Positions 1-64,000 of a DNA stretch of 64,000 bases are shown here, piece after piece; position 1 is the stretch's first letter, and each line of letters begins with the position of its first letter. Location: IMG/VR virus record IMGVR_UViG_3300007790_000161, positions 5,809-69,808 of that record. One strand, given 5' to 3'. The position numbers and the translations under genes are program-made. The notes below the pieces were generated by a model that was not told the DNA's origin, did not search any database, and was given only the letters and a program-made list of their open reading frames with translations. This DNA comes from a virus.

Positions 1-963
1 GCCTGGCACGACCTGGGGACGGTTTTCGACAAGCCGGTTTCCACTGCTGAGATGCTGGAGCTTGCCCACATGGCCGGTTGGAATCTGCGATTTGAGGATG
101 CGTCCGACTGGATGCCTGGCTTCAACTTCGTTGACGAGACTTTTCACGTGGTTCGTGACAATCCGTTCATTCCAGGCCAGAAGGATGTTCTCGGAACTGT
201 CGGTGGTCGGTATAACATCTTCTCGAATGAGCAGATTTTCGACTTTGCCGACACTCTGACGGATGGTCGTCGTAGGTGGGAAACGGCCGGTAGCATTAAG
301 AATGGTCAGAAGGTTTTCGCTACCCTTGTGGCAACCGATGACCTTGTTCTGGACCCGAATGGTTCCGCTGACACTATCCGTCGATACATCATGCTGGTTT
401 CCTCTCACGATGGTTCTACCACCATGATTGTCAAGATGGTGAATACCCGAGTGGTTTGTCAGAACACTCTGAATATCGCTCTCGGTGAAAAGGGTGCTGA
501 GTTCAAGATTCGGCACACTCAGGGAATGGAAACCAAGATTCAGGATGCAAAGAAGGCTCTTGGTCTGGCTACCATCTACGATGAGGTTTTCGAGACTGAG
601 ATGCAGGCTCTTTTCGAGAAGGAGATGACGCTTACTGAATTCGAGAAGATTGTCATGGACATCTTCCCGGAGCCGGAAGAGGATGTTCGTGGAAGTCAGA
701 AGAAGTGGGATGACAAGATGGACACCATCCTGAATGTCTGGCAGAATTCCACTGGTTCGGTTGAGAATCTTCCGAACAATGCTTACAAGGGTCTTCAGGT
801 TCTCACTGAACACAATCAGTGGTTCCGTGGAATTCGCAAGAGTTCCAAGACTGGTGAGCCGAACACCGAAAACTTCCTTGCGGCTGGTGCAGGTTTCGAC
901 CTGAAGACCACCGAATTCCGCACCGAGGTTTTTGAGCGAATGAAGGAATTCGCAATGGCGTAA
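1..963 (+). CDS. DUF932/DUF945-family phage protein, 5' end outside the window
   Basis: Frame is open from base 1 (AWHDLG...). Motifs WETAGSIKNG..VF, LVSSHDGS, RVVCQNTL and IRHT are typical of the family. Confidence 0.8.
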   Translation, partial: AWHDLGTVFDKPVSTAEMLELAHMAGWNLRFEDASDWMPGFNFVDETFHVVRDNPFIPGQKDVLGTVGGRYNIFSNEQIFDFADTLTDGRRRWETAGSIKNGQKVFATLVATDDLVLDPNGSADTIRRYIMLVSSHDGSTTMIVKMVNTRVVCQNTLNIALGEKGAEFKIRHTQGMETKIQDAKKALGLATIYDEVFETEMQALFEKEMTLTEFEKIVMDIFPEPEEDVRGSQKKWDDKMDTILNVWQNSTGSVENLPNNAYKGLQVLTEHNQWFRGIRKSSKTGEPNTENFLAAGAGFDLKTTEFRTEVFERMKEFAMA

Positions 964-1012
964 CACTTAGCGGCCCCTTCGGGGGCCGCAAGCTTTTTCC
1001 TAAGGAGGGAAA

Positions 1013-1195
1013 ATGAGGGAACTGTTTTGGTCTGTATTCGGTTCGCTTGTGGTCGGCGGCGGAATTTGTATTGCTGCTGATTCTATGTGGGACAAGCATT
1101 GGAATTTCTGGCTTGTCTCTGGAATTGTATTTGTTGTGTACTGGCTTCTCCGTCTTGGTTTTGGAGATGATGCACTAGATATTTCATTTGATTAA
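1013..1195 (+). CDS. small membrane protein
   Basis: RBS AGGAGG; two hydrophobic segments. Confidence 0.65.
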   Translation: MRELFWSVFGSLVVGGGICIAADSMWDKHWNFWLVSGIVFVVYWLLRLGFGDDALDISFD

Positions 1196-1234
1196 AAAGT
1201 GGGGCGCAATGCCCCAAGCTTGTAAGGAGGTAAC

Positions 1235-1528
1235 ATGGAAAACATGGCTTTGCCAAAAGCCTTGAGAACAAAGGTTGTTGATGGTCGAGTGTATTTCGAC
1301 CTTGAACAATTGCTTGAGATTATGTATGATGTATGCAATAAGACATCGGTCCTGGCAACACAGCTCATGGACCCTGCCCTAGGCACCATGACGCTAGGCG
1401 TAGCGAACATGTGCAAGGCTCTGGACGACGTTCTAACGGTCCATAAGGCTGCGCATGGGCTGTTGGGTCAGCGTGACTCTGGCAGCGGCTCACAGAGCGA
1501 TTCTAACGGGGTTGCTGAGCAGGACTAA
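1235..1528 (+). CDS. hypothetical protein
   Basis: RBS AAGGAGG; 97-aa ORF with phage-typical codons. Confidence 0.7.
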   Translation: MENMALPKALRTKVVDGRVYFDLEQLLEIMYDVCNKTSVLATQLMDPALGTMTLGVANMCKALDDVLTVHKAAHGLLGQRDSGSGSQSDSNGVAEQD

Positions 1529-1700
1529 ATCTGCTACACTAATTACATGTTCGTTAGGTGATAGGACACCTTTTCTCTTAGGATTCCGGTACCTCTATCA
1601 GTCAGGTCAGGCGAGAGGCTAAGTAACAGTCGGCAGTTATGCCGGAATCCCTTCACAATTAGATATGTAAGAATGTCCAATTAACAGAAGGAGATTAAAG

Positions 1701-1805
1701 ATGCCCGAGGTTTACGATTACGATGATGAGTCGCAGGATGTTTTCGTTGAGTCGGATTCTCCTGTGGACAGTGTTTACATCCGAGATGGACTGACCGATT
1801 TTTAG
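1701..1805 (+). CDS. 34-aa acidic peptide (not in the ORF track)
   Basis: RBS AAGGAG then MPEVYDYDDESQDVFVESDSPVDSVYIRDGLTDF*. Confidence 0.55.
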   Translation: MPEVYDYDDESQDVFVESDSPVDSVYIRDGLTDF

Positions 1806-1815
1806 GAGTTGACTT

Positions 1816-2085
1816 ATGCGCACTGGACTTGAGAACACTAAGCAAGAAACGCTTGAAATCTTGATTACTAACCTTAAGTCCGGTGTGCTTAAGGTTATTG
1901 AAATGGGTCCGGCTGCTTTGGTTTCCGACAATCCAAAGGAATGCCCTCCCGCTGCTGCTTTTGAAACCAACATGATGATTCTTCAAGCCTTTGAGGCAGA
2001 ATGTCTCAAGCGTGGAATCGACTTTGATTCCATTGGTCCTGATATTCGAGAGATTGAGGACCGGTGGCTTGAAGCCCGACAATAA
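1816..2085 (+). CDS. hypothetical protein
   Basis: RBS AGGAG; in operon. Confidence 0.65.
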   Translation: MRTGLENTKQETLEILITNLKSGVLKVIEMGPAALVSDNPKECPPAAAFETNMMILQAFEAECLKRGIDFDSIGPDIREIEDRWLEARQ

Positions 2086-2101
2086 GGAATAGGTAAAGAC
2101 A

Positions 2102-2311
2102 TTGGCAATTGTTCGTATCAGCACTGTACTTAAGAATGCTCCGTCCGTAGGTATTCAGGCTTGTGTTTATGGTGTCGAATGTGAAACCATTGAGTCTAAG
2201 GACCCGGCCGGAATTGTTTTTGAACTGATGGGTTCCAAGGAAAAGATTGCCAACGTCGTTGGCCGTACTGGTTCCCGCATTCTAAGTATTGCTGAGCCTG
2301 TAGGAAAGTGA
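2102..2311 (+). CDS. hypothetical protein
   Basis: TTG start; in operon; followed by a terminator hairpin. Confidence 0.6.
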   Translation: MAIVRISTVLKNAPSVGIQACVYGVECETIESKDPAGIVFELMGSKEKIANVVGRTGSRILSIAEPVGK

Positions 2312-2316
2312 GTCTG

Positions 2317-2340
2317 CCCCGCCATTTTGGCGGGGTTTTC
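2317..2340 (+). terminator. intrinsic terminator
   Basis: CCCCGCC-ATTTT-GGCGGGG followed by TTTTC. Confidence 0.65.
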
Positions 2341-2357
2341 TCGTCTCTGGTAGCTGC

Positions 2358-2387
2358 TTGACAGGGCTACCAAGCTTGCTGTAGAGT
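2358..2387 (+). promoter_or_regulatory. sigma70/HrdB-type promoter
   Basis: TTGACA-N18-TAGAGT. Confidence 0.7.
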
Positions 2388-2412
2388 TCTTACCAGAACG
2401 AAGGGAGACAGA

Positions 2413-3087
2413 GTGTCCAAGGCAACGTATCCTATCAAGCGTCTGATGACCCGTGACAGGGGCATCTGCTGGCTTTGCCGGAAGCTTGTTTCAAGGGAGC
2501 ACGCCACGCGTGACCACGTAATTCCTTATTCTCATGGTGGACCGAACCATGAGGCGAATCTTAAGCTTGCTCATCGGAAGTGCAACGAAAAGCGCGAGAA
2601 CAAGAATTTGATTTCTAAGGCTGAAAGCCTTAAGATTCTGCTGAAGTGCCAAAGCCACCGGTGCTTCCGCTGCCTTGTTGTTCTTCATAGCGATGATGCA
2701 ATGATTTCCCAGGATTGCCCGCGCGGGTCTCTTAGGGAAATTCGGGTGGCTATTTGTAAGTCTGGATGCGAAAAGAAGCTGCTTATTCCTTTTCAGAAGA
2801 GGAAGAGTGAGAAGCGCATCACCAAGAGAATTGAATCTAGGAAGAATAGGATTCCAATGGAAATGATTGTTGCTGATTCCCTGTATGCTGACCAGCTTCA
2901 GGATGGGGATTATGTAAGGTTCTACGCTGAGGGTGCTCTTCGTTTCGGAATTGTCCGAGACGTTGTAGACAATGATGAATTCTTCACCATTACCCTTGAG
3001 GATGATGTTGAGGGAGACGTTCAGGAATACAGCGCTGGTCCCGACACTGTGTATTCTCTTCTTATTCACGAGGCTGTTTCTGTTTAA
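2413..3087 (+). CDS. HNH endonuclease with extra Cys-rich and acidic C-terminal regions
   Basis: RDRGICWLC...TRDHVIPYSHGG.NHEANLKLAHRKCN is a canonical HNH motif. Confidence 0.8.
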   Translation: MSKATYPIKRLMTRDRGICWLCRKLVSREHATRDHVIPYSHGGPNHEANLKLAHRKCNEKRENKNLISKAESLKILLKCQSHRCFRCLVVLHSDDAMISQDCPRGSLREIRVAICKSGCEKKLLIPFQKRKSEKRITKRIESRKNRIPMEMIVADSLYADQLQDGDYVRFYAEGALRFGIVRDVVDNDEFFTITLEDDVEGDVQEYSAGPDTVYSLLIHEAVSV

Positions 3088-3100
3088 TTGAATGGGCGGG

Positions 3101-3130
3101 TTGACAAAACCCGCCCAAGCTTGTTAGTCT
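3101..3130 (+). promoter_or_regulatory. sigma70-type promoter embedded in an inverted repeat
   Basis: TTGACA-N18-TAGTCT. Confidence 0.65.
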
Positions 3131-3174
3131 TCTTTTAAGTGACCCTATTGAAGGGAGAAAACTAGGAGAAGACT

Positions 3175-3561
3175 ATGGAAAAGAAGTGGTATCTAGGAAT
3201 CGCAGCATTTGCGATTGCTCTAGCTACTCTGGTTATTGTAGTGGTGTCTAGTATGGATACTACCCAGAGTAAGTTTGAGGAGTATGAAAGTTACGCTAAG
3301 CAAGTAAACATCGTTGATTGGTCAATTAGCGAGGATACTGCTAAGAGTTTTGCTGAGGCCAATTGTGATAAGCTCGCAACAGGAGAGATGCCAGCAATCA
3401 GATTTCAAAGCACGGACCATGTAAAGTCAAGTGCGTCTGTATTGGCAGCGTATTGCCCCGCCTCATTTGATAATTTTTTGGCGGGTATTATCATGAAGTA
3501 TCCAGAATACAGGAGTACAGCAATGTACCTGAACGAAAGGCTCAAGGTTGGTTCTGATTGA
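3175..3561 (+). CDS. membrane-anchored protein, DUF732-like
   Basis: N-terminal TM helix; Cys pattern ANCDKLATG...LAAYCP. Confidence 0.55.
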   Translation: MEKKWYLGIAAFAIALATLVIVVVSSMDTTQSKFEEYESYAKQVNIVDWSISEDTAKSFAEANCDKLATGEMPAIRFQSTDHVKSSASVLAAYCPASFDNFLAGIIMKYPEYRSTAMYLNERLKVGSD

Positions 3562-3664
3562 GTGGCTGGTAAAGTGCCTGCTCATGGGTGTTGCATGTTG
3601 TGCCGGTGCTGCGCTAGGGTTGTATCTAGGTTTTCTGATGGCAGTGAACGGATGGTTTGGATAA

Positions 3665-3802
3665 ATGGCTAAGAAATACCGAGACCCGGTTGAAGATTTG
3701 TTCAACGAGATTGCGGGCGGATGTGCTTTAATCTTCGCAGCAATCTTTTTCCTACCCTTCGTGGGGCTAGGAATCGGCATCGGATACTGGATTTGGGGCT
3801 GA
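3665..3802 (+). CDS. small membrane protein containing an in-frame TTA codon
   Basis: MAKKYRDPVEDLFNEIAGGCALIFAAIFFLPFVGLGIGIGYWIWG*; TTA at 3728-3730. Confidence 0.55.
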   Translation: MAKKYRDPVEDLFNEIAGGCALIFAAIFFLPFVGLGIGIGYWIWG

Positions 3803-3814
3803 TGCCCTGGGGGG

Positions 3815-3844
3815 TTGACTCTGACCCCCAAGCTTTGCTAAGGT
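3815..3844 (+). promoter_or_regulatory. sigma70-type promoter
   Basis: TTGACT-N18-TAAGGT. Confidence 0.65.
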
Positions 3845-3869
3845 TGTCTCACAACGAAGGGAGACGGAC

Positions 3870-4280
3870 ATGAAGTCCACGGAAGGTTACAAGCTCGCTC
3901 TGTCGAAGCACGCAAAGGAACAGCTCATTAAGAAGACCGGAGAGCTGGGAATTACGCGGGCACAGCAGGCATTCGAAACCCCGGATAAGGTTTATCCGAA
4001 TAAGAAGTACAAGGGTCAGTTCCGGATTGTCGGTAAGGGTCTTTGCCTTATCGGTCGTCCTACTGCCAATGGCCTTTTCCGAGTGTTCACGGTTTACGAG
4101 GATGGTGTTATGACTCCTCCCCGTGAAGACCAGATGGATACAGAGGAAGGCAGGGCGTATGCTGAGCTTTATCGAAAGGCTCAGGTCACTGGGAAGGTCG
4201 CTCGAAACAATGAGTATTACCCGCGCGCAAAGAAGCGCCGTGATGCTCCGAGTGATATACGTCACACGTATATTCGATAA
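3870..4280 (+). CDS. hypothetical protein, DUF4258/RelE-like fold candidate
   Basis: N-terminal LSKHAKEQL and a late VFTVY strand resemble DUF4258. The CDS is secure; the fold is tentative. Confidence 0.5.
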   Translation: MKSTEGYKLALSKHAKEQLIKKTGELGITRAQQAFETPDKVYPNKKYKGQFRIVGKGLCLIGRPTANGLFRVFTVYEDGVMTPPREDQMDTEEGRAYAELYRKAQVTGKVARNNEYYPRAKKRRDAPSDIRHTYIR

Positions 4281-4360
4281 ATAAATATATGGTACCCTGG
4301 TGAAATCCGCCGCCCTCAATTCCGGGGGCGGCGCGTACTAAACTTAGGAGATTTGATTTT

Positions 4361-4846
4361 ATGTATAAGAAGACTGCGGCTATCGGAACGCTTCTTGCTT
4401 CGATGACTCTAGTAGTAGGCATTTCTACAAATGCTGAGGCTGCAACAATCAGAGGTAAGGCGTACAACGTAGCCAAGGCTCAGCTTGGGGACAGATATTG
4501 TGGAGACAATAAGAAGTCCTGTGGTGGAAGCGTCGGACCGAATAGTTTCGATTGCTCTGGTCTTGTACAGTATTCATACAAGAAGGCTGGAAAGACAGTT
4601 CCACGAACAACTCAAAGCCAGTTTAAGGCTTCAAAGGATATTACGGTAAATCAGCGTCAGCTTGGTGATGTGATTTACTTCAGTCACAAGGGCACTCGTG
4701 ACCACTTTCATGTCGGCATCTATGCTGGCAACGGGTATATGATTCATGCGAATGCAGGGTCCTACTACGGAAAGAAGGTAATCAAGGAAAAGATTTCTTC
4801 TTACTGGGGAAAGAACTATAACGCAGATTATCGTAGGCTCGGTTGA
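4361..4846 (+). CDS. secreted NlpC/P60 peptidoglycan hydrolase
   Basis: Signal peptide; motifs FDCSGLV, PRTT..Q and HVGIYAGNGYMIHA. Confidence 0.9.
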   Translation: MYKKTAAIGTLLASMTLVVGISTNAEAATIRGKAYNVAKAQLGDRYCGDNKKSCGGSVGPNSFDCSGLVQYSYKKAGKTVPRTTQSQFKASKDITVNQRQLGDVIYFSHKGTRDHFHVGIYAGNGYMIHANAGSYYGKKVIKEKISSYWGKNYNADYRRLG

Positions 4847-4907
4847 TTGTGGCAGGGTGCCAATTTTGCTTTAAGGCACCCTGCAAGCTTGTAATAAAAG
4901 GAGTAGC

Positions 4908-5081
4908 ATGACAATCAAGTTTGGTGTAGTATTTCTAGCAATTGCAGTATTGCTCACTATATTGTCTATGTGGCATGAATGGCTGTCGGGTGCTTGCGTA
5001 TTCTTCTGGGGATGTGCAGCAGCTTGCATCATCATCGGGAAGGTTCCCGATGGGGTTGACACAGACCAGCCAGTCAGGTAG
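4908..5081 (+). CDS. small membrane protein (57 aa, not in the ORF track)
   Basis: RBS AAGGAG; two hydrophobic stretches. Confidence 0.55.
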   Translation: MTIKFGVVFLAIAVLLTILSMWHEWLSGACVFFWGCAAACIIIGKVPDGVDTDQPVR

Positions 5082-5138
5082 ATTAGTTGTTGTCAGGGCG
5101 GGCCAACAACCCGCTAGCTTCCCACAAAAGGAGAGAAC

Positions 5139-5438
5139 ATGCCGAAGGTTCGTGCGAAGAATGACCGTAGCGGTATTGCTGACCTGGGTGCTCACCACCT
5201 TTACAAGGCTCCGCGATTTCCTGCTCCGCGAATTTCTACGGAGGACTTTTGCCCGGCCTATCACCGACTTCAGCTCGGACTCAAGAACAGTGAGTCGAAT
5301 CTGAAGTTTGCCGGAAAGGCTGTAGTCAAGAAGCAGACTCCGGAAAACATCGAAAAGCTGAAGACTGCTAGGGAGAACATTCGTCAGACCAAGGAGATTA
5401 TCTTTACTCATCTGAGTGAGTGTGAAGACTGTAAGTGA
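5139..5438 (+). CDS. hypothetical protein with C-terminal HxxxCxxC
   Basis: RBS AAGGAG; basic coiled-coil region. Confidence 0.7.
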   Translation: MPKVRAKNDRSGIADLGAHHLYKAPRFPAPRISTEDFCPAYHRLQLGLKNSESNLKFAGKAVVKKQTPENIEKLKTARENIRQTKEIIFTHLSECEDCK

Positions 5439-5487
5439 TGTATTGCCCCCGAAAGGGGGCAAAGCTTCCATAATTAAGGAGAAGGAA

Positions 5488-5670
5488 ATGGAAGACTTTG
5501 GACTGGGAATGTTTCTTGGTGCCATGATTGGTGTCTTTATCTCGACTTTGATTTTCCTCGGAGTGAGTGAGGATATGGAAAGCGATTCCAAGAATGAACA
5601 GAAGCGTTTCGAGTTGTGTCTCAAGCGTGATATGCAGTGGGTTGACCAAAACTGCATCGGCAATAAGTAA
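5488..5670 (+). CDS. small membrane protein
   Basis: RBS-supported ATG at 5488; one TM helix and two Cys. Confidence 0.6.
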   Translation: MEDFGLGMFLGAMIGVFISTLIFLGVSEDMESDSKNEQKRFELCLKRDMQWVDQNCIGNK

Positions 5671-5714
5671 TACCGGGCGGACTTCGGTCCGCCAAGCTTT
5701 CCAACACAAGGAGA

Positions 5715-5903
5715 ATGATGAAGCGACACTTCAGTAATTGGTGGCCGGGATATGTCATGGGAACCTTTCTTGTGGCAATTGTAATTTTTGCGGGAATGGG
5801 AATTACTTATGACGCTAAGCAAGAAAAGCGATGTCTGAAGGCAGGATATCAGTACATCGATGGTACTTGCTTCAAGAAGGCTATTTTTGCTGAATGGGAG
5901 TAG
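5715..5903 (+). CDS. small membrane protein
   Basis: RBS AAGGAG; TM helix plus CLKAG...C, the same architecture as the preceding gene. Confidence 0.6.
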   Translation: MMKRHFSNWWPGYVMGTFLVAIVIFAGMGITYDAKQEKRCLKAGYQYIDGTCFKKAIFAEWE

Positions 5904-5950
5904 CCTTTCTGCCCACGAAAGTGGGCAAGCTTCCTGACATAGGAGATTAT

Positions 5951-6226
5951 ATGAGTATTCATGGCGGGGTTGAGAGAGAAATGACCCTTCTTTCATTCAG
6001 GTGGAAGAAGAACATTGACGAATATGACGGAACACTTGATGAGACATGGCATCTTACCATTGTACTAGGATGGTGGGATATCACAATTGAAAGGATTCCG
6101 AACCGCAAGCACTTCAGCCTGAAGTATGGTATCTGTGGATTCGGATACTGGATTAGCGCCAATAGGAATTTCGAAACGATGGAAAAGCGAACATTCGGAG
6201 ACGCAAGCGAAAGGTTGCTGAAGTGA
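5951..6226 (+). CDS. hypothetical protein
   Basis: RBS AGGAG before ATG 5951. Confidence 0.6.
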   Translation: MSIHGGVEREMTLLSFRWKKNIDEYDGTLDETWHLTIVLGWWDITIERIPNRKHFSLKYGICGFGYWISANRNFETMEKRTFGDASERLLK

Positions 6227-6438
6227 TGGATGACAATGACATGCACCCCGGTTCTTGCCTTCTGTGGCTCATAGCTATAGGGTTGGTCTTGTGGTTGGTA
6301 ATTGATTCGGTGGCAAACTGATGAGCGACGAGAGAAACAGAAAGGTTCTCCTCTGGATGCTTCGCCTAAGCCCAATCGGCGCACTTGCCATGATTGCAAT
6401 GGTAGTGTACGCTATCACTCAACAGTAAAGGAGATAAC

Positions 6439-6618
6439 ATGACAAACGGTGAGCTGATTGAGTATCTGAGCACGTTTCCGAAGGATGCTCAGGTTGATGG
6501 ACTTCTGGTTACTGAGCATGGTAAGATGTTTCCTGTACTTGAGAGCAGCACGCTAGACTCTCAGGATGGAGAGATTTCTTGGGAGCTTTACACTGGTGAA
6601 GAATACGACTGTTCGTAA
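6439..6618 (+). CDS. hypothetical protein (59 aa)
   Basis: RBS AAGGAG; begins MTNGELIEYLSTFPKDAQV, a common phage N-terminal pattern. Confidence 0.6.
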   Translation: MTNGELIEYLSTFPKDAQVDGLLVTEHGKMFPVLESSTLDSQDGEISWELYTGEEYDCS

Positions 6619-6689
6619 TCCAAACCCGCCCGGATTTCCGGGCAAGCTTTCCTTCTAGACTATAAGGGTATAGAAACTAGGAGGATGAA

Positions 6690-6845
6690 ATGAATGTTTG
6701 GGTAGTAACAGAAGGAAATTGCACTTGCTGTAACTGGTATGTTGGCGGGGTTTTCTCAACAGAAGAGAAGGCCAACGCCTATGTATCAAAGAGTGAGTAC
6801 AAGTATTCTGAAATTGACGAAGCAATAATTGACGAAGAGGATTAA
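6690..6845 (+). CDS. hypothetical protein (51 aa)
   Basis: RBS AGGAGG; MNVWVVTEG...GGVFSTEEKANAY. Confidence 0.6.
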   Translation: MNVWVVTEGNCTCCNWYVGGVFSTEEKANAYVSKSEYKYSEIDEAIIDEED

Positions 6846-6846
6846 A

Positions 6847-7416
6847 ATGGCAACGTTCTTCACGAGTGACACGCATTTCGGTCATCAGCGTATCATCGAG
6901 CTGTGCGAGCGGCCTTTCGATTCGGTTGATGAGATGAATGAGGCAATGATTGAGCGCTGGAATGAGACGGTAAAGCAGAGTGACACCGTTTACCATCTTG
7001 GTGATGTGGCACTCGGTAAGATTGCCGAGTCTCTTCCCCTCGTTGGTCGTCTGAATGGTTACAAGATTCTTGTTCCTGGTAACCATGACCGCATTTTCTC
7101 AGGCGAGAAGGAAAAGCAGCGTCTCAGGTTCGGTCCGGAGTACGATAAGGTCTTTCAGTACACGCTCCCTGAGAGCTTCCGTACGACCCTGGGAGGCTTT
7201 GATGTGATGCTGAGCCACTTCCCCTACGTTGGGGACTCTCACGGGGCAGACAGACACGCTGACAAGCGTCCCAAGGATGAGGGTCTGCCTATCATTCACG
7301 GTCACGTGCATGACGAGTGGGCAGAAAACGGCCGGATGTTCAATGCAGGTGTTGACGTTCGAGACTTCCGCCCCGTTCATGAGGATGTGGTGGTTGACTG
7401 GCTCAAGAGCCTGTAG
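6847..7416 (+). CDS. calcineurin-like metallophosphoesterase
   Basis: Motifs SDTHFGH, YHLGD, PGNHD, SHFP and HGHVH. Confidence 0.9.
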   Translation: MATFFTSDTHFGHQRIIELCERPFDSVDEMNEAMIERWNETVKQSDTVYHLGDVALGKIAESLPLVGRLNGYKILVPGNHDRIFSGEKEKQRLRFGPEYDKVFQYTLPESFRTTLGGFDVMLSHFPYVGDSHGADRHADKRPKDEGLPIIHGHVHDEWAENGRMFNAGVDVRDFRPVHEDVVVDWLKSL

Positions 7417-7474
7417 TAAGGTGGGGACTGTTCGAAAGGGGCAGTCCCCAAGCTTCCCTGATTGAGGAGAGACA

Positions 7475-7780
7475 ATGGAATTGTTTCATTTCGTATGGGC
7501 TGATGTAATCGCTCTGGGAATCATTGCAATTGGTTTCTGGCGGGCTTTGTATCGTTGTCCTGTTGGTATGAATCCCGATAGGATAATGTATTGGTACATG
7601 GGATGTGGATGGACCACGCTTGGTGTCATCAGAACATATGAGGGATTTTATGTTTCTGCTGCTATTGATGCTGGGTTCGCCGCATATGACTTCTACCGCT
7701 GGTGGAATGCTGGTGGTGGAGATGGCATCAAGAACTTCCTTCAGAGCCTTGTCATGAAGCCTGCTCATGCTGTAAGGTAG
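7475..7780 (+). CDS. membrane protein
   Basis: RBS GAGGAG; three hydrophobic segments. Confidence 0.65.
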   Translation: MELFHFVWADVIALGIIAIGFWRALYRCPVGMNPDRIMYWYMGCGWTTLGVIRTYEGFYVSAAIDAGFAAYDFYRWWNAGGGDGIKNFLQSLVMKPAHAVR

Positions 7781-7838
7781 TACCACAAGCGGGGGCGAAA
7801 GTCTCCGCAAGCTTCCTCCCTAGACCTTAAGGAGAACG

Positions 7839-8294
7839 ATGGACCTGTTTAACGCAGAACGTCAGGCAAAGCTGCTTATGGCTGCGCATGGATTGATTGA
7901 CAAGGGGTGGCGTTTCGAATGGGATAATGCCGCGCGTCGATTCGGTCAGTGCCGCTATAGCACTAAGACAATTTCAATGTCTCGTCAGTTGACTGTTCAG
8001 CGTAGTGCTGACGCTGTTCGGAATACAATGCTTCACGAAATTGCACATGCGCTTACTCCTGGCAGTGGGCACAATGCGATTTGGCGGGCTAAGGCAATTT
8101 CCATTGGCTGTGATGGAAACCGCTGCTCTGATGATAAGGTTGAGGTTGATTACAAGTATGTAGCAAAGTGCCCGAATGGGCATGTTTCAAAGAAGTACCT
8201 TCGTAAGCCTCGGGCATCTGCTAGGCCCCGCTCTTGTGGTACTTGTAGTCCTGTTTACAATGCAAGATATGCAATTAAGGTGTACGCTATCTAG
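7839..8294 (+). CDS. SprT-like zinc metalloprotease
   Basis: Motifs RFGQC, MLHEIAHAL and GH...W, plus a C-terminal Zn knuckle. Confidence 0.88.
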   Translation: MDLFNAERQAKLLMAAHGLIDKGWRFEWDNAARRFGQCRYSTKTISMSRQLTVQRSADAVRNTMLHEIAHALTPGSGHNAIWRAKAISIGCDGNRCSDDKVEVDYKYVAKCPNGHVSKKYLRKPRASARPRSCGTCSPVYNARYAIKVYAI

Positions 8295-8403
8295 AATGGA
8301 CTGGTTCCCCATTCTGTGAATGGTTCGGGCGGGGAGAAATCCCCGCCAAGCTTGCTACAACAGATGGTACAAGAAACCTCTGTGTGGCTGTGTAGGAGGG
8401 CGT

Positions 8404-8586
8404 ATGAACGTGGCTAGGGAGTTGCGTCGGAAAGAGCATTCTAGGCCCGGACATGAGCTTAGAGACGCTACGGATGACGTATTTAGAAGCAACATGGACA
8501 CTGTGACCAGAAGGTTTCACAGATGTTCGTGCGGGTGGTTTGGATGGTTGACAGTCAAGGCGGAAGGCGGTAAGGTAAAGCCATGA
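8404..8586 (+). CDS. hypothetical protein (His/Cys motif)
   Basis: RBS AGGAGG; GHEL...CSCGW. Confidence 0.6.
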   Translation: MNVARELRRKEHSRPGHELRDATDDVFRSNMDTVTRRFHRCSCGWFGWLTVKAEGGKVKP

Positions 8587-8810
8587 ACGTTGAGGTGAAC
8601 AGCCTGTTCTCCCCACTTTTCTGGAAGTCTGTTGCAAGACGACAGGAGGATGGAGAGCGATATGGTCAGGCAGTATTCAATTCTGCCTATGGATTGTTTC
8701 CAGAAGAAGTTGGTGAGCTAGTTGCAACAGAGCTTGACCCGTTCTACAATGATGGGGTTGTCAAGCTTTTCCTTGCAGCACTGACCAGCAAGATTGGGGA
8801 AGTTCGATGA
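8583..8810 (+). CDS. hypothetical protein
   Basis: Overlapping stop/start; RYGQAVFN...DPFY motif. Confidence 0.65.
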   Translation: MNVEVNSLFSPLFWKSVARRQEDGERYGQAVFNSAYGLFPEEVGELVATELDPFYNDGVVKLFLAALTSKIGEVR

Positions 8811-9172
8811 CCCATTTCAAGGAAGTCTGCAAGTGTGGTAAGGTAATCATGCAATGTAGGTGTCCCGGACAGAAGGAGATTCGCGTGACTGACAAGTGTG
8901 AGCATGACTGGAGTCAGGCTCTTGTGGATGAGTTGGATGAGCAGTACGATGTTCCCGCAAGTGTTGAGGGAAACATCGTAAAGAAGGTTGAGATTGACCT
9001 TCCCGGACGGCACTACCTTGACGTTACGAATCACAACCTCTACGGTTTCATTGTCACGCTGACCATTTGTGACGAGACTGGCGGGGTTATCGCTGAAAAG
9101 GACCTGCTTGTTGGTGTTAAGCAGGAGAATCTTGCCAGTGATGTGGCAGGAATTTACAATTCCTACGAATGA
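8807..9172 (+). CDS. hypothetical protein with N-terminal Cys cluster
   Basis: ATGA overlap; CKCG...CRC. Confidence 0.65.
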   Translation: MTHFKEVCKCGKVIMQCRCPGQKEIRVTDKCEHDWSQALVDELDEQYDVPASVEGNIVKKVEIDLPGRHYLDVTNHNLYGFIVTLTICDETGGVIAEKDLLVGVKQENLASDVAGIYNSYE

Positions 9173-9178
9173 GGGGTA

Positions 9179-9370
9179 ATGGGAATCAAAAAGTGGACAG
9201 ACTTAACTCCATCTGAAAAGATGCAGTGGTTTGACAATTCAATACGAATTCATGAGGACCTTCCTATTCAGAAGAAGCGTAAGATTTGGGCGCGGATTGA
9301 AAAGGAACGTAAGAAGGCTGAGCAAAGAGCCAAGAGGCGTAAGCCTAAGTGGTGGCAGCGTAAAAAGTAA
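9179..9370 (+). CDS. small basic protein
   Basis: RBS GAGGGG; Lys/Arg-rich. Confidence 0.6.
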   Translation: MGIKKWTDLTPSEKMQWFDNSIRIHEDLPIQKKRKIWARIEKERKKAEQRAKRRKPKWWQRKK

Positions 9371-9383
9371 CAAACGGGAGGGG

Positions 9384-9412
9384 TTGACAGACCCCTCCCA
9401 AGCTTGTAAGGT
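9384..9412 (+). promoter_or_regulatory. sigma70-type promoter embedded in an inverted repeat
   Basis: TTGACA-N17-TAAGGT. Confidence 0.72.
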
Positions 9413-9434
9413 AATGACCAACAAAGGAGAAGAA

Positions 9435-9671
9435 ATGTTCGGTCGTAAGAAGTACCGCAAGGGTCGTAAGTATGTGCTTGTCATTGCGGCACTGGACCTT
9501 CGCAATCAAGCTAGGCTGTACACTCTCAGGAAGCGTGTTTGGTTTAGTAAGCATGTTTCCGAGATTGACGCAATGGACATGATGATTGATATGCTGTGTG
9601 AAACTTCAGGTGATGAGACTTTCACCAAGCATGAGGCTATGGTTGTCTTTTACCGTCTTGTTCGAGACTAG
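9435..9671 (+). CDS. hypothetical protein
   Basis: RBS AAGGAG before ATG 9435. Confidence 0.65.
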   Translation: MFGRKKYRKGRKYVLVIAALDLRNQARLYTLRKRVWFSKHVSEIDAMDMMIDMLCETSGDETFTKHEAMVVFYRLVRD

Positions 9672-9727
9672 GACTTGACAGGCAGGCGCAAGTCTGCCAA
9701 GCTTGTAACACAACGAAGGGACAGAAG

Positions 9728-9934
9728 GTGCTTCCATCAGGCCACAAGCCGGTATGCAGGTCATGTTACAATTTCGATTGCGACAATTGTGCTGACAAAA
9801 TTGCAAAGAATACTGAATGGGAAGGGGTATTTCCTAAGTGCGAATGCGGATGCTCGGTAAGCGTGGACAGCCGTTCTGTGGAAGCAAGTGCTGTGGAGAA
9901 AAGCGTGCGAAGAAGAAGCACACGCGCCGAATGA
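9728..9934 (+). CDS. Cys-rich (Zn-finger-like) hypothetical protein
   Basis: CRSC...CDNC...CECGC. Confidence 0.6.
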   Translation: MLPSGHKPVCRSCYNFDCDNCADKIAKNTEWEGVFPKCECGCSVSVDSRSVEASAVEKSVRRRSTRAE

Positions 9935-9986
9935 AGCGTCGGGAGCGTGGTTCCCGAGCGTGGCGTAGCTTCTAGAAAATCGGGGG

Positions 9987-10015
9987 TTGACAGAAAAACC
10001 CTCTAGCTGTAAGGT
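9987..10015 (+). promoter_or_regulatory. sigma70-type promoter driving a non-coding region
   Basis: TTGACA-N17-TAAGGT. Confidence 0.72.
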
Positions 10016-10021
10016 AATACC

Positions 10022-10345
10022 AACGCAAGACGGTGAGGGAAGGCGCACTAAGACTCCCGACTCTCACCAAGCTTTGAAGGGTAGAATTACCTCCGTAATG
10101 AGTCCGTGGGTAAGAGTCCATCACGAGTGGAACGAATGGTAACCTACTGCGGCTAACCTTTCTCTTAGACGCCTGATGACCCCCGGATTACGGCTCTTTG
10201 TTTCTAGAGCTTAGATGACCGTAACATCGGTTGCAAACGATAAAGGGGTGAGGGGTGCGCTATAGTGAAAATGGCAAACACACTCGTAAGAGGGGTTCCG
10301 GTTCGAATCCAGATAGCGTACTGGTGTGGGATACCATAAAATCCC
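10022..10345 (+). ncRNA. candidate structured non-coding RNA
   Basis: About 360 nt without a plausible ORF downstream of a promoter. Several stems: 10032-10068, 10076-10162, 10182-10230, a tRNA-like domain, and 10328-10345. Confidence 0.55.
10256..10321 (+). ncRNA. tRNA-like structure lacking an anticodon loop
   Basis: 7-bp acceptor stem TGCGCTA/TAGCGTA, U8A9, D-arm GTG-AAAATGGCAAA-CAC and T-loop TTCGAAT. A CTC-GTAA-GAG hairpin replaces the anticodon arm. Confidence 0.65.
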
Positions 10346-10386
10346 AATCAATAACCGGCTAATCTGCTTAATTAAGGGAGTTTTAC

Positions 10387-10671
10387 ATGCGCCTCAAGGA
10401 TGTAGACCTTACTGGCTGGACCCTGAACATTGAAAAGCATCCGGGATTTAAGGTGATGGGTCAAAATCTGTATTGGTGTTATGTTACCCCGCCCGGAAAG
10501 GAAAAGCCTCTCGAATTCGTTTCCTTCCAGTTTGGGTTGATGATTAATGACCATCTCAGTCTTTATGCCTGGACTGATAAGGGTGCCGAACGTAAGTTCA
10601 TGAAGAAGGTTCGTAAGATGGTTCGAGACGAAATCGTTGAAGCCGAAAGCAAGAAGACCATTTCCCTCTAA
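10387..10671 (+). CDS. hypothetical protein
   Basis: RBS AAGGGAG. Confidence 0.65.
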   Translation: MRLKDVDLTGWTLNIEKHPGFKVMGQNLYWCYVTPPGKEKPLEFVSFQFGLMINDHLSLYAWTDKGAERKFMKKVRKMVRDEIVEAESKKTISL

Positions 10672-10684
10672 GGAGACTGACAAC

Positions 10685-10864
10685 ATGATGATTCCCGCTC
10701 CCCGAGTCGAGTCGTTCCCGTGCCGTGAGACCGGCTGTGATGGCTTCTACGTGCCTTACAGCGACGGTCTGATGGTTTGCTACGACGGACACGTTTCTAG
10801 CCTCTCTGTGGACGACGTAGACGTTCCGGTCGGTGCGCTTGTTCCTGTCCTGGAAGAGTGCTAA
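10685..10864 (+). CDS. hypothetical protein (Cys motif)
   Basis: RBS AAGGAG; CRETGC...CYDGH. Confidence 0.6.
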   Translation: MMIPAPRVESFPCRETGCDGFYVPYSDGLMVCYDGHVSSLSVDDVDVPVGALVPVLEEC

Positions 10865-10917
10865 GATTCTTCTAGCTGGGGACGAAAGTCTCCAGCAAGC
10901 TTCCCTAAGGAGGGGTT

Positions 10918-11151
10918 ATGCAGTACACTATTACTGAGATTCTGCCCAAGAAGTATATGGAAGACCCTACTGACCTTCAGTTTGTTACTGAGGTTGAGGA
11001 TGAATTCCTTCCGAGAATTGGTGATAATCTCGTATATAACAGTCAAGAATATCGAGTTAAGGACGTTGAACGTAATCTTGACACTCGCACTACTATAGTG
11101 TACGTTAGTGTACCTGAACCCGAGCTTGACTTTGGTTATATCGATTGCTGA
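10918..11151 (+). CDS. hypothetical protein
   Basis: RBS AAGGAGG; FLPRIGD motif. Confidence 0.65.
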   Translation: MQYTITEILPKKYMEDPTDLQFVTEVEDEFLPRIGDNLVYNSQEYRVKDVERNLDTRTTIVYVSVPEPELDFGYIDC

Positions 11152-11207
11152 AATCCGGGCGGGTTTTCCCGCCCAAGCTTCCCAACTATCTAATCAAAGG
11201 AAAAGTC

Positions 11208-11708
11208 ATGGTTGGAAATGAAGAGGAAGCTCGTATCATTGCACTCTGGGAATTCGATGAAGTGGATGAATACGAGTATCAACCCCCCGATGGTTTTGAG
11301 TATATCGGGGAGGGAGCTAGCAGGATTGCATTCCGCAGTCTTGCGACTGGAGTAGTGTATAAGCGACACTACTACTCGGATGATGACACTAACGAATTCG
11401 AATACAAGGCAATTGAGAGAATCAAGAGAATTCCTCTCAAGGGCTGGAGGGTTCCCGACGCTACTCTTTATGTGGTTGAGGAACAGCAAATTATAGCAAT
11501 GGAATTTGTTGAGGGTGGAATGGATGTCCATTGTCAGCGTTCCTACTCATTCTGGAACAAGCCGTGCAATTGTGGTAAGCCTCTGGGAATGTGCAGCGCA
11601 GAAGCGTGGGAGCAGCCTCAAGGAAAGTGGCGGGTTTCAGATTTGCATGTTGGCAATATCGTAATCGATGATAACGGCATCAGGGTCTTGATTGACCTCG
11701 GTGCTTGA
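11208..11708 (+). CDS. protein-kinase-like protein (paralog 1)
   Basis: Gly loop GEGASR, VVYK, helix-C Glu, IAMEFVEG hinge, DLHVGN catalytic loop and IDLG. Confidence 0.82.
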   Translation: MVGNEEEARIIALWEFDEVDEYEYQPPDGFEYIGEGASRIAFRSLATGVVYKRHYYSDDDTNEFEYKAIERIKRIPLKGWRVPDATLYVVEEQQIIAMEFVEGGMDVHCQRSYSFWNKPCNCGKPLGMCSAEAWEQPQGKWRVSDLHVGNIVIDDNGIRVLIDLGA

Positions 11709-11762
11709 CCATCACTGCTCAGTCATGATAGGCTGAGCAAGCTTCGGAACAAAGGAGAAAGA

Positions 11763-11903
11763 ATGCCTAAGCGTCAGATGCCCAAGCCTCGTAACCCTCG
11801 TATGAACAAGACGATGGAGTATCGTAAGGGCTCTGGTGATTTTCCGACAATGAGTAAGCCTCGCTACTCTCGTAAGGTCAAGTACATTCGAAAGGAATCG
11901 TAA
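11763..11903 (+). CDS. small basic peptide (46 aa)
   Basis: RBS AAGGAG; MPKRQMPKPRNPRM... Confidence 0.55.
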   Translation: MPKRQMPKPRNPRMNKTMEYRKGSGDFPTMSKPRYSRKVKYIRKES

Positions 11904-12073
11904 TGGAATCCTGGCGGGCTTTCAGAGATAGCAAGTCTCGTGTAAGATATGTAAGGGAAGTTAAGGAAACGGAAGAGAAGTTTGTTCTTCCGTTGTGGAT
12001 TACAATTCCATTTATCATTGCAATGCTTCCCATTATATTTGTTGAAGTTAGATTTCTCTGGGAGGTTATGTAA
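11903..12073 (+). CDS. small membrane protein
   Basis: TAATG overlap; C-terminal TM helix. Confidence 0.5.
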   Translation: MESWRAFRDSKSRVRYVREVKETEEKFVLPLWITIPFIIAMLPIIFVEVRFLWEVM

Positions 12074-12126
12074 TGAATGGTCACTGCTGGTGTGGTGCTG
12101 AGTATCCTTGCCTCAAGCACTGAGGG

Positions 12127-12155
12127 TTGACACCCTACAGGGGGGTAGGGTAAGG
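12127..12155 (+). promoter_or_regulatory. sigma70-type promoter
   Basis: TTGACA-N17-TAAGGT. Confidence 0.7.
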
Positions 12156-12246
12156 TTGTAGTCACAAGGGCAGGGGGCGGAAACAAACCCTGCCAAGCTA
12201 GGAAGGCCAACGGGTCCTCCGGAAAATATTCTAGGGAGAATGCATT

Positions 12247-12630
12247 ATGCGTAAGCTTCACTTCACTGACCCTGAGCTTAAGAACTTCGCCCTTCGTGGT
12301 ACGCATTCGATTCGCGGAGGTATGGAGCTTCTTCACGTGCACTCTCGTAAGGAGCGATTCGGCTCTTACGCTACTCGAATGGACAGTCTGACTCAGGCTT
12401 ACGAGCTTCCCGCTCACGTGATTCACAAGATGATTACGGGCGGGGATTCGGATAAGACGGAAATGCAGTGGATTTACTTTACGAACAAGTACGGCAAGAT
12501 TCGCCCCACCTATCTCTCTGACTCTGGTGTGATTCCCTACGTCGGCTCTGGTGGTTCGGCTCTCAACGACACGAATTTCCTTCTTGACCTCGGTGCCCTT
12601 CGTAAGTTTGGGATTGAGGTTGACTACTGA
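12247..12630 (+). CDS. hypothetical protein
   Basis: 127-aa ORF with phage codon usage. Confidence 0.7.
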   Translation: MRKLHFTDPELKNFALRGTHSIRGGMELLHVHSRKERFGSYATRMDSLTQAYELPAHVIHKMITGGDSDKTEMQWIYFTNKYGKIRPTYLSDSGVIPYVGSGGSALNDTNFLLDLGALRKFGIEVDY

Positions 12631-12702
12631 GGTAGTCATGGGCTACAGTAGAAGCGTAGCCCAAGCTTGCAACACCCCATCGTAAACCAACACTAAGGAT
12701 GA

Positions 12703-13098
12703 ATGATGAACAAGGGTCTCAAGGTCGCTGGTCTCGCTGTTGCTGGTGTGGTTGCTCTGACTGCCTGTGAGGGTGGTTCGAGTACGGTTCACTACAAGAG
12801 TGGTAAGGCTGGCACTGTTGTCGGAAAGTCTTCCAAGGGTGGTACGTACAAACTGACTACCAAGAGCGGCGGTAAGAAGAAGACGTTTGAGGTTTTCTCC
12901 TCTGTCTACTTTGACTGCGGAATGTACAGCTACTACCCCACTTGTGTCAAGTCGGCAAAGCCGGTTTCCACTCCCACCAAGAATGGCGGTGTGAATGGTA
13001 CTCCCAAGTCTAAGAAGACTTCTGGTACTAAGTCCGACTCTAACAAGAAGAGTGGCGGATTTAAGAGTGGTGGCTTCTCTTCCAGCAAGAAGCGCTAA
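12703..13098 (+). CDS. lipoprotein with Lys/Ser/Gly-rich tail
   Basis: Signal peptide with lipobox LTA-C; low-complexity C-terminus. Confidence 0.7.
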   Translation: MMNKGLKVAGLAVAGVVALTACEGGSSTVHYKSGKAGTVVGKSSKGGTYKLTTKSGGKKKTFEVFSSVYFDCGMYSYYPTCVKSAKPVSTPTKNGGVNGTPKSKKTSGTKSDSNKKSGGFKSGGFSSSKKR

Positions 13099-13155
13099 TA
13101 TCCGGCAAAAATAAAGATTATCGTAAACAGAATAAACTAATAGATAATAAATATC

Positions 13156-13193
13156 TCCCCTCTGGCTTCGGCCAGAGGGGATTTTTGTGTTTT
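13156..13193 (+). terminator. strong intrinsic terminator ending the rightward arm
   Basis: TCCCCTCTGGC-TTCG-GCCAGAGGGGA then TTTTTGTGTTTT. Confidence 0.88.
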
Positions 13194-13210
13194 AATTTCA
13201 AAAAATTCAA

Positions 13211-13290
13211 AAATTTTGTGGCAAAATTTTGAACCATCGTAAAGGGAATTCTGAAATTTTTGTGGCATTTTTTATGACCATCGTAAAGGG
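13211..13290 (+). repeat. imperfect direct repeat with A/T tracts
   Basis: AAATTTT(T)GTGGC-N8-..ACCATCGTAAAGGG at 13211-13246 and 13254-13290. Confidence 0.8.
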
Positions 13291-13708
13291 GCTTCTGCCG
13301 GAATCGGACATGTCGGGCTCGCCCCGCTTCGCGGGGCTTCGCCCTCTTTTATACCAAATTGTACCAATTTGGTAGTGTTTGCCCTGGTCTGTACTGAAAT
13401 GTACCCGAATGTCCGATTTTCCCGAATCCCCAGTCGGCACAGAAGATTTTACCTCCTGAGGGGTTGACTAATTGCCAGGGCATAGGGTACGCGCGGGAAT
13501 TCCGGGCCTGCCTGGTTTCGAGCGTCCGGCCGAGCCGTGCCGACACGCGCAGCGCACCCGAGCAGCCGGATAGTTTAACTCTAAACATTTAGGCCGGCAA
13601 ATCATTTCATTAGCTAACTAAATAGTTAGACAGCCTAAGCTGTTACATTCCGGCCGGACGATTGTACCAATCAGTGTAGCAATACAGACGTTGATACAAT
13701 CCGAGATT

Positions 13709-13752
13709 GTTGAACACTCAACAATCAGAGTCTAAGAGGTTGAGTGTTCAAC
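13709..13752. repeat. perfect 14-bp inverted repeat
   Basis: GTTGAACACTCAAC-N16-GTTGAGTGTTCAAC. Confidence 0.9.
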
Positions 13753-13838
13753 CAAAATTTGTAGCATAGATTGTAGCAATACGAAGAGCGCTACAAAGCC
13801 AGTCGGCAAGGATGGTTGAAATCTGTACTTCCACAGGC

Positions 13839-14114
13839 TGTGGATAAACCTGTGGATAACTTCGCTACTCTGTGCAATGTTACTTCACAGTATGTGAGAA
13901 AAGCTCTGTACGCCTTTCTAAGAGCCTCCCAGCACTGCCCATAGGCAACCACCCCAGGGCACCCGCGAAAGGCCGTTAGACGCGATTTTCACGCTGCGTA
14001 GTATCTGACGGACCGTTGGGAAACCCTAGAAAACCGCAGGTCAGACTATGTTTCGGCATTTATGAAGGGTTGTTGAATAACTGCGCACGGTTACTCTCTG
14101 TTGACTGTGGATAA
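13839..14114 (-). promoter_or_regulatory. three perfect DnaA boxes (TTATCCACA)
   Basis: TGTGGATAA at 13839-13847, 13851-13859 and 14106-14114. Confidence 0.7.
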
Positions 14115-14317
14115 CTATTCTTTACCAAGTTGTTACCAAAAAGGTCTTGACAACGAAGCAAAAATTTGCCTACCGGGGGCGGCCGGCCAATCAGGTAAAA
14201 TTTTGGTAACGATTCCTGAAAAGCCTTGACAACTGACCAGCGGGAAGCTATTTACGCGCAGCGTGCACGCTCCGGGTGTGATGGGAACGGCATAGGTTAC
14301 TCGCCGGTTAACTAACT

Positions 14318-14335
14318 GTGTGACGCACGTCACAC
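14318..14335. promoter_or_regulatory. perfect palindrome matching the Crp/GlxR consensus TGTGA-N6-TCACA
   Basis: GTGTGACG-CA-CGTCACAC, 11 bp upstream of TTGCAA. Confidence 0.55.
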
Positions 14336-14340
14336 GAGAA

Positions 14341-14535
14341 AGGGACTTGCAATCCGGGCCGGTTTCCTGGAGAGTCTTCCTTGTCAGAACGGAACGGCGG
14401 AACGGGAAACCGGGAAGTCGGGAAGGGAAGACAAGCGGTAACCGACTCTGATAGAGTCGGAGACGCACCGGAGGAAAACCCGAAAGGGCCAGTACAAAGG
14501 AATGCGCGGTTCCTTGAGAATTCAATAGTGGGTAC
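14341..14535 (+). promoter_or_regulatory. rRNA-operon-like tandem promoter and leader with boxA
   Basis: TTGCAA-N17-GAGAGT; extended -10 TG-A-TAGAGT (14449-14457); CCC-GAAA-GGG hairpin (14479-14488); GTTCCTTGAGAATTCAATAG (14509-14528), which matches actinobacterial rrn boxA as recalled. Confidence 0.72.
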
Positions 14536-14878
14536 AGAAACACATTACGCACCATAGAGCGCTAAAGCGTCCCTAGTCCGTGAATTCTGCGGGGAATACG
14601 CCAATACATTGTTAGCGCGAATCGGTATTCTCGGCACTTTGCCAGAATTAGCGAAAAGACACCCTCTCCCTGTCATGGCAAGACATATCGGGTGTGGCGG
14701 ATATCCGGGCGGTAGACCGGGTGTGAATATCCAATCTGAGTAGCGAAATTCAGCGGGTGTTTTGTTTATTGGTCAATGGTGTAACCGTCCCGATTATCTA
14801 GGGACTGTGGCTTTAGACGCTTACCCTTTCGAGCGTCTAGTGTCCACATGTGATTAGGGGAAGAAAGCTGAGGCGAAA
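14536..14878 (+). ncRNA. highly structured leader of about 340 nt or ncRNA
   Basis: Stems include AATTCTG/CAGAATT, GGGAATAC/GTATTCTC, ACACC/GGTGT, GGATAT/ATATCC, GTCCC/GGGAC and TAGACGCT/AGCGTCTA. Confidence 0.55.
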
Positions 14879-15184
14879 ATGACCACTGCCAAGAGCACTG
14901 CCAAGCGTCCGGCGCGCAAGGTTGCCGAGACTGCCGAGAGTGACCCTCAGAACGTCGCAGGATGGACGTTCACGGCCCCCCGGAAGGTTCGGGGGTGGAA
15001 GAGTGCCGGTACCGTCTCTCTGACGCGTCAGACGCCGGATGAGCCGTCCGGCGGGTGGCATAAGGTGTGCCGTGCCCTGTGGAACATGGGTGAGGCGGCC
15101 GAAACCGCAACGGGCGGGAATGCGTATTACGCCCGTCGCCGTGACGCGATTGTCTCGCGTCTGGAATCCTTCCTTTCCAAGTAG
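14879..15184 (+). CDS. hypothetical protein, first gene of the putative early block
   Basis: First ORF after the leader; Ala/Lys-rich N-terminus. Confidence 0.7.
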   Translation: MTTAKSTAKRPARKVAETAESDPQNVAGWTFTAPRKVRGWKSAGTVSLTRQTPDEPSGGWHKVCRALWNMGEAAETATGGNAYYARRRDAIVSRLESFLSK

Positions 15185-15281
15185 CTAAACCGTCTCTTCC
15201 GGTAATGCCGGATTGAGGCAAGGGAAACCCAACAAACCGAATTCCCCTAATCACTTGCGGACACTAGAAAGGAGAAAATCA

Positions 15282-15773
15282 GTGTTCCGACTTTCGGTGA
15301 ATGGCAAAACCTACAACCCGACTTCCGTTAAGGATTTTTGGCCGCGTGCCAATCGTTCTGACGGATACGACGGAAGTTGGGTTGAATTCCCGGATTTCTA
15401 TTACTGCGTTTGGATGACCATTGACGGCAAGACTTTTGCCGTTGACGGAAATGCTTCGCGGTATGAGCTTGCCCGGCACATTCGGAATTCCCGCAAGATT
15501 GCGGCGAGTAATCCGGATGTTCCCTTTTCCATCGGCTATCAGAAGATTTGGACAACGCGACGGGAATTGCTTTGCCCGTGGTGTGGCGTCCGGCCGGACC
15601 AATGGGAATGGGACTGTGACGGACAGTTTCCCATGTCCACATGTGGCAGCGAACAGTGTGACAAGCTGAATCGCTGTCAGGGGTGCGGACGCGACGGGGA
15701 GGCACGCATTAACCATCTGTGTGATGAGTGCTACGTCATGGAATACAAGCGACCACTACCGGGCCGGAAGTAA
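15282..15773 (+). CDS. hypothetical protein with C-terminal Zn fingers
   Basis: RBS AAAGGAG with GTG at 15282; CPWC, CxxxxC, CQGC and CDEC. Confidence 0.7.
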   Translation: MFRLSVNGKTYNPTSVKDFWPRANRSDGYDGSWVEFPDFYYCVWMTIDGKTFAVDGNASRYELARHIRNSRKIAASNPDVPFSIGYQKIWTTRRELLCPWCGVRPDQWEWDCDGQFPMSTCGSEQCDKLNRCQGCGRDGEARINHLCDECYVMEYKRPLPGRK

Positions 15774-15870
15774 TTCAGCTAGTAGTTTGGGGGTCTGCCT
15801 TTCCCGAAAGGGAAAGGCATTCCACCCCAATCCGCTAGACGAAAAGCGGTGTCCTGAAAGGGAAAAGGAA

Positions 15871-16545
15871 ATGTCCGAAACCATCGGCACTCAGGCTGAG
15901 GCGGAAGAGATTTTCAGTTTCGTTCTGCGCTATAACGCGTGGAAGCAAATGGAGCGGAACAACGAATTCGCGGCGTACGAATTCAGCCATCACGCAGAAA
16001 TGCTGCGGCTGCACCGACAGTTCCCGGATGACCCTTGGTACCGGCACCCCGGCCCGCTCCGTTGCCACTACGCCTACGGGCCGAACATCGAAAAGCCGGA
16101 ACTTCCGGAAGGTTGGAAGTTCCTTGCGGCCGGTGTCTCCCGTCGCGCTTACCTCTCCCCTTCCGGGGTGGTTTACAAGGTGCAGCGCAACCCTGAGAGC
16201 GACTATCAGGGGAACAAGGGAGAGCACGAAACGGCGGAGCGTGTGCGCAAGTCCGGGGATGTCCGGGGCGCGTACATTCCCCGGACGTCGCTTTACAAGG
16301 TTCCGGGGTCATGGGTAATCGCCCTGGAATACATGAACGGCATTCGCGGTGACGACCATTGGGAAATGTACTGCTATCCCGGTGAACGGTGCCGTTGCGC
16401 ATTCCCCGGATACGTCCGGTGCGCGTCCGCTATCAAGCGGGAATTGCAGAACAAGTTGGGCCTTTCCGACTTGCACAACGAAAACGTTTTGTGGGTTCCC
16501 TCACAACGCGTTTGGGCGGTCGTTGACTTGGGATTGGCCAACTAA
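15871..16545 (+). CDS. protein-kinase-like protein (paralog 2)
   Basis: AAGVSRRAY, VVYK, NKGE, IALEYMNG, DLHNEN and VVDLG. Confidence 0.82.
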   Translation: MSETIGTQAEAEEIFSFVLRYNAWKQMERNNEFAAYEFSHHAEMLRLHRQFPDDPWYRHPGPLRCHYAYGPNIEKPELPEGWKFLAAGVSRRAYLSPSGVVYKVQRNPESDYQGNKGEHETAERVRKSGDVRGAYIPRTSLYKVPGSWVIALEYMNGIRGDDHWEMYCYPGERCRCAFPGYVRCASAIKRELQNKLGLSDLHNENVLWVPSQRVWAVVDLGLAN

Positions 16546-16615
16546 GCCATTCTGTGGCTTTAGGGGTGCTCACTCGAAAGGGTGAGCACACCCTATGGAC
16601 TCACAGAAAGGATGA

Positions 16616-17080
16616 ATGACAGTGAGTTTCAATCCGGCTGAGAAAGTCAGTCAGTGGAATTACGCCGTAGAAATCGAGTATTCGGAAGGGACTAGCACTC
16701 TCATCCGTTCGGCTTTCTTCGGTACGGCAAAGGATGCGGCTGCATTCCTTGACGGTTTCGACTACACAAACGGTGACGTTTTCGGGTGGTCGGGTGATTC
16801 CGCAACGATGGAAGCAATCCAGAGTTACCGAAAGGGTGACGACGTGCGAGCGGTTCCGGAATTCATCACGGAATACGACGTTGACGACGAAACCGATTCG
16901 GGTAAGGCAATCGGAGCGGACGAATTCAATCGTCTGTTTCTCGCCTTCCACCGAAAGGACGGTTTCACGGTGCGCCGTTGGGCCGTTCCGAACGGACACG
17001 TTTACGCCGTTATGTATAACGGTGAGCTGTCCGGCGCGGCATGGCACGTTCCGACGGATGCGGATTCCGTCATCATGTAA
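16616..17080 (+). CDS. hypothetical protein
   Basis: RBS GAAAGGA; acidic. Confidence 0.7.
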   Translation: MTVSFNPAEKVSQWNYAVEIEYSEGTSTLIRSAFFGTAKDAAAFLDGFDYTNGDVFGWSGDSATMEAIQSYRKGDDVRAVPEFITEYDVDDETDSGKAIGADEFNRLFLAFHRKDGFTVRRWAVPNGHVYAVMYNGELSGAAWHVPTDADSVIM

Positions 17081-17168
17081 GAGCCTTTCAGTCTCTATAG
17101 GGAAAGGGGGTGGTTACCTTGCGACGTAGGCGCAAGCGCAAATTACCCAACGGCTGAAAGGAAAAGGA

Positions 17169-17405
17169 ATGCGGGAATATCTGGTCTGGAATGAATCCGG
17201 CGACTTGCTTTCGGGACCACACCGGAAGAGAGAAACGGCGGAAAGGATGGAAGCTAAGTTCATGGCGGAATGTGCGGCGGAATGCGGTACAGACGGTATG
17301 GACGAAAACGGAAACGGTAATTTCGCGTGCGGAGTGCTTTCCCCGCACGGAATCCACATTCAAGTGACGGAAGGTGGATACGACATTACCGGGCACGATT
17401 ACTGA
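17169..17405 (+). CDS. hypothetical protein
   Basis: RBS AAGGA. Confidence 0.65.
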   Translation: MREYLVWNESGDLLSGPHRKRETAERMEAKFMAECAAECGTDGMDENGNGNFACGVLSPHGIHIQVTEGGYDITGHDY

Positions 17406-17486
17406 CGCTAGGGCGTCCGGGCATTCGCAACTGTCGTTGTGAGTGTCCGAATGTCCTAAGGGTTAGGGCATTGAAAGGGGTATGAA

Positions 17487-17660
17487 ATGCGTACGGTCAA
17501 GGTTGACGGTAAGTCGGGCATCATCGCTGCGCGCGGTATGGGTCCGAACGATGGCAACGTGTTCGTTCTGTTCGATGGGGACGGCACGGCGGAAGAGTCG
17601 GCCCGTTGGGTGTCGGTGGAGTCGGTCACGGTGACCGGAACCCTTCCCGCATCGTTCTAG
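17487..17660 (+). CDS. hypothetical protein (57 aa, SH3-like beta pattern; not in the ORF track)
   Basis: RBS AAAGGGG; MRTVKVDGKSGIIAARG...VFVLFDG...WVSVESV. Confidence 0.6.
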   Translation: MRTVKVDGKSGIIAARGMGPNDGNVFVLFDGDGTAEESARWVSVESVTVTGTLPASF

Positions 17661-17763
17661 GCCCGTGGGGGCCGTTCTGAGAGGCTTTGGAACGCCCCCC
17701 GGCCCGTTTCCCCAACCAAGCTGAGTACGGCCGTTAGAGCGGCGTACAGGAGGTTTTTGTAGC

Positions 17764-18027
17764 ATGGAACGTAGCACGGTGTCCCTGTCCACTCCGCGCG
17801 GGGAACTGATTCGGTTTGAGATTCCGGGATTCGGTTTGGTGCACATGCGCCCCGGAAATCTCGCGGAATGCATGACGCGCACTGAGGAAATGACGATTCC
17901 GGAAATTCGGCAGTCGCTCATTTCGGAAGGGTGGAGCTTGGGAATCCTTGACGGTCCGTCCGATGCAATTTCCCGAATCTCTTGGGTTGCGGTTTGGGGA
18001 GAGTGCCACGGACACGGCATTTTCTGA
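17764..18027 (+). CDS. hypothetical protein
   Basis: RBS AGGAGG. Confidence 0.65.
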   Translation: MERSTVSLSTPRGELIRFEIPGFGLVHMRPGNLAECMTRTEEMTIPEIRQSLISEGWSLGILDGPSDAISRISWVAVWGECHGHGIF

Positions 18028-18122
18028 TATGAGCGTTTAGCCGCTCTAGTCATTCTCAGGATTCCTGAGTTTGGCTAAATCGGCTGAAAGCAAAGTCGAG
18101 AATTCCACGAAAGGGAATTACC

Positions 18123-18680
18123 GTGATTGGCAATGCACGTGACGCGGAAATGATTCGTGATTACGTCGTTAACTCGCGGATTGTCCGGGAAGAGCGTTCG
18201 AATTACGAATGTGGCTATTTCATCGGCCCCGTTCGCAATCGACCGGCCCGACCGGAAGGATGGAAGCGCGTAGGCGGCGGGTGTTTTCGTTCCGCGTGGC
18301 TTTCCCCGGACGGTGTGATTTACAAGGTGGAACACGCTTACGGGAATGGCGGGCAGTCGAATTCGGAGGAATACGAAAACGTCGTCCGAATCCTCACGGG
18401 GAACAAGTCGCACCCTTACGTGTCCATTCCGCGAGTCACCTATTACGCCCTTGACGGGCGGGGGGTCATCGCAATGGAGTACGTGAACGGGGAAGAGCCG
18501 GGATACTGCCACGGGTGCGGAAGTGGTTACCGGCACTGCACCACAAAGGTTCGGGGGAAGTGCATTAACCACATTTACGCGGAAATCGAAAAGGAATTCG
18601 GCCTTTTCGATATGCACTCCGGAAACGTGATGTTCATTCCCGAACAAGAGCGTTTCGTCGTTATCGACATTGGCGCTTAG
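18123..18680 (+). CDS. protein-kinase-like protein (paralog 3)
   Basis: GGGCFRSAW, VIYK, NSEE, IAMEYVNG, DMHSGN and VIDIG. Confidence 0.82.
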   Translation: MIGNARDAEMIRDYVVNSRIVREERSNYECGYFIGPVRNRPARPEGWKRVGGGCFRSAWLSPDGVIYKVEHAYGNGGQSNSEEYENVVRILTGNKSHPYVSIPRVTYYALDGRGVIAMEYVNGEEPGYCHGCGSGYRHCTTKVRGKCINHIYAEIEKEFGLFDMHSGNVMFIPEQERFVVIDIGA

Positions 18681-18759
18681 ACGTCTAGTGATTGGCAGGC
18701 TTGTTTAGCTGCCTTTCGCTAAATGCCTAAGGGTTAGGCAGGAAAAGGGGAAATGCAGA

Positions 18760-19098
18760 ATGACGGTAAAGCTTGGCATGTACGGCAAGGGTCGCACTTC
18801 CTGGATTGACTTCCGGGATGTGATTCTGTCGGGTGAGGCTTTCACCATTTCTTCCGGCACGTTCTACGGTGGTCCGGTCAAGCCCGGTTATGCGGCCCAT
18901 TTGGAAATGGGCCGGATGCCGAATAACGAGCGTGAGATTTTCCGCGCGCTCGCGCCGGAAATCGATTACGTGATTTACAGCTATGCGACTCCGATTGCAT
19001 GGCACGAAAGGGGTGCGGACGTTTGGCACCTTACGGAAGCGGGTCACAGCAATTCCACAAAGCGGCACAAGGGTAAGCTTTGTGGTCTGCCGTTCTAA
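18760..19098 (+). CDS. hypothetical protein (YSYxTPIAW motif)
   Basis: RBS AAGGGG; recurrent phage motif. Confidence 0.7.
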   Translation: MTVKLGMYGKGRTSWIDFRDVILSGEAFTISSGTFYGGPVKPGYAAHLEMGRMPNNEREIFRALAPEIDYVIYSYATPIAWHERGADVWHLTEAGHSNSTKRHKGKLCGLPF

Positions 19099-19183
19099 AC
19101 GGTTCGGGTTGCGGTATTCCGGGCGGGTGTTCGGAATACCGTTTTCCCAATCCGCTTAGGGTGAGTGGATTAGAAAGGAAATC

Positions 19184-19393
19184 ATGGTTATTCTTGCGTT
19201 GCTCGGAATGTTCGCTATTTCGCTCGTGTTCGGAGCGATTGCGGCTGTCCCTATCGCATGGCTTGTCATGCTGATTATGGGAGCGCTGCATAGCGTATTC
19301 CCGTCCGTGGAAAACCTTTCCTTCCTTTCGGCATGGGTGGCAACTTGGCTTGTTGCCATTATCGCCGGGGTGTTTGTGCAGAACCGAAGCTAA
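19184..19393 (+). CDS. membrane protein
   Basis: RBS AAAGGA; almost entirely hydrophobic. Confidence 0.7.
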   Translation: MVILALLGMFAISLVFGAIAAVPIAWLVMLIMGALHSVFPSVENLSFLSAWVATWLVAIIAGVFVQNRS

Positions 19394-19477
19394 CGGTTCG
19401 GGTGATTGGCAATGGAGAGTTTGCCAATTGCTCAATCCGCTAGATTCAAAAAGCGGTGACCGAAAGGGTAAAAGCTA

Positions 19478-19858
19478 ATGGGACACATTTTCGCTTTCAT
19501 GACCGGTACCGCCGTTTCGCTTGACGGTGGGGAGGACGAAAGGGAAGAGCGTCACGGCTGGATTGACAAGGAATGGAGCATGACCGTTCTGCACGATTCC
19601 CGGAACGACGTTTCTCCGCTGGTTTCCGTTGACGAATCGGACACGGAAACCCTCACGGACGAAATCCGGGATGTGTTGGGAGACGGTTCCCTGTGGGATG
19701 ACAACGGGGACGGCTCTTTCTATGCACAGGGTGAGTCCGTGGAAGATGGTTACGCATGGACGTACGCCGTGCATTTCAAGCGCAAGGGTGGCGCGTCTGA
19801 GGGGTTCGCGGAGACGGATTGGCACCCTGAGACGGACGGCGGTATTTCTCTCGTCTGA
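19478..19858 (+). CDS. acidic hypothetical protein
   Basis: RBS AAAGGG. Confidence 0.7.
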   Translation: MGHIFAFMTGTAVSLDGGEDEREERHGWIDKEWSMTVLHDSRNDVSPLVSVDESDTETLTDEIRDVLGDGSLWDDNGDGSFYAQGESVEDGYAWTYAVHFKRKGGASEGFAETDWHPETDGGISLV

Positions 19859-19916
19859 GAGGCATACAGCCGCTAGGCGGTAGGTTGGTACATAGCGTGC
19901 AACAAAAAGGTGCTGT

Positions 19917-20393
19917 GTGCCTTCCTACGGCACCGGGAAACCGTTCCCGGTGTCTGGCTTAGGGAAGGGGTTACAAGTGGCTCTAACGGGCGTACACGCG
20001 TGCATGGACGGTATCCGGCACGGCAACGGGGAGTGTGGTTTCAGTCCGTTGTCTGTCCGGGGTGCGACGTGCTGTCAGTGCAAGGGGTATCCGGCCACTA
20101 CCGCACAGGGTGACTGCACTGTGTGCGGGGGCGGGTATTACGAATCGATGGACGATTTCCGGGCCGATATTCCCCCGGTAGATTCCGGGCGGGTAGTGAG
20201 TGAATTCCCCATTACCATTACCGCCTATAGAGGAAACAAGGAAGTAAAGGTAAGTGGAGTAAGGGAAGATTCGGTAAAGGCCAATACGGATAGGGAAGGG
20301 AATGTGTTCCTTTCCTTTGAATTCAAGGATGACCCGGACCGAATCGGGTACATTCCTTGCGTGGATTGGTACGCAACCGAATGTGAATGGTAG
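19917..20393 (+). CDS. hypothetical protein; the true start may be GTG 20196
   Basis: The C-terminal 65 aa look like a discrete protein. The 5' part competes with ORF 19910-20113. Confidence 0.45.
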   Translation: MPSYGTGKPFPVSGLGKGLQVALTGVHACMDGIRHGNGECGFSPLSVRGATCCQCKGYPATTAQGDCTVCGGGYYESMDDFRADIPPVDSGRVVSEFPITITAYRGNKEVKVSGVREDSVKANTDREGNVFLSFEFKDDPDRIGYIPCVDWYATECEW

Positions 20394-20622
20394 AAAAGCA
20401 CTACACACTAGGAAGAAAGGACAGCCTATCGATTGTCGATAGATTTAGAGGGTAATAGTGCGGCAATTCAAAAGGCCGCATTTAATAGGTAATTCGGCTA
20501 AAAAGCCTGCAAATGCAAGGGAAAAGGCATGAAAACGGCTGCATTTCTCGCAATTCTCGGTGTTTCTCTGTGCATCCTGTATATCAGGGGCGCATATACG
20601 GTAATTACAGGAGGGTAGATAT

Positions 20623-20904
20623 ATGGGTTGTGCTATTCAGTGGGTATCTAGGAAGGGAAATGGGGGTGTTATCTATGGTGGGTATGTAGTGAATGACGGT
20701 ACACACATTGTCTTTGTGGATACCCGGTCAAAGGGGAATACCCGCCCGCTCTATCTCTACCTAGGAAAGGGGGATGACCTAAAGGGTATGGCTGTATATA
20801 GGGAATCGGCATTCATCATGCCGGATGTTCTCTTGAATGCAGCTCAATACAATACCCTTGTTGCCTCTATGGATGACTATAAGACTAGGTCATTCAAAGG
20901 GTAA
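20623..20904 (+). CDS. hypothetical protein
   Basis: RBS AGGAGG. Confidence 0.6.
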   Translation: MGCAIQWVSRKGNGGVIYGGYVVNDGTHIVFVDTRSKGNTRPLYLYLGKGDDLKGMAVYRESAFIMPDVLLNAAQYNTLVASMDDYKTRSFKG

Positions 20905-21112
20905 TCAGTCGGAAGAAAACCCGCGAGAAATCCGGGCGGAAAAGATTCAGCATTATGGAGAGGTTGCATCCTTTGCGGGTAGGGGTGTTCTTTTCGTCGG
21001 CACAATGGGAATTGCTGCGGTATCGGCAATCGCAATCGCTCTAGCTGGATTGTTCTTTGTCCTGGGAATTGTGTTCCAAGCTTTCTCGGTATTCTAGAGA
21101 GGAATTCTTTTA

Positions 21113-21156
21113 GGGGACCCGGCGATAATCTCAATGGGTCCCCCGGAATTCTTTTT
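21113..21156 (+). terminator. terminator ending the early block
   Basis: GGGGACCC...GGGTCCCC followed by a T tract. Confidence 0.6.
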
Positions 21157-21310
21157 CAATTGCGAAAGCAATTGTTTATGGGCGCACTAATTGCGAATGC
21201 AAATTCGAATTGCCGGCCTATATCATACATCACAAAAAATTTGTGACATTTTGAATCTGGAAATAGGTTACTTTAAGTTGATTGTAGCTAACGGAGAGTA
21301 TTCGGCCCTA

Positions 21311-21344
21311 AACACAAAAATGCCCCTCCCCGAAGGGAGAGGCA
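21311..21344 (-). terminator. intrinsic terminator ending the leftward arm
   Basis: Minus strand reads TGCC-TCTCCC-TTCG-GGGAGG-GGCA then TTTTTGTGTTT. Confidence 0.85.
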
Positions 21345-21349
21345 AATTC

Positions 21350-21556
21350 TTATTCTTCTTCTACTTCAATAGAAAATGCCGGAGCAGGAGTAAATGTCTG
21401 TCCTTGCTCGTGCATTTCTGCTAGTTGGGCTGCCTTATGAGGACTTTCTACTGCAAGTAGGGCAAGTAGAATATCGTAGACTCTCATCATTTGAATCAGA
21501 AGAACGACATTAAAGTTTTCTGGCGCAAATGCGTCTTCAGAGGGATTGTGGTTCAT
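21350..21556 (-). CDS. hypothetical protein
   Basis: Last gene of the leftward operon. Confidence 0.55.
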   Translation of the reverse strand: MNHNPSEDAFAPENFNVVLLIQMMRVYDILLALLAVESPHKAAQLAEMHEQGQTFTPAPAFSIEVEEE

Positions 21557-21725
21557 CTAGTCTTCTTTCTACAGAAGTAATTCTGTCTTCTTCTAGGGTT
21601 ACTTTCCACTCTTCCACCAAAAACCCGCCGTCGATTTCCTCAACCGCAATGCTGTTCTTCTTTGCCCAGTACACAAGCTCTTCTCTTGTGCCTAGTCTTT
21701 CCAGTACATCCTTTTGTGTTGCCAT
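21537..21725 (-). CDS. hypothetical protein
   Basis: In operon. Confidence 0.6.
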   Translation of the reverse strand: MATQKDVLERLGTREELVYWAKKNSIAVEEIDGGFLVEEWKVTLEEDRITSVERRLDEPQSL

Positions 21726-21734
21726 ACTTACATT

Positions 21735-21893
21735 TTACTTGATATAGCTGAACTTGTCACCATTGAATACGCAAGTCCAACCGCCCACGATAATCTCGCT
21801 CCCACTCTCACGAATGGGCAGGCTGTGCTTTGCCGCAAATGCACGAACCTGAGCCTTGGTCTTACACTTCAAAAGGTCCTTTTGCTTAGCCAT
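21735..21893 (-). CDS. hypothetical protein (52 aa, not in the ORF track)
   Basis: RBS AAGGAG; MAKQKDLLKCKTKAQVRAFAAKH... Confidence 0.6.
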   Translation of the reverse strand: MAKQKDLLKCKTKAQVRAFAAKHSLPIRESGSEIIVGGWTCVFNGDKFSYIK

Positions 21894-22110
21894 TATCAAT
21901 CTCCTTTTCGTATTCGTCGTATAGTCTCATAATGAGGTTTGATAGGTTTGTATTAGCCAAACCCGCCGCAGAAGTCAGCGGCGAGTACATTACCTTATCA
22001 GACATATGAAGCTTTGCATTAGCTTCATTCTGAGTCTCCAGATAATCAACCACGCTGTCAAGAACGTCGAAAATCTTCTGAAGCTCTCTAATCAAATCTG
22101 CCTTTTCCAT
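21886..22110 (-). CDS. hypothetical protein
   Basis: In operon. Confidence 0.6.
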   Translation of the reverse strand: MEKADLIRELQKIFDVLDSVVDYLETQNEANAKLHMSDKVMYSPLTSAAGLANTNLSNLIMRLYDEYEKEIDNG

Positions 22111-22739
22111 TCTTCTCCTACATACTTTGTATAGGCTGGTGGAATTGATTCATTGATTTCCTTGTGAATCATCCAGTCAATACCCATCGCTTTACGCTTT
22201 TCTGCAATAGGTGCATTTCCGCCTCCTGTGACTTGAACAAACATGTCCTCTGTCAGCTTGCGTCCAAAATGGTGCTTCCTCTTGTCGTATGTATAAACAA
22301 GCGCTGTGTGCTTGGGGTGTTGCGGAGCTTCAAATTTCCACCCGCCCGGCTCGAAGAGCCGATGTCTGTATACCCTCAAACCGTCGAACATACTACCGCA
22401 TAGCATAACACCATCCAGCGGGGCTGTGTCAACGTTCTCAATTACATAAGGTAGTCCAGAGTCCTGAAGCATTTCTCGAACCGGCCCAATTAGGTCAGGA
22501 TAGTCTTTACCCGTTCTCTTTTGCAAGTCGCTGTACTTTTGACATGGCGGGCTTGCGTGAACAAAATCAAACCGCCCGCTCATCATCATACGCCAACCTA
22601 CAGAAAGCGCGTCACCCAATACAAAATTGAAAGGATAACGCGTCTGTATCTTGTTGTCTACTCCGACAACTTCAAATCCAGCTTGGTGGTAGCCCATACT
22701 AGCTCCACCAGCGCCACAAAATAGGTCCAATACTCTCAC
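22092..22739 (-). CDS. DNA (cytosine-5)-methyltransferase, short form
   Basis: Motif I VLDLFCGAGG, motif IV SPPCQ and motif VI IENV. Confidence 0.85.
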   Translation of the reverse strand: MRVLDLFCGAGGASMGYHQAGFEVVGVDNKIQTRYPFNFVLGDALSVGWRMMMSGRFDFVHASPPCQKYSDLQKRTGKDYPDLIGPVREMLQDSGLPYVIENVDTAPLDGVMLCGSMFDGLRVYRHRLFEPGGWKFEAPQHPKHTALVYTYDKRKHHFGRKLTEDMFVQVTGGGNAPIAEKRKAMGIDWMIHKEINESIPPAYTKYVGEEWKRQI

Positions 22740-22755
22740 AGACTCATTGTAGCAC

Positions 22756-23529
22756 TTACTGCTTCTTAATTGTATCCATACATACGGGGAACTTCTCGTG
22801 GGTCAACTCCCAAACTGCCTTGGCAAATTCTTGAATCTCAAGTTGCGCGTCATGCTCAAGTCGCTGATGAAGGAAATGAGTTAGAGCACCAAGAGAACAA
22901 GTCCAGCGCCAACGAACATAAAGTCCATAAGCCGGGAGAAATAGACGAGCCTGCTCAGCACAAACACCATTAGCCATTGCGGAGTCATAAAGGTCAATGC
23001 TTTTACGAGCAAGTTCTGTAAGCTCATCTGACCAAAAGTTTCCATATTCCTCAGCAAAATCGTCCCTTACATCAAGAGCGTATCCGTTGTATCTCCAAGC
23101 GCCCCATTCGACATCATCAAGTGACTTAAGCGGAGCACCAGAACCCTGCTTCTTATTCTCGGGAGCAGAACGCCATTCGTTCGGAGCAGGAACGTAAAAC
23201 TCTGGAATTTCAGTTACATAACGACGGGAACTCTCGTTCCATCCGTTCTGGTCATCAAGGTGGGTGCTTGCAACTGCGTACTTCCACCACTGTCTTGCAA
23301 CGAAGAGTGGTGCATAAACCTCAAAAGTGAGAGCGGAATGACGGAACACTGAGGAGTGCTCTTCACGTTGAAGAAAGGCAAGAAGACGTGCTTCTCTATC
23401 CCCAAACTCTTCTGACTCCTTCATGAAAGAAACCTTTGCCGAGTTAATCGGGTCAAGGTCGTCTCCCATGTGCTTTACCATTCGCACATAGCCCTTATCA
23501 AGGACTTCAATCTTCTCCGTCATACGCAT
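22756..23529 (-). CDS. thyX: FAD-dependent thymidylate synthase
   Basis: H.SVFRH, APLFVARQW, NESSRRY, EQARLFLP and AQLEIQ. Confidence 0.93.
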   Translation of the reverse strand: MRMTEKIEVLDKGYVRMVKHMGDDLDPINSAKVSFMKESEEFGDREARLLAFLQREEHSSVFRHSALTFEVYAPLFVARQWWKYAVASTHLDDQNGWNESSRRYVTEIPEFYVPAPNEWRSAPENKKQGSGAPLKSLDDVEWGAWRYNGYALDVRDDFAEEYGNFWSDELTELARKSIDLYDSAMANGVCAEQARLFLPAYGLYVRWRWTCSLGALTHFLHQRLEHDAQLEIQEFAKAVWELTHEKFPVCMDTIKKQ

Positions 23530-23731
23530 CTCCCAAAACGTGTCTCATCGTTGCCTCGTGGGCATTTGTCATTTCATATTTGCGGCGGGCCTCATCATAA
23601 CCCGCCATAATAGCATTGGCAAACCAGCCAAGCATCATATCTTCATCCATGATGTCAATAGGCTCGTTCTCCCATACCTTCATGAATTCCTTTGCCCATA
23701 CTTGAGCATCTGTTGTACTAGTATCAAACAA
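23507..23731 (-). CDS. hypothetical protein
   Basis: DAQVWAKEF...WFANAIMAGYD, a recurrent phage motif. Confidence 0.7.
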   Translation of the reverse strand: MFDTSTTDAQVWAKEFMKVWENEPIDIMDEDMMLGWFANAIMAGYDEARRKYEMTNAHEATMRHVLGDAYDGED

Positions 23732-23879
23732 GGCGTCTCAACTCTTCCTCATGCTCTCGAATCTTTCGAGAAACCCTTGCGGCTCCAATTTCATTCTTTT
23801 CCTTTAGAAATTTAGCACGAATCTTCTTCTGAGATTCAATTTGTTCCTGAAGCCATTCAACCCTCTTGATTGGGTCCAT
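23724..23879 (-). CDS. hypothetical coiled-coil protein (51 aa, not in the ORF track)
   Basis: MDPIKRVEWLQEQIESQKK... Confidence 0.55.
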   Translation of the reverse strand: MDPIKRVEWLQEQIESQKKIRAKFLKEKNEIGAARVSRKIREHEEELRRLV

Positions 23880-23994
23880 TGACAATCTCCTCAAACTCAG
23901 CGCTTACGTCTGCCTTCTCTTGGGTTACGTAGAATGCTCCATCGTCGTCTTGCTCGATTGGAACTCCGTCCGACCCAATGTAGAAATTTCCCAT
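23857..23994 (-). CDS. small acidic protein
   Basis: RBS AAGGAG before MGNFYIGSDG. Confidence 0.5.
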   Translation of the reverse strand: MGNFYIGSDGVPIEQDDDGAFYVTQEKADVSAEFEEIVNGPNQEG

Positions 23995-24156
23995 TATCTC
24001 TCCTTTTCGTAACAATCCAACCATCCTCCTGGCATTCCCAGCAGGGTTGGAATACATAATTCTGCATGTCCAAAACAGACTTTCTAAGTGAACATACAGC
24101 ACAGGCATGGTCATGTTGTGCAAATAGGCCATCTGTGTAAATCTTTGGCTTATGCA
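23897..24156 (-). CDS. Zn-finger-like hypothetical protein
   Basis: CAVC...CWEC; overlaps the next gene. Confidence 0.5.
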
Positions 24157-24159
24157 TTC

Positions 24160-24321
24160 TCACTTATTAGGGTCCGTCCCGTCAAACTTCCCATTCGTCA
24201 GTCTTTCGAGCTTCTTAGCAGCTCGTCTCATTCCTACAACATCCTTGCGGTCTCTGGCCTGCAAATACTTTGTAAACCAGAGCTTTCTGTCCTGGTAATA
24301 CTTTTCCTCTCTACTAGGCAT
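24160..24321 (-). CDS. small basic protein (53 aa, not in the ORF track)
   Basis: MPSREEKYYQDRKLWFTKY... Confidence 0.55.
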   Translation of the reverse strand: MPSREEKYYQDRKLWFTKYLQARDRKDVVGMRRAAKKLERLTNGKFDGTDPNK

Positions 24322-24526
24322 TGTGCTCCTTTACTACCGCCCGAATTTGGTCATAAACGTCTAGACCGGGCTTAATAAGCGTATCACAAACTGCACACCA
24401 AAATACCGGCTCATCGCCGGTTCCGAGTACAGTCGTTAGCTTATTGTTACAATCAGGGCATGAAAGATGCTTTACCTTACCCTCTTCAGAGAGTCTACGA
24501 TATTCGTGAAAATAATGCCATTCCAT
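24314..24526 (-). CDS. Zn-ribbon protein
   Basis: CPDC...WCAVC. Confidence 0.65.
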   Translation of the reverse strand: MEWHYFHEYRRLSEEGKVKHLSCPDCNNKLTTVLGTGDEPVFWCAVCDTLIKPGLDVYDQIRAVVKEHNA

Positions 24527-24582
24527 ATGCAAAAAGCCGCTGACAAATAGCAGCGGCTAGTCTCCTTTTCTATTTGTTTGAG

Positions 24583-24655
24583 AGCCTAGTGTGGGAATCG
24601 AACCCACGACCTTTTCCGTACCAAGGAAATGTTCTACCACTGTCACTAACTAGGC
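24583..24655 (-). tRNA. tRNA-Thr(GGU)
   Basis: Cloverleaf GCCTAGT/ACTAGGC, anticodon loop TT-GGT-AC, T-loop TTCGATT; CCA not encoded. Confidence 0.9.
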
Positions 24656-24756
24656 GCAGCCCCGAGAGGCGCAATGCAGGCAGCCGTTAAACTAGTATAA
24701 GCCGTCCGCGAGCTTGGCGGTTCCGAAAAAGGAGAAGGAAAACGAAACCGCCTAAG

Positions 24757-24828
24757 AGCCAGATAACGGAATCGAACCGTTGACTTGTCAGTACGAAAGA
24801 CATGTGTTTCCACTACAACTAATCTGGC
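24757..24828 (-). tRNA. tRNA-Thr(CGU)
   Basis: Cloverleaf GCCAGAT/ATCTGGC, loop TT-CGT-AC; one U-U mismatch in the anticodon stem. Confidence 0.85.
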
Positions 24829-24938
24829 ATATAGTCTGCCTCCCCTGCAACTAGGTACTACAGACAAGCCCCGAAGGACATTTCCTCGGGGGCAGAGGTA
24901 CGGGTCGGTCGCATTCTCGCCGCACGTACCCCCAATTG

Positions 24939-25012
24939 AGCCGGTTATCGGATTCGAACCGATGACCTATCGCTTACAAGGCGATTGCTCTGGCCAACTG
25001 AGCTAAACCGGC
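24939..25012 (-). tRNA. tRNA-Thr(UGU)
   Basis: Canonical cloverleaf GCCGGTT/AACCGGC, loop CT-TGT-AA. Confidence 0.93.
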
Positions 25013-25013
25013 A

Positions 25014-25085
25014 GTGCACCCCCAAGGACTTGAACCTCAGATTACCACTAAATCAGAGTGGCGTACTACGTTGTACTAGAGTGCA
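25014..25085 (-). tRNA. atypical tRNA-Ile(GAU)
   Basis: Acceptor TGCACTC/GGGTGCA, loop CT-GAT-TT. The D-loop lacks GG and the T-stem is irregular. Confidence 0.6.
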
Positions 25086-25168
25086 TGGTGACCAAGGTAA
25101 GAATAGAGGGAACAACCTTGGTCAAGCTTAGGATAGTATTTATAGCCCCATCCCAAGGCGATAGAATC

Positions 25169-25198
25169 ATCTTAGCACGCGCTTGATGTGCTTGTCAA
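25169..25198 (-). promoter_or_regulatory. promoter for the tRNA cluster
   Basis: Minus strand TTGACA-N18-TAAGAT overlapping the dps stop. Confidence 0.7.
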
Positions 25199-25593
25199 GA
25201 AAGTGATTCGTTGAACATCCATACCCACTTGTCCAAACCGCGCTGGATTTCGATAAGAACATCCTGCGTAGCAAGGTCGCTTTCATAACTATCTAGAGCG
25301 TTCTTGATGTGAACACTAATAGTATTCAAGTGGCTGGATAGTTCGTCCACTGCTTCATCGAAACGGATAGGTTCAGACGTATAACTGTACTCTACACTAC
25401 CCGTGACGTGTTGTCCAATAGCCCGCGCTCGTTCAGCTAGTGTGTCTGAATACTCATTAAGCTCAGAGTATAGCTCATCTAGCATCGGATGCAGGTAAAG
25501 AAATTCACGTCCTCGAAGATTCCAATGGAAATCCTTTGTCTGTAGCTGAGCTGTGATTAGCCCGCCCAGAATCTCTTCAAGGTTTGCATTCAT
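25195..25593 (-). CDS. dps: Dps/ferritin-like protein
   Basis: FHWNLRG..F..LH...DE......D..AER ferroxidase-centre signature; C-terminal DLATQD...DKWVW. Confidence 0.88.
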   Translation of the reverse strand: MNANLEEILGGLITAQLQTKDFHWNLRGREFLYLHPMLDELYSELNEYSDTLAERARAIGQHVTGSVEYSYTSEPIRFDEAVDELSSHLNTISVHIKNALDSYESDLATQDVLIEIQRGLDKWVWMFNESLS

Positions 25594-25611
25594 ATGCTTG
25601 CCTCCTAATGG

Positions 25612-26301
25612 TTAGTAGCCGCACTTCGGGGCGGTAACCCAATGAGATGCGCCTCTACCATTATTCCACAACTTCCAGAATGCTGCATCTTGCTGTGCTG
25701 GCGAATAGTTCATCGCCTTACCTGGAAGTCCGGTCACACTTTGCCAAGTTCCGTCCATGAACTGATATGCTCCTGACGCTCCCGAGCTAGGATTTAGCGC
25801 TCGATAGTTTCCACCTGACTCATACTTCCGGATACATGCAGCAATCCCACCGGGCGCTACATGGTTATTACTGTTGTTCGTATTTGCTCTTGGCTGTTGG
25901 ACCTTCGGCTTATATACGCGAGGCTTAGAATTTGCCTCACGCTGCTTCCTGGCCTTCTCAGCAGCAGCGGCTAGCTCAATTCTTCGTTGCACTTCCGCCT
26001 TTCGGGCTGCTTCCTTTCGAGCCGCTTCTTCCTTAGCTCGCTTTTCTGCTGCAATTCTCTCTCGCTCAAGCTTCTCAGCCTGAGCTTTCTGCATGGCCCG
26101 CTTCATTTGCGCCATTTCTTCTGCTGGAGAAGTCAATGGCTGCCGCGTTTCGTTTCGGGAAGCCCTATGGTCTTCCTCTCCACGGTCCGACTGGCTGTCG
26201 GCTGCTACGACAGGTCTTTCTGTATTACTCTCCACTACTACAAAAGATGTAGTTCCTGCTACTGCAAGGATAGTGGCTAGTGTTGCGAATGTTCTCTTCA
26301 T
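25612..26301 (-). CDS. secreted Rpf-like/lysozyme-like transglycosylase
   Basis: Signal peptide, charged coiled coil, then CIRKYESGGNY...GAYQF...TW...QQD...W...C. Confidence 0.82.
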   Translation of the reverse strand: MKRTFATLATILAVAGTTSFVVVESNTERPVVAADSQSDRGEEDHRASRNETRQPLTSPAEEMAQMKRAMQKAQAEKLERERIAAEKRAKEEAARKEAARKAEVQRRIELAAAAEKARKQREANSKPRVYKPKVQQPRANTNNSNNHVAPGGIAACIRKYESGGNYRALNPSSGASGAYQFMDGTWQSVTGLPGKAMNYSPAQQDAAFWKLWNNGRGASHWVTAPKCGY

Positions 26302-26331
26302 GAGACCTCCTTTGTCAGCAACGATTCATCT

Positions 26332-26424
26332 AATGTATCAGAAGTGTCACAGCTTTGCAACTATGATGTTGCAGAAATAATTTAGGCAAAGCACTTGACA
26401 GCAAAGAGAGTCAGATGCTAGGGT
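26332..26424. promoter_or_regulatory. divergent promoters
   Basis: Minus strand TTGCAA-N17-TACATT (26360 to 26332); plus strand TTGACA-N18-TAGGGT (26395-26424). Confidence 0.68.
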
Positions 26425-26463
26425 ATTAATTACACTAGAAACAAAAGGAAGAAGAGTAAACAA

Positions 26464-27462
26464 TTGAGAGTAAGTTTCTATACAGTTAGAAGTAACTTGA
26501 AGACTGACAACGGTTACGGCTATGCAGGTCATAACATCCGTAACAGTCTAGAAAAGCTTGGACATACTGTTAATTTTCATGATGAGCAGGCTGATGTACA
26601 GCTTGATTTCTGTCAACCCCCGCTTTATGCGCACTTTCCGCGTCAATACAAGATTGGTTATACGCCCTGGGAGTCCACCTCTTTGCCAGAGGGATGGCTT
26701 GAGGGCTTTTCTTCTGTTGATGAGGTATGGACTACATCACAAAAGTGTAAAGAATGGTATTCGGCCGCCGGGCTTTCTAAGCCAATTCATGTTTTTGAAC
26801 ATGGAATTGAAGACATTTGGTCTCCAAAAAAGAGAACTGTACGCAACAAACTGAAATTCCTTCATATTGGTGAACCAGCACCAAGAAAGGGTGGACAAAT
26901 GGCTCTGGAAGCCTTCCGACTTGCCTTTGGCAATCAAAATGATGTACATTTGACTATTAAGAGCAATGGAGAAAGCTCAGTTCGAGTTTACGCATCCAAC
27001 TTTCATCGTGGAGGACCACGCAATATTCTTGGTCTACCCCATCAGGTTTATCAAAACGTTACAGTTCTTACGGAATCATTGTCTCTTGATGAGCTTGTAG
27101 GACTCTATCACAGTCATCATGCCCTTGTCTACCCATCCTGGGGTGAAGGGTTCGGCCTGATTCCACTACAGGGCCTTGCGACTGGTATGCCTACTGTTTG
27201 TACTGCTGCATGGGCACCATATGAGAGGTTTTTGGGGGATTTGAGTCTTGATTCCAGTCTTGTTGACAGTAGATGGCCAGGGATTCATCCCGGAAAGATG
27301 TATGAACCGAATATTGACCATCTTGTAGAGCTTTATAGAAAGATTTATGATAATTATTCAGAATTGTCTGATACATTTTATAGAAATTCTGAAAGAGTGC
27401 ATTCGGAATACAATTGGGACACTCTTACAAAGAATGCTTTTGAACATTTGGAGAATAAATGA
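26464..27462 (+). CDS. GT-B glycosyltransferase
   Basis: IGYTPWES, RKGG and LVYPSWGEGFGLIPLQGLATGMP (EX7E-type motif). Confidence 0.9.
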   Translation: MRVSFYTVRSNLKTDNGYGYAGHNIRNSLEKLGHTVNFHDEQADVQLDFCQPPLYAHFPRQYKIGYTPWESTSLPEGWLEGFSSVDEVWTTSQKCKEWYSAAGLSKPIHVFEHGIEDIWSPKKRTVRNKLKFLHIGEPAPRKGGQMALEAFRLAFGNQNDVHLTIKSNGESSVRVYASNFHRGGPRNILGLPHQVYQNVTVLTESLSLDELVGLYHSHHALVYPSWGEGFGLIPLQGLATGMPTVCTAAWAPYERFLGDLSLDSSLVDSRWPGIHPGKMYEPNIDHLVELYRKIYDNYSELSDTFYRNSERVHSEYNWDTLTKNAFEHLENK

Positions 27463-28442
27463 AGATTTCCTTTCATACGATTAAGGAAAACCTAGATACA
27501 ACTCGCGGATATGGAACAGCAGGCTTCAGAATGGTCACTTCTCTCCAGGAACTTGGTCATGAAGTACCTTTTGATGATGCTAGTGCACCTGTACAGATTT
27601 CTTGGAACCCGCCGCATTGGTACAAGTTCAACGAAGGACAGTACCGTATCGGATATACCCCGTGGGAGTCAACTGAGCTTCCAGACGGATGGCTCAAGGC
27701 CATGAACGAATGCGATGAAGTTTGGGCAACATCAGAATGGGTTGCAAACGTCTATGAAATGGCCGGGGTTAGAAAGCCTATCCACGTATATGAGCATGGG
27801 CTAGACAAAAGATGGAAGCCCAGAAGGAGACAGACAGGAGAAGTCATCAAGTTCCTTCACGTTGGTGAACCAGCTTTGCGCAAGGGTGGCCAGATGGCTG
27901 TAGAAGCCTTCCGAGAAGTATTCGGTGATAGAGAAGATGTTCACCTTACTGTAAAGGCTTATCACCAACATTTCTTGAGAGTATGGGATAGCGGTAAGAT
28001 TACAACTCCAGACAAGGCATATAATAATGTAACTGTAATTACTGAACAGATGCATTTCGATGAACTGTTGGATTTGTATTATGAGCACGATGTTCTTGTA
28101 TATCCCTCTTATGGAGAAGGATTTGGATTCATTCCTTTGCAGGCTTTGGGGACTGGAATGCCAGTCATTTCAACTCATGCATGGGCACCTTATGACAGAC
28201 ATTTGAAGGAGTATTCAATTGGTGCGAGATACGACAGAAGCATTTGGGCTCTACATCCTGGGAATGTTCTATATCCAAACTACGATGACCTCAAGGCTAC
28301 TCTCAAGCTCATTGCAGATAGGGAAGAGCTTGAATTTGCTCAGAATCTCTACTATCTCAGGGCTGAAGAGGTTCACCAAGAATACGATTGGGTGAAGAAG
28401 ACCGAAAAGGCTTTCGAGCACATCGTCTCCATGTTTACATAA
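27459..28442 (+). CDS. GT-B glycosyltransferase, paralog of the upstream gene
   Basis: IGYTPWES, RKGG and LVYPSYGEGFGFIPLQALGTGMP. Confidence 0.9.
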   Translation: MKISFHTIKENLDTTRGYGTAGFRMVTSLQELGHEVPFDDASAPVQISWNPPHWYKFNEGQYRIGYTPWESTELPDGWLKAMNECDEVWATSEWVANVYEMAGVRKPIHVYEHGLDKRWKPRRRQTGEVIKFLHVGEPALRKGGQMAVEAFREVFGDREDVHLTVKAYHQHFLRVWDSGKITTPDKAYNNVTVITEQMHFDELLDLYYEHDVLVYPSYGEGFGFIPLQALGTGMPVISTHAWAPYDRHLKEYSIGARYDRSIWALHPGNVLYPNYDDLKATLKLIADREELEFAQNLYYLRAEEVHQEYDWVKKTEKAFEHIVSMFT

Positions 28443-28549
28443 CTGTGACAAAAAACTTCCTGTAAACCCCCGCATACTAACTGCGGGGGTGTTACTATAG
28501 AATAACCACAACATATTGATACAGGCCCGGATAGGGGTCAGAAGGAGTT

Positions 28550-30502
28550 TTGTTTTTTATGGATTTCATTGACGCCGAGGGCCGTATTACCGACCCTTAT
28601 CGTAACTTTATTCACTTGTCTCGCTACTCTAGGTGGCTAGAAGACAAGGGACGACGAGAGACTTGGGTTGAGACAGTCGATAGATATATTGACTTCATGC
28701 TCAACCACCTACAGAAGAATAATGGATACACTCCACCGGATGAGCACGTATTGCTTGTTCGGAACTTTATTCTAGAGCACCGAGCGCTTCCGTCCATGCG
28801 TGCTTTGATGACCGCAGGACCAGCCCTTGAGCGTAACAATATTGCTGGATACAACTGTTCTTATGTCGTTGTTGATAATCCCGTCGCATTTGACGAGATT
28901 CTTTACATCCTCATGAATGGAACCGGAGTCGGTTTCTCTTGCGAAGAGCAGTACGTTTCTCAGCTTCCTGTAATTCCTCAGCTTCATGAATCAGACAATG
29001 TTATTGTAGTTGAAGACTCAAAGGAAGGATGGGCGCACGCTTATCACGACCTTGTTCATGGGCTTTACAATGGAGTAATTCAGAAGTGGGATGTCAGCAA
29101 GGTTCGTCCTGCTGGTGCACGTCTTAAGACATTCGGTGGTCGTGCTTCTGGACCAGACCCTCTAGTTGAGCTATTTGAATTTACTGTTTCGACATTCCTT
29201 AAGGCACAGGGGCGCAAGCTAACTGACCTAGAGGCTCACGACATTGTTTGTGAAATTGCAAGCGTCGTAGTTGTTGGCGGGGTTCGTCGTTCAGCTCTTA
29301 TTTCCCTCGGTGACCTTGGCTCTGACGGACATCGTTCAGCAAAGTCGGGTGCTTGGTGGGAAAAGAATGGGCAGCGTGCTCTAGCAAATAACTCAGCCGT
29401 GTTTGACTCAAAGCCTTCACGTGAGGTGTTCGACAATGAGTGGCAGGCTCTAATTGATTCTGGCTCGGGTGAGAGAGGTATCTTCAATCGTGAGGCTTCT
29501 CGCAAGCAGGCAGCGAAGTTTGGTCGTCGTTCACACGATGTTGAGTATGGAACTAATCCATGTTCGGAAATCATTCTTCGCCCAAATCAGTTCTGTAATC
29601 TGTCAACAGTCGTAGTTGATTCTGATGACACATACATTATGCTTGCTGCAAAGGTGCGCGCGGCTACGATTCTTGGAACGTGGCAGTCCACAATGACTAA
29701 CTTCAAGTATCTTCGACCACTATGGAAGCAGAACACTGAAGAGGAAAGGCTTTTGGGAGTTTCAATGACTGGCCCATTTGGCAATAAGTTGCTTAATGGA
29801 ACCATTTCATTCCAGAAGACAGAGGATATTCTCGTTTCACTTCGTTATGAGGCTATCAAGATGAATCAGATTGTTGCAGACGAGATTGGGATTCCTCGCG
29901 CAGCAGCAATCACATGTGTTAAGCCAGAGGGAACAACTTCTCAGCTTACGCTAACCTCATCTGGTCTTCATGCCTGGCACAATGAGCACTACATTCGTAC
30001 TGTTCGAGGTGACAGGAAGGACCCTCTAAGTCAGTTCCTTATTGATTCTGGATTTCCATATGAGCCGGACGTTATGAATCCTGAGAATACTGTTGTATTC
30101 TCGTTCCCAATCAAGGCTCCAGAGGGAGCGATTGTTCGTCGTGAACTTGATGCAAAGAGGCATCTTGACCTCTGGCTTCTGTACCAGCGTGCATGGTGCG
30201 AGCACAAGCCTTCAGTGACAATCTATGTTCGTCCTGAAGAGTGGGCTGAGGTTGGAGATTGGGTATATGAGAACTTTGACGAGGTTTCAGGAATTTCATT
30301 CCTTCCTTTGTCAGAGCACACATACCAGCAGGCTCCATATCAGGACATCACGATTGATGAATATAACGAATGGGTAACTAGAATTCCTCAGGATGTCGAT
30401 TGGGACATGCTTTCATCGTATGAGCTTGAGGACACAACAACTGGTACTCAGGAACTTGCTTGCTCAGCAGGCAACTGTGACGTAGTTGATATTTCAAAGT
30501 AA
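28550..30502 (+). CDS. nrdJ: class II (adenosylcobalamin-dependent) ribonucleotide reductase
   Basis: LPSMR, YNCS, GTNPCSEI, CNL, TCVKPEGT and C-terminal CSAGNC; no NrdB gene nearby. Confidence 0.92.
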   Translation: MFFMDFIDAEGRITDPYRNFIHLSRYSRWLEDKGRRETWVETVDRYIDFMLNHLQKNNGYTPPDEHVLLVRNFILEHRALPSMRALMTAGPALERNNIAGYNCSYVVVDNPVAFDEILYILMNGTGVGFSCEEQYVSQLPVIPQLHESDNVIVVEDSKEGWAHAYHDLVHGLYNGVIQKWDVSKVRPAGARLKTFGGRASGPDPLVELFEFTVSTFLKAQGRKLTDLEAHDIVCEIASVVVVGGVRRSALISLGDLGSDGHRSAKSGAWWEKNGQRALANNSAVFDSKPSREVFDNEWQALIDSGSGERGIFNREASRKQAAKFGRRSHDVEYGTNPCSEIILRPNQFCNLSTVVVDSDDTYIMLAAKVRAATILGTWQSTMTNFKYLRPLWKQNTEEERLLGVSMTGPFGNKLLNGTISFQKTEDILVSLRYEAIKMNQIVADEIGIPRAAAITCVKPEGTTSQLTLTSSGLHAWHNEHYIRTVRGDRKDPLSQFLIDSGFPYEPDVMNPENTVVFSFPIKAPEGAIVRRELDAKRHLDLWLLYQRAWCEHKPSVTIYVRPEEWAEVGDWVYENFDEVSGISFLPLSEHTYQQAPYQDITIDEYNEWVTRIPQDVDWDMLSSYELEDTTTGTQELACSAGNCDVVDISK

Positions 30503-30514
30503 AAATTAGCTTAG

Positions 30515-30569
30515 AACCCCGCCAAATCGGCGGGGTTTCTTTGCGTTTATGAGCTGTACCCCTTATACT
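30515..30569 (+). terminator. terminator overlapping the lysin promoter
   Basis: AACCCCGCC-AAATC-GGCGGGGTT-TCTTT, then TTGCGT-N17-TATACT (30541-30569). Confidence 0.72.
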
Positions 30570-30592
30570 ATACAAAGGAGGTGAAAGACAAA

Positions 30593-31609
30593 ATGGCAAC
30601 ACCTATGACATCCTCACAGATTGTAGCTCAGCTAAAGAAGTGGGGAATCAAGTATGCAGAGTACAAGAATTGGGAGACTCACAATCGTAACCATATGGGA
30701 AAGTGGGGTCCGGTAAACGGATTCATGGTTCACCATACTGGTAGCGATTCAAAGGACCAAAGAGCACTACTTTATGATGGCATTAGCGGCCTGCCAGGCC
30801 CCCTATGTCATTTCGGTCTTGCTCAGGACGGAACCGTTCATCTAGTTGGATGGGGACGAGCAAATCATGCTGGTTCTGGTGACCCAGACGTTCTGAATGC
30901 AGTTATTAATGAGAGTTACGGAGCAAATCCGCCGGTGGACAATCAGTCTACTGTTGATGGAAATGCGCGTTTCTACGGTGTAGAGATTTGGTATTCTGGT
31001 AGTCACAAGATGACAGATGCGCAGTACGCAACGCTTCGTAAGCTTGCTGCCGCTATTTGTGATTTCCACGGATGGTCAGAAAAGAGTGTAATTGGTCATG
31101 GTGAATGGGGAAGCCCAGGAAAGTGGGACCCAGGTATTTCATCTGGAAAGATGATGAATATGGCTGAGGTTCGTGCCGACATCAAGGCAACACTTGGTGG
31201 AAGCAAGACTCCTGACCCAGTTCCATCTAAGCCAGCAGAGTCAGCATCTACACATACAGTTGTTAAGGGAGAAACTCTATGGGCTATCGCTAACAAGTAT
31301 AAGGTAAGTGTTGACAATCTAAAGAAGTGGAATAGTCTTAAGTCTGATGAGCTATCTGTTGGACAGAAGCTACAGGTAAAGGCTCCAGCTTCTTCAGGAG
31401 GAGGAACATCTACAGTGGCAAAGAAGGACGCAACATACAAGTCTGTTTGGGACCTTGATGTAGCTACCCCACCAAAGGGGCGCGAAACCAAGGAGAACCC
31501 AACTTGGGCTCCAGCCAGTATTCTTCGTGGAATTTACGAAAACCTTGATGCATTGACAAAGAAGGTTGACGAGCTTTCCAAGAAGATTGACGCACTAGAG
31601 TCTAAGTGA
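30593..31609 (+). CDS. endolysin: N-acetylmuramoyl-L-alanine amidase plus LysM
   Basis: MVHHTG, GRANHAG, GVEI, GHGEW and KWDPG; LysM HTVVKGETLWAIANKY...LKKWN. Confidence 0.9.
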   Translation: MATPMTSSQIVAQLKKWGIKYAEYKNWETHNRNHMGKWGPVNGFMVHHTGSDSKDQRALLYDGISGLPGPLCHFGLAQDGTVHLVGWGRANHAGSGDPDVLNAVINESYGANPPVDNQSTVDGNARFYGVEIWYSGSHKMTDAQYATLRKLAAAICDFHGWSEKSVIGHGEWGSPGKWDPGISSGKMMNMAEVRADIKATLGGSKTPDPVPSKPAESASTHTVVKGETLWAIANKYKVSVDNLKKWNSLKSDELSVGQKLQVKAPASSGGGTSTVAKKDATYKSVWDLDVATPPKGRETKENPTWAPASILRGIYENLDALTKKVDELSKKIDALESK

Positions 31610-31616
31610 TACAATC

Positions 31617-31720
31617 TAAGTACAGCCTATGGAAATGAGTCCGGGTTGTCTTGGGCGCTGAGTGCAGCGCTACTTAGGATGTTTATATTACCGTCATCGG
31701 CCCCATCTTCGGATGGGGCC
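31617..31720 (+). ncRNA. candidate sRNA of about 100 nt with its own promoter and hairpin end
   Basis: TTGACG-N17-TACAAT with TGn (31587-31615); internal stems; C-TTCG-G hairpin at 31699-31720. Confidence 0.45.
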
Positions 31721-31760
31721 ATTGGCGTTTTCCGGGGGATTCCGGTATAATTCAAATACA

Positions 31761-33455
31761 ATGACTTATATTTACCATGTAAAAAGTGAAGGCCCTATCG
31801 GTCTATGGTCTTTTGATTCACTTCCACTCAATGATGACTCTGGATATGGCAATAACGCTACATATTCAGGAACACCTACCACAACCCGCCCAATTGTCGC
31901 GGGTGGTGTTGCTGCGCAATCAATCACTTCAGATGACACAGTAAATTACCCAATCAGCTCGGTAATGATTGCTGGCAGGGAGACTAGAGCTTTTTCATTG
32001 GAAGCCTGGATTAAGCCTCAGGCTGGTGACGTAGCTATCATTGCACGAGATAACAGCGGCCTTTTCCTTGACGGCATGAACATCAGATTCTCTCTAGCTT
32101 TTGGAACAACAATTAGTGCAGAATACAAGCATTTGAATGCAGGAAATGTCTATCACGTTGTCGGAGCTTATGATGGAGCTTCTATTTCTCTTTACGTTAA
32201 CGGCGAAGTTGTGGCTAGTTCTGAAATCGACATTTCTGTCATTAATACAGGATTTTCAGATACAGCAGCAAATCTAAAGACGACTGCTACATCATCAATT
32301 GTTATTGATACCCCTGCCGTATACAATTATGCACTAGATTCTTTTGCTATTAACAGGCATTACTATAAGGGAATCGATTATCCAGAGATTATTAATCTTT
32401 CCCTGAACAATGGTGGAAAGTATTACGAATTCTCTGATGAGCATACATCAATTTATGGCCGGGTCTCTTTTGGGGAAACAGACTCATGGAGCACCGGTTT
32501 GATGGATAGCACTCTATCCGAAGTTGATAACAGATTGGTAAATCTATATGATGAAGCTTCTGACTCTTACCTAGGTGGAACTTGGACGTATCAGTATTCT
32601 GTTGATTCCGAAACGGGCTCCGGAATTACACTCAATGGTTCAAGAATCACATGGAAGTCGCTTGGTTCAGTAGTTGTTGAAACTTCATTGGATGATGTAA
32701 CTTGGACTCCAGTGACAAGCGGTTCTTCAATTGTTGGTACAGAAGATTTGTCAGATGGATATGCTGTATCTGTGCGAATTACCATTCCGACAACGACTGA
32801 GCAAACCTATGTAGACAATCTTAAGATTGTATTTTATACAAATAAGACAATCATCGGAAGTGATGAGTCTTTGCCAGCAACGTTTGTTAATCCATTGACA
32901 GTTACGTTGTCCGAGGAATCTTTCGACCCTGCAAGTTTTAACGATAATGTTGGAGTTCTATTGCCAGCAAATAATGGTTTGTCAATTCCAGCAGATACAG
33001 ATTTTGACCCATATACAGCAGTCGAAATGACGGTGAGATTCGAGTCCAGCACTGCTAGCAAGACTGTTCTTTCTGTAGGCTCAGCCTCTATTACTACCAA
33101 TGGAAGTGGTCAATGGGTATTTTCTGGCCTCACTGCGCTTTATGTAGATGGTGTTGCGGTCACATCCCCAGCAACCCTGACACCAGGATTGTGGCACCAC
33201 GTTCTTGCTGTATTTTCTGCAACAACCTCCCAAGTCTATGTAGGCAATGATTCTGGAGGAACGGCGGGTTACCCAATGAGACTCGGCTACCTTGCTTTGT
33301 ATGCAGACCCTATCACAGCTACGATGGCAGACGCAATTTTTGATACTTGGGTTGGTACAGCAGCAATTCGAGTGACTGAATCTGCTGTCGCAAATGTTAC
33401 AGAGAGCGGATATAGAGGATATTCATTCGACTGGTCTATTACTGGAGCGGGATGA
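31761..33455 (+). CDS. LamG/concanavalin-like virion protein
   Basis: FSLEAWIK, YHVVGAYDG.SISLYVNG and a second WHHVLAVF; own promoter at 31722-31751. Confidence 0.78.
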   Translation: MTYIYHVKSEGPIGLWSFDSLPLNDDSGYGNNATYSGTPTTTRPIVAGGVAAQSITSDDTVNYPISSVMIAGRETRAFSLEAWIKPQAGDVAIIARDNSGLFLDGMNIRFSLAFGTTISAEYKHLNAGNVYHVVGAYDGASISLYVNGEVVASSEIDISVINTGFSDTAANLKTTATSSIVIDTPAVYNYALDSFAINRHYYKGIDYPEIINLSLNNGGKYYEFSDEHTSIYGRVSFGETDSWSTGLMDSTLSEVDNRLVNLYDEASDSYLGGTWTYQYSVDSETGSGITLNGSRITWKSLGSVVVETSLDDVTWTPVTSGSSIVGTEDLSDGYAVSVRITIPTTTEQTYVDNLKIVFYTNKTIIGSDESLPATFVNPLTVTLSEESFDPASFNDNVGVLLPANNGLSIPADTDFDPYTAVEMTVRFESSTASKTVLSVGSASITTNGSGQWVFSGLTALYVDGVAVTSPATLTPGLWHHVLAVFSATTSQVYVGNDSGGTAGYPMRLGYLALYADPITATMADAIFDTWVGTAAIRVTESAVANVTESGYRGYSFDWSITGAG

Positions 33456-33541
33456 TGACAAAAATCGATGCTAACTTTGATTTTTGACGCATTTCGAACC
33501 ATAATTTGCCCTTAAGTAAAGGTAAAGGTATAATTCTAATC

Positions 33542-33859
33542 ATGAAGACTACAAGAAAGCAAATCGTAGAAGAGGTCCCCTGGGGCGTATATGTCTGGGA
33601 AATGCCTGATGGTCGCTGGATTGGTGACGATGAGGGTAATTTCTTGAATATTGCCTCTATGAAGGGTGACCGAAAGCGACTTCAGCAGCTTAAGGATGCT
33701 GTTCGCTCTTACGGCATTACGGAAGGTAAGCCGTTTTTCCTGTCTGGTCACAGGCAGGTAGATGATGAAGAATTTGAAAACCAGAAGCGCCGCATGGCAT
33801 TTGGCCTAGTTCCAGATGAGCTTGATGTGGCTGCTTTCAGAGAGGGTCAGGCTAAGTAA
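33542..33859 (+). CDS. conserved hypothetical protein upstream of portal
   Basis: ATG 7 nt after TATAAT of promoter TTGCCC-N17-TATAAT (33506-33534). Confidence 0.7.
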   Translation: MKTTRKQIVEEVPWGVYVWEMPDGRWIGDDEGNFLNIASMKGDRKRLQQLKDAVRSYGITEGKPFFLSGHRQVDDEEFENQKRRMAFGLVPDELDVAAFREGQAK

Positions 33860-35442
33860 TGGCACATAAGGTTGTATCAGCCGAAGATGAGCCTCAGGAA
33901 ATTGAGGTAAAGGTCGGCTCAATTGTTGAGTATGCTGCATCTTCAAGAGAGATTGATGTTTTCTCAAAGCCAGCCGATGAAGTCCGAAAGATGGACGGAA
34001 TTACTGCTGCCCTAAAGCGTAAGACTACAAGGGAGATTCAGAAGTTCCAGCGGGGAACTGGTGGCGCAAAGACAAAGCGCGAAGAGCGCGATGAAATCAC
34101 CGGATACAACCTGTTTGAGGTGGTTATGCCACCATATAATCTCGATTACTTGGCTGCTCTTTTTGAGAAGTCTAGTCCTCACGCAGCAGCAGTAAAGGCT
34201 AAGGTAAAGAATATTGCCGGATTGGGATACCAATTCGTAGAATCAGAGCTTACAAAGGAAAAGCTCGATTCAGCAGATGGTGATGAAGAAAAGCTATCTC
34301 GTATTAGAAGGAAGCTGTCCAAGGGCAGAAGAGAGCTTAATGATTGGCTCGACTCTTGTAACGAAGAGGACGAATTTGATGAGACATTGGCCAAGCTTTG
34401 GACAGATTACGAAACGACGGGAAATGCTTATCTAGAGATTGGTCGAAAGACAACTGGAGAGATTGGTTATGTTGGTCATATTCCATCAACCACTCTTCGC
34501 ATTAGAAAGCAGCGAGATGGATTTATTCAGATTATTTCCAATCGAGCAGTTTTCTTCAGAAACTTTGGGGACATGGAGACTCCCGACCCAATTGGTCATG
34601 ACCCACGTCCTAACGAGATTATTCATTTCAAGAAGTATTCTCCAACACATGGATATTATGGAGTTCCAGATATTGTTGCTGCCATGAATGCCGTGACTGG
34701 TAATGAATTTTCTGCACGCTTCAATCTTGATTATTTTGAGAATAAGGCCGTTCCTCGTTACGTTATCGTTATCAAGGGTGGTAATCTCTCAGCAAGGTCA
34801 GAGCAGCAGATTCTAGAATTTTTCCAGGCGTCACTCAAGGGTAAGAATCACAGGACACTCTATGTTCCGTTGCCTGCGGATGAAGAAGGTAAGAAGGTTT
34901 CATTCGAAATGAAGCCTGTTGAAACTGGAACACAGGACTCTTCATTCAACAACTACCGCAAGGGTAACTTGAATGAAATTCTTATGGCTCACGGTGTGCC
35001 AATTTCAAAGATTTCTCTCGGTGAGGGTATTTCTTTGGCGGCTGCTCGTGATGCTGATAAGACATTTAAGGAGCAGGTATGTCGTCCAGACCAGAGAATT
35101 CTAGAAAAGAAGTTGAATAAGATTATCAAGGAATTGACAGACGTCTTTGTCCTAAAGTTGAACGAGCTTTCTTTGACTGATGAAGATACTCAGTCAAAGA
35201 TTGATGAGCGTTACCTACGTCTTGGAACCTACCTTCCAAATGAAGTCCGTGCACGTCAGGGTCTTCCTGGAATTAAGGGTGGAGACAAGCCTGTGGAACT
35301 TAAGCCTCAGCAGGCGGCAGAGCAAAAGACTCAGGCTTCAGGTAATAGGAGAAGGGACCAGGAGCGAGAAGCAAATTCAACTGACTCGGCCTCTTCAACT
35401 AATTCAAGAAATCCTCAAGGAGAGGGGAGACAGTCCGCCTAA
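33859..35442 (+). CDS. portal protein
   Basis: HK97/PBSX-like motifs TGNAYLE, YYGVPD, FENKAVPR and HGVP; position in the head module. Confidence 0.9.
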   Translation: MAHKVVSAEDEPQEIEVKVGSIVEYAASSREIDVFSKPADEVRKMDGITAALKRKTTREIQKFQRGTGGAKTKREERDEITGYNLFEVVMPPYNLDYLAALFEKSSPHAAAVKAKVKNIAGLGYQFVESELTKEKLDSADGDEEKLSRIRRKLSKGRRELNDWLDSCNEEDEFDETLAKLWTDYETTGNAYLEIGRKTTGEIGYVGHIPSTTLRIRKQRDGFIQIISNRAVFFRNFGDMETPDPIGHDPRPNEIIHFKKYSPTHGYYGVPDIVAAMNAVTGNEFSARFNLDYFENKAVPRYVIVIKGGNLSARSEQQILEFFQASLKGKNHRTLYVPLPADEEGKKVSFEMKPVETGTQDSSFNNYRKGNLNEILMAHGVPISKISLGEGISLAAARDADKTFKEQVCRPDQRILEKKLNKIIKELTDVFVLKLNELSLTDEDTQSKIDERYLRLGTYLPNEVRARQGLPGIKGGDKPVELKPQQAAEQKTQASGNRRRDQEREANSTDSASSTNSRNPQGEGRQSA

Positions 35443-35447
35443 TATAG

Positions 35448-35906
35448 ATGATTAATTTCCTAAGAAGAGCTTGGGAGGGTTTGGCACTAGCATTGTCAAG
35501 ACCCGTAAACAAAGTAGCCGCAGCAACGCTGTCAGTGTATACATTTCTTTGGGGGTTGTGGCTAGTAAGCCCCTTCTGGGAAGTGTTCAGCGGAGCACAC
35601 GTCTATTCTTGGTTGGACTCAGTTGCGTCCGAAACAATCTGGGGAATTTTGGCTATGGCCGTAGGAGCAGCAATGACCTACGGCCTTGTCAAAGGCTCAG
35701 AGAATTCACTAACGATTGGAGCATTTGTCGGATTCCTTCACTGGCTTGTCATCGGAATGGGATATTTTGCTGGAGATTGGCATAACACCGGAGGACTAAC
35801 ATCTTCTGCTATGGCTATTTTCTGTGCAGCTATCTATCTAAACATGCGATTCCTACATTTTAGACAGAATGATTTGGCTTTTGAAAAGGACTCTGATATT
35901 ATTTAG
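35448..35906 (+). CDS. membrane protein (4 TM)
   Basis: Four hydrophobic helices. Confidence 0.7.
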   Translation: MINFLRRAWEGLALALSRPVNKVAAATLSVYTFLWGLWLVSPFWEVFSGAHVYSWLDSVASETIWGILAMAVGAAMTYGLVKGSENSLTIGAFVGFLHWLVIGMGYFAGDWHNTGGLTSSAMAIFCAAIYLNMRFLHFRQNDLAFEKDSDII

Positions 35907-35908
35907 CT

Positions 35909-37243
35909 ATGGAGATTAAGAAGGCTCAATGGGCTTCAGACGGCGATAATGTTCGTCTAATGATGCCACTTTCTAAGGTTGATAAGGAGAACCGCCTGGT
36001 TTCAGGTTGGGCTTCTCTTGACAACGCTGATTCCCAGGGGGATGTCGTCCTCAAGGAAGCTAATCAGCGCGCTTTCAGCCGTTTCCGTGGAAACATCCGT
36101 GAAATGCATCAGCCTATTGCTGTTGGACGAATGGTTGATTTCAAGGAAGACTCCTACTTCGACCAGGAGACACAGAAGTTCTATAACGGAATTTTCGTTA
36201 CAGTCTATGTCTCTAAGGGTGCACAGGATACTTGGGAGAAGGTTCTTGATGGAACGCTCCAGGGATTTTCTATCGGTGGTGCCATCATTGATGCCGAAAC
36301 ACAGTGGGTAAAGGACGCAGGTCGTGCAATCCGCTTTGTTAAGGACTATGAATTGGTGGAACTAAGTTTGGTAGATTCTCCAGCAAACCAGCTTGCTAAT
36401 GTATTCTCAATTACAAAGGCTGCCGATGGTAGTCAAGTAATGAAGGGAATGGTGGCAGACACTCATTCAGAGAATGTCTTCTACTGTGAGGCAGATGGTA
36501 TTGCCAAGACTTCCACCGAGGAATCTGTTTCTTGTGGAAACTGTGGTTCCGCGATGCAGAACATCGGATGGTTTGAGTACGAAAGCGATGAAGAGAAGAC
36601 TGAAAAGGTGTCCACGCTTATCGCTAATCGTAATTCTTCTACTACGAGCGGTTCAGAGGAACCAATCGCTAAGCAGGAAACTGCACATAACGAAGGAGGT
36701 GTAATCGTGGCAGAAGAGAACAAGACTCCTGAGACTGAGGTTGATGCCGGTTCTACTGCAACAGTCGTTGACGAGGTTGCTGAAGAGGGTAAGGCTGAGA
36801 CTGAGGTTGAGTCAAGCACAGAGGAAGTAGCAAAGGAAGAGCAGACAGAGAACGAGGATAAGTCTGACGAGGAAAAGGCTACTGAGACTGAGAACGCTTC
36901 TGAGGAGGACCCAGATATCGCAAAGATGTTTGGTGACCTACAGACAGCTATCGAGTCTGGCCTTGAGAAGAATGCTAAGCAGGCTGACGAAGCAATTGCT
37001 AAGGCAACTGAAGCATTTGAGAACAAGGTAGAAGAGCTTGTAAAGAAGCACGACGAGCTTGTAACTAAGTTTGAGTCTCTAAAGACTGACATTGGTGGCG
37101 TTGAGAAGCGCCTCGGTGTTGTAGAGTCTGAGACTGCTATTAAGAAGTCCGGCGACCTAGGCGGGTCAACGGAGGAAACCCTACAGAAGAGTAAGGGTTC
37201 TACGTGGGGCGGGCGCTTCCTCGGCCTTTCCGACCTACACTAA
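35909..37243 (+). CDS. capsid maturation protease fused to a scaffold region
   Basis: REMHQ..AVG, GFSIGG and ELSLVDSPAN, followed by an acidic linker and coiled coil. Confidence 0.88.
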   Translation: MEIKKAQWASDGDNVRLMMPLSKVDKENRLVSGWASLDNADSQGDVVLKEANQRAFSRFRGNIREMHQPIAVGRMVDFKEDSYFDQETQKFYNGIFVTVYVSKGAQDTWEKVLDGTLQGFSIGGAIIDAETQWVKDAGRAIRFVKDYELVELSLVDSPANQLANVFSITKAADGSQVMKGMVADTHSENVFYCEADGIAKTSTEESVSCGNCGSAMQNIGWFEYESDEEKTEKVSTLIANRNSSTTSGSEEPIAKQETAHNEGGVIVAEENKTPETEVDAGSTATVVDEVAEEGKAETEVESSTEEVAKEEQTENEDKSDEEKATETENASEEDPDIAKMFGDLQTAIESGLEKNAKQADEAIAKATEAFENKVEELVKKHDELVTKFESLKTDIGGVEKRLGVVESETAIKKSGDLGGSTEETLQKSKGSTWGGRFLGLSDLH

Positions 37244-37279
37244 TTTATTCCTAGGAAATATGGAGGTGACACAAACAGA

Positions 37280-38275
37280 ATGAGTAATGAATTGCTAGAG
37301 AAGGTTATCCGTACCACCGAAGTTGGTGCTGGTGGCGGTGGTCTTCTAAACGCTGAGCAGGCAGACCGCTTCATTGATTACATGTGGGATTCTACGGTAC
37401 TTGGTTCACAGGTTCGTACAATTCGTATGCGTTCAACTGAGGTGGATATTGACAAGGTTGGTGTTGGTGAGCGTCTAATGCGTGTGGCTACCGAGGCTGT
37501 TGACGATGGTGTCAACGCTGGAGCAGTCTTCACGAAGATTTCTCTTACCACAAAGAAGTTGCGTCTCGACTGGGAGCTTTCAACCGAGTCCCTTGAGGAC
37601 AACCTTGAGGGTGAGGCTCTTGAGGACCACATTGCGCGCCTTATGGCAACGCAGGCTGGTAACGACATTGAGGATGTTGCTATTAACGGTAACACCGCGC
37701 TTACTTCCGACCCGCTAATGAAGGCATTCGATGGTTGGCGTAAGCTAGCCCTTGCCGGTGGACACGTTGTTGACCACGCGGGACAGCCACTTAACCGTGC
37801 TGCTGCGAACAAGGCTCTTAAGGCAATGCCACGTAAGTACATGCAGCGCCGTAACGGTCTTAAGTTCTTCACAGGTTCAAACCTAATTCAGGATTACCTA
37901 TACGGTCTAACCCAGACCGCTTCAGGTCTAATCTCACTTGAGAACGTCGCAGAGGGAGTTACACGTAATGGTGTACGCACCGAGGGACCTGCTGGATTTA
38001 CCAGCACCCCAATGTTCGGTATCCCAACTCAGGAGGTTCCACTATTCCTTGAGACAGTGGACGGTGACTATTCAGGTGCTACAGGTGACCACGGTGACCT
38101 CTGGCTCACATTCCCTCAGAACATGCTCTGGGGTGTAAAGCGTGAGATTCAGGTTTACCGCGAGTTCAAGCCAAAGAAGGACACCATCGAGTACACAATG
38201 TACTGCCGTGTTGGTACGCAGATTGAGAATGCTGATGCTTTTGTTGTTGTAAAGAACATCAAGGTTTCTGCCTAA
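37280..38275 (+). CDS. major capsid protein
   Basis: HK97-fold size and position; GGLLNAEQADRFI; strongly biased codons; terminator follows. Confidence 0.9.
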   Translation: MSNELLEKVIRTTEVGAGGGGLLNAEQADRFIDYMWDSTVLGSQVRTIRMRSTEVDIDKVGVGERLMRVATEAVDDGVNAGAVFTKISLTTKKLRLDWELSTESLEDNLEGEALEDHIARLMATQAGNDIEDVAINGNTALTSDPLMKAFDGWRKLALAGGHVVDHAGQPLNRAAANKALKAMPRKYMQRRNGLKFFTGSNLIQDYLYGLTQTASGLISLENVAEGVTRNGVRTEGPAGFTSTPMFGIPTQEVPLFLETVDGDYSGATGDHGDLWLTFPQNMLWGVKREIQVYREFKPKKDTIEYTMYCRVGTQIENADAFVVVKNIKVSA

Positions 38276-38289
38276 TATTCTGTTTGACG

Positions 38290-38342
38290 AACCCCCGCTT
38301 TCGAGCGGGGGTTTTGTCGTTGAACGAAGCTTCTGCTATAAT
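38290..38342 (+). terminator. terminator with overlapping promoter
   Basis: AACCCCCGCT-TTCG-AGCGGGGGTT-TT; TTGTCG-N17-TATAAT (38314-38342). Confidence 0.78.
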
Positions 38343-38372
38343 GAAAACACAATAGGAGGAATATCAAATACT

Positions 38373-38774
38373 ATGAGTTTCGATACACTAAAGAAGGAAG
38401 ACCTTCTTAAGATTGCCGACGATTACGGCGTAGACGTAAAGCCTAGCGACACCAAGGCTGTCATCATCGCTGCTTTTGCTGAGGATGGCGTCAATTGGGA
38501 GGATGTTGCTAAGATGGATAAGACTGTAGCTGAAATCGATGCAGAAATCAAGGAGGAGCAGGCTGATAAGGACGCCGCCGAGAAGGCAGCACAGCCAAAG
38601 GCTCTTTTGAAGATGCTTCGTGCGAATGGTACATTTGAGATTCGCGGTTATGTATTTAAGCGTGAGCACCCATTTGCACTCGTTGCTGAGGATGACGCAG
38701 AGTTCATTGTAGAGAATGACCCTGAGGGATTCCGTTATGCAACTCCAAAGGAAGCACAGGCTTTCTACGGATGA
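38373..38774 (+). CDS. hypothetical head-associated protein (Rho-N/SAP-like N-terminus)
   Basis: LKKEDLLKIADDYGVDV...KAVII. Confidence 0.65.
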   Translation: MSFDTLKKEDLLKIADDYGVDVKPSDTKAVIIAAFAEDGVNWEDVAKMDKTVAEIDAEIKEEQADKDAAEKAAQPKALLKMLRANGTFEIRGYVFKREHPFALVAEDDAEFIVENDPEGFRYATPKEAQAFYG

Positions 38775-38839
38775 TTTGCAGCCCCGGAAACGGGGCAAGC
38801 TGGTTATGAAAATAACATACTGGAGTATATAATTAAAAC

Positions 38840-39745
38840 ATGGAAATTTACAGAAACGACCTAGCTAATATTGAATTGAAGGTGCCAGTCACCGCAATCA
38901 ATGGAACCTTCGAGGTGAAAGCCTACGATGGTGATACAGTGCTGTACACATTTCCAACTCCTACTACAATTTCTGGCGGGTACAGTGTAACCCTGCCATT
39001 CAGTCTAGTAGATAATGACGGAAGCTTTGTTATTAAGTGGAAGTTCAATTATCTAGAAGGCTCAACAACTCAGACATATCAGAGTAGCACAATGATTTCT
39101 GTTGTTACGCCATACGCGACAATCGATGAAATCAGAAGCTCTACCGGACTTGCTGTTGATGCGGTTTCAGATGCAGAGCTTGTTAGGGTAGAGAGGCGAA
39201 TCCGTGGGGTTATTGATAATTACACAGGACAGTCCTTTGGCCGGTATGCAGGAACCAAGCAGGTTATTGGTTCTGGAGATAGAGAGCTTAAGGTTCAAGA
39301 AAGGCTGGTAAGACTGGATAACATTACTGGAGCGAACATTGTTTATTCAGATGTTGACGTAGCTTCTCCTGGATTGTACACAGTCAGAGGAGATGGTTGG
39401 TATGTTGGATTCTCAGCTCCAACTCCATCGGGAGATTACGTATTTGAAAACGTAATTAGAGACCCTGATTCTGTTTATACGCGCGGGTTCAGAGATAACT
39501 TCGTATACAGTGTCACAGGAGTATGGGGATGGGAAGACGTTCCTTCTCAGGTAAAGGAAGCCGCTTTGATTCTTATTGAAGATGAGCTGTGCCCTCAGGC
39601 TGAATATAGGGACAGATATCTAAAGAGTATTTCCGGAGATGGCTGGAGATACGAATACAATCCAAATGCATACTATGGAACTGGAAGCGTTATTGCTGAC
39701 CAGATTCTGTCACCATTTAGATATAGTACAATGACGGTGATTTGA
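38840..39745 (+). CDS. head-to-tail adaptor
   Basis: YATIDEIR, IDNYTGQSF, WGWEDVPSQVKEAALIL and position. Confidence 0.75.
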   Translation: MEIYRNDLANIELKVPVTAINGTFEVKAYDGDTVLYTFPTPTTISGGYSVTLPFSLVDNDGSFVIKWKFNYLEGSTTQTYQSSTMISVVTPYATIDEIRSSTGLAVDAVSDAELVRVERRIRGVIDNYTGQSFGRYAGTKQVIGSGDRELKVQERLVRLDNITGANIVYSDVDVASPGLYTVRGDGWYVGFSAPTPSGDYVFENVIRDPDSVYTRGFRDNFVYSVTGVWGWEDVPSQVKEAALILIEDELCPQAEYRDRYLKSISGDGWRYEYNPNAYYGTGSVIADQILSPFRYSTMTVI

Positions 39746-39746
39746 T

Positions 39747-40235
39747 ATGATGAGATGTCTCTCAAGTGCTAAGTTCAGTATGCTTGCTGATATCATCAAG
39801 CCTGCCGGTGCTCCAGCAGATTCATCATCATCTGATGGTCATTGGACATGGGTTCAGGACCCAGATACAGGAGCTTTCTCTGAGGTTTGGGTAACTGATG
39901 ACCCAGACACCACTCCTGTTGAAGGAGATACCAGAACAATTAAGTGTCGAGCAAAGGCGGCTATGACTGGAAGCATTAGAGCCGCTGAGCAATTCGGAGC
40001 ACAATATCTAAATGACGAATGGGTAAAGCTAGAGATTCCTTACAATGCAGATGTCACACTCAGGGATAGGGTAACAAACATTCGCACTCTAAATGGCCAG
40101 ACTCTTTGGTCGGAGGAAGAATCCAGCGGAAATCCACCAACGACATTCGAGGTATTCAGGGTGTCACCAGAAATTGACGGATTTGGAAATCTAATCGGAA
40201 AGATTGCTCTTATCAAGAGGGCGGTGGTTCAGTAA
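39747..40235 (+). CDS. head-to-tail stopper
   Basis: Size, position and beta-rich pattern. Confidence 0.6.
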   Translation: MMRCLSSAKFSMLADIIKPAGAPADSSSSDGHWTWVQDPDTGAFSEVWVTDDPDTTPVEGDTRTIKCRAKAAMTGSIRAAEQFGAQYLNDEWVKLEIPYNADVTLRDRVTNIRTLNGQTLWSEEESSGNPPTTFEVFRVSPEIDGFGNLIGKIALIKRAVVQ

Positions 40236-41059
40236 TGGCAAGGCAATACGTTGGATTCAATGTAGATTTTGCTGAGGCTGCTGCCCTTTCGGGCTTTTTG
40301 AAGACACTCTCTACCGAGATTAAGACAACCAGACACATCGGTCCGGTATTGAAGTATGTTCATTCTGTTATGTCTCAGGAATTCACCGAGTACATGTCAG
40401 TCCTTGCAGCTTCAGCACCTTCTAGATTCCATCATGTTTATGAATGGGGTGAGGCTGGAAATCCTGGTGCCCGTCTTTGGGAGGATGTTCTAATTGGTGG
40501 TGGAAATAACAGAACTGCTACATTTAGATGGAAGGCATCCAAGCAGCTTGTTCCGGTTAGAGACGATTTTAAGGCGGGTGGCGTAAAGCAAATCCACGTC
40601 TTTGTGTGGAAGGCTCCAATTATGGAATACAACAACGCTCTAACAATTGCCCCGAAGAGAGGGAAGTTCCTTGCTTACTTCACTGGACCAACAACGCCAG
40701 AAGGCAAATACAAGATGCAGTTCACACAAAAGCCTATCACAGTAACTAATCCGGGCGGTAAAGCAACCACTGGAGCATTTACAAGAGAGTACGTTTCTTG
40801 GTGGGGAGGCTCAGGTTCTCAAGGAGTTTTCGAGTCCAGACTAAGAAAGGTTCTGGAAGAAGACCTTGGAAAGATGCCCATTGAAGCTGCAACAAAGAAG
40901 TTTCGTAGACCAACTACCAAGACTTTTAAGCTGCAAACTCTAGGTTCTGCTGCTCAAGCAGAAGCTTACGGTTCGGCAGCAGCCAGAAAGTATCTTGGGG
41001 CAAGGTCTAACAAATACATTGAGGCAGCAAGAGCCCGAGAAAGGATTATTTACGGATGA
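40235..41059 (+). CDS. neck or tail-completion protein
   Basis: Position between stopper and terminator. Confidence 0.55.
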   Translation: MARQYVGFNVDFAEAAALSGFLKTLSTEIKTTRHIGPVLKYVHSVMSQEFTEYMSVLAASAPSRFHHVYEWGEAGNPGARLWEDVLIGGGNNRTATFRWKASKQLVPVRDDFKAGGVKQIHVFVWKAPIMEYNNALTIAPKRGKFLAYFTGPTTPEGKYKMQFTQKPITVTNPGGKATTGAFTREYVSWWGGSGSQGVFESRLRKVLEEDLGKMPIEAATKKFRRPTTKTFKLQTLGSAAQAEAYGSAAARKYLGARSNKYIEAARARERIIYG

Positions 41060-41610
41060 CAGATTACAAGCTTGTTGGTGCACATCAAATTAACAAGTGG
41101 CTCTGGTCTAAGCTCAAGGATTTTGAGTATAAGCCGGGGGTTAAGGCATTTGGTGCATATGTAGGTTCCGGAAATACGTCTGGATATCCAGCGATTCCGA
41201 TTATTCCTGGTGCCCAATCAGTGCCATTTTACAATATGACTCAGGGAAAGGCACCATTCCTAGTCTACAACTACATCACTAGTGGATACAATTCTGAGTG
41301 GTGGATTTGTCGAGAACAATGTGCCTATGTGATTTATGATAATGGAGAGGATGCTGACCAGAGGTTGGTTTCCATTCTTCATTATATGACCGACCTTTTG
41401 AAGCGAATGGACTGGACAGCCAGAAACATCAACTACAGTGGATTGACAGACCCCCGCTTTGATATCAAGTTTGTTCAGCTTACCAGCTCTTCTGGACCAG
41501 ATGACTTCCAGCTAACGGAAGACAAGAGTCTCAGGGGAGTAATGGTGGTAATCAACTATGAGTACACAGTTGATATGGACACTCTTGAAGGTAGTGGCCT
41601 AAGAGTATAA
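41056..41610 (+). CDS. tail terminator (putative)
   Basis: Position directly upstream of the major tail gene. Confidence 0.55.
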   Translation: MTDYKLVGAHQINKWLWSKLKDFEYKPGVKAFGAYVGSGNTSGYPAIPIIPGAQSVPFYNMTQGKAPFLVYNYITSGYNSEWWICREQCAYVIYDNGEDADQRLVSILHYMTDLLKRMDWTARNINYSGLTDPRFDIKFVQLTSSSGPDDFQLTEDKSLRGVMVVINYEYTVDMDTLEGSGLRV

Positions 41611-41714
41611 TTTGGGAATTTGGCTTTTTGAACCAAATCACGATAATATACTTTAAGAGGAAGTGCCTAGCCAGCACACAAACTTTTTAACCTAAATGGA
41701 GGTGACATTCAAAG

Positions 41715-42344
41715 ATGGCATATCAGGTACGTAATATTATCATCGGTGCAGCGGCTCTTTACATTTCAGCAAAGGACAGCACTGATGCAGGTTGGGGCAG
41801 CGGTCCAGCGCTACCAGCAGCACCAGGAGCAGGAAGTTCATTCACAACTGTTCTAGACGGTTCCGCTGATTGGCGTCACGCTGGTTTTACAACGGAAGGT
41901 CTTGAGGTTTCTTACGAGCCAGACTACGGAGACGTTGAGGTTGACCAGCTTCTTGACTCAGCTAAGCTCTTCAAGCAGTCTATGCGAGTAACAATCAACA
42001 CGACTCTTGCTGAGGCAGCCCTAGAGAATCTTCTAGTTGCTTGGGGCCAGCAGTCTGCAACCCTTACTTCAACTTCAAGCACGACTGAGCTTGGAATTGC
42101 GGCGGGTGCTCTAGGTGATGAGCCTGTAGAGCGCGCTCTTGTAGCCGTTGGTCCAGGACCAAAGACAGCAGCAGGAGCAAAGCGTGAGCGTCTATACCAC
42201 GCACGTCGTGTTCTTTCTGTAGAGTCTTCAGCTCACAGCGTTCGTCGTAATGAGGCTACGGTATTCCCAGTTGCATTCCGACTTCTACCAGACCCTAACT
42301 TCAGCGGTTCTGAGTACGGTGTAATTCGAGACCGTAACGTCTGA
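41715..42344 (+). CDS. major tail protein
   Basis: GFTTEGLEVSYE, VDQLLD and position; strong RBS, promoter at 41620-41649 and downstream terminator. Confidence 0.85.
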   Translation: MAYQVRNIIIGAAALYISAKDSTDAGWGSGPALPAAPGAGSSFTTVLDGSADWRHAGFTTEGLEVSYEPDYGDVEVDQLLDSAKLFKQSMRVTINTTLAEAALENLLVAWGQQSATLTSTSSTTELGIAAGALGDEPVERALVAVGPGPKTAAGAKRERLYHARRVLSVESSAHSVRRNEATVFPVAFRLLPDPNFSGSEYGVIRDRNV

Positions 42345-42452
42345 TTTTGATTTTATGAAAGTGCCCCGCAGAAATGCGGGGTCTTTCATTTTGTGTTCTT
42401 CAAGATTCATGGTAAACTAGAATCACTAATGGAAGGAAAGGTTTACCAATAA

Positions 42453-42803
42453 ATGGCAACTACAGTATATACAACCGAAGAGGTCGAGCTTCAGGACGGC
42501 ACAACGGTTACACTTAAGCCACTCACAATTAAGAATCTCCGAAAGTTCATGAAGACTATGGAGGCTTTTGCTGAGGCAGAGACAGAAGAGGATGGTCTTG
42601 AGGTAATGCTCGATTCAGCCGCTCTTTGTTTGAAGACTCAGCGTCCAGAGTTCTGGAATGAGAAGACAAACAAGCACGCCGAAGATTTTGAGGATGCAAT
42701 TGATATTCCAACAATTTACAAGGTTCTTGATGTCTGCGGAGGTATTAAGTTGAACGACCCAAATCTTCTAGCGGCGGCAGCGGAGGCTCTTGGGAAGAAC
42801 TGA
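42453..42803 (+). CDS. tail assembly chaperone (G)
   Basis: Position between the major tail and tape measure genes. Confidence 0.8.
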   Translation: MATTVYTTEEVELQDGTTVTLKPLTIKNLRKFMKTMEAFAEAETEEDGLEVMLDSAALCLKTQRPEFWNEKTNKHAEDFEDAIDIPTIYKVLDVCGGIKLNDPNLLAAAAEALGKN

Positions 42804-43099
42804 ACCTCGCCCAACTAGAGGCAGAGGCTTTTCTCCTAGGTCACTGGAAAAACTTCGATGAGATTGAGGAATCCCTCAGTCTAGAAGAGCTTCAAGCTAT
42901 TCTTGAAGCCGCAAGAGAAAAAGAGTATAGAGGACAAAGATTTGCAGCAGCTCTAAAGGGTATCGACCTTGATGAAAAGGTCGGTAAGACAGATACTTCA
43001 TTTGATGATGTGAAGAGACGTGCAGAGGCTAAATTGCACGGGGTATCCGAGGAAGAGTTGGAGTTCGCTGATATTGGCATTGCAGTAATTGAAGAATAA
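42758..43099 (+). CDS. tail assembly chaperone -1 frameshift extension (GT)
   Basis: Slippery heptamer C CCA AAT at 42758-42764; the -1 frame is open from 42749 to 43099 (WEELNLAQLEAEAFLLGHWKNF...). Confidence 0.72.
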   Translation, partial: PKSSSGGSGGSWEELNLAQLEAEAFLLGHWKNFDEIEESLSLEELQAILEAAREKEYRGQRFAAALKGIDLDEKVGKTDTSFDDVKRRAEAKLHGVSEEELEFADIGIAVIEE

Positions 43100-43111
43100 G
43101 GACTGATTGAA

Positions 43112-46100
43112 ATAGAAAATATCCAGATTCGCTTTAGTGGTTCCGCAAACTTTAGAGAAGTTTACGGAGAAGTAACCCGTCTGAACCAGCAGTTGCAGAT
43201 TATGCAGCGTAGCATGGCAGCGGGCGCTTTGTCTATGGCGGATGTCAATACTGCAAGGGCCGGATTTTCACGTGCTGTCAATGATACTGGACAGCTAGCA
43301 ACGCAGGCGGTACGTGCTCGCACAGAAATGTCAATGCTTACTGAGGCAATTACAAAGCAAGACCTCAGTTTCCGACAGTCTATGCGAGTACGTTCGCAGT
43401 TCAATAACATTCTGAGAGAACAGTATCAGCTTCAGAGAGCTACTGCTGTACAGTGGACTCAAAGCACAAATGGCCGAATGACGGCTGACCTTATCGTTCC
43501 CCGCACTGCCACAGCCGCAATGAATGCCTACACAGGTTCAATTGCGGCTAATTCTCGTGCTCTAATTACCAATATTGGTAACATGGCCGAATGGTCAGCA
43601 GCCGCACGGGTTATGCAGATGAGAGTCGGACTTGCTTCGGCAGCAATGGTAGCTTCATCAGAGGCAATGATTAAGTGGGGTAAGAATACTCAGTGGGCTG
43701 GTCGTCAGCTCATGGTTGGTTTCACAGTTCCTCTCATGGCTTTTGGTGCGGTTGCTGGTAAGGCCGCCTACGATGTAGATTCAGCAATGACCCGTATTCA
43801 GAAGGTTTATGATACAACTGCTACTTCTGTGGCGGGTAAGCAGCGAGAGCTTGACATGCTTCGCTCCGAGTCAATGAGTATGGCTACTCAGGTTGCTAAG
43901 AAGTATGGCCAGGCTGTCAAGGATACTCTGGACATTGAAGCTCAGCTAGCCGCTACTGGTCTTAAGGGTCAGGAGCTACAGCAATCTACTGTAGCTGTTA
44001 CCCGAGCCGCAACTCTCGGTGAGCTTGACCGACAGGATGCCATTAAAGCTACCATTTCTGTTCAGTCAGTTTACAACGAAGAATGGAAGAAGACCGGCGG
44101 TATTGCAAAGAATACAGCCGAAGCTTTTGATTACATGAATGCTATGGAAAACGCAACAAGCCTTTCCATGCAAGACTTTGTAGACGCAATTCCTAGAGGT
44201 GCTGGAGTTCTTAAGGGACTCGGCGTTGGCCTTAAGGAAATGGGTCCACTCCTTGTTGCTCTAAAGCAGCAGGGTATTTCTGCGGCTGAGGGTATGAATG
44301 GTCTACGTTCATCTGCACAGAGACTTCTATTGATTACTCCACAGGCAGAAGAAATGTGGAGCAAGTACCTTCCAGATGGTGGTAAGCTACAGAGCCTTGT
44401 TGATTCAACAGAGGGCCAATTCATTCCTACCCTACAGAAGATGGCAGATGCTATGGAAGGTCTTAAGCCTTACCAGCGTCAGCAGATTCTAACCAAGGTA
44501 TTCAACGTTTATCAGAACAACAAGATGCTAGCTGTTCTTGACGGTCTTACGAATAAGACTGGTCAGGTAGCGACTGCTTTTAAGGTAATGGAAAAGGACG
44601 CTGCTGCAAATGCACTAACCGCACAGCAAGAGCTTGACAGGATGGCTGAATCAGCTTCGGGTAAGTTCAAGCGAGCCCTTGAGGGGCTTAAGGCTCAGAT
44701 GGCCGAACTTGGAGAGCCTTTCCTTGAGGCAGCTTCGGAGATTATTGGATTCATTTCCAAGCTTGTTGATTTCTTTAATGCTATGCCGGGACCTCTAAAG
44801 AAGTTCTTCTCATATATGGTCCTATTCGGTGCCATTGTTGGTCCTATCATTATGCTTGTCGGTTTGTTTGCTAACTTGATTGGTAACATCTTCAAGCTTG
44901 CCGGAAGTGTTGGAGTTCTCCTTTCAAGATTCCGCCCGCTAACGATGGAGCAGCGTGCACAGCAGTTGCTAGCTAATCAGTCATCTATGGCATGGAATAA
45001 CCAGGCCCGTGCCGCTCAGGCACTTTCTGTACAGCTAGGAATTTTGCAGACACAGCTTGAGCGTACCGCTATCGCTCAGACGAACCTTGTTACTGGTCGT
45101 GGAATTACAGGATTTGGACCTACAACTCCATCAGCTAATGTAATTGGTGGAATTGGTCCAGCAGCACCACCAACAACTCAGAGATATCAGCAGACTGCCA
45201 ATGGTCGTTATCGAGACGTAACCACTGGAAGATTTGTAAGTGCGGCTGAAGCGAACGCTTATGCTCAGGCTCAGGCAGCGGCAGCTAGGTCATCTGCACA
45301 GACTGCTGCTAATTCTACAACAACTCAGAGAAACTGGGGTAGAATTGCTACTTCTGTTGGTGTAGCTGGAGCCGGTGTTGCCCTATTTGCGGCGGCTGCC
45401 GATGATTCCGGAAAGATTATGAATTACCTTAGCATGGCATTGCTATCAGCTTCATTGCTTGGTCCAATGCTTGTTAGGGCATTTCGTAATGCCGGAATCG
45501 CCGCTGCTGCATCCAATGTTGCTACAATGTTTGGGACTGGTGCAAGAGCTGGTTCAATTGCCGGACGTGGTGGTGCTGGAAGGCTTGCCTCTGGATTGAG
45601 TGCTGCTCTTCCCGCCGCTGGACGACTTGGAATGCTTATTGCTAGATTCGCAGGTCCAGCCGGTCTTTTGGCTACTGGTGCATACATGGCTTTCAAGCTT
45701 TATGGAAACATGAAGAAGGGTATTGAGACTCAGAAGAGAATCAATGAATCTGCAAAGGATTGGGCCGACGTTCTTGGATTCGTTTATTCTGAGGCTGGTC
45801 AGGTTACTGACCAGGAAGGTAAGACTCAGAGCACCCTTGATGCTCAGGTTTCTAAGCTGAAGGAAAAGAACAAGCAGCTTGTAAAGAGTCTTCAGCTTGC
45901 TAAGGCTGCCGGTGATGAAGAGAAGGCAATCAATCTAGCTATTGCTGAGGGACTAAAGGTTCGTAATCACGGTGGTTCAGCTATCGATGCAATGAATGCA
46001 GCAAAGCTATCACTTCGTGCCGCTGGATACAAGTCTCAGGAAATTGCCGAGATGGTTGTTAAGATTAAGGCTCAGGTTGATTTTGAAGATGCCAAGAGCA

Positions 46101-49100
46101 CTCTTGACAGGCAAATGGAAGAATTCAAGACTACCTTTAATAAGGTTGCCAACAACAAGTTTGGTCAGGGAACTTGGGAGGGTCTAGGTCGTGCATTCTC
46201 TGGACGTGGAGAAATCAATAATAATGCTGCTGAAAAGGGTAAGGGTATGGCCAATGAATTCTGGACGGGATTCCAGAAGGAGACCGACCTTGCCTCTCGA
46301 AAGAATTACTTTGACAAGTTCTACGCTCAGATTGCTAGGGAGCAGAAGGTAGCTTGGGGACGCCTAGGAAATGACAATAGAGAAGACCTAAAGAAGGTTG
46401 GTATTGAGTCATGGGAACAGTTTGCTGAGGCTTATCGTGATGCTCAAGAACAGACTCCAGCAGAATTCCGCATGAAGTGGGGTGCTGGTGACCAAGAGCA
46501 GGCGCAAAAGGTTTTGCAGGCTCTTCGTGGTCTAGGTGGAGAAACAACTCGATACGCAGAAAAGCACATTGATGCAGAGCGGTTTATTGCACGTGAGATT
46601 GCCAAGAAGAACAACATGTCAGAGGAAGATATCAAGAATGTTCATACTCTAAAGGATTTGTATGGTCAGCTTGATATGGCAACAATGACTGTTGCTCAGG
46701 CTCAGGACGCTTATGCAAATGCTATGATGCAGGCTTCTTATCACATGGGTGATATGAGTAAGAAGGAGAAGGAAGCTTACACGCTAAAGATTCTCAATCA
46801 GTATCGTGTAGCTGCTGGTCTAAGCAAGGCCAAGACTTCTGAGCAGGGATTTAAGGATTCTGTTGACAAGAGCACCAAGTCTTTGCTTGATAATGCCGAT
46901 GCTGCTGAAGAGGCTGCTGCTTCTGCTGATGATTGGAATGGTGCACGTCAGAAGGCATTCTCTGGTGCTCAGGACTATGTTTTGCAGGAAGCTGACAGTA
47001 TTTGGCAGGAGCGCGCTGATGCGGAAATTCAGGGAATTGAAGACCGTGGTCAGCGTCGTGAAGATGCTCTAGATGCTGCTGCTGAAAGACAGGAAAAGCG
47101 TTTTGATAATCGTCAAGAGGCTGCTGATAAGCGATTTGATAAGCGTTCCAAGGCTTTGGATAAGCGTTGGGACAATATCATGGAAAACTTCGATAATAGA
47201 TGGGATACCCGTCTAAAGAAGGAAGAAGCCGCTTACAACAAGAAGATTGACAATATCAAGAAGGCTATTGAGGCTGAGGAAAAGGCTGAAGAAAAGCGCC
47301 AGAAGATTTTCGAGGCAGAAAAGACACGTCTCGAAAGAATGGCGCAGATGGCCAATTCTCAGATTGATTTCAATGTCGCTGTCAATACAGGTAATCTTGA
47401 TGAGGCTGCTAAGATTGCTAACAACATGCAGTCAACCGAGGCTGGATGGTCCCTTGACGATGCTGCTGCATCAAGCCAGACTGCTTCAGACGCTCGTAAG
47501 GAAAAGATGGAGGGTCAGATTAACTCTCTTGAAAAGGCCCGAGACAAGCGTTTGGAAGACCTTAAGAAGATTGAAGAGGCTGAAAGAAAGGCTCTTGAGG
47601 CAAAGAAGGTCCGTGAGCAGGAAGCCCTTCAGGCTGAACGTGAGCGTTACAATAAGGCTCTAGAGGCTGAAAGAGAGCGTTATCGTAAGGGTATTGAGGC
47701 TCAGAAGAAGGCTATTCAGGAGCAGACCAGACGAGACACTGAAGCTAAGCGCAAGGAACTTGAGAGAATGAAGAAGACTCTTGAGCTTGAGCTTTTGGCT
47801 GTCCGTGCATCAATTCCTCGTAACAAGAAGGAATACCAGAAGCAGATTTCTACAATTGAAGAGCTTTACAAGAAGTACGGAGTAAATCTTAAGACTCAGG
47901 GTAACAAGTGGGCAAACACTGTTGGAGATGCCCTAACCAAGCATGTCAAGGAAGCGTCTGCTGACATTCAGAATAAGATTGCTTGGGGAACTGTTGCCAA
48001 CAAGGTAACCCAGAGCATGGTTGATGGTGGATTTAATCTTTCAACCTCACAGTTCATGAAGTGGGTTACTACTGGTGAGCTTCCTAAGAATTACAAGGCT
48101 CCAGGAAAGCCAAAGACACGTCACACTGGTGGTCCGGTAAACGGTTCATCAAAGTACGACAACCGTGGTGGTCGTCATTGGGGTGCAGGAATGCGCCGAG
48201 ACGAGTCTATGATGCTTCTAAAGAACGACGAATACGTTCTTAATGGAAAGGCTCACAAGGCCCTTGGAACAAGAAATCTTGACAAGCTAAACCAGACTGG
48301 TGGAAGATATGGTATTGGTGGTGCTTCTGATGGCCTAGGTCTACTTGGTGTATTCGCGGCGGGTATGGAAGGTATGTATGAAGCTGCTGCCGATATGGCA
48401 ATTCAGGCTGCCGGAAACAATGCTATGGGATTTGGTATTGACGGAATGGGAATTCCAGGTCAGGCAGGAATGTATGGCGGAATCAAGCTGAATTCTGAGC
48501 AGATGAAGAATGCCGCAACCATTATCGGTGTTGGTAAGGGAATGGGAGCAACAACATCCGACCTTGTTGTTTCTATTATGACTGCTATGCAGGAGTCAAC
48601 TCTTAGAAACCTCCGATATGGTGACCGTGACTCTCTTGGTCTATTCCAGCAGCGTCCTTCACAGGGTTGGGGTACTCCTGAGCAGATTCTAAATCCTTCA
48701 TATGCCGCTCGCAAGTTCTTTGAGGGCTTGCTTGCAATGAAGGGACGACACAAGCTAAGTCTAACTCAGCAGGCGCAGGCAGTCCAGCGCTCTGCATTCC
48801 CAGACGCTTATGCAAAGTGGCAAGCAATGGCTCAGCAGGTTGTTGCTGCTACCGGATTCCAGCCATTTGGCGGGGTTGGTAGTGGAAAGAAGCAGCGTCC
48901 TGTAAGTTCAGCAGTTTATCGTTCATATGCTAACCACACAAATACTCCTAGAGGTACTGACTTTGCCTCTCCTGTAGGAACACCCGTACGTTCTGCGATG
49001 AATGGTATGGTTACTGTTTCCAAGGACCTTCGTGGACCAGGAGGATATTATTCATATGGTAAGTACATTGCTGTTGAAGGAAATGGCGAGAAGACATTGT

Positions 49101-49516
49101 ATGCTCACCTTTCTGGAAGAAATGTTAGGGCAGGTCAGCAAGTCCGTGCGGGTCAGCTAATTGGTTACTCTGGTAACACAGGTAATTCATCTGGACCTCA
49201 CCTTCACTTTGAGACATGGCGTGGGGGAAGAACAGTTTCCCCAGGTGCGTTTGGTATTCCTGGAATGAAGACCGGTGGCTTTACCTTGAATGATGGTTTG
49301 GCGATGCTTCACAAGAATGAAACAGTCCTTACAGCCCCACTTTCAGAGCAGCTTAAGTCTGGAATTCAGAATATTGACCAGGGTGTAAACAATGAGTACA
49401 ATGTAAGTATTACATTTGCTGGCCCTGTCAATTCAGAACTAGACATTGAGCGTGCCGTAACAAAGGCTATTAACAAGCGAGAAAGTAAGCTAGGACGAAA
49501 TAGGAGTATCACATGA
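43112..49516 (+). CDS. tape measure protein with C-terminal transglycosylase-like and M23 peptidase domains
   Basis: More than 2100 aa, Ala-rich and helical; QES...GLFQQ and YAHL...HLHFE motifs. Frame is open from 43100; the ORF track start is TTG 43193. Confidence 0.93.
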   Translation: MENIQIRFSGSANFREVYGEVTRLNQQLQIMQRSMAAGALSMADVNTARAGFSRAVNDTGQLATQAVRARTEMSMLTEAITKQDLSFRQSMRVRSQFNNILREQYQLQRATAVQWTQSTNGRMTADLIVPRTATAAMNAYTGSIAANSRALITNIGNMAEWSAAARVMQMRVGLASAAMVASSEAMIKWGKNTQWAGRQLMVGFTVPLMAFGAVAGKAAYDVDSAMTRIQKVYDTTATSVAGKQRELDMLRSESMSMATQVAKKYGQAVKDTLDIEAQLAATGLKGQELQQSTVAVTRAATLGELDRQDAIKATISVQSVYNEEWKKTGGIAKNTAEAFDYMNAMENATSLSMQDFVDAIPRGAGVLKGLGVGLKEMGPLLVALKQQGISAAEGMNGLRSSAQRLLLITPQAEEMWSKYLPDGGKLQSLVDSTEGQFIPTLQKMADAMEGLKPYQRQQILTKVFNVYQNNKMLAVLDGLTNKTGQVATAFKVMEKDAAANALTAQQELDRMAESASGKFKRALEGLKAQMAELGEPFLEAASEIIGFISKLVDFFNAMPGPLKKFFSYMVLFGAIVGPIIMLVGLFANLIGNIFKLAGSVGVLLSRFRPLTMEQRAQQLLANQSSMAWNNQARAAQALSVQLGILQTQLERTAIAQTNLVTGRGITGFGPTTPSANVIGGIGPAAPPTTQRYQQTANGRYRDVTTGRFVSAAEANAYAQAQAAAARSSAQTAANSTTTQRNWGRIATSVGVAGAGVALFAAAADDSGKIMNYLSMALLSASLLGPMLVRAFRNAGIAAAASNVATMFGTGARAGSIAGRGGAGRLASGLSAALPAAGRLGMLIARFAGPAGLLATGAYMAFKLYGNMKKGIETQKRINESAKDWADVLGFVYSEAGQVTDQEGKTQSTLDAQVSKLKEKNKQLVKSLQLAKAAGDEEKAINLAIAEGLKVRNHGGSAIDAMNAAKLSLRAAGYKSQEIAEMVVKIKAQVDFEDAKSTLDRQMEEFKTTFNKVANNKFGQGTWEGLGRAFSGRGEINNNAAEKGKGMANEFWTGFQKETDLASRKNYFDKFYAQIAREQKVAWGRLGNDNREDLKKVGIESWEQFAEAYRDAQEQTPAEFRMKWGAGDQEQAQKVLQALRGLGGETTRYAEKHIDAERFIAREIAKKNNMSEEDIKNVHTLKDLYGQLDMATMTVAQAQDAYANAMMQASYHMGDMSKKEKEAYTLKILNQYRVAAGLSKAKTSEQGFKDSVDKSTKSLLDNADAAEEAAASADDWNGARQKAFSGAQDYVLQEADSIWQERADAEIQGIEDRGQRREDALDAAAERQEKRFDNRQEAADKRFDKRSKALDKRWDNIMENFDNRWDTRLKKEEAAYNKKIDNIKKAIEAEEKAEEKRQKIFEAEKTRLERMAQMANSQIDFNVAVNTGNLDEAAKIANNMQSTEAGWSLDDAAASSQTASDARKEKMEGQINSLEKARDKRLEDLKKIEEAERKALEAKKVREQEALQAERERYNKALEAERERYRKGIEAQKKAIQEQTRRDTEAKRKELERMKKTLELELLAVRASIPRNKKEYQKQISTIEELYKKYGVNLKTQGNKWANTVGDALTKHVKEASADIQNKIAWGTVANKVTQSMVDGGFNLSTSQFMKWVTTGELPKNYKAPGKPKTRHTGGPVNGSSKYDNRGGRHWGAGMRRDESMMLLKNDEYVLNGKAHKALGTRNLDKLNQTGGRYGIGGASDGLGLLGVFAAGMEGMYEAAADMAIQAAGNNAMGFGIDGMGIPGQAGMYGGIKLNSEQMKNAATIIGVGKGMGATTSDLVVSIMTAMQESTLRNLRYGDRDSLGLFQQRPSQGWGTPEQILNPSYAARKFFEGLLAMKGRHKLSLTQQAQAVQRSAFPDAYAKWQAMAQQVVAATGFQPFGGVGSGKKQRPVSSAVYRSYANHTNTPRGTDFASPVGTPVRSAMNGMVTVSKDLRGPGGYYSYGKYIAVEGNGEKTLYAHLSGRNVRAGQQVRAGQLIGYSGNTGNSSGPHLHFETWRGGRTVSPGAFGIPGMKTGGFTLNDGLAMLHKNETVLTAPLSEQLKSGIQNIDQGVNNEYNVSITFAGPVNSELDIERAVTKAINKRESKLGRNRSIT

Positions 49517-49914
49517 TTTTGACACTTCCTCGCCCGCGCCTAATGCGCTGGAATGGAAATGCGATTACAGACCATAATCGTCAGCCACTAAACATTGATG
49601 TCGAGAGGCTTGAGAAGAAGCAAAGAATGGCTAATGGAACTTTGAGAAAGTACATTGTAGCCGATAAGCGCAACTTCTCAACCTCTTGGCAGATGCTTCC
49701 AAAGCTGTCTAATCAGACTGCTGATGGATTTTGGGGTGCTGACGCAATTGAACAGTTTTACAATACAGTCAGTGGTTCATTTAATCTTGAATTGACTGAT
49801 GGTGATGGTGAAGTTTACGATTTCACTGTTATGTTTTCAGATTTCTCAAAGACAATTTCCAAGCGTGGAAGTGTGGATTTTTGGGAAGTCTCTGTAAGTA
49901 TGGAAGAGGTATAA
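49513..49914 (+). CDS. minor tail (distal tail-like) protein
   Basis: Follows the tape measure gene; RMANGTLRKY motif. Confidence 0.72.
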   Translation: MILTLPRPRLMRWNGNAITDHNRQPLNIDVERLEKKQRMANGTLRKYIVADKRNFSTSWQMLPKLSNQTADGFWGADAIEQFYNTVSGSFNLELTDGDGEVYDFTVMFSDFSKTISKRGSVDFWEVSVSMEEV

Positions 49915-49915
49915 C

Positions 49916-52900
49916 ATGCAGAGTTCAACATCGTTTCTTCAGAACGCACTGAAGCAGGGTGAAGACCTCCGTCCATTAGTCAGAGTAATTGCTGAATGGA
50001 ACCATAATAGGTACACGACAGTTACGACGGTAGATAATTACCAGTACCCTGAAAAGGACAATGGGTACGACCTTGACATGTATCCAATCGAGACCATCAT
50101 TGACCCCGTTCGTCCAACGGCAGGGTTGCTTAAGGCTCGTGCTGGAGAAGGTGCCGTTGTGCAAGGATACGCTGACACGGTTCGTGGATATAGAACCTAT
50201 ACAGCGGACCCAGATGCAAAGTACAAGTATTGGACGAGTCCAGCTCAGGCTAACACAACGCCATATTCGGGCGGTGGCTACACGCTGCCTGAACCAGTTA
50301 GACCTCACATTGTATATGCTAGTCCAGTAGTAACAAACAAGATTTATATTTGTGTCGAGAATTCTTGGGCACGTCCACAGAAGTATGATATTCAGATTAC
50401 TACGAATGGAACCACTTGGACTACGGTAGCTTCTGACATTGTTACTAATGACAAGGGTCAGGTCATTCTTTACTTGCAGAACAATGGTACATGGTCATCA
50501 ACAAAGAACCTAAACAATGTAACATCAATTAGAGGAATTAAGCTCGATGTTAAGTCCATGAATAGAAACAATTCATGGTTCAATCTCATCGAGCTAGGAG
50601 CACGCCTTGAAAAGGATTTGTCTGATAGAGTAATCGATTTTTCGGTTAACAATGAAATGGGAGATTCTGATTTCATTACGCCAATTGGTGCCGTTAGCTC
50701 GAATACTGCAAACATCAGTCTATCTAATATTGATGGAATTTTTAATTACGACAATGCATCTTCACCATACAGGGGTTTGATTGACGCCAACACAAAGTTT
50801 ACAATTGATTTTGGTGTTGATGTTTCTAGCTGGGGTGGCTCTGGAGTCGAGTACATTAGAGTTGCGACAATGTATGCAGAAGTTTGGGGCGGTGGAGAAG
50901 AGCAGATTGAAGTATCCCTAAAGGATGCCTCAAAGTTTCTTCAGGAAGTAAAGCCTCTGCCAGAACTTATGCAGGATGTCACAATTGGCATGGCAATCTG
51001 GAGAATGCTTGATTCTGTCGGGTTTATTGATTATGAATATACAAGGTCGGCAGAGATTGCTTCTAATAAGATTCCATTCTTTTGGACGGATGACGAGAAA
51101 ACTGTTTGGGATAATATTCAGGACCTTTGTAAGGTAACTCAGTCGGCTGCGTATTTCGATGAGCACGGAATTCTTCAAATTAAGACAAGAGACTCAGCTT
51201 TCAATAAGTCTGCTCCAGTGTCATGGACATTTGATTACGCTCAGAATGGTTCAAAGATGCCAGACATCGTTGACCTTGATGTCGGAAGCAGCTATGAGGC
51301 AAATAAGGTAACCGTCAAGTATCAGACAACAACCCTAGCACAAGATGCTCAGGGCCGTCCAATTTCTGAGGTTATCTGGCAGCCAGACGATACAATCACA
51401 TTGCGCAGCTCAGCTTTGACTACGGCAATGACAAAGACAGATACCCGTTTTTGGATTGACAAGAAGGATGTCACATCATGGCCTTACGAGGGTATGATGA
51501 ACATTCGCGGTGAGCTAATCAGGTATAAGGGTAAGGGATACAGATACTATCCAAAGGGTGGTTCTTACACCGGAAACATTGATAATGATACTGTTTTCAA
51601 GGTAATTTACAGTAGCGATGAGAAGTTGCAGATTGACAATGAGCTATCTAGTGAATTCCACGGATGGAGAAATTATTTCACTGGATATATCCGAGTGGAA
51701 GAGCGCGGCTTTGATAAGACTGCTCCAACAGACCATCCGCTAGTTCAGAATGTCTGGTTGACCAACGGTTCATACTTCGGTTTGACTGGTGGAACGCAGA
51801 AGCTCTGGAATGGCGGAACCAAGTTCATGCCAACAGACTCCATTCTGCGCCTTCAGTCTACAGGAAAGAAGGCTGGTGGAAGTCATTGGTACACCGCCCG
51901 CCGTGGCGCATGGACTGGTGAATCTCCAAAGTTTATTGGTACCAGAATGAAGTTCCCTTCAAATCCGAAGGGTAAGCACACTGCTGCCGGAATTTGGGTT
52001 TGGGGAAATACAGCTCAGAACAACATGTATGGAATCGATATCAAATGTACAAAAAACATTGACCGAAAGACTCATAATGAGGTTCGAGTAATTAAGCGTG
52101 TTGGTGGAAAGGTATACAACATTGGTGGAAAGGGAGCCACTGTAGCAGTTGACTACAATAAGTGGTACGACATTGATGTTGTTGTTACCAGCACTGCTAG
52201 ATTTACTGTTTATATCAACGGCGTAAAGGTTCTTAATGTAATGGATGGTGCTGATGGAAATGGTGGTGACCTGCCGATTTCAGGACGCGCTGGACTTTAT
52301 GTTAGAGGAGATTGTGTTGCTGATTTCGAATACTTCTACATGATGGCAGATGGTGGAATTCAGGAAACCGACCTTGACAATTCTTCATACCTTGATTTGA
52401 TTCGCGGCGGGTACTACTCAAATCAGTATTACCGGGACTTTGTAACACGAACAAGAGTGGTACAGAAGCGTAGAGGAAAGAAGACTGTAAAGCAGGAACT
52501 TTGGTATGACCAGCGCTACTTTGATGAATTTGGTCAGCAGGTTCATGAATATAGACCTTACGATATCACTTTTGATAAGAAGCCAGTTTTGTATTCTAGC
52601 CTATATGTAAGTAATGATTCTCAGGTAGTTATTGATGAATATGTCCATAATCCATTTGGAGCACATTTCATCATCGCCAACGCTTCAAGAATCAACTCTG
52701 TGGTAAACGGAGAAGACACCCTGACCTATGGTGCTGACAATCCGGTGGACCAGAAGATTATGATTACTGGTCGTACTATCCAACAAGCAGAGGCAAAGGA
52801 TTATGAAGTCAAGAATGAACAGGCTATTCGTGCTCGGGGAGAGATTTCACTAGAATTCTCTTCTGGATGGATTCAGTCAGAATCAGCAGCAAAGGCTCTT

Positions 52901-53116
52901 GGTGACTGGATTGTCGCAAACTGGTCTCAGCCATGTGACGAAGTTCAGATGGAGGTTTTTGGTAATCCGCTTATCCAAATTGGAGATGTGGTAGCTATCA
53001 ATTATCCGCCAAAGAATATGTCTGCATCAACGCATAAATACTTCGTTATCGGTGTTGACCAGGCTTGGGACAATGGCTTGACAACCAATCTGACTCTTAG
53101 AAGAGCCAGAATTTAA
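49916..53116 (+). CDS. minor tail (hub) protein
   Basis: 1066 aa; AYFDEHGILQ, GNPLIQIGDVV and position. Confidence 0.78.
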   Translation: MQSSTSFLQNALKQGEDLRPLVRVIAEWNHNRYTTVTTVDNYQYPEKDNGYDLDMYPIETIIDPVRPTAGLLKARAGEGAVVQGYADTVRGYRTYTADPDAKYKYWTSPAQANTTPYSGGGYTLPEPVRPHIVYASPVVTNKIYICVENSWARPQKYDIQITTNGTTWTTVASDIVTNDKGQVILYLQNNGTWSSTKNLNNVTSIRGIKLDVKSMNRNNSWFNLIELGARLEKDLSDRVIDFSVNNEMGDSDFITPIGAVSSNTANISLSNIDGIFNYDNASSPYRGLIDANTKFTIDFGVDVSSWGGSGVEYIRVATMYAEVWGGGEEQIEVSLKDASKFLQEVKPLPELMQDVTIGMAIWRMLDSVGFIDYEYTRSAEIASNKIPFFWTDDEKTVWDNIQDLCKVTQSAAYFDEHGILQIKTRDSAFNKSAPVSWTFDYAQNGSKMPDIVDLDVGSSYEANKVTVKYQTTTLAQDAQGRPISEVIWQPDDTITLRSSALTTAMTKTDTRFWIDKKDVTSWPYEGMMNIRGELIRYKGKGYRYYPKGGSYTGNIDNDTVFKVIYSSDEKLQIDNELSSEFHGWRNYFTGYIRVEERGFDKTAPTDHPLVQNVWLTNGSYFGLTGGTQKLWNGGTKFMPTDSILRLQSTGKKAGGSHWYTARRGAWTGESPKFIGTRMKFPSNPKGKHTAAGIWVWGNTAQNNMYGIDIKCTKNIDRKTHNEVRVIKRVGGKVYNIGGKGATVAVDYNKWYDIDVVVTSTARFTVYINGVKVLNVMDGADGNGGDLPISGRAGLYVRGDCVADFEYFYMMADGGIQETDLDNSSYLDLIRGGYYSNQYYRDFVTRTRVVQKRRGKKTVKQELWYDQRYFDEFGQQVHEYRPYDITFDKKPVLYSSLYVSNDSQVVIDEYVHNPFGAHFIIANASRINSVVNGEDTLTYGADNPVDQKIMITGRTIQQAEAKDYEVKNEQAIRARGEISLEFSSGWIQSESAAKALGDWIVANWSQPCDEVQMEVFGNPLIQIGDVVAINYPPKNMSASTHKYFVIGVDQAWDNGLTTNLTLRRARI

Positions 53117-53160
53117 TCTGATATTTGACTTTCACTTGACCGAAAGATATAATTATCAAT

Positions 53161-53541
53161 ATGGACCAAATCAAAAGCACTAACGTCATTAAGGCACCTG
53201 AAGTGGTGCTCAATCCGGCTTTCTTTCTACCGCCGGATGTTATTGACGTGCGCGTGGGTAATACCTCAGAGCCGGTAGAAGAAGATGGCATTACCTATGA
53301 TGATGTCATTGATGCCGATGATGTTATTACCGATGAAGATTTGGCCACGGACCCAGGACCCGAAGTTCCTGTTGATGACGATGGGGAGGGAGCAGAAGTG
53401 CTCCCTACACCCCAGTGGATGAACATTATCGACCAGCAGGTTAGAATTGCCCCGGATGGTAAGGCTGTCGTTGATGTTGTTATTGAGCTTGAGGATGTTT
53501 CAGGCGCAACCGAATACGACGTTAGGATTACCAAGTCATGA
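53161..53541 (+). CDS. acidic hypothetical tail-region protein
   Basis: ATG 7 nt after TATAAT of TTGACT-N17-TATAAT (53125-53153). Confidence 0.7.
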   Translation: MDQIKSTNVIKAPEVVLNPAFFLPPDVIDVRVGNTSEPVEEDGITYDDVIDADDVITDEDLATDPGPEVPVDDDGEGAEVLPTPQWMNIIDQQVRIAPDGKAVVDVVIELEDVSGATEYDVRITKS

Positions 53542-54434
53542 GAGGCATTTATCGTTTTTATCAGAATGGCGAACTAATCGCAGAACAGCCCAACCTCATT
53601 ACAATAGAGGGACAGAGGCTTATTTTGCGCTACCTTGCCGGACAGTCTCCTTCCCTTGGAGCTGCAATTGGTGCCGGGGTTTCTTCTGTAGCTGCTACAG
53701 TCAATGACACATATCTTGGATTTGAAGTTGAGAGGGTTGCCGTTAATTTGCGCAATGCAGATTATACAAATGGCATGGTCATTTTCAAGGGAACAGTTGA
53801 GCAGGATGTTGTAATGAATATCTATGAGATGGGTCTCTGGTCTTCTGCCGAGAACAATCTCAATAGTGAATTCGGCTCTAGACTGCTTACAACATTTGAC
53901 CTAGAGCTTGAAGAGTGGACTGAGGTTGTTGCTGACACTACAGCAAATCGCACAAGTGCTGATGCGATTAAGGTTTCTGCTGGAGCAAGCGCGACGATTT
54001 CCCCTCGTCTAGATGTTGATATGGACCTTTCTGGATATTCAGCAAACGACACTTTCTTGCTCGCATTCAGTAAGCCAAACAACAACATCAATACCATTAA
54101 GCTTATTTTTGAAGATGTTGTCGGGGGAGGAAATGCTTCATTGACTAAGACAGTCTCAAGCCTTCCTTCTGGATACAACATTCTTCAGTTCCGAAAGGGA
54201 GACTTTACTGTATCAGGAACTTTCAGTTGGGAAACCATTACCCGAATGGGATTCGATGTAACCGCAGGAGGAACGGCGGGTTATGTCATTCTAGATGGAC
54301 TTCGAGTAGAAGACCTAGATACCCCAAACCAGGACTTTGTTCTCGTTTCTCACGCTATCCTTGGAAGCCCAATTCAAAAGACAAATGTGGCTCCAATGGA
54401 TGTAGAATATGCATTGGACTTTAACGTAACATGA
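53538..54434 (+). CDS. minor tail protein
   Basis: NLITIEG...YLAG and EMGL pattern typical of tail-fibre-base proteins. Confidence 0.7.
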   Translation: MRGIYRFYQNGELIAEQPNLITIEGQRLILRYLAGQSPSLGAAIGAGVSSVAATVNDTYLGFEVERVAVNLRNADYTNGMVIFKGTVEQDVVMNIYEMGLWSSAENNLNSEFGSRLLTTFDLELEEWTEVVADTTANRTSADAIKVSAGASATISPRLDVDMDLSGYSANDTFLLAFSKPNNNINTIKLIFEDVVGGGNASLTKTVSSLPSGYNILQFRKGDFTVSGTFSWETITRMGFDVTAGGTAGYVILDGLRVEDLDTPNQDFVLVSHAILGSPIQKTNVAPMDVEYALDFNVT

Positions 54435-57400
54435 GTAGAATTCTTCTAAGAGACCTAGAGCCAGGAAGACTGTATCACATTCAGGCGAGAGCCACAAATG
54501 GTGAGCAGTCTTCTCAGTGGTCCCAGCTTTGGGACCTTCAGACAACTAGCGACATTATGCCACCAGCCGCACCTACCAGCCTTTCATGGACTGTCGAAGG
54601 TACGGCTTTTAAGGCTACCTGGGCTGGACCAACCCTTAATCAGGATGGGACTCCACTTATGGATTTCAAGGATTTTCAGGTTAAGCTTTATTCTCCAGCA
54701 GCCCCATCTACGATTGTTACATATTACACGACAGCTCCGAGATTTGATTTCCCGTTTGAACTGAACGTGAATTCATTCACGACACCGCGTGCTCAGGTAA
54801 CAATTGAAGTGCGAGCGCGAGACAACACCGGAAATCTATCAACGGCTGCAACGGCTACAGCAACAAATCCACCACCAGCAAATGTAACTGGATTCACGGC
54901 AACTGGAATTACAGATGCTATTGCTTTGAAGTGGAATGCAAATGCCGACACAGACCTAAAGCATTACAAGGTTTGGCAAGGGACTGCGGCGGGTTCTGAA
55001 AATACTCTCGTATATACAGGACTAGCTACTTCTTTCGTATTTGATACTAATTCTACAAATCCGCAGTATTTCAAGATTGTAGCGGTTGACGTTTTTAATA
55101 CAGAGTCAGCAACTGCGGCAACAGCCAGCGCAACCGCAAAGTCTTCCCTTGCCGTAGACGTTAATCCACCAAATGCCCCGACCGGAGTGACTGTTAGTTC
55201 AGCTCTAGATTCATCAGACCCTTCTGGTGGTAGGGCTTACATTGACGTGTCTTGGACCGGGGTTGCCGATACAGACCTACAAAATTACAGTGTTCGATAC
55301 AGTACAGGAACAACTTGGGAGTACATCAATGTTCCAGAGGGCGTTACAACTGCGCGCATCAACGGTCTTAGCCCTAACACAAACTACAATGTTGCCGTGG
55401 CCTCTGTTGATTATTCTGGAAATTCAAGTGCTTACACGAATGCCGGAACATACCCAATTCTAACAGCAAAGGACACTACCGCACCTGCGGCGGTTTCTGG
55501 AGTTACTATGGGAGCCGGTATTACAACGGTGACAGTTGCTTGGACAGAAAGCACAGAAAATGATGTAAAGAATGGTATTGGAAGTTATGAAATTCAGCTT
55601 GATACAGCCAATACATTCAACACGGCTAATCTACTTACTAAGCAGAATTCTGGAACCATTGTATCCTTCTCCAATCTGACATCTAACACAACCTACTACA
55701 CAAGGGTTCGTGCAATTGATGCTACAGGAAATGCGGGAGCTTGGTCTTCTATCGTATCTGGAACACCACGTTACGTAGCCAATGCTGATATTCAGGCGGG
55801 TACAATCAATGGTGACAAGATTACCGCAGCTAGTCTTAACGGTGACAGAGTAGTAGCCAACAGCCTTGATGCAAATACCATCAAGGCCAATTCGACATTT
55901 TCACAGAACCTCACGGTTGGCTCTACCTTCACAATGGGCACCAGCGGAATTATGCAGAGCGCAAATTATGCTGCTGGCTCAACCGGATGGCGTCTAACAA
56001 ATAATACACTTGAAATTAATCAGGGTACCATTAGGGCTTCTGCACTTCAGCTTCAGAATGGTCACAACATGCTTCACCCTGCTTACGCCGACTTTGAGTT
56101 TGTAAAGTCATGGTACACAAGCAACCTTATCACCTTCAATGATGGTGGAGTTTCAACCTGGGCCATTTCTGATGCAACCGACGTTACTGGAAAGTATAAT
56201 ACTCAGTGCATCAAGACTTCATGGACCGGTGTAGGTACATTTTCAAGGACATATCTTGGTCCGACATTCACTAGCTACAATGTTCAGCTAGAGGCCAATA
56301 CCGATTACATTTTCTCTGGATGGGTTTACGTAAAGACCGGAGCTGGTGCAAAGACAGCCGCGCTTGGAATCAAGCTAGCGGATGCTACATTCCCAGGTCC
56401 AGTTGGAAATACCTCAATTCCTGCAACAGGGGTGTGGACAAGGATTTGGGGTACATTCAATTCTGGTACACAAACAAGTGCAGAGCTTTACCTATCTCAA
56501 TATACTGCTGGAGATATGTATTGGGATGGTCTACAGCTTGAAAAGAAGGTTACTGCTGATACGGGTCCTTCACAGTGGAAGCCACCTGCCTCAACATCTA
56601 TCGATGGCGGAATTATTCGCACAGGTGAAATTCGCTCAACGGCTTCAGCAAGTGGTCTGGCAGGGCAGCCAGCATGGTCAATTAATATGCAGGGTAATGC
56701 CCAACTTGGCGATGCTAATATTCGTGGACGCCTTGTTGTTGGTGATGTAAACAATCCATCGGCTGATGGTGCTAATTCCAAGATTCAGTCAGCTAACTAT
56801 TCTGCTGGAACAACGGGTTGGGTTATTCGAAATGACGGATATGCCGAGTTCCGTCAACTAGCCGTAAACTCAATCAAGGTAACTGCGTTCGACTCTCCAT
56901 TCCAGAACACAGCAAATGCTAAGTTGTTCGACTACATGCAGGATGCAAACCTATGGCTACAGAGCGGTTCTGTTCAGCAGAAGATTGACCCTGGTGCTTA
57001 CTCTGCCGAATCTCTGTTCGAGTTTACCGGGCCGGGTCTGGTATTGAGAAATGGTACTGGTGTCAAGCCTATTGCTTATGACCCAACCATTCTTTATCGT
57101 ATTTCTGCCCGTGTTCGAGCCTTCACCGTTTCTACGTTGAATAGCAATGGTACCTTTGAGAGTAACAATACAACTGGTTGGACAGTAGACGCAACAAATG
57201 GTGCAACCATTGCAGCAAGTAACACCTATGCAAGCACAGGAACATATTCGATGAGAATGACTTCTGGTGCTTCAACTGGTGCTTCTTATCGTGCATGGAC
57301 TAATGTTCTTGTAAAGCCTGGATACAATTACACAATCAATGCCAAGATTAAGGCAATGATTCAGGCTGCATACTACAATGCAACGAATTATGGAAACATT

Positions 57401-60400
57401 GAGCTTAGAGTCACTTGGTTTGGAACTAGCGGGTATCTTGATGAGAGTATTCAGCTTATCACCCCACCGGTAGATACTAATGGTGTAATCTTGACAGCCC
57501 CAACAGATTGGTTCTCTGTCGGTGCAACATTTACTGCACCAGCCAATGCAACAAATGCAAACTTTATTATTCGCCTTGCACGTTATGATAACGTAACTGC
57601 TGGAACTGTAATCGGATACATTGATGATGTTGCCGTTACCACACCACCAAGAATTAAGCTTGGTCTATTTGGTATGGATAACGCCAATAACTTCATCGAT
57701 TATGACTTCATTGATGATGCCACAACGCCAACAAAGAAGCATCCTATGCCGACAGATTACAGCACTTTGGCCGGGTATTCTTCAAATCAGTATATGCTTG
57801 TTGCTGATAATGTTGAAGTTCCTATTGCTACTGGTGGCTCAGGCACTACGTCTGACTGGATTACCCTAACAGGTTACATGAAGGGCCGTGGTGGTTCTGG
57901 TGCAACTGGTAAATTCGGTAAGGCTGGAATGTTCCTTGATGAATACAATCCTTCATCATTTAACCAGGAAGTTAGATTCATGGTTCCTTACGTTGAATTT
58001 GATACCGCCCCAGGTTCTATCGCTCAGCTTGACCAGTTCTCTATTGAATCATATGAATCTGGAGCTGTAGCCAAGGTTGACACGACCGGTAATAGCGAAA
58101 GCATGAAATCTGTATCCATTGAGAATATTCAGGATGGTACAGAATTTGACCATGCCCTTAGATTCTACACCGGAGAAATTGACGAAAAGAAGCCGGGTCT
58201 GATTGGTCATATTACAGATGGTGAGACCAACGATGCAGCACACCTAAGAATTGTTCCACCACTTCTCAATAGCTTGAGTGGTTACAATGAAGGTCCATAC
58301 ATTGGTATTTGGGACCAGAACCCTAACTATCTATATGATGCATCATTCCAGACTGGAATTTCTGGTTGGACTGGAATGGCAAACACAACCCTTTCTTGGA
58401 ATGAAACGGTTGGTCGTGAGGATAATTCGTGTCTTCAGATTCAGGCAACAGGAACAATCTCTAGCCCATCAACTACAGAGCTTTTGGGTAAGTATCAAGT
58501 ATCTGTTCTTGGTAATCAGGAATTGGTTGGCCAGAAGGTAACTGTTTCTGGTTATGCAATGATGGGAACTGCTACAGGTAGGAATGTTCGTTTGGTAGTG
58601 AAGTTCCTTGATGAAGCTGGAGCAATGCTTAATGGATACTTCATTGAAAAGGCAATCACCAATAATGACTGGACATACTATGCATTTGTAACTCCGATTG
58701 TTGTTCCAGATACTTGTTACACAATTGAATTTTCATTCAGTTGGTTCAATGGAGCAACTGGCGATATCGTTTATGTAGAAGATGTCCAGCTTGAGGCCAA
58801 TGACAAGAAGACGGATTTCCGTTCTGCTTCAGCAAGCAAAATTGATTTGAATGCTGAAGTCGTTCGTAGCCGTGGTCCAATTATCATTGCTGAGAATGAC
58901 TTCCAGCTTCCTTCTGCGGTAATTGGTGGAACTGGAAAGCCTGATGCGCCAGGATACAAGGGTGTAATTCTTCAGAATGAAGCGGGTACTGGTGGACTGA
59001 GACTCATCAATTATACTGACACTAATGGCTCTAGAGTTTCACTTACAACATCATTCTTCAGTTCAGAAGGTGTTGAAGAATCTAGAATTGCTATTTATGG
59101 TATGGCAGATGGTGCATTCCCAGGAAGAATGGCTCTAACGAGTCCTAACGGCTCTTGGGCGCTGTCTACCCAGCCTGCGGCTGATGGCAATTATCCATAT
59201 GATGTTCACGTTCATGGTTCACTTATCGTTGATGGTCCACTACAGTGGGTTCCGCTTACCTCAAGCGTACTGACCCCATTTGACGCCGGTCGTGCACTAG
59301 GTGTAGCAAAGATTAACAACATGCTAGTATTCCGTGGTGCTGGCTCATGGACTGGTACGGCTGGTGCCACAGGAAGCGTTATCTTTACTCTTCCTTCTGG
59401 ATATCGACCATCGAGTCCTCAGTATATGTGTGCATTGATGTGGAATGGTAACTCTTGGTCATCTGGTGTGGCTTTCCACGTCAAGACCAGTGGGGAATGT
59501 ATTCTTTGGTCACCTCCTGAGGGTGCTGGACTAGGTACCTCCCTCTCAATTGAGGGATTGCAGATGAACTTGTCAGCAATGCCTACGACAAGTACGCCGG
59601 GAACTGACACGACTGCTCCATCAGCCCCTACTGGATTTACAATTTCTGCGGTATCGTCTGGAACGTCAACAGGTTCCTACAAGCTTGCTTGGACGAACCC
59701 TAGCGCTTCTGATACAGCAGGTGTTAAGGTTATCTGGAGGTCTGACCGCTACCCAACAGTAACAATTGCGAGTTCCGGTACAAAGACCTTGACAACCGAT
59801 GGTACAGTGATTACGGTTACTGGTTCTGCATCACAGGCAAAGACCTACACACACTCGGGTCTTCCAGTCAACAAGACAATTTACTACCGCGTGGTTTCTT
59901 ATGACAAGTCTGGTAACCATTCCTCATATGTGAGCGCGTCTAGATATCTTCTGGCAAGTCCTATCACCATTTCTCCATCTAGCTCTGGTTCATACCGACT
60001 AGGTTACGGCGGTATGTGGAGAAATGATGGTGATGAAGTTTACCAGGGTGACTGGACTGGAAACGACAACCACCGTGGTTTGTACTTCTACGGTAGCAAC
60101 ATTTACAGCAAGTTGGCAACTGGTGGTGTTGTTCGTACTCCAACCAAGATGACTATTTACCTGAAGAGACTTAATACCTCTCACGGTAATAACGCCGGGG
60201 TTGGAATCAATCTTCGTGGTCACAAGTATCAAACGAAGCCTTCTGGAGACCCAGTTGGTTCTATGACAAACGAAGGAAGTTCTGGAGACAATATCGTTTA
60301 TCTAAGTCGTGGTGAGGCGGCTACGGTAACGATTCCATCTTCATGGTACAATAACTTTGTTGTTGCTGACCCGAACAATACCGACCGACTTGAGGGTATC

Positions 60401-60496
60401 GGTGTGTATGGTAGTTCGACCTCAGATTATGCCGTTTTGTACGGTAAGTCAAGCGGGTCTAGTTACGGAAAGCTAACTATCTACCACAAGGGTTGA
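54431..60496 (+). CDS. large tail fibre or host-specificity protein with FN3 and carbohydrate-binding repeats
   Basis: 2021 aa; repeated PPxAPTG...W...Y FN3 units and NxxFE...GW CBM-like modules. Confidence 0.82.
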   Translation: MSRILLRDLEPGRLYHIQARATNGEQSSQWSQLWDLQTTSDIMPPAAPTSLSWTVEGTAFKATWAGPTLNQDGTPLMDFKDFQVKLYSPAAPSTIVTYYTTAPRFDFPFELNVNSFTTPRAQVTIEVRARDNTGNLSTAATATATNPPPANVTGFTATGITDAIALKWNANADTDLKHYKVWQGTAAGSENTLVYTGLATSFVFDTNSTNPQYFKIVAVDVFNTESATAATASATAKSSLAVDVNPPNAPTGVTVSSALDSSDPSGGRAYIDVSWTGVADTDLQNYSVRYSTGTTWEYINVPEGVTTARINGLSPNTNYNVAVASVDYSGNSSAYTNAGTYPILTAKDTTAPAAVSGVTMGAGITTVTVAWTESTENDVKNGIGSYEIQLDTANTFNTANLLTKQNSGTIVSFSNLTSNTTYYTRVRAIDATGNAGAWSSIVSGTPRYVANADIQAGTINGDKITAASLNGDRVVANSLDANTIKANSTFSQNLTVGSTFTMGTSGIMQSANYAAGSTGWRLTNNTLEINQGTIRASALQLQNGHNMLHPAYADFEFVKSWYTSNLITFNDGGVSTWAISDATDVTGKYNTQCIKTSWTGVGTFSRTYLGPTFTSYNVQLEANTDYIFSGWVYVKTGAGAKTAALGIKLADATFPGPVGNTSIPATGVWTRIWGTFNSGTQTSAELYLSQYTAGDMYWDGLQLEKKVTADTGPSQWKPPASTSIDGGIIRTGEIRSTASASGLAGQPAWSINMQGNAQLGDANIRGRLVVGDVNNPSADGANSKIQSANYSAGTTGWVIRNDGYAEFRQLAVNSIKVTAFDSPFQNTANAKLFDYMQDANLWLQSGSVQQKIDPGAYSAESLFEFTGPGLVLRNGTGVKPIAYDPTILYRISARVRAFTVSTLNSNGTFESNNTTGWTVDATNGATIAASNTYASTGTYSMRMTSGASTGASYRAWTNVLVKPGYNYTINAKIKAMIQAAYYNATNYGNIELRVTWFGTSGYLDESIQLITPPVDTNGVILTAPTDWFSVGATFTAPANATNANFIIRLARYDNVTAGTVIGYIDDVAVTTPPRIKLGLFGMDNANNFIDYDFIDDATTPTKKHPMPTDYSTLAGYSSNQYMLVADNVEVPIATGGSGTTSDWITLTGYMKGRGGSGATGKFGKAGMFLDEYNPSSFNQEVRFMVPYVEFDTAPGSIAQLDQFSIESYESGAVAKVDTTGNSESMKSVSIENIQDGTEFDHALRFYTGEIDEKKPGLIGHITDGETNDAAHLRIVPPLLNSLSGYNEGPYIGIWDQNPNYLYDASFQTGISGWTGMANTTLSWNETVGREDNSCLQIQATGTISSPSTTELLGKYQVSVLGNQELVGQKVTVSGYAMMGTATGRNVRLVVKFLDEAGAMLNGYFIEKAITNNDWTYYAFVTPIVVPDTCYTIEFSFSWFNGATGDIVYVEDVQLEANDKKTDFRSASASKIDLNAEVVRSRGPIIIAENDFQLPSAVIGGTGKPDAPGYKGVILQNEAGTGGLRLINYTDTNGSRVSLTTSFFSSEGVEESRIAIYGMADGAFPGRMALTSPNGSWALSTQPAADGNYPYDVHVHGSLIVDGPLQWVPLTSSVLTPFDAGRALGVAKINNMLVFRGAGSWTGTAGATGSVIFTLPSGYRPSSPQYMCALMWNGNSWSSGVAFHVKTSGECILWSPPEGAGLGTSLSIEGLQMNLSAMPTTSTPGTDTTAPSAPTGFTISAVSSGTSTGSYKLAWTNPSASDTAGVKVIWRSDRYPTVTIASSGTKTLTTDGTVITVTGSASQAKTYTHSGLPVNKTIYYRVVSYDKSGNHSSYVSASRYLLASPITISPSSSGSYRLGYGGMWRNDGDEVYQGDWTGNDNHRGLYFYGSNIYSKLATGGVVRTPTKMTIYLKRLNTSHGNNAGVGINLRGHKYQTKPSGDPVGSMTNEGSSGDNIVYLSRGEAATVTIPSSWYNNFVVADPNNTDRLEGIGVYGSSTSDYAVLYGKSSGSSYGKLTIYHKG

Positions 60497-60553
60497 CAAG
60501 ACCGAGTGGTCTGTGTATATAATATTCAAAGAGAGAAAGAAGTTAAAGAAATT

Positions 60554-60781
60554 ATGGATAATACAAAGAGACTAGAACTAACTATTACTGCTCTTAAGCA
60601 GAGTCTAGGAAAGAAGATTGCTGATGCTGAAGAGGAAATTGCCAGCATCAGAGCCGAGGCTTCTCTCTTGCTTGAGGATAACGCTAAGCGAATTGGCGAG
60701 CTTGAGCAGGAGAATGCTGAGCTGAAAAGTCGCCTTGAGGAGACGAATGAGAATGTGGCCGTTTCGTCGGAAGACGCCTGA
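60554..60781 (+). CDS. coiled-coil hypothetical protein
   Basis: Heptad pattern. Confidence 0.65.
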   Translation: MDNTKRLELTITALKQSLGKKIADAEEEIASIRAEASLLLEDNAKRIGELEQENAELKSRLEETNENVAVSSEDA

Positions 60782-61157
60782 GCTTAACATTCCAACTACT
60801 AAGACGGATTACCCTTACGGCCTCTTTGTCGTTACAGAGGCCGGGTATTTCCTCATTAGGGATGGCTACCGTGTTGGCGTAAAGTCTGATAGAGTTGTTT
60901 CTTCATGGCACGCTCACATCTCTTTGTCCAGTGAAGCGGCAGTTGCTCACATTCCTGTTAAGGGATATATTGGTTTTAGAGATGGTACGCTGATTAGAAA
61001 TCAAGCCGATAAGAAGGACTATCTGATTTCTCGCGGGTTGAAGAGGCACATTGTCTCTCCAGATGTATTCAGTAAGTACGGTCTTGATGAGAAAAGCATC
61101 ATTGTAGTTTCTGAAGAAGAAACCAATTTTCACAGTGATGGGGAGGTGTTGAGTTAA
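60747..61157 (+). CDS. hypothetical protein
   Basis: In operon. Confidence 0.65.
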   Translation: MRMWPFRRKTPELNIPTTKTDYPYGLFVVTEAGYFLIRDGYRVGVKSDRVVSSWHAHISLSSEAAVAHIPVKGYIGFRDGTLIRNQADKKDYLISRGLKRHIVSPDVFSKYGLDEKSIIVVSEEETNFHSDGEVLS

Positions 61158-61598
61158 TTGGCCGTTTCAGCGTTTAAGGATGTTAATTGGGCTCCAAATG
61201 AATATCTAGCAACTGATAAGTTGAATACGATGGTATCGAATACACGATACCTCTTTGAAAGAGCACCGAAGTTGTATTACAATTCTTATTCCATTAAGAA
61301 GGATTCTGGAATTAAGATTGCATGTGGTACCGCAACAATTGCACCAAGTAAGGCGCACTATTACAAGAAGACTATCAATTTCGGAAGCTTCTTTACTGCT
61401 GGCTCTAAGCCGGTAATTGTTACAAGTGTGACTTCTCCATATAACAGAAGAATTATTCTTTCACATTATGGAATTCAAGGAGAAGGATACGTTCCAGACC
61501 ACAGGGGATTTATTGTGGTTGGTGCTACAGCTACTCTTGAGAAGTCTCACTATTTGGCAAAGCAAATCTATATCAACTGGATTGCGATGGGATACTAA
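61158..61598 (+). CDS. hypothetical protein with a gp53-like or tail-tip beta domain
   Basis: GIKIACG...INF...F...PVIV...YINWIAMGY. Confidence 0.6.
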   Translation: MAVSAFKDVNWAPNEYLATDKLNTMVSNTRYLFERAPKLYYNSYSIKKDSGIKIACGTATIAPSKAHYYKKTINFGSFFTAGSKPVIVTSVTSPYNRRIILSHYGIQGEGYVPDHRGFIVVGATATLEKSHYLAKQIYINWIAMGY

Positions 61599-61619
61599 AA
61601 TTTGGAAGGAGGCGTGTCT

Positions 61620-61907
61620 ATGAAGTATACTCCACTACAGAAGTGGCATAGACGCGACCGCCGCCTAAATCCTAACGGTTATGTTTTGGTTTGGGTGCCT
61701 GAGCATCCGAAAAGTTTTTCGGGCGGGTGGTATTATGAACACAGACTTGCAGCAGAAAGGAGCATGGGACGAATCCTTAAATCATGGGAAACAGTTCACC
61801 ACATTTCTGGCGACAAGACGGATAACTCGTGGTACAATCTGTTCGTATGCACAAGGAAAGAACATGACCGGGCTGACCGGTTGACAACTCAGCTAGTGTT
61901 GAGGTAA
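61620..61907 (+). CDS. HNH endonuclease (HNH_3 type)
   Basis: YEHRL, VHHISGDKTDNSWYNL and H. Confidence 0.85.
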   Translation: MKYTPLQKWHRRDRRLNPNGYVLVWVPEHPKSFSGGWYYEHRLAAERSMGRILKSWETVHHISGDKTDNSWYNLFVCTRKEHDRADRLTTQLVLR

Positions 61908-61970
61908 GGTTAAGTAATTGTCCAGGAGGGCCGGGGAAACTCGGTCCTCACTGTTTTGATAGGAGAATAT

Positions 61971-62786
61971 ATGAAGTGGGCTTTTGTAGGTGACCTACAG
62001 ATTCCATATCACGATAAGCGAGCGGTAGACCTTTTCTTTAAGGCTATGAAGTGGTGGAAGCCAGATGCGATGGACTTCCTTGGGGACATCGATGACCAGC
62101 TAGAATATAGTAGGTTCTCTGATGGAACTACAGACGAATTCTTCAGTCAGCTAAAGAAGGAAAAGAAGATTGATGAAGAGACCGACGAGCAGTTTCGTGG
62201 CCGGGTTTCTCCTCTTCCATTCATAAAGAAGAATGCAGAGGGAGCAAGGGAGCTTTACACCTTTGCTCGGAATCAGCATAAGGACGCTGACATGCACGCG
62301 AGTTTGGGTAATCATGATATTCGTGCAAAGGGATACATGGATAAGAAGTTTCCTGAGTACGTGGACGAAGTTACTCCAAATATGCTGTGGGGTCTCGATG
62401 ACCTTGGGATTGCATGGCGTCCATATGAACTTCCGCCAATCGAGAGATTTGGCGGGATTTACGTTCATCACGGAAATACAACTACAACTACCGGTCTAGC
62501 AGTAAAGAGTGATATCGAGAATTACAACATCTCTCTTGCACGTGGACACGACCATCGTGGTGGTGTAGTATATAAGTCATATCCAATGACAGGGACCACA
62601 CTGGTTGGTCTAGGCACCGGTCATCTTTGTGACCCGAGTGCATACGGATTGAGATACACTACAAATCCGTCGTGGGAACTTGGTTTTGGAATTGGGCATG
62701 TTATTGATAATGTTCCGTTTCTTCAGTTCGTTCCCATCTCTCCAGACTATGTTTGTGTAGTTGATGGAAAGGTTTTCAAGGGCTAG
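61971..62786 (+). CDS. metallophosphoesterase
   Basis: GDLQIPYHD, LGD, GNHD, HHG and GHDH. Confidence 0.85.
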   Translation: MKWAFVGDLQIPYHDKRAVDLFFKAMKWWKPDAMDFLGDIDDQLEYSRFSDGTTDEFFSQLKKEKKIDEETDEQFRGRVSPLPFIKKNAEGARELYTFARNQHKDADMHASLGNHDIRAKGYMDKKFPEYVDEVTPNMLWGLDDLGIAWRPYELPPIERFGGIYVHHGNTTTTTGLAVKSDIENYNISLARGHDHRGGVVYKSYPMTGTTLVGLGTGHLCDPSAYGLRYTTNPSWELGFGIGHVIDNVPFLQFVPISPDYVCVVDGKVFKG

Positions 62787-62861
62787 TCAACTTAAAATTG
62801 CCCTTGAATCTCGGCTCTGCTATAATGAGCTTAGATAAAAAGTGAAGGAGGTATAACCTAT

Positions 62862-63206
62862 ATGGCTTATGCCAAGTCTCTGCTAGCAGTTCTCGTAACC
62901 GTTATTTCTGCGGTTGTTGCTGCTCTTACTGACAACACTGTGACCAACGTAGAGTGGATTAACGTTGCCATTGCTGGTGCCGGTGCTGCTGCTGTTTTTG
63001 CTGCACCTAACGTTCCTGGCTCTCGTTACACAAAGGCTATTCTCGCTATTGTTACCGCAGTTCTTACATTCCTCGTGACTGTAATTACCGACGGTATCAC
63101 GGCATCTGAGTGGCTACAGGTTCTTGTTATTGCTGCTGGTGCTCTCGGAGTTTATGCAGTTCCTAACAAGCCTACGACCACGATTGGTCAGCCTAGTGTA
63201 CTGTAA
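62862..63206 (+). CDS. holin (putative), internally duplicated membrane protein
   Basis: Four TM helices in two repeats (YAK/YTK...EW...AVPN); promoter TTGCCC-N17-TATAAT at 62798-62826. Confidence 0.68.
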   Translation: MAYAKSLLAVLVTVISAVVAALTDNTVTNVEWINVAIAGAGAAAVFAAPNVPGSRYTKAILAIVTAVLTFLVTVITDGITASEWLQVLVIAAGALGVYAVPNKPTTTIGQPSVL

Positions 63207-63387
63207 TAAGTGTAACGGTCGAGTGATGTTTGACCGTGTGTTTTCAGAAAAGAAGCACGTAGAACTGTTTTGCATCATCTGCGGTAAGCGATGGATGCTA
63301 GATAAGACAAAGAATAGGTTTGCTGCATGGCTATGGAAAACGGAACAAAGCCACGCCACCGCCGCAAGCGACGCAAGGCCCGTCTGA
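63196..63387 (+). CDS. Zn-ribbon protein
   Basis: GTG start; CNKC...CIICG. Confidence 0.65.
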   Translation: MYCNKCNGRVMFDRVFSEKKHVELFCIICGKRWMLDKTKNRFAAWLWKTEQSHATAASDARPV

Positions 63388-63866
63388 GGTACTTTTACTT
63401 GAACGGGGATTTGCACAAAGTCCTCAGTGTTAATCGACCTGAGGACTTTGTTATTTGCTGGAACTTTCCGCAAGGAAAGCGGGTCGGTTATGTCTGGTCC
63501 GATGTCAGAAAAAATCATGGTAAGGCTTTCAAGATGAAGCAGGTTAGTGCTATGATTGGAAGGCATCGGGTCAACATTGAGCGTGATATTTTGGCGGGTA
63601 AGATTAAGACCCCCCAAAGAACATACACTCTAGATGAAAAAAGAAGGCCACTGTTTTACATGTTCTCTGAAGAAAACATGTTTGATTTGCATGACTATCT
63701 TCTCACAGTCCATATTGGAAGACCTCGTAAGGATGGTAAGATTAGACCTAGACAGTCTCTTCCTTCAAAGGCTGAATTGAGAGCTATGATGCGTCATGAC
63801 CTTGTAACATACGTTAAGACCGAAGGCGGAGAGTTCGTTCCCGTCTGGAAGGAGCAAGATTGGTAA
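63327..63866 (+). CDS. helix-turn-helix DNA-binding protein (putative)
   Basis: MKQVSAMIGRHRVNIERDI is HTH-like; basic N-terminus. Confidence 0.6.
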   Translation: MAMENGTKPRHRRKRRKARLRYFYLNGDLHKVLSVNRPEDFVICWNFPQGKRVGYVWSDVRKNHGKAFKMKQVSAMIGRHRVNIERDILAGKIKTPQRTYTLDEKRRPLFYMFSEENMFDLHDYLLTVHIGRPRKDGKIRPRQSLPSKAELRAMMRHDLVTYVKTEGGEFVPVWKEQDW

Positions 63867-64000
63867 AGGTTAAGCCCGTCACCTATGAACCTATTGATGA
63901 CGAGTTGAATGGTAGCGTCGCCCTTTTGCAGGCAGCGGCGGCCCTTGACGCAGCAGTGTACCTTGCTGTAGAGTCAAAGAATGTTGAAAAGTTGATGGAT
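63860..64000 (+). CDS. hypothetical protein truncated by the window edge
   Basis: RBS AAGGAG; TTG start; open to the end of the window. Confidence 0.55.
   Translation, partial: MVKVKPVTYEPIDDELNGSVALLQAAAALDAAVYLAVESKNVEKLMD

Follow-up and report, generated by a model that had tools for sequence, protein, structure and literature searches.

A very stable RNA hairpin followed directly by AAGCT(T) closes each of about two dozen small genes in this large Streptomyces phage, and likewise in its subfamily; the element most probably shows where long phage transcripts are cleaved or terminated, with protection of the ends that result. The window, by which we mean the whole 64-kb stretch of DNA analyzed, contains 48 copies of AAGCTT, compared with 23.2 ± 5.2 in shuffled sequences, and 24 of them lie within 1-12.7 kb. 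The original prediction had proposed comparing observed with expected counts of the hexamer beside hairpins. In this region, 19 of the 24 copies stand directly 3′ of a perfect 6-11 bp hairpin, that is, one with Watson-Crick or G·U pairs throughout, whereas only about 0.6 of 24 would be expected by chance because hairpin 3′ ends make up just 2.5% of the positions. One further copy (at 10069) is preceded by a long-loop hairpin, and the remaining four (2482, 2563, 8763, and 12253) are ordinary coding occurrences. Positions 970-12668 thus hold 19-20 perfect GC-rich hairpins with AAGCTT directly 3′ (about 0.6 expected), an association that is real and far beyond chance. Two more elements carry variant hexamers (TAGCTT at 5115 and TAGCTG at 10004), giving a total of 22, in line with the roughly 22 predicted, and the examples quoted at 970, 5911, and 9681 were exact. 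The elements, together with related features, are as follows (window coordinates; RBS, ribosome-binding site).

970..995, plus: 8-bp hairpin, UUCG loop, AAGCTT; RBS directly next; no-promoter class
1201..1221, plus: 6-bp hairpin, AAGCTT, then RBS
2349..2377, plus: promoter class; TTGACA in loop, AAGCTT in promoter spacer, TAGAGT 4 nt on; just past the 2316-2336 terminator
3094..3122, plus: promoter class; loop TTGACA, hexamer, then TAGTCT
3810..3835, plus: promoter class; loop TTGACT, hexamer, then TAAGGT
4852..4890, plus: 10-bp hairpin, 13-nt loop, AAGCTT, then RBS
5097..5120, plus: variant, hairpin and TAGCTT; a promoter at 5056 would initiate just upstream
5444..5467, plus: GAAA-loop hairpin, AAGCTT, then RBS
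5676..5699, plus: UUCG-loop hairpin, AAGCTT, then RBS
5911..5932, plus: GAAA-loop hairpin, AAGCTT, then RBS; cassette joint in SparkleGoddess and Moab
6628..6649, plus: hairpin and AAGCTT
7423..7455, plus: 11-bp hairpin and AAGCTT; several compensatory changes in relatives
7789..7814, plus: hairpin with two G·U pairs, GAAA loop, AAGCTT; folds only as plus-strand RNA
8328..8353, plus: hairpin and AAGCTT; from the hexamer on, Moab, Francob, and Gilson have a different downstream sequence
9376..9405, plus: promoter class; loop TTGACA, hexamer, then TAAGGT; stem pairs swapped in relatives
9681..9704, plus: GCAA-loop hairpin and AAGCTT
9982..10009, plus: variant; loop TTGACA, hairpin and TAGCTG, then TAAGGT
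10032..10074, plus: long-loop hairpin (GGTGAG/CTCACC) and AAGCTT, within an ORF-free stretch
10875..10902, plus: hairpin and AAGCTT; stem wholly replaced and hexamer kept in Francob, Gilson, SparkleGoddess, and Annadreamy
11157..11180, plus: hairpin and AAGCTT; exact insertion point of an extra gene cassette in Kenrey
11717..11744, plus: hairpin and AAGCTT; promoter -10 (TAGGCT) within hairpin
12640..12668, plus: hairpin and AAGCTT; promoter TTGACT-18-TACAGT ends within hairpin
24710..24752, minus: variant between two tRNA-Thr genes, hairpin (17-nt loop) and AAGCTC
38781..38802, plus: lone late-region copy, GAAA-loop hairpin and AAGCTG
13156..13191, plus: for contrast, canonical hairpin and T-tract terminator closing the arm

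In nearly all cases the hairpin starts 5-10 nt past a stop codon, matching the predicted distance of a few nucleotides, and where no promoter intervenes the end of the hexamer lies 10-29 nt upstream of the next start codon. The claim that nearly every transcription module begins with the motif is better recast as most small genes ending with it. The elements are strand-specific and absent from the structural genes and the rrn-like early block. The two outlying copies had been described as copies of the motif; both hairpins are present, but the minus-strand copy at tRNA-Thr (24752-24710) reads AAGCTC and the late copy AAGCTG.

We found the element conserved in three Loccivirinae genera, Gilsonvirus, Annadreamyvirus, and Wakandavirus, and did not find it in Samistivirus Jay2Jay or Rhodococcus phage Trina. 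A covariance model, an approach suggested at the outset and built here from 15 copies, gave about 116 plus-strand matches in Loccivirinae DNA against about 8 weak ones on the minus strand, and one weak match in Jay2Jay. Comparison of orthologous copies showed 49 base pairs with both partners changed and 51 with a single partner changed, pairing being kept, and at some orthologous sites whole stems were swapped out at the same position. The hexamer was exact in 102 of 115 orthologous cases, whereas its flanks differ by 20-26%. Strong hairpins were followed by exact AAGCTT in 150 instances and by a hexamer differing only at position 6 in 27; about 12 showed a change elsewhere, mostly noise. AAGCT is therefore fixed across relatives and the sixth base alone varies, which agrees with the prediction that stems differ while structure and hexamer are kept.

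The 158 distinct elements contain 97 G·U pairs, and their summed stem length is 1288 by plus-strand pairing rules compared with 790 by minus-strand rules. Among their loops, GAAA occurs 22 times, UUCG 16, GCAA 7, and GAGA 7. The G·U pairs and the UUCG and GNRA loops identify plus-strand RNA as the folding molecule, computed folds agree with plus-strand pairing, and from these sequence patterns we conclude that structure is under selection on the transcribed strand. G·U pairs and UUCG loops, pointing to RNA and not duplex DNA, also make it quite improbable that the element acts primarily as DNA, either as a cassette-exchange recombination joint (PeSL-like or integron-attC-like) or as the operator of a dimeric DNA-binding protein. 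AAGCTT is palindromic (a 1 in 64 chance), a property that an RNA cut site leaves unexplained, and several cassette joints fall at the element. Kenrey carries an extra 409 bp (one gene with its own hairpin) between two AAGCTT-CCC repeats, SparkleGoddess lacks the gene at window positions 5715-5900 and is joined at the hexamer, and Moab fuses the 8348-type hairpin to the gene downstream of 5927. Alignment break points fell between -3 and +9 of the hexamer in 16 of 243 cases, compared with 1.9% expected. This enrichment is modest, however, intergenic DNA aligns poorly anyway, and microhomology would be expected to place break points at any intergenic word that recurs. Moreover, homologous recombination needs more than six bases, the Kenrey annotation includes no integrase, and the flanks are asymmetric, with C before the hexamer in 93% of copies and G after it in only 33%.

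About ten of the elements overlap a consensus sigma-70-type promoter. Promoter-class copies have their -35 within the stem-loop and the hexamer inside the spacer, with the -10 following after 1-4 nt; more than half of the copies are promoter-free. TTGACA-N17/18-TAnnnT promoters overlap elements in at least four different registers, so that the hexamer falls in the spacer, 3′ of the -10, or over the -35, which indicates that it is placed relative to the hairpin and not to the promoter. These varying registers bear on the proposal that the hexamer, or CAAGCT as a -10, is a core promoter element of a phage-modified RNA polymerase. AAGCTT does share the A at position 2 and the T at position 6 of -10 hexamers, and TTGACA lies 18 nt upstream of the hexamer at 9699. 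In at least 11 elements, however, the hexamer lies 10-29 nt from the start codon with the RBS between, and a start about 7 nt past it would remove or truncate that RBS; the annotation lists neither a phage RNA polymerase nor a sigma factor. Given the start-codon and RBS distances and the overlapping promoter registers, we rejected this highly improbable reading.

Genes with no consensus promoter between them are set apart by three or four elements in succession (5115 to 5927), and the elements must therefore let RNA polymerase through. The original prediction was right that they lack a U-tract, yet the phage also has canonical hairpin and T-tract terminators in the same arm, at 2316-2336 and 13156-13191. 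These serve where a full stop is needed, which sets the AAGCUU elements apart as a separate class. The element at 2349-2377 is conserved despite the strong terminator 12 nt upstream, which speaks against its being a cut site.

The best reading, which we hold tentatively, is an endonuclease cut site beside a protective hairpin. It fits best with the serial elements between genes without promoters of their own and with the transcribed-strand fold. Of the three mechanisms originally offered, which were partly supported, an endoribonuclease site fits best, and CAAGCT as a -10 is not supported. Host RNA polymerase would start long transcripts at the dense sigma-70-type promoters of the arm, and, once transcribed, a very stable hairpin would form a few bases past each stop codon. 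An endoribonuclease would then cut the single-stranded AAGCUU at the 3′ base of the hairpin, the bond between G and C being the likeliest target. The message upstream would keep its hairpin and about 3 nt, too little foothold for 3′ exonucleases, and the downstream message would begin just ahead of its own RBS. The element would thus act as an RNA-level full stop of the upstream gene, and in the roughly ten copies where the hairpin is fused with a promoter, one short spacer would end one message and start the next. Because the hairpin lies 5-10 nt past the stop codon, a terminating ribosome would hinder co-transcriptional folding, which may favor a post-transcriptional role.

Mycobacterial RNase E cuts RR↓CNU or RN↓CNU in single-stranded RNA, and intergenic regions and 5′ UTRs hold more than their share of its sites (PMC10641625). 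AAG↓CUU satisfies RR↓CNU at every position, which makes host RNase E a candidate enzyme on the actinobacterial preference, although the rule comes from mycobacteria and not from Streptomyces. Against it, the rule holds about 6 bits, but AAGCU hardly varies: the rule leaves +2 open where the element has a fixed U, and it prefers U at +3, the one position that is variable here. Since the motif is absent in Trina and in Jay2Jay, a sister phage with the same hosts, a host enzyme alone would be insufficient. That A1 and U5 hardly vary, and that the element is confined to one subfamily, points to added specificity, which a phage-encoded factor might supply.

Five fixed bases beside a structure of free sequence, confined to one subfamily, would also be a typical protein-recognition signature. 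The element could accordingly bind a phage-encoded RNA-binding regulator reading "hairpin + AAGCU", such as a global translational repressor of early or middle genes (T4 RegA being an example) or a dedicated endonuclease (as T4 RegB is), at a site lying inside the 30S footprint of the next gene. Among no-promoter copies, the hexamer indeed ends only 10-29 nt from the start codon, and the C-rich spacer pairs weakly with the Shine-Dalgarno (probability 0.47 vs. 0.39 in shuffled leaders, p = 6e-6), although this sequestration effect is small. We consider such a regulator unlikely: the hexamer is kept in promoter-class copies even though transcripts from their own promoter would lack it, and no nuclease or RNA-binding domain was found in 20 ORFs of the arm and early block, a negative that also tells against the cleavage reading.

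The main rival to cleavage, possible but less probable, is a non-canonical leaky terminator or attenuator, in which hairpin and AAGCUU would halt a fraction of RNA polymerases. Help would probably come from host NusG, NusA, Rho, or a phage-encoded factor, which would recognize the hexamer in RNA or in non-template DNA; the lineage restriction fits a phage-encoded factor, but no candidate was found among the 20 ORFs. The hexamer would replace the U-tract, whose position it occupies, and promoter-class geometry is that of promoter-coupled terminators (10.64898/2026.08.19.745784) and T4 PeSLs (PMC2839356). After the thioredoxin and rIIB-like genes, Kenrey has a hairpin with AAGCTT where Jay2Jay has a hairpin with TTTGCCGT or TTCGTCGTCT. 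In Streptomyces Term-seq, 353 of 535 structured 3′ ends had no U-tract and showed more read-through (PMC8269248), and phiC31 early-region terminators are cited as lacking a poly-U tail (Ingham 1995, cited in PMC3993855). However, RNA polymerase purified from mycobacteria needs a U-tract to terminate, whether or not NusA and NusG are present, and earlier reports of U-tract-free termination may reflect nuclease contamination (PMC3993855). The three stem-adjacent bases, which weigh most in intrinsic termination, are AAG here; serial promoter-free elements would starve distal genes unless each were weak; and the hairpin lies so near the stop codon that ribosomes should hinder its folding.

Within the literature searched, we found no published description of a hairpin and AAGCTT signal, and the signal is apparently undescribed, as originally proposed. 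Among phages, intercistronic processing has precedents in T4 gene 32 and in the early RNase III sites of T7. Tuerk and colleagues reportedly described, in 1988, C(UUCG)G hairpins in T4 intercistronic regions; these are likewise extra-stable tetraloop hairpins between phage cistrons, but carry no attached conserved hexamer.

Intercistronic processing by RNase E next to stem-loops, with its actinobacterial motif RR↓CNU (Zhou 2023, PMC10641625), shares an intergenic single-stranded site that fits the sequence preference exactly, an adjoining stable hairpin, and, as proposed for this phage, a polycistronic message cut into hairpin-protected pieces. Known RNase E sites, however, are degenerate, whereas the AAGCTT hexamer is fixed within one phage subfamily and its cleavage is predicted. 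The phiC31 early poly-U-less terminators (Ingham, Hunter & Smith 1995, as cited in PMC3993855) are U-tract-free hairpins at RNA 3′ ends in a Streptomyces phage, and the "HS-U-lack" ends of Streptomyces Term-seq (PMC8269248) are their counterparts in host RNA; in the accounts consulted, neither is reported with a conserved post-stem word, and the mechanism of poly-U-less terminators is itself disputed (PMC3993855). Canonical intrinsic terminators and those coupled to promoters (Fletcher et al. 2026 preprint, 10.64898/2026.08.19.745784), which Jay2Jay has at orthologous sites, also place a GC-rich hairpin just past the gene, the coupled ones with the -35 in stem-loop DNA and the -10 just beyond the tail. 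The AAGCTT elements differ in their AAGCU(U) tail, with AAG next to the stem and no U-tract, and in standing serially inside apparent operons alongside true U-tract terminators in the same arm. The promoter-early stem-loops (PeSLs) of T4-like phages (Arbiol 2010, PMC2839356; Comeau 2014, PMC4122927) share about 100 bp of common sequence (promoter, AT-rich region, and stem) and lack a fixed hexamer directly 3′ of the stem, whereas only 5-6 nt are fixed here, stems are free, more than half of the elements are promoter-free, and the host and phage lineages are unrelated. Like the AAGCTT elements, however, PeSLs are small terminator/promoter composites between accessory ORFs, with a GC-rich stem-loop in several registers to a sigma-70-type promoter, the RBS of the next gene downstream, and gene insertions and deletions among relatives joined within the motif.

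The window derives from a lytic Streptomyces siphovirus in Gilsonvirus, a genus of the Loccivirinae (Stanwilliamsviridae), whose relatives have SEA-PHAGES-type genomes of about 129 kb. Window positions 1-13000 correspond to 107.6-121.6 kb of the relative Kenrey at 95% identity. The 72-kb contig spans the genome ends at about window 22 kb, and the elements, GC-rich RNA hairpins directly adjoined by AAGCTT (AAGCUU in RNA), therefore sit in the right-hand arm of the genome, among small plus-strand genes, most of them unknown. The first two and last two genes of Kenrey (1-2 and 273-274; window ~21000-22500) are identical in length and spacing, which suggests a short direct terminal repeat crossed once by the contig. 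The large gene directly before the first element (70-960) encodes a DUF932 protein (E = 9e-43) that is annotated as hypothetical in the relatives. At ~13100-14340, between a terminator at 13156 and the early block (14.3-22 kb), none of Kenrey, MeganTheeKilla, Gilson and Francob has an annotated gene over a stretch of ~1.2-1.8 kb.

We examined whether hairpin and hexamer are associated beyond chance. The window contains 48 copies of AAGCTT, compared with an expectation of 23 ± 5, and the first 12.7 kb accounts for half of them. Nineteen of these 24 come immediately after a perfect GC-rich hairpin and another immediately after a hairpin with a long loop; the remaining four are ordinary coding occurrences. 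Comparable hairpin 3' ends occupy 2.5% of arm positions, so that only ~0.6 coincidences would be expected against the 19-20 observed, and AAGCTT is by far the commonest word after strong hairpins in the arm. The original prediction of about 22 elements was borne out by these 20 together with two variants:

5115: variant element, hairpin-adjacent TAGCTT
10004: variant element, hairpin-adjacent TAGCTG

Three further copies lie directly upstream of the window on the same contig. Two outlying copies had also been proposed to carry AAGCTT. Both hairpins exist, the minus-strand one between two tRNA-Thr genes and a single one in the late region, but they end in AAGCTC and AAGCTG, respectively. The claimed lack of a U-tract held as well: the tail is AAGCU(U), and only one of the 22 elements (at 990) passes a T-tract scan.

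The elements share a fixed order of stop codon, 5-10 nt, hairpin and AAGCU(U). Their stems are 6-11 bp long and consist mainly of G-C pairs; four of five tested had z-scores between -2.5 and -3.6. Their loops are very often GAAA, UUCG, GCAA or GAGA. In the 5' flanks of the hairpins (e.g., 5436-5443, 5668-5675 and 7414-7421), many upstream genes were seen by eye to end in overlapping two-frame stops (TAAGTGA, TAAGTAA or TAGTAA). Canonical terminators end transcription units at 2316 and 13156.

We next compared the element across the Loccivirinae. MeganTheeKilla, Gilson, Francob and SparkleGoddess each carry 21-24 copies per arm, Annadreamy carries 28 plus four AAGCTG, and Wakanda, which represents a third genus, has about 35, AAGCTA and AAGCTC among them. 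In orthologous alignments the exact hexamer was retained in 102 of 115 cases, with most of the others being one-base alignment shifts, while the flanks diverged by 20-26%. Orthologous stems showed 49 double and 51 single pair-preserving changes, and at several sites (5927, 10897, 11175 and 12663) the stem was wholly exchanged with AAGCTT kept. The conservation and compensatory change anticipated in relatives are thus present. When strong hairpins were collected without preselecting the word, exact AAGCTT followed 150 of them, variants at position 6 followed 27, and variants at positions 1-5 followed ~12 (mostly noise). These counts indicate a signal made up of a stable hairpin of any kind with C as its last base, followed by AAGCU and, in most cases, U. 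With a covariance model built from 15 copies we obtained ~116 plus-strand matches in Loccivirinae DNA, a handful of weak minus-strand ones and, in the Samistivirus phage Jay2Jay, a single weak match. Among the 15 paralogues all seven stem pairs show changes on both sides, a count that is circular since the copies were picked as hairpins; the case for covariation rests instead on the orthologue comparison and the adjacency statistics.

Jay2Jay belongs to the same family and to the sister subfamily Boydwoodruffvirinae. Across 45 kb of its equivalent arm we found no hairpin + AAGCTT motif; its arm hairpins have T-rich tails followed by TTGACA promoters. Downstream of the thioredoxin and rIIB-like genes, at two orthologous gene ends, a hairpin + AAGCTT in Kenrey corresponds to a hairpin + TTTGCCGT or TTCGTCGTCT in Jay2Jay. 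The motif was likewise not found in Rhodococcus phage Trina, and the early block of the window (14.3-22 kb) contains no element. In the right-end minus-strand gene block of Jay2Jay (~36800-43700, minus strand), TTTGGCCG(C/T)CCCGGACA comes after a UUCG-loop hairpin at least six times. This is a different, lineage-specific post-hairpin word, perhaps a terminator combined with a phage-specific promoter.

To determine which molecule is under selection, we analyzed the strand dependence of the element. Kenrey as a whole has 35 plus-strand and two minus-strand occurrences of a hairpin followed by AAGCTT, all within 47.5-121.2 kb and none in the structural genes. The 158 distinct elements from eight Loccivirinae sequences contain 97 G·U pairs, and their summed stem pairs amount to 1288 under plus-strand rules vs. 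790 under minus-strand rules. The element at 7789-7814 forms an intact hairpin as plus-strand RNA, but its complement does not fold so. C(UUCG)G and GNRA loops are RNA-stabilizing motifs. Taken together, the G·U pairs, the strand-biased stems, the fold at 7789-7814 and the RNA-type loops indicate that the plus-strand transcript is the selected object. Three other candidates were set aside: a replication-priming signal, because the motif is absent from co-oriented structural genes and UUCG loops indicate RNA; an extended DNA palindrome, because the flanks of the hexamer are asymmetric; and pairing of AAGCUU with upstream sequence to lengthen the stem, because no complementary signal lies upstream.

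These RNA signatures also weigh against a primary DNA-level role as a gene-cassette joint, which we consider a lesser alternative. Joints of gene gain and loss do coincide precisely with the hexamer. Together with a hairpin of its own, Kenrey gene 257 forms an extra small cassette between two AAGCTT|CCC repeats (window 11175-11180 vs. Kenrey 119508-119922), a clean single-cassette indel, and a deletion in SparkleGoddess and a reassortment in Moab are joined at hexamers (sites 5927 and 8348). Alignment break points are enriched 3.7-fold at hexamers, a modest effect; such break points are, however, an expected by-product of any repeated intergenic word.

The relation of the hexamer to promoters was then considered. 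About 10 copies overlap a consensus Streptomyces-type promoter. Within 1-13.4 kb, the pattern TTGAC(A/C/T)-N16-18-TAnnnT has 12 plus-strand occurrences (0.46 ± 0.64 in shuffles) and a single minus-strand one, and 10 of the 12 plus-strand sites lie no more than 60 nt from an element, the stem-loop/promoter overlap that characterizes the promoter-early stem-loops (PeSLs) of T4-like phages. A generic promoter scan was not enriched (17 vs. 13.1) because it requires TATAAT likeness. Consensus promoters are very densely spaced along the window 1-13400 plus strand, at about one per 1.1 kb. Their register relative to the element varies: the -35 lies in the hairpin loop and the hexamer in the spacer at 2372, 3117, 3830, 9400 and 10004; the -10 lies within the hairpin at 11739 and 12663; the entire promoter is upstream at 5115 and 7450; and in Kenrey and Wakanda the two overlap as AAGC-TTGACA. 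This variation indicates that the hexamer is bound to the hairpin rather than to the promoter. The earlier suggestion that CAAGCT serves as a -10 element is excluded, as the hexamer follows the hairpin while promoter registers vary, and the hexamer as a promoter was rejected on geometry.

In the ~12 copies without a promoter, a C-rich, G-poor spacer of ~10 nt directly joins the hexamer to the ribosome-binding site, and the start codon 10-29 nt past the hexamer leaves no space for one. Spacers past the hexamers (e.g., 996-1012, 7456-7474 and 10903-10917) are C-rich and G-poor and often contain CUUCCC. Pairing between spacer and Shine-Dalgarno sequence is predicted to be weak, with a probability of 0.47 vs. 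0.39 in shuffled leaders (n = 122, p = 6e-6). Weak sequestration of the Shine-Dalgarno sequence by the CUUCCC spacer, as predicted, would suit another lesser alternative, in which a phage RNA-binding regulator recognizes the element.

Three constraints bear on function. The element acts on upstream-derived RNA, given its link to the upstream stop codon and its retention even where a promoter of its own serves the next gene; most polymerases must pass it, because runs of three or four elements part genes without consensus promoters; and sequence is read as well as shape, because five bases are fixed. All three agree with cleavage by an endonuclease next to a protective hairpin, and we tentatively favor endonucleolytic processing as the function of the element. 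AAG|CUU conforms fully to RR|CNU, with U at +3 in 83-85% of copies. RR|CNU is preferred by mycobacterial RNase E both in vivo and in vitro, with sites enriched between genes (PMC10641625); the rule is mycobacterial, and Streptomyces specificity may differ. In predicted folds the hexamer is unpaired in three of five cases and otherwise partly paired with its flanks or the Shine-Dalgarno region. A cut within AAG|CUU would leave the hairpin with a 3-nt tail. Terminating ribosomes would be expected to hinder co-transcriptional folding, given the short distance from stop codon to hairpin, and we infer that this hindrance favors a post-transcriptional role.

Host RNase E is a candidate for the processing enzyme, and a phage protein may guide it or take its place. 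A simple host-RNase E account is opposed by three observations: the motif is far stricter than RR|CNU, its sole variable position is one that RR|CNU prefers, and sister phages on the same hosts do not have the motif. In 20 ORFs taken from the arm and early block, a Pfam scan detected DUF932 and NlpC/P60 only, with no nuclease or RNA-binding domain, and the annotation of Kenrey lists no RNA polymerase, sigma factor or endoribonuclease. A broader proposal, which we regard as unlikely, is a private RNA punctuation code of the Loccivirinae, in which a dedicated phage-encoded factor reads the stable hairpin + AAGCU, the element has taken the place of U-tract terminators at the ends of dozens of genes, and the same joints are break-and-join points for cassettes. 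The putative factor would be an endoribonuclease or a termination/antitermination protein.

The main rival to processing is a leaky, factor-assisted terminator, which appears somewhat doubtful. The hexamer occupies the position of the U-tract in promoter-coupled terminators (composite terminator/promoters), in T4 PeSLs and at the orthologous Jay2Jay sites. Many structured 3' ends in Streptomyces have no U-tract (PMC8269248), and terminators without poly-U have been reported for phiC31, as far as the citing text in PMC3993855 goes. On the other hand, pure mycobacterial polymerase requires a U-tract with or without NusA and NusG (PMC3993855), and the stem-proximal bases here are AAG.

Transcript ends and processing in actinobacteria are unsettled, as most structured 3' ends have no U-tract, yet purified polymerase requires one. 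With over 20 copies within 12 kb, and over 200 among its relatives, the phage provides a compact natural test set, in which one exact word follows hairpins of free sequence and neighboring canonical terminators serve as internal controls. Should the element prove to be a cut-and-protect signal, it would offer a portable means of insulating and stabilizing genes in Streptomyces operons; should a phage factor read it, the factor would be a new RNA enzyme with sequence specificity or a new termination protein. For accessory-gene shuffling in large lytic actinophages, the cassette joints are relevant as well.

The motif had been proposed as undescribed, and in agreement with this we found no description of it in the searchable literature on Stanwilliamsviridae, cluster BK, Annadreamy and actinobacteriophage stem-loops; Rfam matched only tRNAs in window 1-26000 (E ≤ 0.1), with no family for the element. 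Unlike in REP/REPIN sequences, MITEs and other interspersed palindromic repeats, whose copies have the palindrome's sequence in common, its stems vary freely, and no direct-repeat family was seen. Its hairpins are short and perfect, whereas integron attC sites are long and imperfect with extrahelical bases and are used by a tyrosine recombinase (IntI); no integrase is annotated in Kenrey. By analogy, the elements may work like intercistronic hairpins, PeSLs or terminators. They share with canonical intrinsic terminators a GC-rich hairpin in nascent RNA but do not have the U-tract (at least three U) directly after the stem. With PeSLs and promoter-coupled terminators they share a stem-loop that overlaps a sigma-70-type promoter between accessory ORFs, except in the ~12 elements without such a promoter. 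The ~100 bp of shared sequence that serves homologous recombination in PeSLs is absent here, the hexamer alone being invariant among paralogues; as with PeSLs, however, indel joints between related phages lie in the motif, explicitly in three cases.

Follow-up and report, generated by a model that had tools for sequence, protein, structure and literature searches.

Why would a phage keep a gene shaped like that of a tRNA, elbow included, in which nothing could serve as an anticodon loop? An earlier note, made from the sequence of the window (the whole 64,000-nt stretch analysed here, taken from the 72-kb partial virus genome IMGVR_UViG_3300007790_000161), had described such a tRNA mimic and offered it as a processing tag, a decoy for tRNA-targeting defence nucleases or a sink for aminoacyl-tRNA synthetases. 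Here, we show by comparison with related phages that the mimic is the 3' half of a conserved RNA of ~150 nt, and that a conserved kink-turn domain immediately upstream, absent from the earlier reading, accompanies the tRNA-like part in every copy. We hold it very probable that the whole is a conserved non-decoding phage RNA, in which a kink-turn cap is joined to a tRNA-shaped domain.

A conserved tRNA-shaped RNA of BK-type phages

The window derives from a Gilson-like Streptomyces phage of cluster BK (Stanwilliamsviridae, Loccivirinae), and Gilson and Francob are the nearest matches (~97% over the RNA element). The RNA lies in the right arm, amid small genes annotated without function and outside the main tRNA arrays. 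Copies occupy the same locus in 29 named phages of BK type and in three contigs from metagenomes (L019, L103 and L129), and each of the four whole records searched gave a single strong match; the L129 copy, which lay outside the first model, scored 69.5 bits. Every other phage or bacterial genome searched lacks it. A blastn search with the cap against 50,697 phage records returned BK-type Streptomyces phages only, and a family-wide pattern matched six IMG/VR contigs, all BK-type, and nothing in JGI metagenomes or GTDB, by an exact-match scan that may miss distant relatives. A looser pattern added one new member (L103), the rest being chance matches or ordinary tRNAs. The 5' domain model, run on a sample of 151 genomes from the phylum to which an Ilumatobacteraceae genome belongs, gave one weak match with no T arm behind it, and in Starbow, a phage of the sister cluster, ordinary tRNAs are the top matches and no member is present. 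The RNA is described in no paper that we found, in a search mostly without subscription journals. The family is real, conserved, restricted so far to one phage group and apparently undescribed.

One candidate, at 4911–5004 (minus strand) of contig L015, was rejected as a member, its score lying in the range of ordinary tRNAs and a kink-turn being absent. This tRNA-like gene follows a DUF397 gene in a GC-rich viral contig, and has a long bulged rod for an anticodon arm and a similar acceptor sequence.

GenBank labels the RNA tRNA-OTHER or undetermined in Belfort, Karp, MeganTheeKilla, Forrest and Jada, tRNA-Cys in BillNye, Circinus, Wakanda and Muntaha, and tRNA-Leu in Annadreamy, and leaves it unlabelled in further records, while ARAGORN calls Cys, Phe, His or undetermined across the relatives. 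Eight relatives pass the Rfam RF00005 score, on the body alone.

In the window, each tRNA-like part described in the earlier note was found in place (Table 1), in the order acceptor, D, variable hairpin, T, acceptor, with no CCA encoded after it. The minimum-energy fold contains the acceptor, D and short-hairpin stems, and the T-arm hairpin in a slightly shifted register (z = -2.47; 4 of 200 shuffles fold equally well). The D-loop plus T-loop pattern, picked after the fact, is found a single time in the window and in none of 100 shuffles. ARAGORN, and Rfam at its gathering score, both miss this domain. A covariance model built without the window and without sequences sharing its D-arm type nonetheless gave the window copy 50 bits (E ~5e-9), above the best ordinary tRNA of three related phages (43.6). 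The window T stem has a private C.A mismatch (10299/10311) that close relatives lack.

Table 1. Positions in the window of the conserved RNA, its parts and its neighbours
Feature	Position	Strand	Details and basis
Promoter-like site (putative)	9987–10015	+	TTGACA-N17-TAAGGT; pattern
Hairpin followed by AAGCTT	10032–10074	+	Motif repeated along the genome arm; sequence, other copies in the window
Module X, conserved RNA	10079–10159	+	Neighbour of the tRNA mimic, separate from it; covarying closing stem
Full conserved RNA	10172–10321		~150 nt
Kink-turn, bulged strand	10172–10184	+	Canonical helix strand 10172–10174, 3-nt bulge GAU, GA, 3b = C10180, non-canonical helix strand
Long hairpin	10188–10224	+	Outer stem 10188–10193/10219–10224, inner stem 10195–10200/10210–10215, palindromic loop hexamer 10203–10208; type A only
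4-bp hairpin	10226–10241	+	8-nt loop with invariant palindrome TTGCAA 10231–10236; type A only
Kink-turn, non-bulged strand	10245–10255	+	3n = U10249, GA 10250–10251, GGG 10252–10254, continuing into G10255, first base of the 8-bp acceptor helix
tRNA-like domain (3' half)	10255–10321	+	8-bp acceptor helix 10255–10262/10314–10321, D arm, short variable hairpin, T arm
Acceptor, 5' strand	10256–10262		
U8A9	10263–10264		
D arm	10265–10281		GG at 10273–10274
3-bp hairpin, GTAA cap	10283–10292		Replaces the anticodon arm
Variable nucleotides	10293–10296		
T arm	10297–10313		Loop 10302–10308
Acceptor, 3' strand	10314–10320		C10321 can pair with G10255
3' trailer	10322–10346	+	6-bp hairpin 10327–10332/10341–10346; covariation
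Module Y remnant	10354–10361		

Conservation was assessed on 26 parsed copies (the window, 22 named phages and three contigs). Across their 18 distinct sequences, 98% of cells are paired and 10 of 17 pairs show two-sided changes; none of 500 shuffles reaches the observed pairing or covariation score, and slid registers drop to 31–45%. These counts come from sequences that are akin and fall into two deep lineages, so that many cells trace to few events, and carry no formal probability. The 8-bp acceptor helix is fully paired, and all 26 copies keep the elbow, formed by the D-loop GG and a 5-bp T arm (97.8% paired) with a UUCRA loop. Beyond this GG the D-loop varies across relatives, so the Leu/Ser-like character once seen in it is not conserved. 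The bodies are only 53–70% alike and yet 98% paired with many two-sided changes. What the relatives have at this locus is not a normal tRNA in scattered decay, and the view of a conserved tRNA mimic rather than a simple pseudogene has held.

The anticodon region behaves differently. Between the D and T arms, the 26 copies have 16 different sequences, none of which forms a canonical anticodon arm (5-bp stem, 7-nt loop and U33), bearing out the claim that no 7-nt anticodon loop lies there. The GNRA mini-hairpin, proposed as the defining trait, turns out on comparison of the homologs to be one of these 16 versions, found with its 3-bp stem in only 6 of 26 copies. Other versions are a 5-bp GAAA hairpin, stems closing loops of ~5, 6 or 8 nt, and long bulged stems, and in four copies, all of type B (see below), the region lacks a stable stem. 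The loop of BK2 phages has a C at the would-be U33, and Ankus alters the would-be anticodon. Judged from these alignments, the family trait is an anticodon region free to change, with the GNRA mini-hairpin as one variant. Several variants (L004, L005, L012 and L010) hold 6-nt palindromes (CTTAAG, TTATAA, GCTAGC).

Does the acceptor end carry an amino acid identity? The outer pair is G:C in 19 of 26 copies and C:G in the other seven, and the next pair flips with it from U:A to A:U. A G-1:C73 pair is thus possible in the window, as had been noted, but its proposed meaning, tRNA-His identity, is not supported: because the outer two pairs flip together, it is the helix that is conserved and not the identity. 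The third pair is G.U in 25 of 26 copies, which resembles the G3.U70 determinant of tRNA-Ala, but is followed by U or C and not by A73. The same pair can alternatively be read as an inherited terminal G1.U72; among 97 ordinary tRNAs of these phages, a terminal G.U is found in 27 and a following A, C in 60. When positions are counted as in the ordinary tRNAs of these phages (A73 and C74 after a terminal G.U pair), the leader is paired at both -1 and -2 in every copy of the mimic and in none of the 97. As a separate observation on L116–L121, pairing between -1 and the discriminator is possible in 62 of the 97 ordinary tRNAs, and nearly all of the 97 are encoded without a complete CCA.

In its body, the mimic most resembles ordinary phage tRNAs, the best match being the tRNA-Ile(UAU) of Starbow. 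It is similar to the ordinary tRNAs of Stanwilliamsviridae, the probable ancestor type, in the acceptor, the D stem and the 3' end pattern; it differs from them by one acceptor pair fewer, two more leader pairs, the kink-turn cap, the missing canonical anticodon arm and its place outside the arrays. Its probable ancestor is an ordinary phage tRNA, from which one acceptor pair and the anticodon loop were lost, and the simplest history would be a tRNA minus one acceptor pair, plus two leader–trailer pairs.

The kink-turn cap and its surroundings

By sequence consensus, the acceptor helix is directly preceded in all 26 copies by a standard kink-turn, with a canonical helix, a 3-nt bulge ending in U, tandem G.A/A.G pairs and a non-canonical helix; such a leader occurs on none of the 97 ordinary tRNAs. 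Both helices are 100% paired in 12 aligned type A sequences, with a two-sided change in one pair, and in type B the canonical helix has just two contiguous pairs. The 3b.3n pairs are C.U (11 copies), C.C (12) and U.G (3). McPhee et al. formulated a 3b.3n rule under which one class of kink-turns folds in Mg2+ or other metal ions without protein (PMC4382518). All 26 would fall into this protein-independent class, which is suggestive only, as 6 of the 16 possible pairs qualify. Searches of five genomes found no L7Ae family gene and no RtcB family match.

The cap comes in two forms. In type A (19 of 26 copies, that of the window among them), two hairpins and the kink-turn that closes them form a three-way junction, and in type B (7 of 26) a short hairpin replaces this 55-nt insert. 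The type A 5' domain is paired in 96.8% of cells, with two-sided changes in 11 pairs, one of them inside a loop palindrome. In the long hairpin, such changes affect two of six outer-stem pairs and all six inner-stem pairs, and the loop palindrome switches between TCGCGA and TCTAGA with self-complementarity kept. The stem of the 4-bp hairpin is 95.8% paired, with one two-sided change; this hairpin could alternatively be a T-loop-like motif. A reading of the latter, which contains GCA, as half of a split or permuted tRNA-Cys was rejected, its loop being 8 nt long and the phages owning a canonical tRNA-Cys. Taken alone, the 5' domain has a thermodynamic z of only -1.0 to -1.6, which is weak, and support for its fold comes from covariation and not from energy. 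Cap and body are swapped independently: the window and MeganTheeKilla are 100% identical in the cap and 54% in the body, whereas the window and Belfort are 79% identical in the 5' domain and 99% in the body.

What lies around the RNA? A short Cys/Lys/Arg-rich ORF at 9838–9975, without a Pfam match, is called as a gene in relatives, and the non-coding stretch is therefore taken to begin near 9976. A -35/-10-like site stands 67–183 nt 5' of the kink-turn in 15 of the 20 loci with enough flank; in the remaining five, the pattern matches are distant or inside an upstream gene. The promoter scan did not call the site in the window, whose -10 is too unlike the E. coli consensus. A similar AAGCTT-hairpin motif lies 15–130 nt 5' of the kink-turn in 16 of 20 loci. 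Hairpins ending in AAGCTT recur along the arm (1214–12670 in the window) and in relatives, often 17 nt after TTGACA; they may be a promoter -10 variant or a processing site.

Two further non-coding modules neighbour the mimic. Module X, a candidate conserved RNA of 80 nt in BK1 phages, lies 5' of the mimic in some phages and 3' in others, and has no Rfam match. It was rejected as an HDV-like ribozyme, since by eye it lacks the P1/P1.1 arrangement and no Rfam ribozyme matches it. Module Y, a conserved multi-hairpin module, is found 3' of the mimic in Faust and TunaTartare and in two metagenomic phages (from ~1677 in L005, ~1315 in L010 and ~3760 in L129); going by its remnant, the window seems to have lost it through deletion. 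Neither module was seen at the BK2 loci.

Directly 3', two pairs of the trailer hairpin show two-sided changes among nine BK1 type A sequences. Its loop ACCA could possibly pair with UGGU at 10322–10325 in an H-type pseudoknot, but the four candidate pairs are invariant across the BK1 type A set and hence uninformative on pairing. In most other copies, unrelated hairpins begin within a few bases of the acceptor helix, terminator-like in BK2. In Emma1919 and Phredrick, whose copies have two pairs altered, an HNH endonuclease gene starts 2 nt past the acceptor helix (L009 1624–2058; L138 624–1058) and replaces the trailer hairpin; because this gene directly follows the helix, the trailer is dispensable there.

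Relation to known RNAs

The bacterial Y RNAs YrlA (RF02553) and Yrn1 (Chen et al., 2014; PMC4201824) are, like the RNA described here, non-decoding tRNA mimics with D and T arms plus a second structured module, and are found in actinobacterial phages. However, YrlA is permuted (T, closed acceptor, D), carries a GNCGAAN0-1G motif and lies ≤4 kb from a Ro60 gene, whereas our mimic has the normal order, lacks this motif and lies ~47–50 kb from Ro60 where one exists (in Belfort and TunaTartare, TROVE is at ~70 kb and the mimic at 118–121 kb). BillNye and Annadreamy have the mimic and no TROVE (Ro60) match. With order, motif and Ro60 linkage all failing, and no YrlA match at these loci (YrlA was covered by full Rfam scans and YrlB tested separately), identity with YrlA was rejected. 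Separately, YrlA-like RNAs do occur ~0.5–0.8 kb 5' of the Ro60/TROVE genes in Belfort, TunaTartare and Starbow (L123 ~610–715; L124 ~595–700; L122 ~840–930), among which only the Belfort copy matches YrlA (28 bits against a gathering score of 69).

Similar to the tRNA-like domain of tmRNA, the mimic lacks an anticodon arm, keeps the T arm and acceptor helix and, in one reading, has a G.U third pair; in contrast to tmRNA, it has a full D stem, no reading frame for a tag peptide and no encoded CCA, and BillNye and Starbow carry a separate tmRNA. The Streptococcus sRNA SpF41 (RF02435) has a consensus with a T arm and a short arm at the anticodon position, but lacks a kink-turn, and only the shared T-arm motif matches; as the best of weak Rfam matches, with 22.9 bits (E 0.53) far under its gathering score of 52, it was rejected. 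An antisense role was likewise rejected, the longest opposite-strand match within the virus's own partial record being 12 nt (E 0.59).

Possible roles

What might such an RNA do? We lean, tentatively, toward a decoy with protected ends that presents a tRNA elbow. The mimic would be transcribed from the upstream promoter together with the neighbouring small RNAs and would stay mostly in one piece, its 5' leader locked in a protein-independent kink-turn and stacked on an acceptor helix two pairs longer, and its 3' trailer folding at once. It would then display the elbow and top half of a tRNA without a CCA end or a usable anticodon. Its binding partner would be a host protein that reads tRNA shape, the most plausible candidates being an anti-phage tRNA nuclease or some other enzyme acting on tRNAs, and the mimic would itself be neither charged, decoded nor cut in the anticodon. 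The anticodon region and the entire tRNA body are swapped among phage lineages. That the partner would read tRNA shape is suggested by the conservation of the elbow and top half, with the anticodon region free; the sequence variation of this region is compatible with an arms race and equally with neutral drift. The anticodon arm is what anti-phage nucleases cut, and at least AriB has been modelled as also touching the D-loop (PMC12409363, PMC13056530). Since the known anticodon nucleases also hold the anticodon loop (PMC12409363), a decoy that lacks this loop might bind poorly. In addition, RNase P, which gauges its cleavage site from the elbow (PMC4919913), could cleave at 10255 or 10256 while sparing the 3-bp helix of the kink-turn, so the structure does not force the RNA to remain unprocessed. 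A further point against the decoy is the dispensable trailer of Emma1919 and Phredrick.

The other leading reading, though we consider it rather unlikely, is a processing tag, in which the tRNA shape would serve solely to guide RNase P and RNase Z in cutting a small-RNA operon, freeing the kink-turn domain (~85 nt in type A) and its neighbours. Conservation covers just the parts read by these enzymes (acceptor helix, elbow and T arm) and leaves the anticodon region free to vary; one body can replace another next to a constant 5' domain, cutting at 10255/10256 would free a closed domain, and the mimic has other conserved non-coding modules beside it. The t-elements of plant mitochondria provide a precedent (Forner et al., 2007; PMC1920247). 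With these and mascRNA-type tags, the mimic shares a tRNA shape in normal D-then-T order, a conserved T arm, a non-canonical remainder and a place beside other RNAs; it differs in its leader, tied in a conserved kink-turn stacked on the acceptor helix, in its phage host and in being known here from sequence. Against such processing, the upstream piece in the seven type B copies would be a kink-turn and short hairpin of ~25–40 nt, and modules X and Y were not seen at BK2 loci. Bacterial RNase P favours a single-stranded leader, whereas the leader of the mimic is double-stranded up to the expected cut, as in none of the 97 ordinary tRNAs.

A structural role seems improbable. The RNA would here dimerize or polymerize by way of its pair of self-complementary loops, and the tRNA part would serve for folding or docking. 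Two adjacent loops each hold a perfect 6-nt palindrome, compared with 5 of 169 window-fold loops of 8–9 nt; one palindrome is altered at two positions with self-complementarity kept, and like-with-like loop duplexes are more stable than cross pairs. However, seven of the 26 copies lack both hairpins, a single event may account for the compensatory change, and the test was picked after the loops had been seen. We would give similarly long odds to a combination of this idea with the decoy, an anti-defence sponge in which the mimic, its ends sealed by the kink-turn cap and by the 3' hairpin or pseudoknot, self-assembles in most lineages via the palindromic loops into dimers or arrays, with bodies swapped to match defences. 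If true, such arrays would show several tRNA elbows at once, and the swaps would match different host tRNA-targeting defences.

Use of the RNA in matured, CCA-added and aminoacylated form (with His via G-1:C73 or Ala via the G.U pair), for a non-decoding purpose or as a synthetase sink, is very unlikely. The G:C end pair in 19 copies and the G.U third pair in 25 would speak for it, as does the M. smegmatis YrlA, another mimic, which is cut by RNase P and gains CCA (PMC4201824). But the end pair is C:G in the remaining seven copies, the discriminator under the 8-bp reading is U or C and not the A of tRNA-Ala, and the G.U, common together with a following A, C in the phages' own tRNAs, may be inherited. 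The sink suggested in the earlier note is not supported, given the missing encoded CCA, a discriminator that varies and a D-loop that is not Leu/Ser-specific.

Least likely of all is that the RNA is a tRNA pseudogene in decay, or that BK2 phages have here the functional tRNA-Cys of their annotation: the tRNA-like body, the private T-stem mismatch of the window, the four stemless type B copies and the four tRNA-Cys labels would fit, but covariation among bodies so unlike each other largely refutes decay, no copy has a canonical anticodon arm, the anticodon calls of ARAGORN and GenBank differ by genome (Cys, Phe, His, Leu or undetermined), the BK2 loop departs from U33, Ankus departs from the would-be anticodon, and BillNye, like TunaTartare, has separate canonical tRNA-Cys and tRNA-His genes.

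In conclusion, a single gene that GenBank variously lists as tRNA-Cys, tRNA-Leu, tRNA-OTHER or not at all can now be annotated as one RNA family. The tRNA genes of phages are currently interpreted as a means of countering defences that cut tRNAs (PMC10264068), an argument that covers decoding tRNAs; the mimic cannot decode and yet is kept across a phage group, under a cap found on none of these phages' ordinary tRNAs. Named, culturable Streptomyces phages with and without the 55-nt insert, and with 16 versions of the anticodon region, make a compact system, suited to asking if the shape of a tRNA by itself serves phages as a decoy or a processing signal.

Follow-up and report, generated by a model that had tools for sequence, protein, structure and literature searches.

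Three paralogous genes for putative mini protein-kinase-like proteins in a Streptomyces phage

Three kinase-like paralogs in one phage genome

Three paralogous genes of a Streptomyces phage of the genus Gilsonvirus (Loccivirinae) encode proteins, here named K1, K2, and K3, that belong to the protein-kinase-like superfamily by their fold and conserved catalytic set. The likeliest reading is that they are active ATP-dependent phosphotransferases, each self-contained, from a putative, uncharacterized phage family of "mini" protein-kinase-like proteins, and remote profile similarity is suggestive of the T7 gp0.7 kinase (T7K, PF27024) as their closest known enzyme. The genes lie in a 64,000-nucleotide stretch of DNA (the window, to which all coordinates refer) from a 71,960-base contig, as follows.

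11208 to 11708, plus strand: K1, mini protein-kinase-like protein of 166 aa, recognized by its motifs, a phrog_28435 match, and the K1 structural model
15871 to 16545, plus strand: K2, paralog of 224 aa, recognized by alignment, BLASTP, and a phrog_28435 match
18123 to 18680, plus strand: K3, paralog of 185 aa with a GTG start, recognized by alignment, BLASTP, and a phrog_28435 match

Sensible ribosome-binding sites precede all three genes. The original prediction had called these plus-strand reading frames paralogous, which pairwise BLASTP bears out (K1/K2, E 4.5e-15; K1/K3, E 2.3e-11; K2/K3, E 3e-28) at identities of 30 to 36%. All of the motifs that it listed are seen in a three-way alignment, namely, the M-x-G...A..I helix, P-[DE]-G-[WF], the Gly loop, V-[VI]-Y-K, N-x-x-E, I-A-[ML]-E-[YF]-x-x-G, D-[LM]-H-x-x-N, and [IV]-D-[LI]-G. 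In K1, these landmarks comprise the Gly loop (residues 34 to 36), Lys52, Glu65, the hinge IAMEF (95 to 99), an insert with Cys109, Cys120, Cys122, and Cys129, the catalytic loop from Asp145 to Asn150, and Asp163, with the chain ending at residue 166. The four-Cys insert is also present in K2, where an insertion of ~45 residues separates the N-terminal helix from the P-E-G-W motif. The catalytic loop reads DLH-x-x-N in K1 and K2 and FDMHSGNVMF in K3, and the Mg-binding Asp lies in IDLG (K1), VDLG (K2), or IDIG (K3), with three further residues after this Asp in K1 and K3 and five in K2. The catalytic set (β3 Lys, helix C Glu, catalytic Asp, Asn at +5, and Mg-binding Asp) is complete in all three proteins.

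The PHROG family phrog_28435 matches K1, K2, and K3 over nearly its full profile (E about 1e-26 to 1e-30, with individual values of 1.5e-29, 1.2e-25, and 1.4e-26); on the phage contig it hits the same three places, and it has no match in 14 control genomes. Its entry carries no function, and the present analysis contributes a fold, a set of catalytic residues, and a link to T7K. With the kinase PHROGs 18305 and 15752, K3 also gives weak matches. When the entire contig was searched with a profile, exactly these three copies of the family were found, in agreement with the expanded kinase family that had been proposed for this phage. The clade of K1 differs from that of K2 and K3, and the three genes are old lineages rather than products of a recent expansion. 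In GenBank, some K1 orthologs are labeled "kinase" or "serine/threonine kinase," the K2 ortholog is labeled "serine/threonine kinase" only in Emma1919, and K3 orthologs are "hypothetical protein" in every record seen.

Genomic context

The surroundings of the three genes contain the following features.

11763 to 11903, plus strand: very basic, conserved ORF of 46 aa (15 Lys plus Arg, pI 11.1) directly downstream of K1
13156 to 13181, plus strand: strong intrinsic-terminator-like hairpin (11-bp stem, then a T run) that closes the K1-bearing transcription arm
14879 to 20400, no strand assigned: GC-rich island of ~12 small plus-strand genes, with K2 and K3

The placement of K2 and K3 in a block of their own holds: they lie downstream of the terminator and of a 1.7-kb noncoding gap, in an island bounded by such a gap on one side and by the terminal repeat of the right genome end on the other. 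The GC content of the island is 55.6%, compared with 48.3% for positions 1 to 13100 and 45.7% for positions 21000 to 64000. K1 (47.5%) is like the rest of the genome, and K2 and K3 reach 58.5% (GC3, 72%) and 55.4%, respectively. AAGCTT elements occur between genes of the K1 arm and are absent from the intergenic hairpins of the island. The first position of the phage Kenrey sequence falls at window position 20458, and four phage tRNA genes lie within the window. The K1 lineage was found in all five Loccivirinae genera, and a different, high-GC phage contig has two paralogs of the family, separated by 240 bases that hold a single small ORF. The subfamily's ancestral copy would be K1, and K2 and K3 would have arrived with the GC-rich accessory island.

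Downstream of the K1 ortholog, an ORF of 40 to 49 aa is always present in phages of Gilsonvirus, Wakandavirus, Wilnyevirus, Annadreamyvirus, and Faustvirus and in Ankus (unclassified in its record); the other neighbors of K1 vary between phages, and the basic ORF stays. These ORFs have the motif E-[YL]-R-x-G...P..S...Y-[SK]-R-K-x-K-[YH] in common. The 46-aa protein had no match in Pfam, PHROG, or NCBIfam, and its comparison with the T7K C terminus gave no significant similarity (E 0.15). K1 may work with this protein, a candidate for its partner, cofactor, or substrate.

Fold, conserved residues, and truncation

The AlphaFold2 model of K1, built with the family alignment (pLDDT, 93.9; pTM, 0.88), comprises a five-stranded N-lobe sheet with helix C, the hinge, helix E, the catalytic loop, and a β7-β8 hairpin, and its C-lobe reaches only as far as the Mg-binding Asp. 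A Foldseek search of PDB and BFVD with this model, a check suggested along with the original prediction, returned only kinases at probability 1.00, and in VIA-align against 48,161 chains the top ranks were all kinase-like folds (Z up to 9.7). The top rows were APH(2'')-Ia (Z 9.7), the ABC1-like Rv3197 (Z 9.5), and APH(2'')-IVa (Z 9.2), and the protein kinases BRAF, PknE, OspG, and YabT scored level with these APH and ABC1 rows; rows less than 1 Z unit apart are ties. The minimal kinases OspG, NleH1, Bud32, and Rio appear at Z 8.2 to 9.1 and the tRNA kinase Ark1 at Z 7.7 (rmsd 2.7). Since APH(2''), ABC1-like proteins, and Ark1 are all among the structural neighbors, the substrate class is not readable from the fold. 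Weak Pfam matches of family members fall in the kinase clan throughout (ABC1, 13; Kinase-PolyVal, 5; PI3_PI4, 3; APH, 2; RIO1, 1; Pkinase, 1).

As to phyletic distribution, also proposed as a check, K1 is present across the Loccivirinae, and the family comprises 808 or more clusters (50% identity) at E ≤ 1e-3, with 292 at E ≤ 1e-10. Conservation was counted in 149 diverse representatives with about 30% mutual identity and is given in K1 numbering. Gly36, Tyr51, and Lys52 are kept in all 149, Glu65, Asp145, and Asp163 in 148, and Asn150 in 147; at the Gly-loop tip, Arg39 is likewise kept in 148. Two residues past the Mg-binding Asp, the column holds Gly in 96/149 and Ala in 25/149. The four-Cys insert occurs in about half of the family members and probably binds Zn. 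Family proteins are about 150 to 240 aa in length, with a span of 126 to 244 aa in the best 150 of the at least 808 family representatives, and the chain ends exactly 3 residues past Asp163 in 108 of the 149. The K1 model, Foldseek, VIA-align, and family-wide conservation all uphold the predicted protein-kinase-like fold and catalytic motifs, and, judged from model and alignment, it is very probable that the putative enzymes have a kinase-like fold and are catalytically competent. This core is without helix F, by which the spines of canonical kinases are anchored, and may therefore depend on a partner for activity.

Relation to known kinase-like families

The activation segment (DFG to APE) and the C-lobe beyond the Mg-binding Asp (helices F to I), both features of canonical Hanks-type (eukaryotic-like) protein kinases, are absent from K1, K2, and K3. 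PF00069 (Pkinase) gave no match to any of the three at E ≤ 10 (1 of the 149 members matches, at E 0.0077). An activation loop is also lacking from the small kinase-like domains of the minimal effector kinases OspG and NleH and of the atypical kinases Bud32 and RIO, which are good matches to the K1 model in VIA-align (OspG, Z 8.8 over 121 residues; NleH1, Z 8.2; Bud32, Z 8.2 to 8.4; Rio, Z 8.4 to 9.1). They retain, however, the C-lobe helices after the DFG equivalent. The alignments stop at the last residue of the K1 model, whereas the OspG, NleH1, Bud32, and Rio chains extend past the last aligned residue. No significant sequence similarity of the family to these four groups was found.

The D-x-H-x-G-N loop is also that of ABC1/UbiB proteins. 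ABC1 is the Pfam family most often matched (13/149 members; best E, 8.7e-6), and the top structural matches include the ABC1-like Rv3197 as well as ADCK3. K1 scores 11.3 bits with PF03109, below the gathering cutoff of 22.9, and K3 matches TIGR01982 (UbiB) at E 0.0014 with 17.3 bits, against a cutoff of 487. ABC1 proteins are longer than 400 aa, and additional helices at their N and C termini close off the active site. As for APH, PF01636 matches 2 of the 149 members (best E, 0.0058); the APH loop H-G-D-x-x-x-x-N is replaced by [SF]-D-[LM]-H-x-x-N in K1, K2, and K3, and the C-terminal helical substrate-binding subdomain is missing, the Z of 9.7 covering the shared core only.

Comparison with the T7 gp0.7 kinase

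The comparison with T7 gp0.7 made in the original prediction gained support from several sides. The T7K loop FDMHSGNIMF and the K3 loop FDMHSGNVMF are identical at 9 of 10 residues, 18 residues separate the catalytic Asp from the Mg-binding Asp in both, and T7K and the family have a similar [GA]-G-[WF]-K-x-[LV]-G-x-G...A-[YW] stretch ahead of V-[IY]-K. Both are phage encoded, with a kinase core that ends at or just past the Mg-binding Asp; in T7K, the kinase domain spans residues 1 to 242, with DPV as the DFG equivalent at 213 to 215 (PMC13645617). In hhalign, the family aligned with T7K at E 3.2e-5 with a probability of 73%. The N-lobe was covered in the default run; an alternative run gave alignments of the catalytic loop (E 3.2e-5) and, with the order of the segments preserved, of the Gly-loop segment (E 0.0028). 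Gene 0.7 was the sole match of the family profile in the six-frame translated T7 genome (E 4.2e-4). The family HMM scored ~21 bits on T7K (residues 44 to 213), near the 17 bits that the family profile reached on PAK1 in the PDB, and a specific kinship with T7K is therefore suggestive, not proven; with our own T7K HMM, family members reached 14 bits at best. In the ESM Atlas, rank 3 was a cluster with PF27024 (Phage_T7_kinase) on 61% of its members; the precomputed Pfam field reads "-" for the K1 cluster and PF27024 for the T7K relatives. JSS1_004-type phage kinases were grouped with T7 gp0.7 as the closest known systems.

T7K differs from the family in several respects. Where T7K has DPV in the DFG place, followed by an autoinhibitory Ser after the Mg-binding Asp, K1, K2, and K3 have D-[LI]-G and no such Ser. 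The region from hinge to catalytic loop is ~45 aa long in the family, often with four Cys, and ~80 aa long in T7K. Unlike T7K, the family has actinobacterial hosts and up to three copies per genome. T7K carries a C-terminal DNA-binding shut-off domain, whereas K1, K2, and K3 end at the kinase core; longer forms fused beyond this core were sought in the family and none was found, which is weak evidence. Jumbophage and prophage homologues of T7K likewise are without the shut-off domain (PMC13645617).

Proposed function and alternative explanations

On balance, and by analogy, we favor the interpretation that K1, K2, and K3 are protein kinases acting in the manner of T7K, a hyper-promiscuous kinase that disarms defenses (PMC13645617). 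Their predicted architecture joins a full N-lobe (Gly loop, β3 Lys, and helix C Glu) to a partial C-lobe of insert, helix E, D-[LM]-H-x-G-N loop, β7-β8 hairpin, and Mg-binding Asp, after which the chain ends. This layout matches the T7 gp0.7 kinase core minus the shut-off domain, and from it we infer a T7K-like action. After infection, the enzymes may phosphorylate Ser or Thr, and perhaps Tyr, in proteins of host and phage alike with low inherent selectivity for substrates, by which host functions would be redirected or defense proteins inactivated, and the three old paralogs may differ in targets or timing. The role in host takeover or antidefense that had been proposed for them would thus be drawn from analogy with T7K (PMC13645617). 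A more far-reaching reading, which we regard as doubtful, would place the family among the smallest self-sufficient protein kinases (~155 to 170 aa), with a core that stops three residues past the Mg-binding Asp and would be stabilized by the conserved N-terminal helix and, in half of the members, by a Cys4 zinc knuckle in place of helices F to I. Loccivirinae phages would then use up to three diverged copies for broad phosphorylation in the manner of T7K, as a weapon against Streptomyces defenses, and K1 with its 46-aa basic neighbor would be a split counterpart of the kinase and DNA-binding domains of T7K.

That these kinase-fold phosphotransferases act on a nonprotein substrate, such as an RNA or tRNA 2'-OH, a host-made antibiotic (aminoglycoside), a lipid, or a nucleotide signal, seems unlikely. 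The leading VIA-align rows, APH(2'')-Ia, Rv3197, and APH(2'')-IVa, would fit such an activity, as would the listing of Ark1, a tRNA kinase with an RNA/tRNA 2'-OH substrate (PMC10622864). The same can be said of the four tRNA genes in the window, of the loss of the peptide-binding parts of canonical kinases from the family, and of Arg39, which could touch an anionic substrate. However, neither the substrate-binding helical subdomain of APH/choline-kinase-type enzymes nor the APH loop is present, BRAF, PknE, OspG, and YabT tie with APH in VIA-align, and proteins are the targets of the minimal kinases OspG and NleH as well as of T7K.

Less probable still are ATPases or nucleotide-dependent switches of the kind represented by RIO, Bud32, and UbiB-type proteins, in which ATP hydrolysis would power a change of conformation or an assembly step, perhaps with the small basic protein as the partner acted on. 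RIO, Bud32, and UbiB-type proteins lack an activation loop, and the frequency of ABC1/UbiB among the Pfam matches, the weak UbiB match of K3, the Rio1, Rio2, and Bud32 structures among the best matches (Z 8.2 to 9.1), and the constant gene neighbor of K1 are consistent with this reading. Yet every ABC1/UbiB score is far under its curated threshold, the ABC1-specific N-terminal elements were not seen, the association with the small ORF is limited to K1, and the catalytic Asp and Asn are retained as in true transferases. This retention also weighs against catalytically dead pseudokinases that would act by binding, as decoys or sponges for host kinases, defense sensors, or nucleotides. Phage sponge proteins are common, and the extreme truncation, without helix F or activation segment, would fit this reading, but pseudokinases typically lose at least one catalytic residue, whereas all five are kept in at least 99% of the 149 members at about 30% identity; we consider this explanation highly improbable.

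A phosphoesterase gene in the window

One further gene had been put forward as a possible counterpart of the kinase-like proteins.

6847 to 7416: phosphoesterase, Metallophos_2/YfcE-like

Its assignment as a phosphoesterase was confirmed, and nothing was found that links it to K1, K2, or K3. The motifs of its predicted product (SDTHFGH, GDV, and GNHD) are not those of a PPP-type Ser/Thr phosphatase, and the gene belongs to phrog_547, a common phage family.

Three kinase-like genes in the right genome arm

In megablast comparisons, the 10-20 kb portion of the window corresponds to about 117-128 kb in the ~128-130-kb genomes of Streptomyces phages of the genus Gilsonvirus (Stanwilliamsviridae, Loccivirinae), Kenrey being the best match with 92.8% identity over 85%, and from position 20458 on the window corresponds to the same genomes from position 1 on. 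The window comes from an IMG/VR contig of 71,960 bases that crosses the short terminal repeat, and this placement puts the three genes, K1, K2, and K3, in roughly the final 10 kb of the right genome arm; all three are plus-strand genes. The crossing of the phage genome end lies within 20394-21100, where 20458 is Kenrey position 1 and the genes at 20623-21097 are counterparts of the last two Kenrey genes, which indicates a short terminal repeat of ~0.8 kb that was assembled once. A four-tRNA cluster (Thr-GGT, Thr-CGT, Thr-TGT, Ile-GAT) was found near the left genome end, at 24582-25084 on the minus strand.

Mini protein-kinase-like genes in the window
11208-11708, plus strand: K1, 166 aa, good ribosome-binding site
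15871-16545, plus strand: K2, 224 aa, good ribosome-binding site
18123-18680, plus strand: K3, 185 aa, GTG start, good ribosome-binding site

The original prediction of three paralogous genes was borne out: the open reading frames (ORFs) are real, pairwise BLASTP E values are 4.5e-15, 2.3e-11, and 3e-28, and every kinase motif that had been named is present in the K1/K2/K3 alignment. A profile search of the contig found exactly these three copies. All three match phrog_28435, a family with no assigned function (E values of 1e-26 to 1e-30), and K3 has additional weak matches to two "kinase" PHROGs. Scans of K1 to K3 against Pfam (a copy without PF27024), NCBIfam, and PADLOC gave no match above threshold, the best E value in a PDB sequence search was at least 0.027, and a literature search found no published work on the family. 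The present analysis corrects GenBank annotation that is inconsistent for K1 and K2: some phage records name the K1 ortholog "kinase" or "serine/threonine kinase", the K2 ortholog is labeled a kinase in Emma1919 only, and for K3 orthologs every record seen gives "hypothetical". A split kinase with its C-lobe encoded downstream was rejected, because the genes that follow K1, K2, and K3 show no relationship among themselves or to any family.

A large family of truncated kinase-like proteins

When the three-protein profile was run against 1.84 billion representatives, 808 family members were recovered at E values of ≤1e-3 and 292 at ≤1e-10, which puts the family at 808 or more clusters (50% identity). 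Protein length is 126 to 244 aa throughout the best 150 members; no fused longer form of the mini kinase was found, which is weak evidence. Conservation was counted in an alignment of 149 representatives with ~30% identity to K1, whose residue numbers are used here. Gly36, Tyr51, and Lys52 are invariant; Ala8, Arg39, Glu65, Asp145, and Asp163 are each kept in 148 of the 149, Asn150 in 147, and Gly3 in 143. The chain ends exactly three residues past Asp163 in 108 of the representatives and within nine residues in nearly all. The cysteine count of the insert between the hinge and helix E is bimodal (at least four in 77 members, none or one in 54), which fits an optional metal-binding knuckle.

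A cluster highlighted by the ESM Atlas has PF27024 (Phage_T7_kinase) in 61% of its members, and for this reason the phage T7 gene 0.7 kinase (T7K) and its relatives were taken up for comparison. The T7K consensus catalytic loop reads FDMHSGNIMF, that of K3 FDMHSGNVMF; in both, the catalytic Asp is separated from the Mg-binding Asp by 18 residues, and the stretch before the β3 lysine is also alike between T7K and the family. With hhalign, the family aligned to T7K at an E value of 3.2e-5 and 73% probability, the default run covering the N-lobe, while an alternative run aligned the catalytic loop (E value, 3.2e-5) and a Gly-loop segment (E value, 0.0028). The family HMM aligns T7K residues 44 to 213 with ~21 bits, and gene 0.7 was the sole match when the complete T7 genome was searched in six frames (E value, 4.2e-4).

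The T7K kinase domain spans residues 1 to 242, with DPV at 213 to 215 as its DFG equivalent; although it ends soon after the Mg-binding Asp, T7K is a hyperactive, promiscuous enzyme that disarms defense systems (PMC13645617). Unlike T7K, the mini kinases are without a shut-off domain, have D-[LI]-G in place of DPV with no Ser after the motif, and have a shorter middle region, often with four cysteines. As the similarity is remote, with bits comparable to those of the best PDB kinases, we call T7K the apparent closest functional and architectural analogue of the mini kinases and their probable distant relative, and do not claim family membership.

Predicted fold and function

AlphaFold with the three-paralog alignment gave an unusable model (pLDDT 46), which was replaced by one from the 149-sequence alignment (pLDDT 93.9; pTM 0.88). 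This model consists of an N-terminal helix, β1 to β3 with Lys52 on β3, helix C with Glu65, β4-β5, and the hinge, followed by the cysteine insert, a single helix (helix E), the catalytic loop, β7-β8, Asp163, and the chain end. Foldseek against PDB and BFVD returned kinases only at a probability of 1.00, the top viral match being the Wakanda homologue, annotated as a serine/threonine kinase. In a VIA-align comparison with 48,161 representative chains, Z scores were 8 to 9.7 for APH(2''), ABC1-like Rv3197, BRAF, Rio2, PknE, OspG, Rio1, YabT, Bud32, and NleH1; the tRNA kinase Ark1 followed at 7.7. From the kinase-only matches we regard the modeled kinase fold of the family, as originally proposed, as certain. 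Weak Pfam matches of members are confined to the kinase clan, ABC1 being the commonest.

The substrate class is not certain, since the VIA-align rows are statistically tied and mix protein, small-molecule, and RNA kinases with ATPases. Kinase fold and catalytic competence together are highly probable for the mini kinases, and a pseudokinase, set beside the near-complete retention of the residues counted above, is very improbable. By analogy with T7K, we somewhat favor the reading that they would be T7K-like protein kinases acting on host and phage proteins. A non-protein substrate, of the kind used by the small-molecule and RNA kinases among the tied rows, appears unlikely next to the T7K resemblance, and an ATPase or switch, for which the ATPases in the same rows could stand as models, more unlikely still.

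T7-like coliphages have been the main source of the anti-defense phage kinases known to date; a large soil-phage family is now seen to have the same reduced kinase core. Phage kinases as a kind of thing are already known, and newly documented here are the family size, the uniform truncation, the Cys4 insert, the probable T7K link, the three-lineage history, and the pairing of K1 with a small ORF. Recent work has established phage kinases as broad anti-defense weapons (T7K, Nature 2026; JSS1_004). The SEA-PHAGES isolates on S. griseus and S. lividans offer a tractable system for asking whether phages of Actinobacteria generally rely on promiscuous phosphorylation, and the family is a natural test of the minimum kinase fold required for catalysis.

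Distribution and copy history

With K1 or K3 as the query, tblastn found 38 phage records, all from Streptomyces phages and, among records whose taxonomy line was read, covering all five Loccivirinae genera. Copy number is one to three per genome, and where a phage has a single copy, that copy can be aligned with K1 over the full length, at 33 to 42% identity. The profile found no family member in the Boydwoodruffvirinae phages Coruscant and Tomas at an E value of ≤1 and no match in 14 control bacterial genomes. In a FastTree phylogeny of the 149 members, K1 falls in a 26-member clade (support, 98) and K2 and K3 together in another, of 64 members (support, 97). Judged from their sequences, K1, K2, and K3 diverged long ago and do not stem from recent duplication.

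K1 has a genome-like GC content of 47.5%, versus 58.5% for K2 (GC3, 72%) and 55.4% for K3. A strong terminator at 13156-13181 is followed by a 1.7-kb noncoding gap and then by the K2/K3 island.

Island carrying K2 and K3
14879-20400: K2/K3 island, GC content 55.6%

AAGCTT occurs 24 times in 1-13.1 kb versus twice, both times within genes, in 13.1-20.46 kb; elements combining a hairpin with AAGCTT precede K1 and its neighbors and are absent from the island. The higher GC content and the missing elements suggest that K2 and K3 came with an accessory module of a higher-GC source. The 24 AAGCTT sites include 11175 before K1 and 11739 before the small basic ORF; upstream of the island genes stand other hairpins, whose loops are GAAA or AAGG, together with recurring "AATCCGCTAGA...AAAGCGGTG" words. 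A sigma-70 promoter scan of 10-21.5 kb found sites no commoner than in shuffles.

Two K2/K3-clade members also occur together on an unrelated high-GC phage contig (L014; IMGVR_UViG_3300036859_000020), where 240 bases with a single small ORF separate them, showing that multiple copies per phage recur. This contig is 26.6 kb long, ~59% complete, and unlike the phage of the window; its kinase pair (1060-2835) is without the cysteine insert and adjoins a gene that reads, by its motifs, as phosphoribosyltransferase-like, with a sigma-factor-like gene farther away on the opposite strand.

The 1.7 kb at 13100-14878 are without a long ORF, and Kenrey and Emma1919 have no annotation there either. All three exact TGTGGATAA matches of the 64-kb window are found here, at 13839, 13851, and 14106 (within 276 bp); TGTGGATAA is the DnaA-box consensus TTATCCACA in reverse complement. 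A tandem 44-nt repeat (13210-13297) and repeated "tgtaccaat"/"tgtagcaata" words occur here as well, and the stretch may serve as an origin, for DnaA titration, or in regulation.

Genes near K1

An ORF of 40 to 49 aa lies 3' of the K1 ortholog in every phage checked, from five genera plus Ankus (unclassified in its record); in Patelgo, one extra ORF separates the two.

Small basic ORF 3' of K1 and its counterparts at other loci
Window: 11763-11903
L006: 4033-4182
L007: 4043-4171
L008: 1525-1671
L009: 1532-1681
L010: 1543-1665
L011: 1508-1636
L012: 1563-1703
L013: 1768-1908

The products have a pI of 10 to 12, 14 or 15 Lys plus Arg residues, and a common motif, and the other neighbors of K1 vary. 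Pfam, PHROGs, and NCBIfam gave no match for this ORF. Synteny inside one subfamily, which is weak evidence, leads us to hypothesize that it is linked to K1 as a partner, substrate, or targeting subunit. As a counterpart of the T7K shut-off domain it was rejected, the match to the basic helix (E value, 0.15) being compositional and not significant.

The original prediction had also proposed that a metallophosphoesterase could oppose the kinases.

Phosphoesterase gene
6847-7416: Metallophos_2/YfcE-like; phrog_547 (E value, 2.8e-51); PDB relative aq_1665 (1xm7)

The enzyme class holds, and nothing ties the gene to the kinases. Its SDTHFGH, GDV, and GNHD motifs, as we read them, differ from those of PPP Ser/Thr phosphatases. 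A dedicated kinase antagonist was rejected, as the gene is YfcE/aq_1665-like, lies 3.8 kb upstream without a specific link, and belongs to phrog_547, which is widespread in phages. The next gene, at 7839-8294, encodes an SprT-like protease according to the annotation of relatives.
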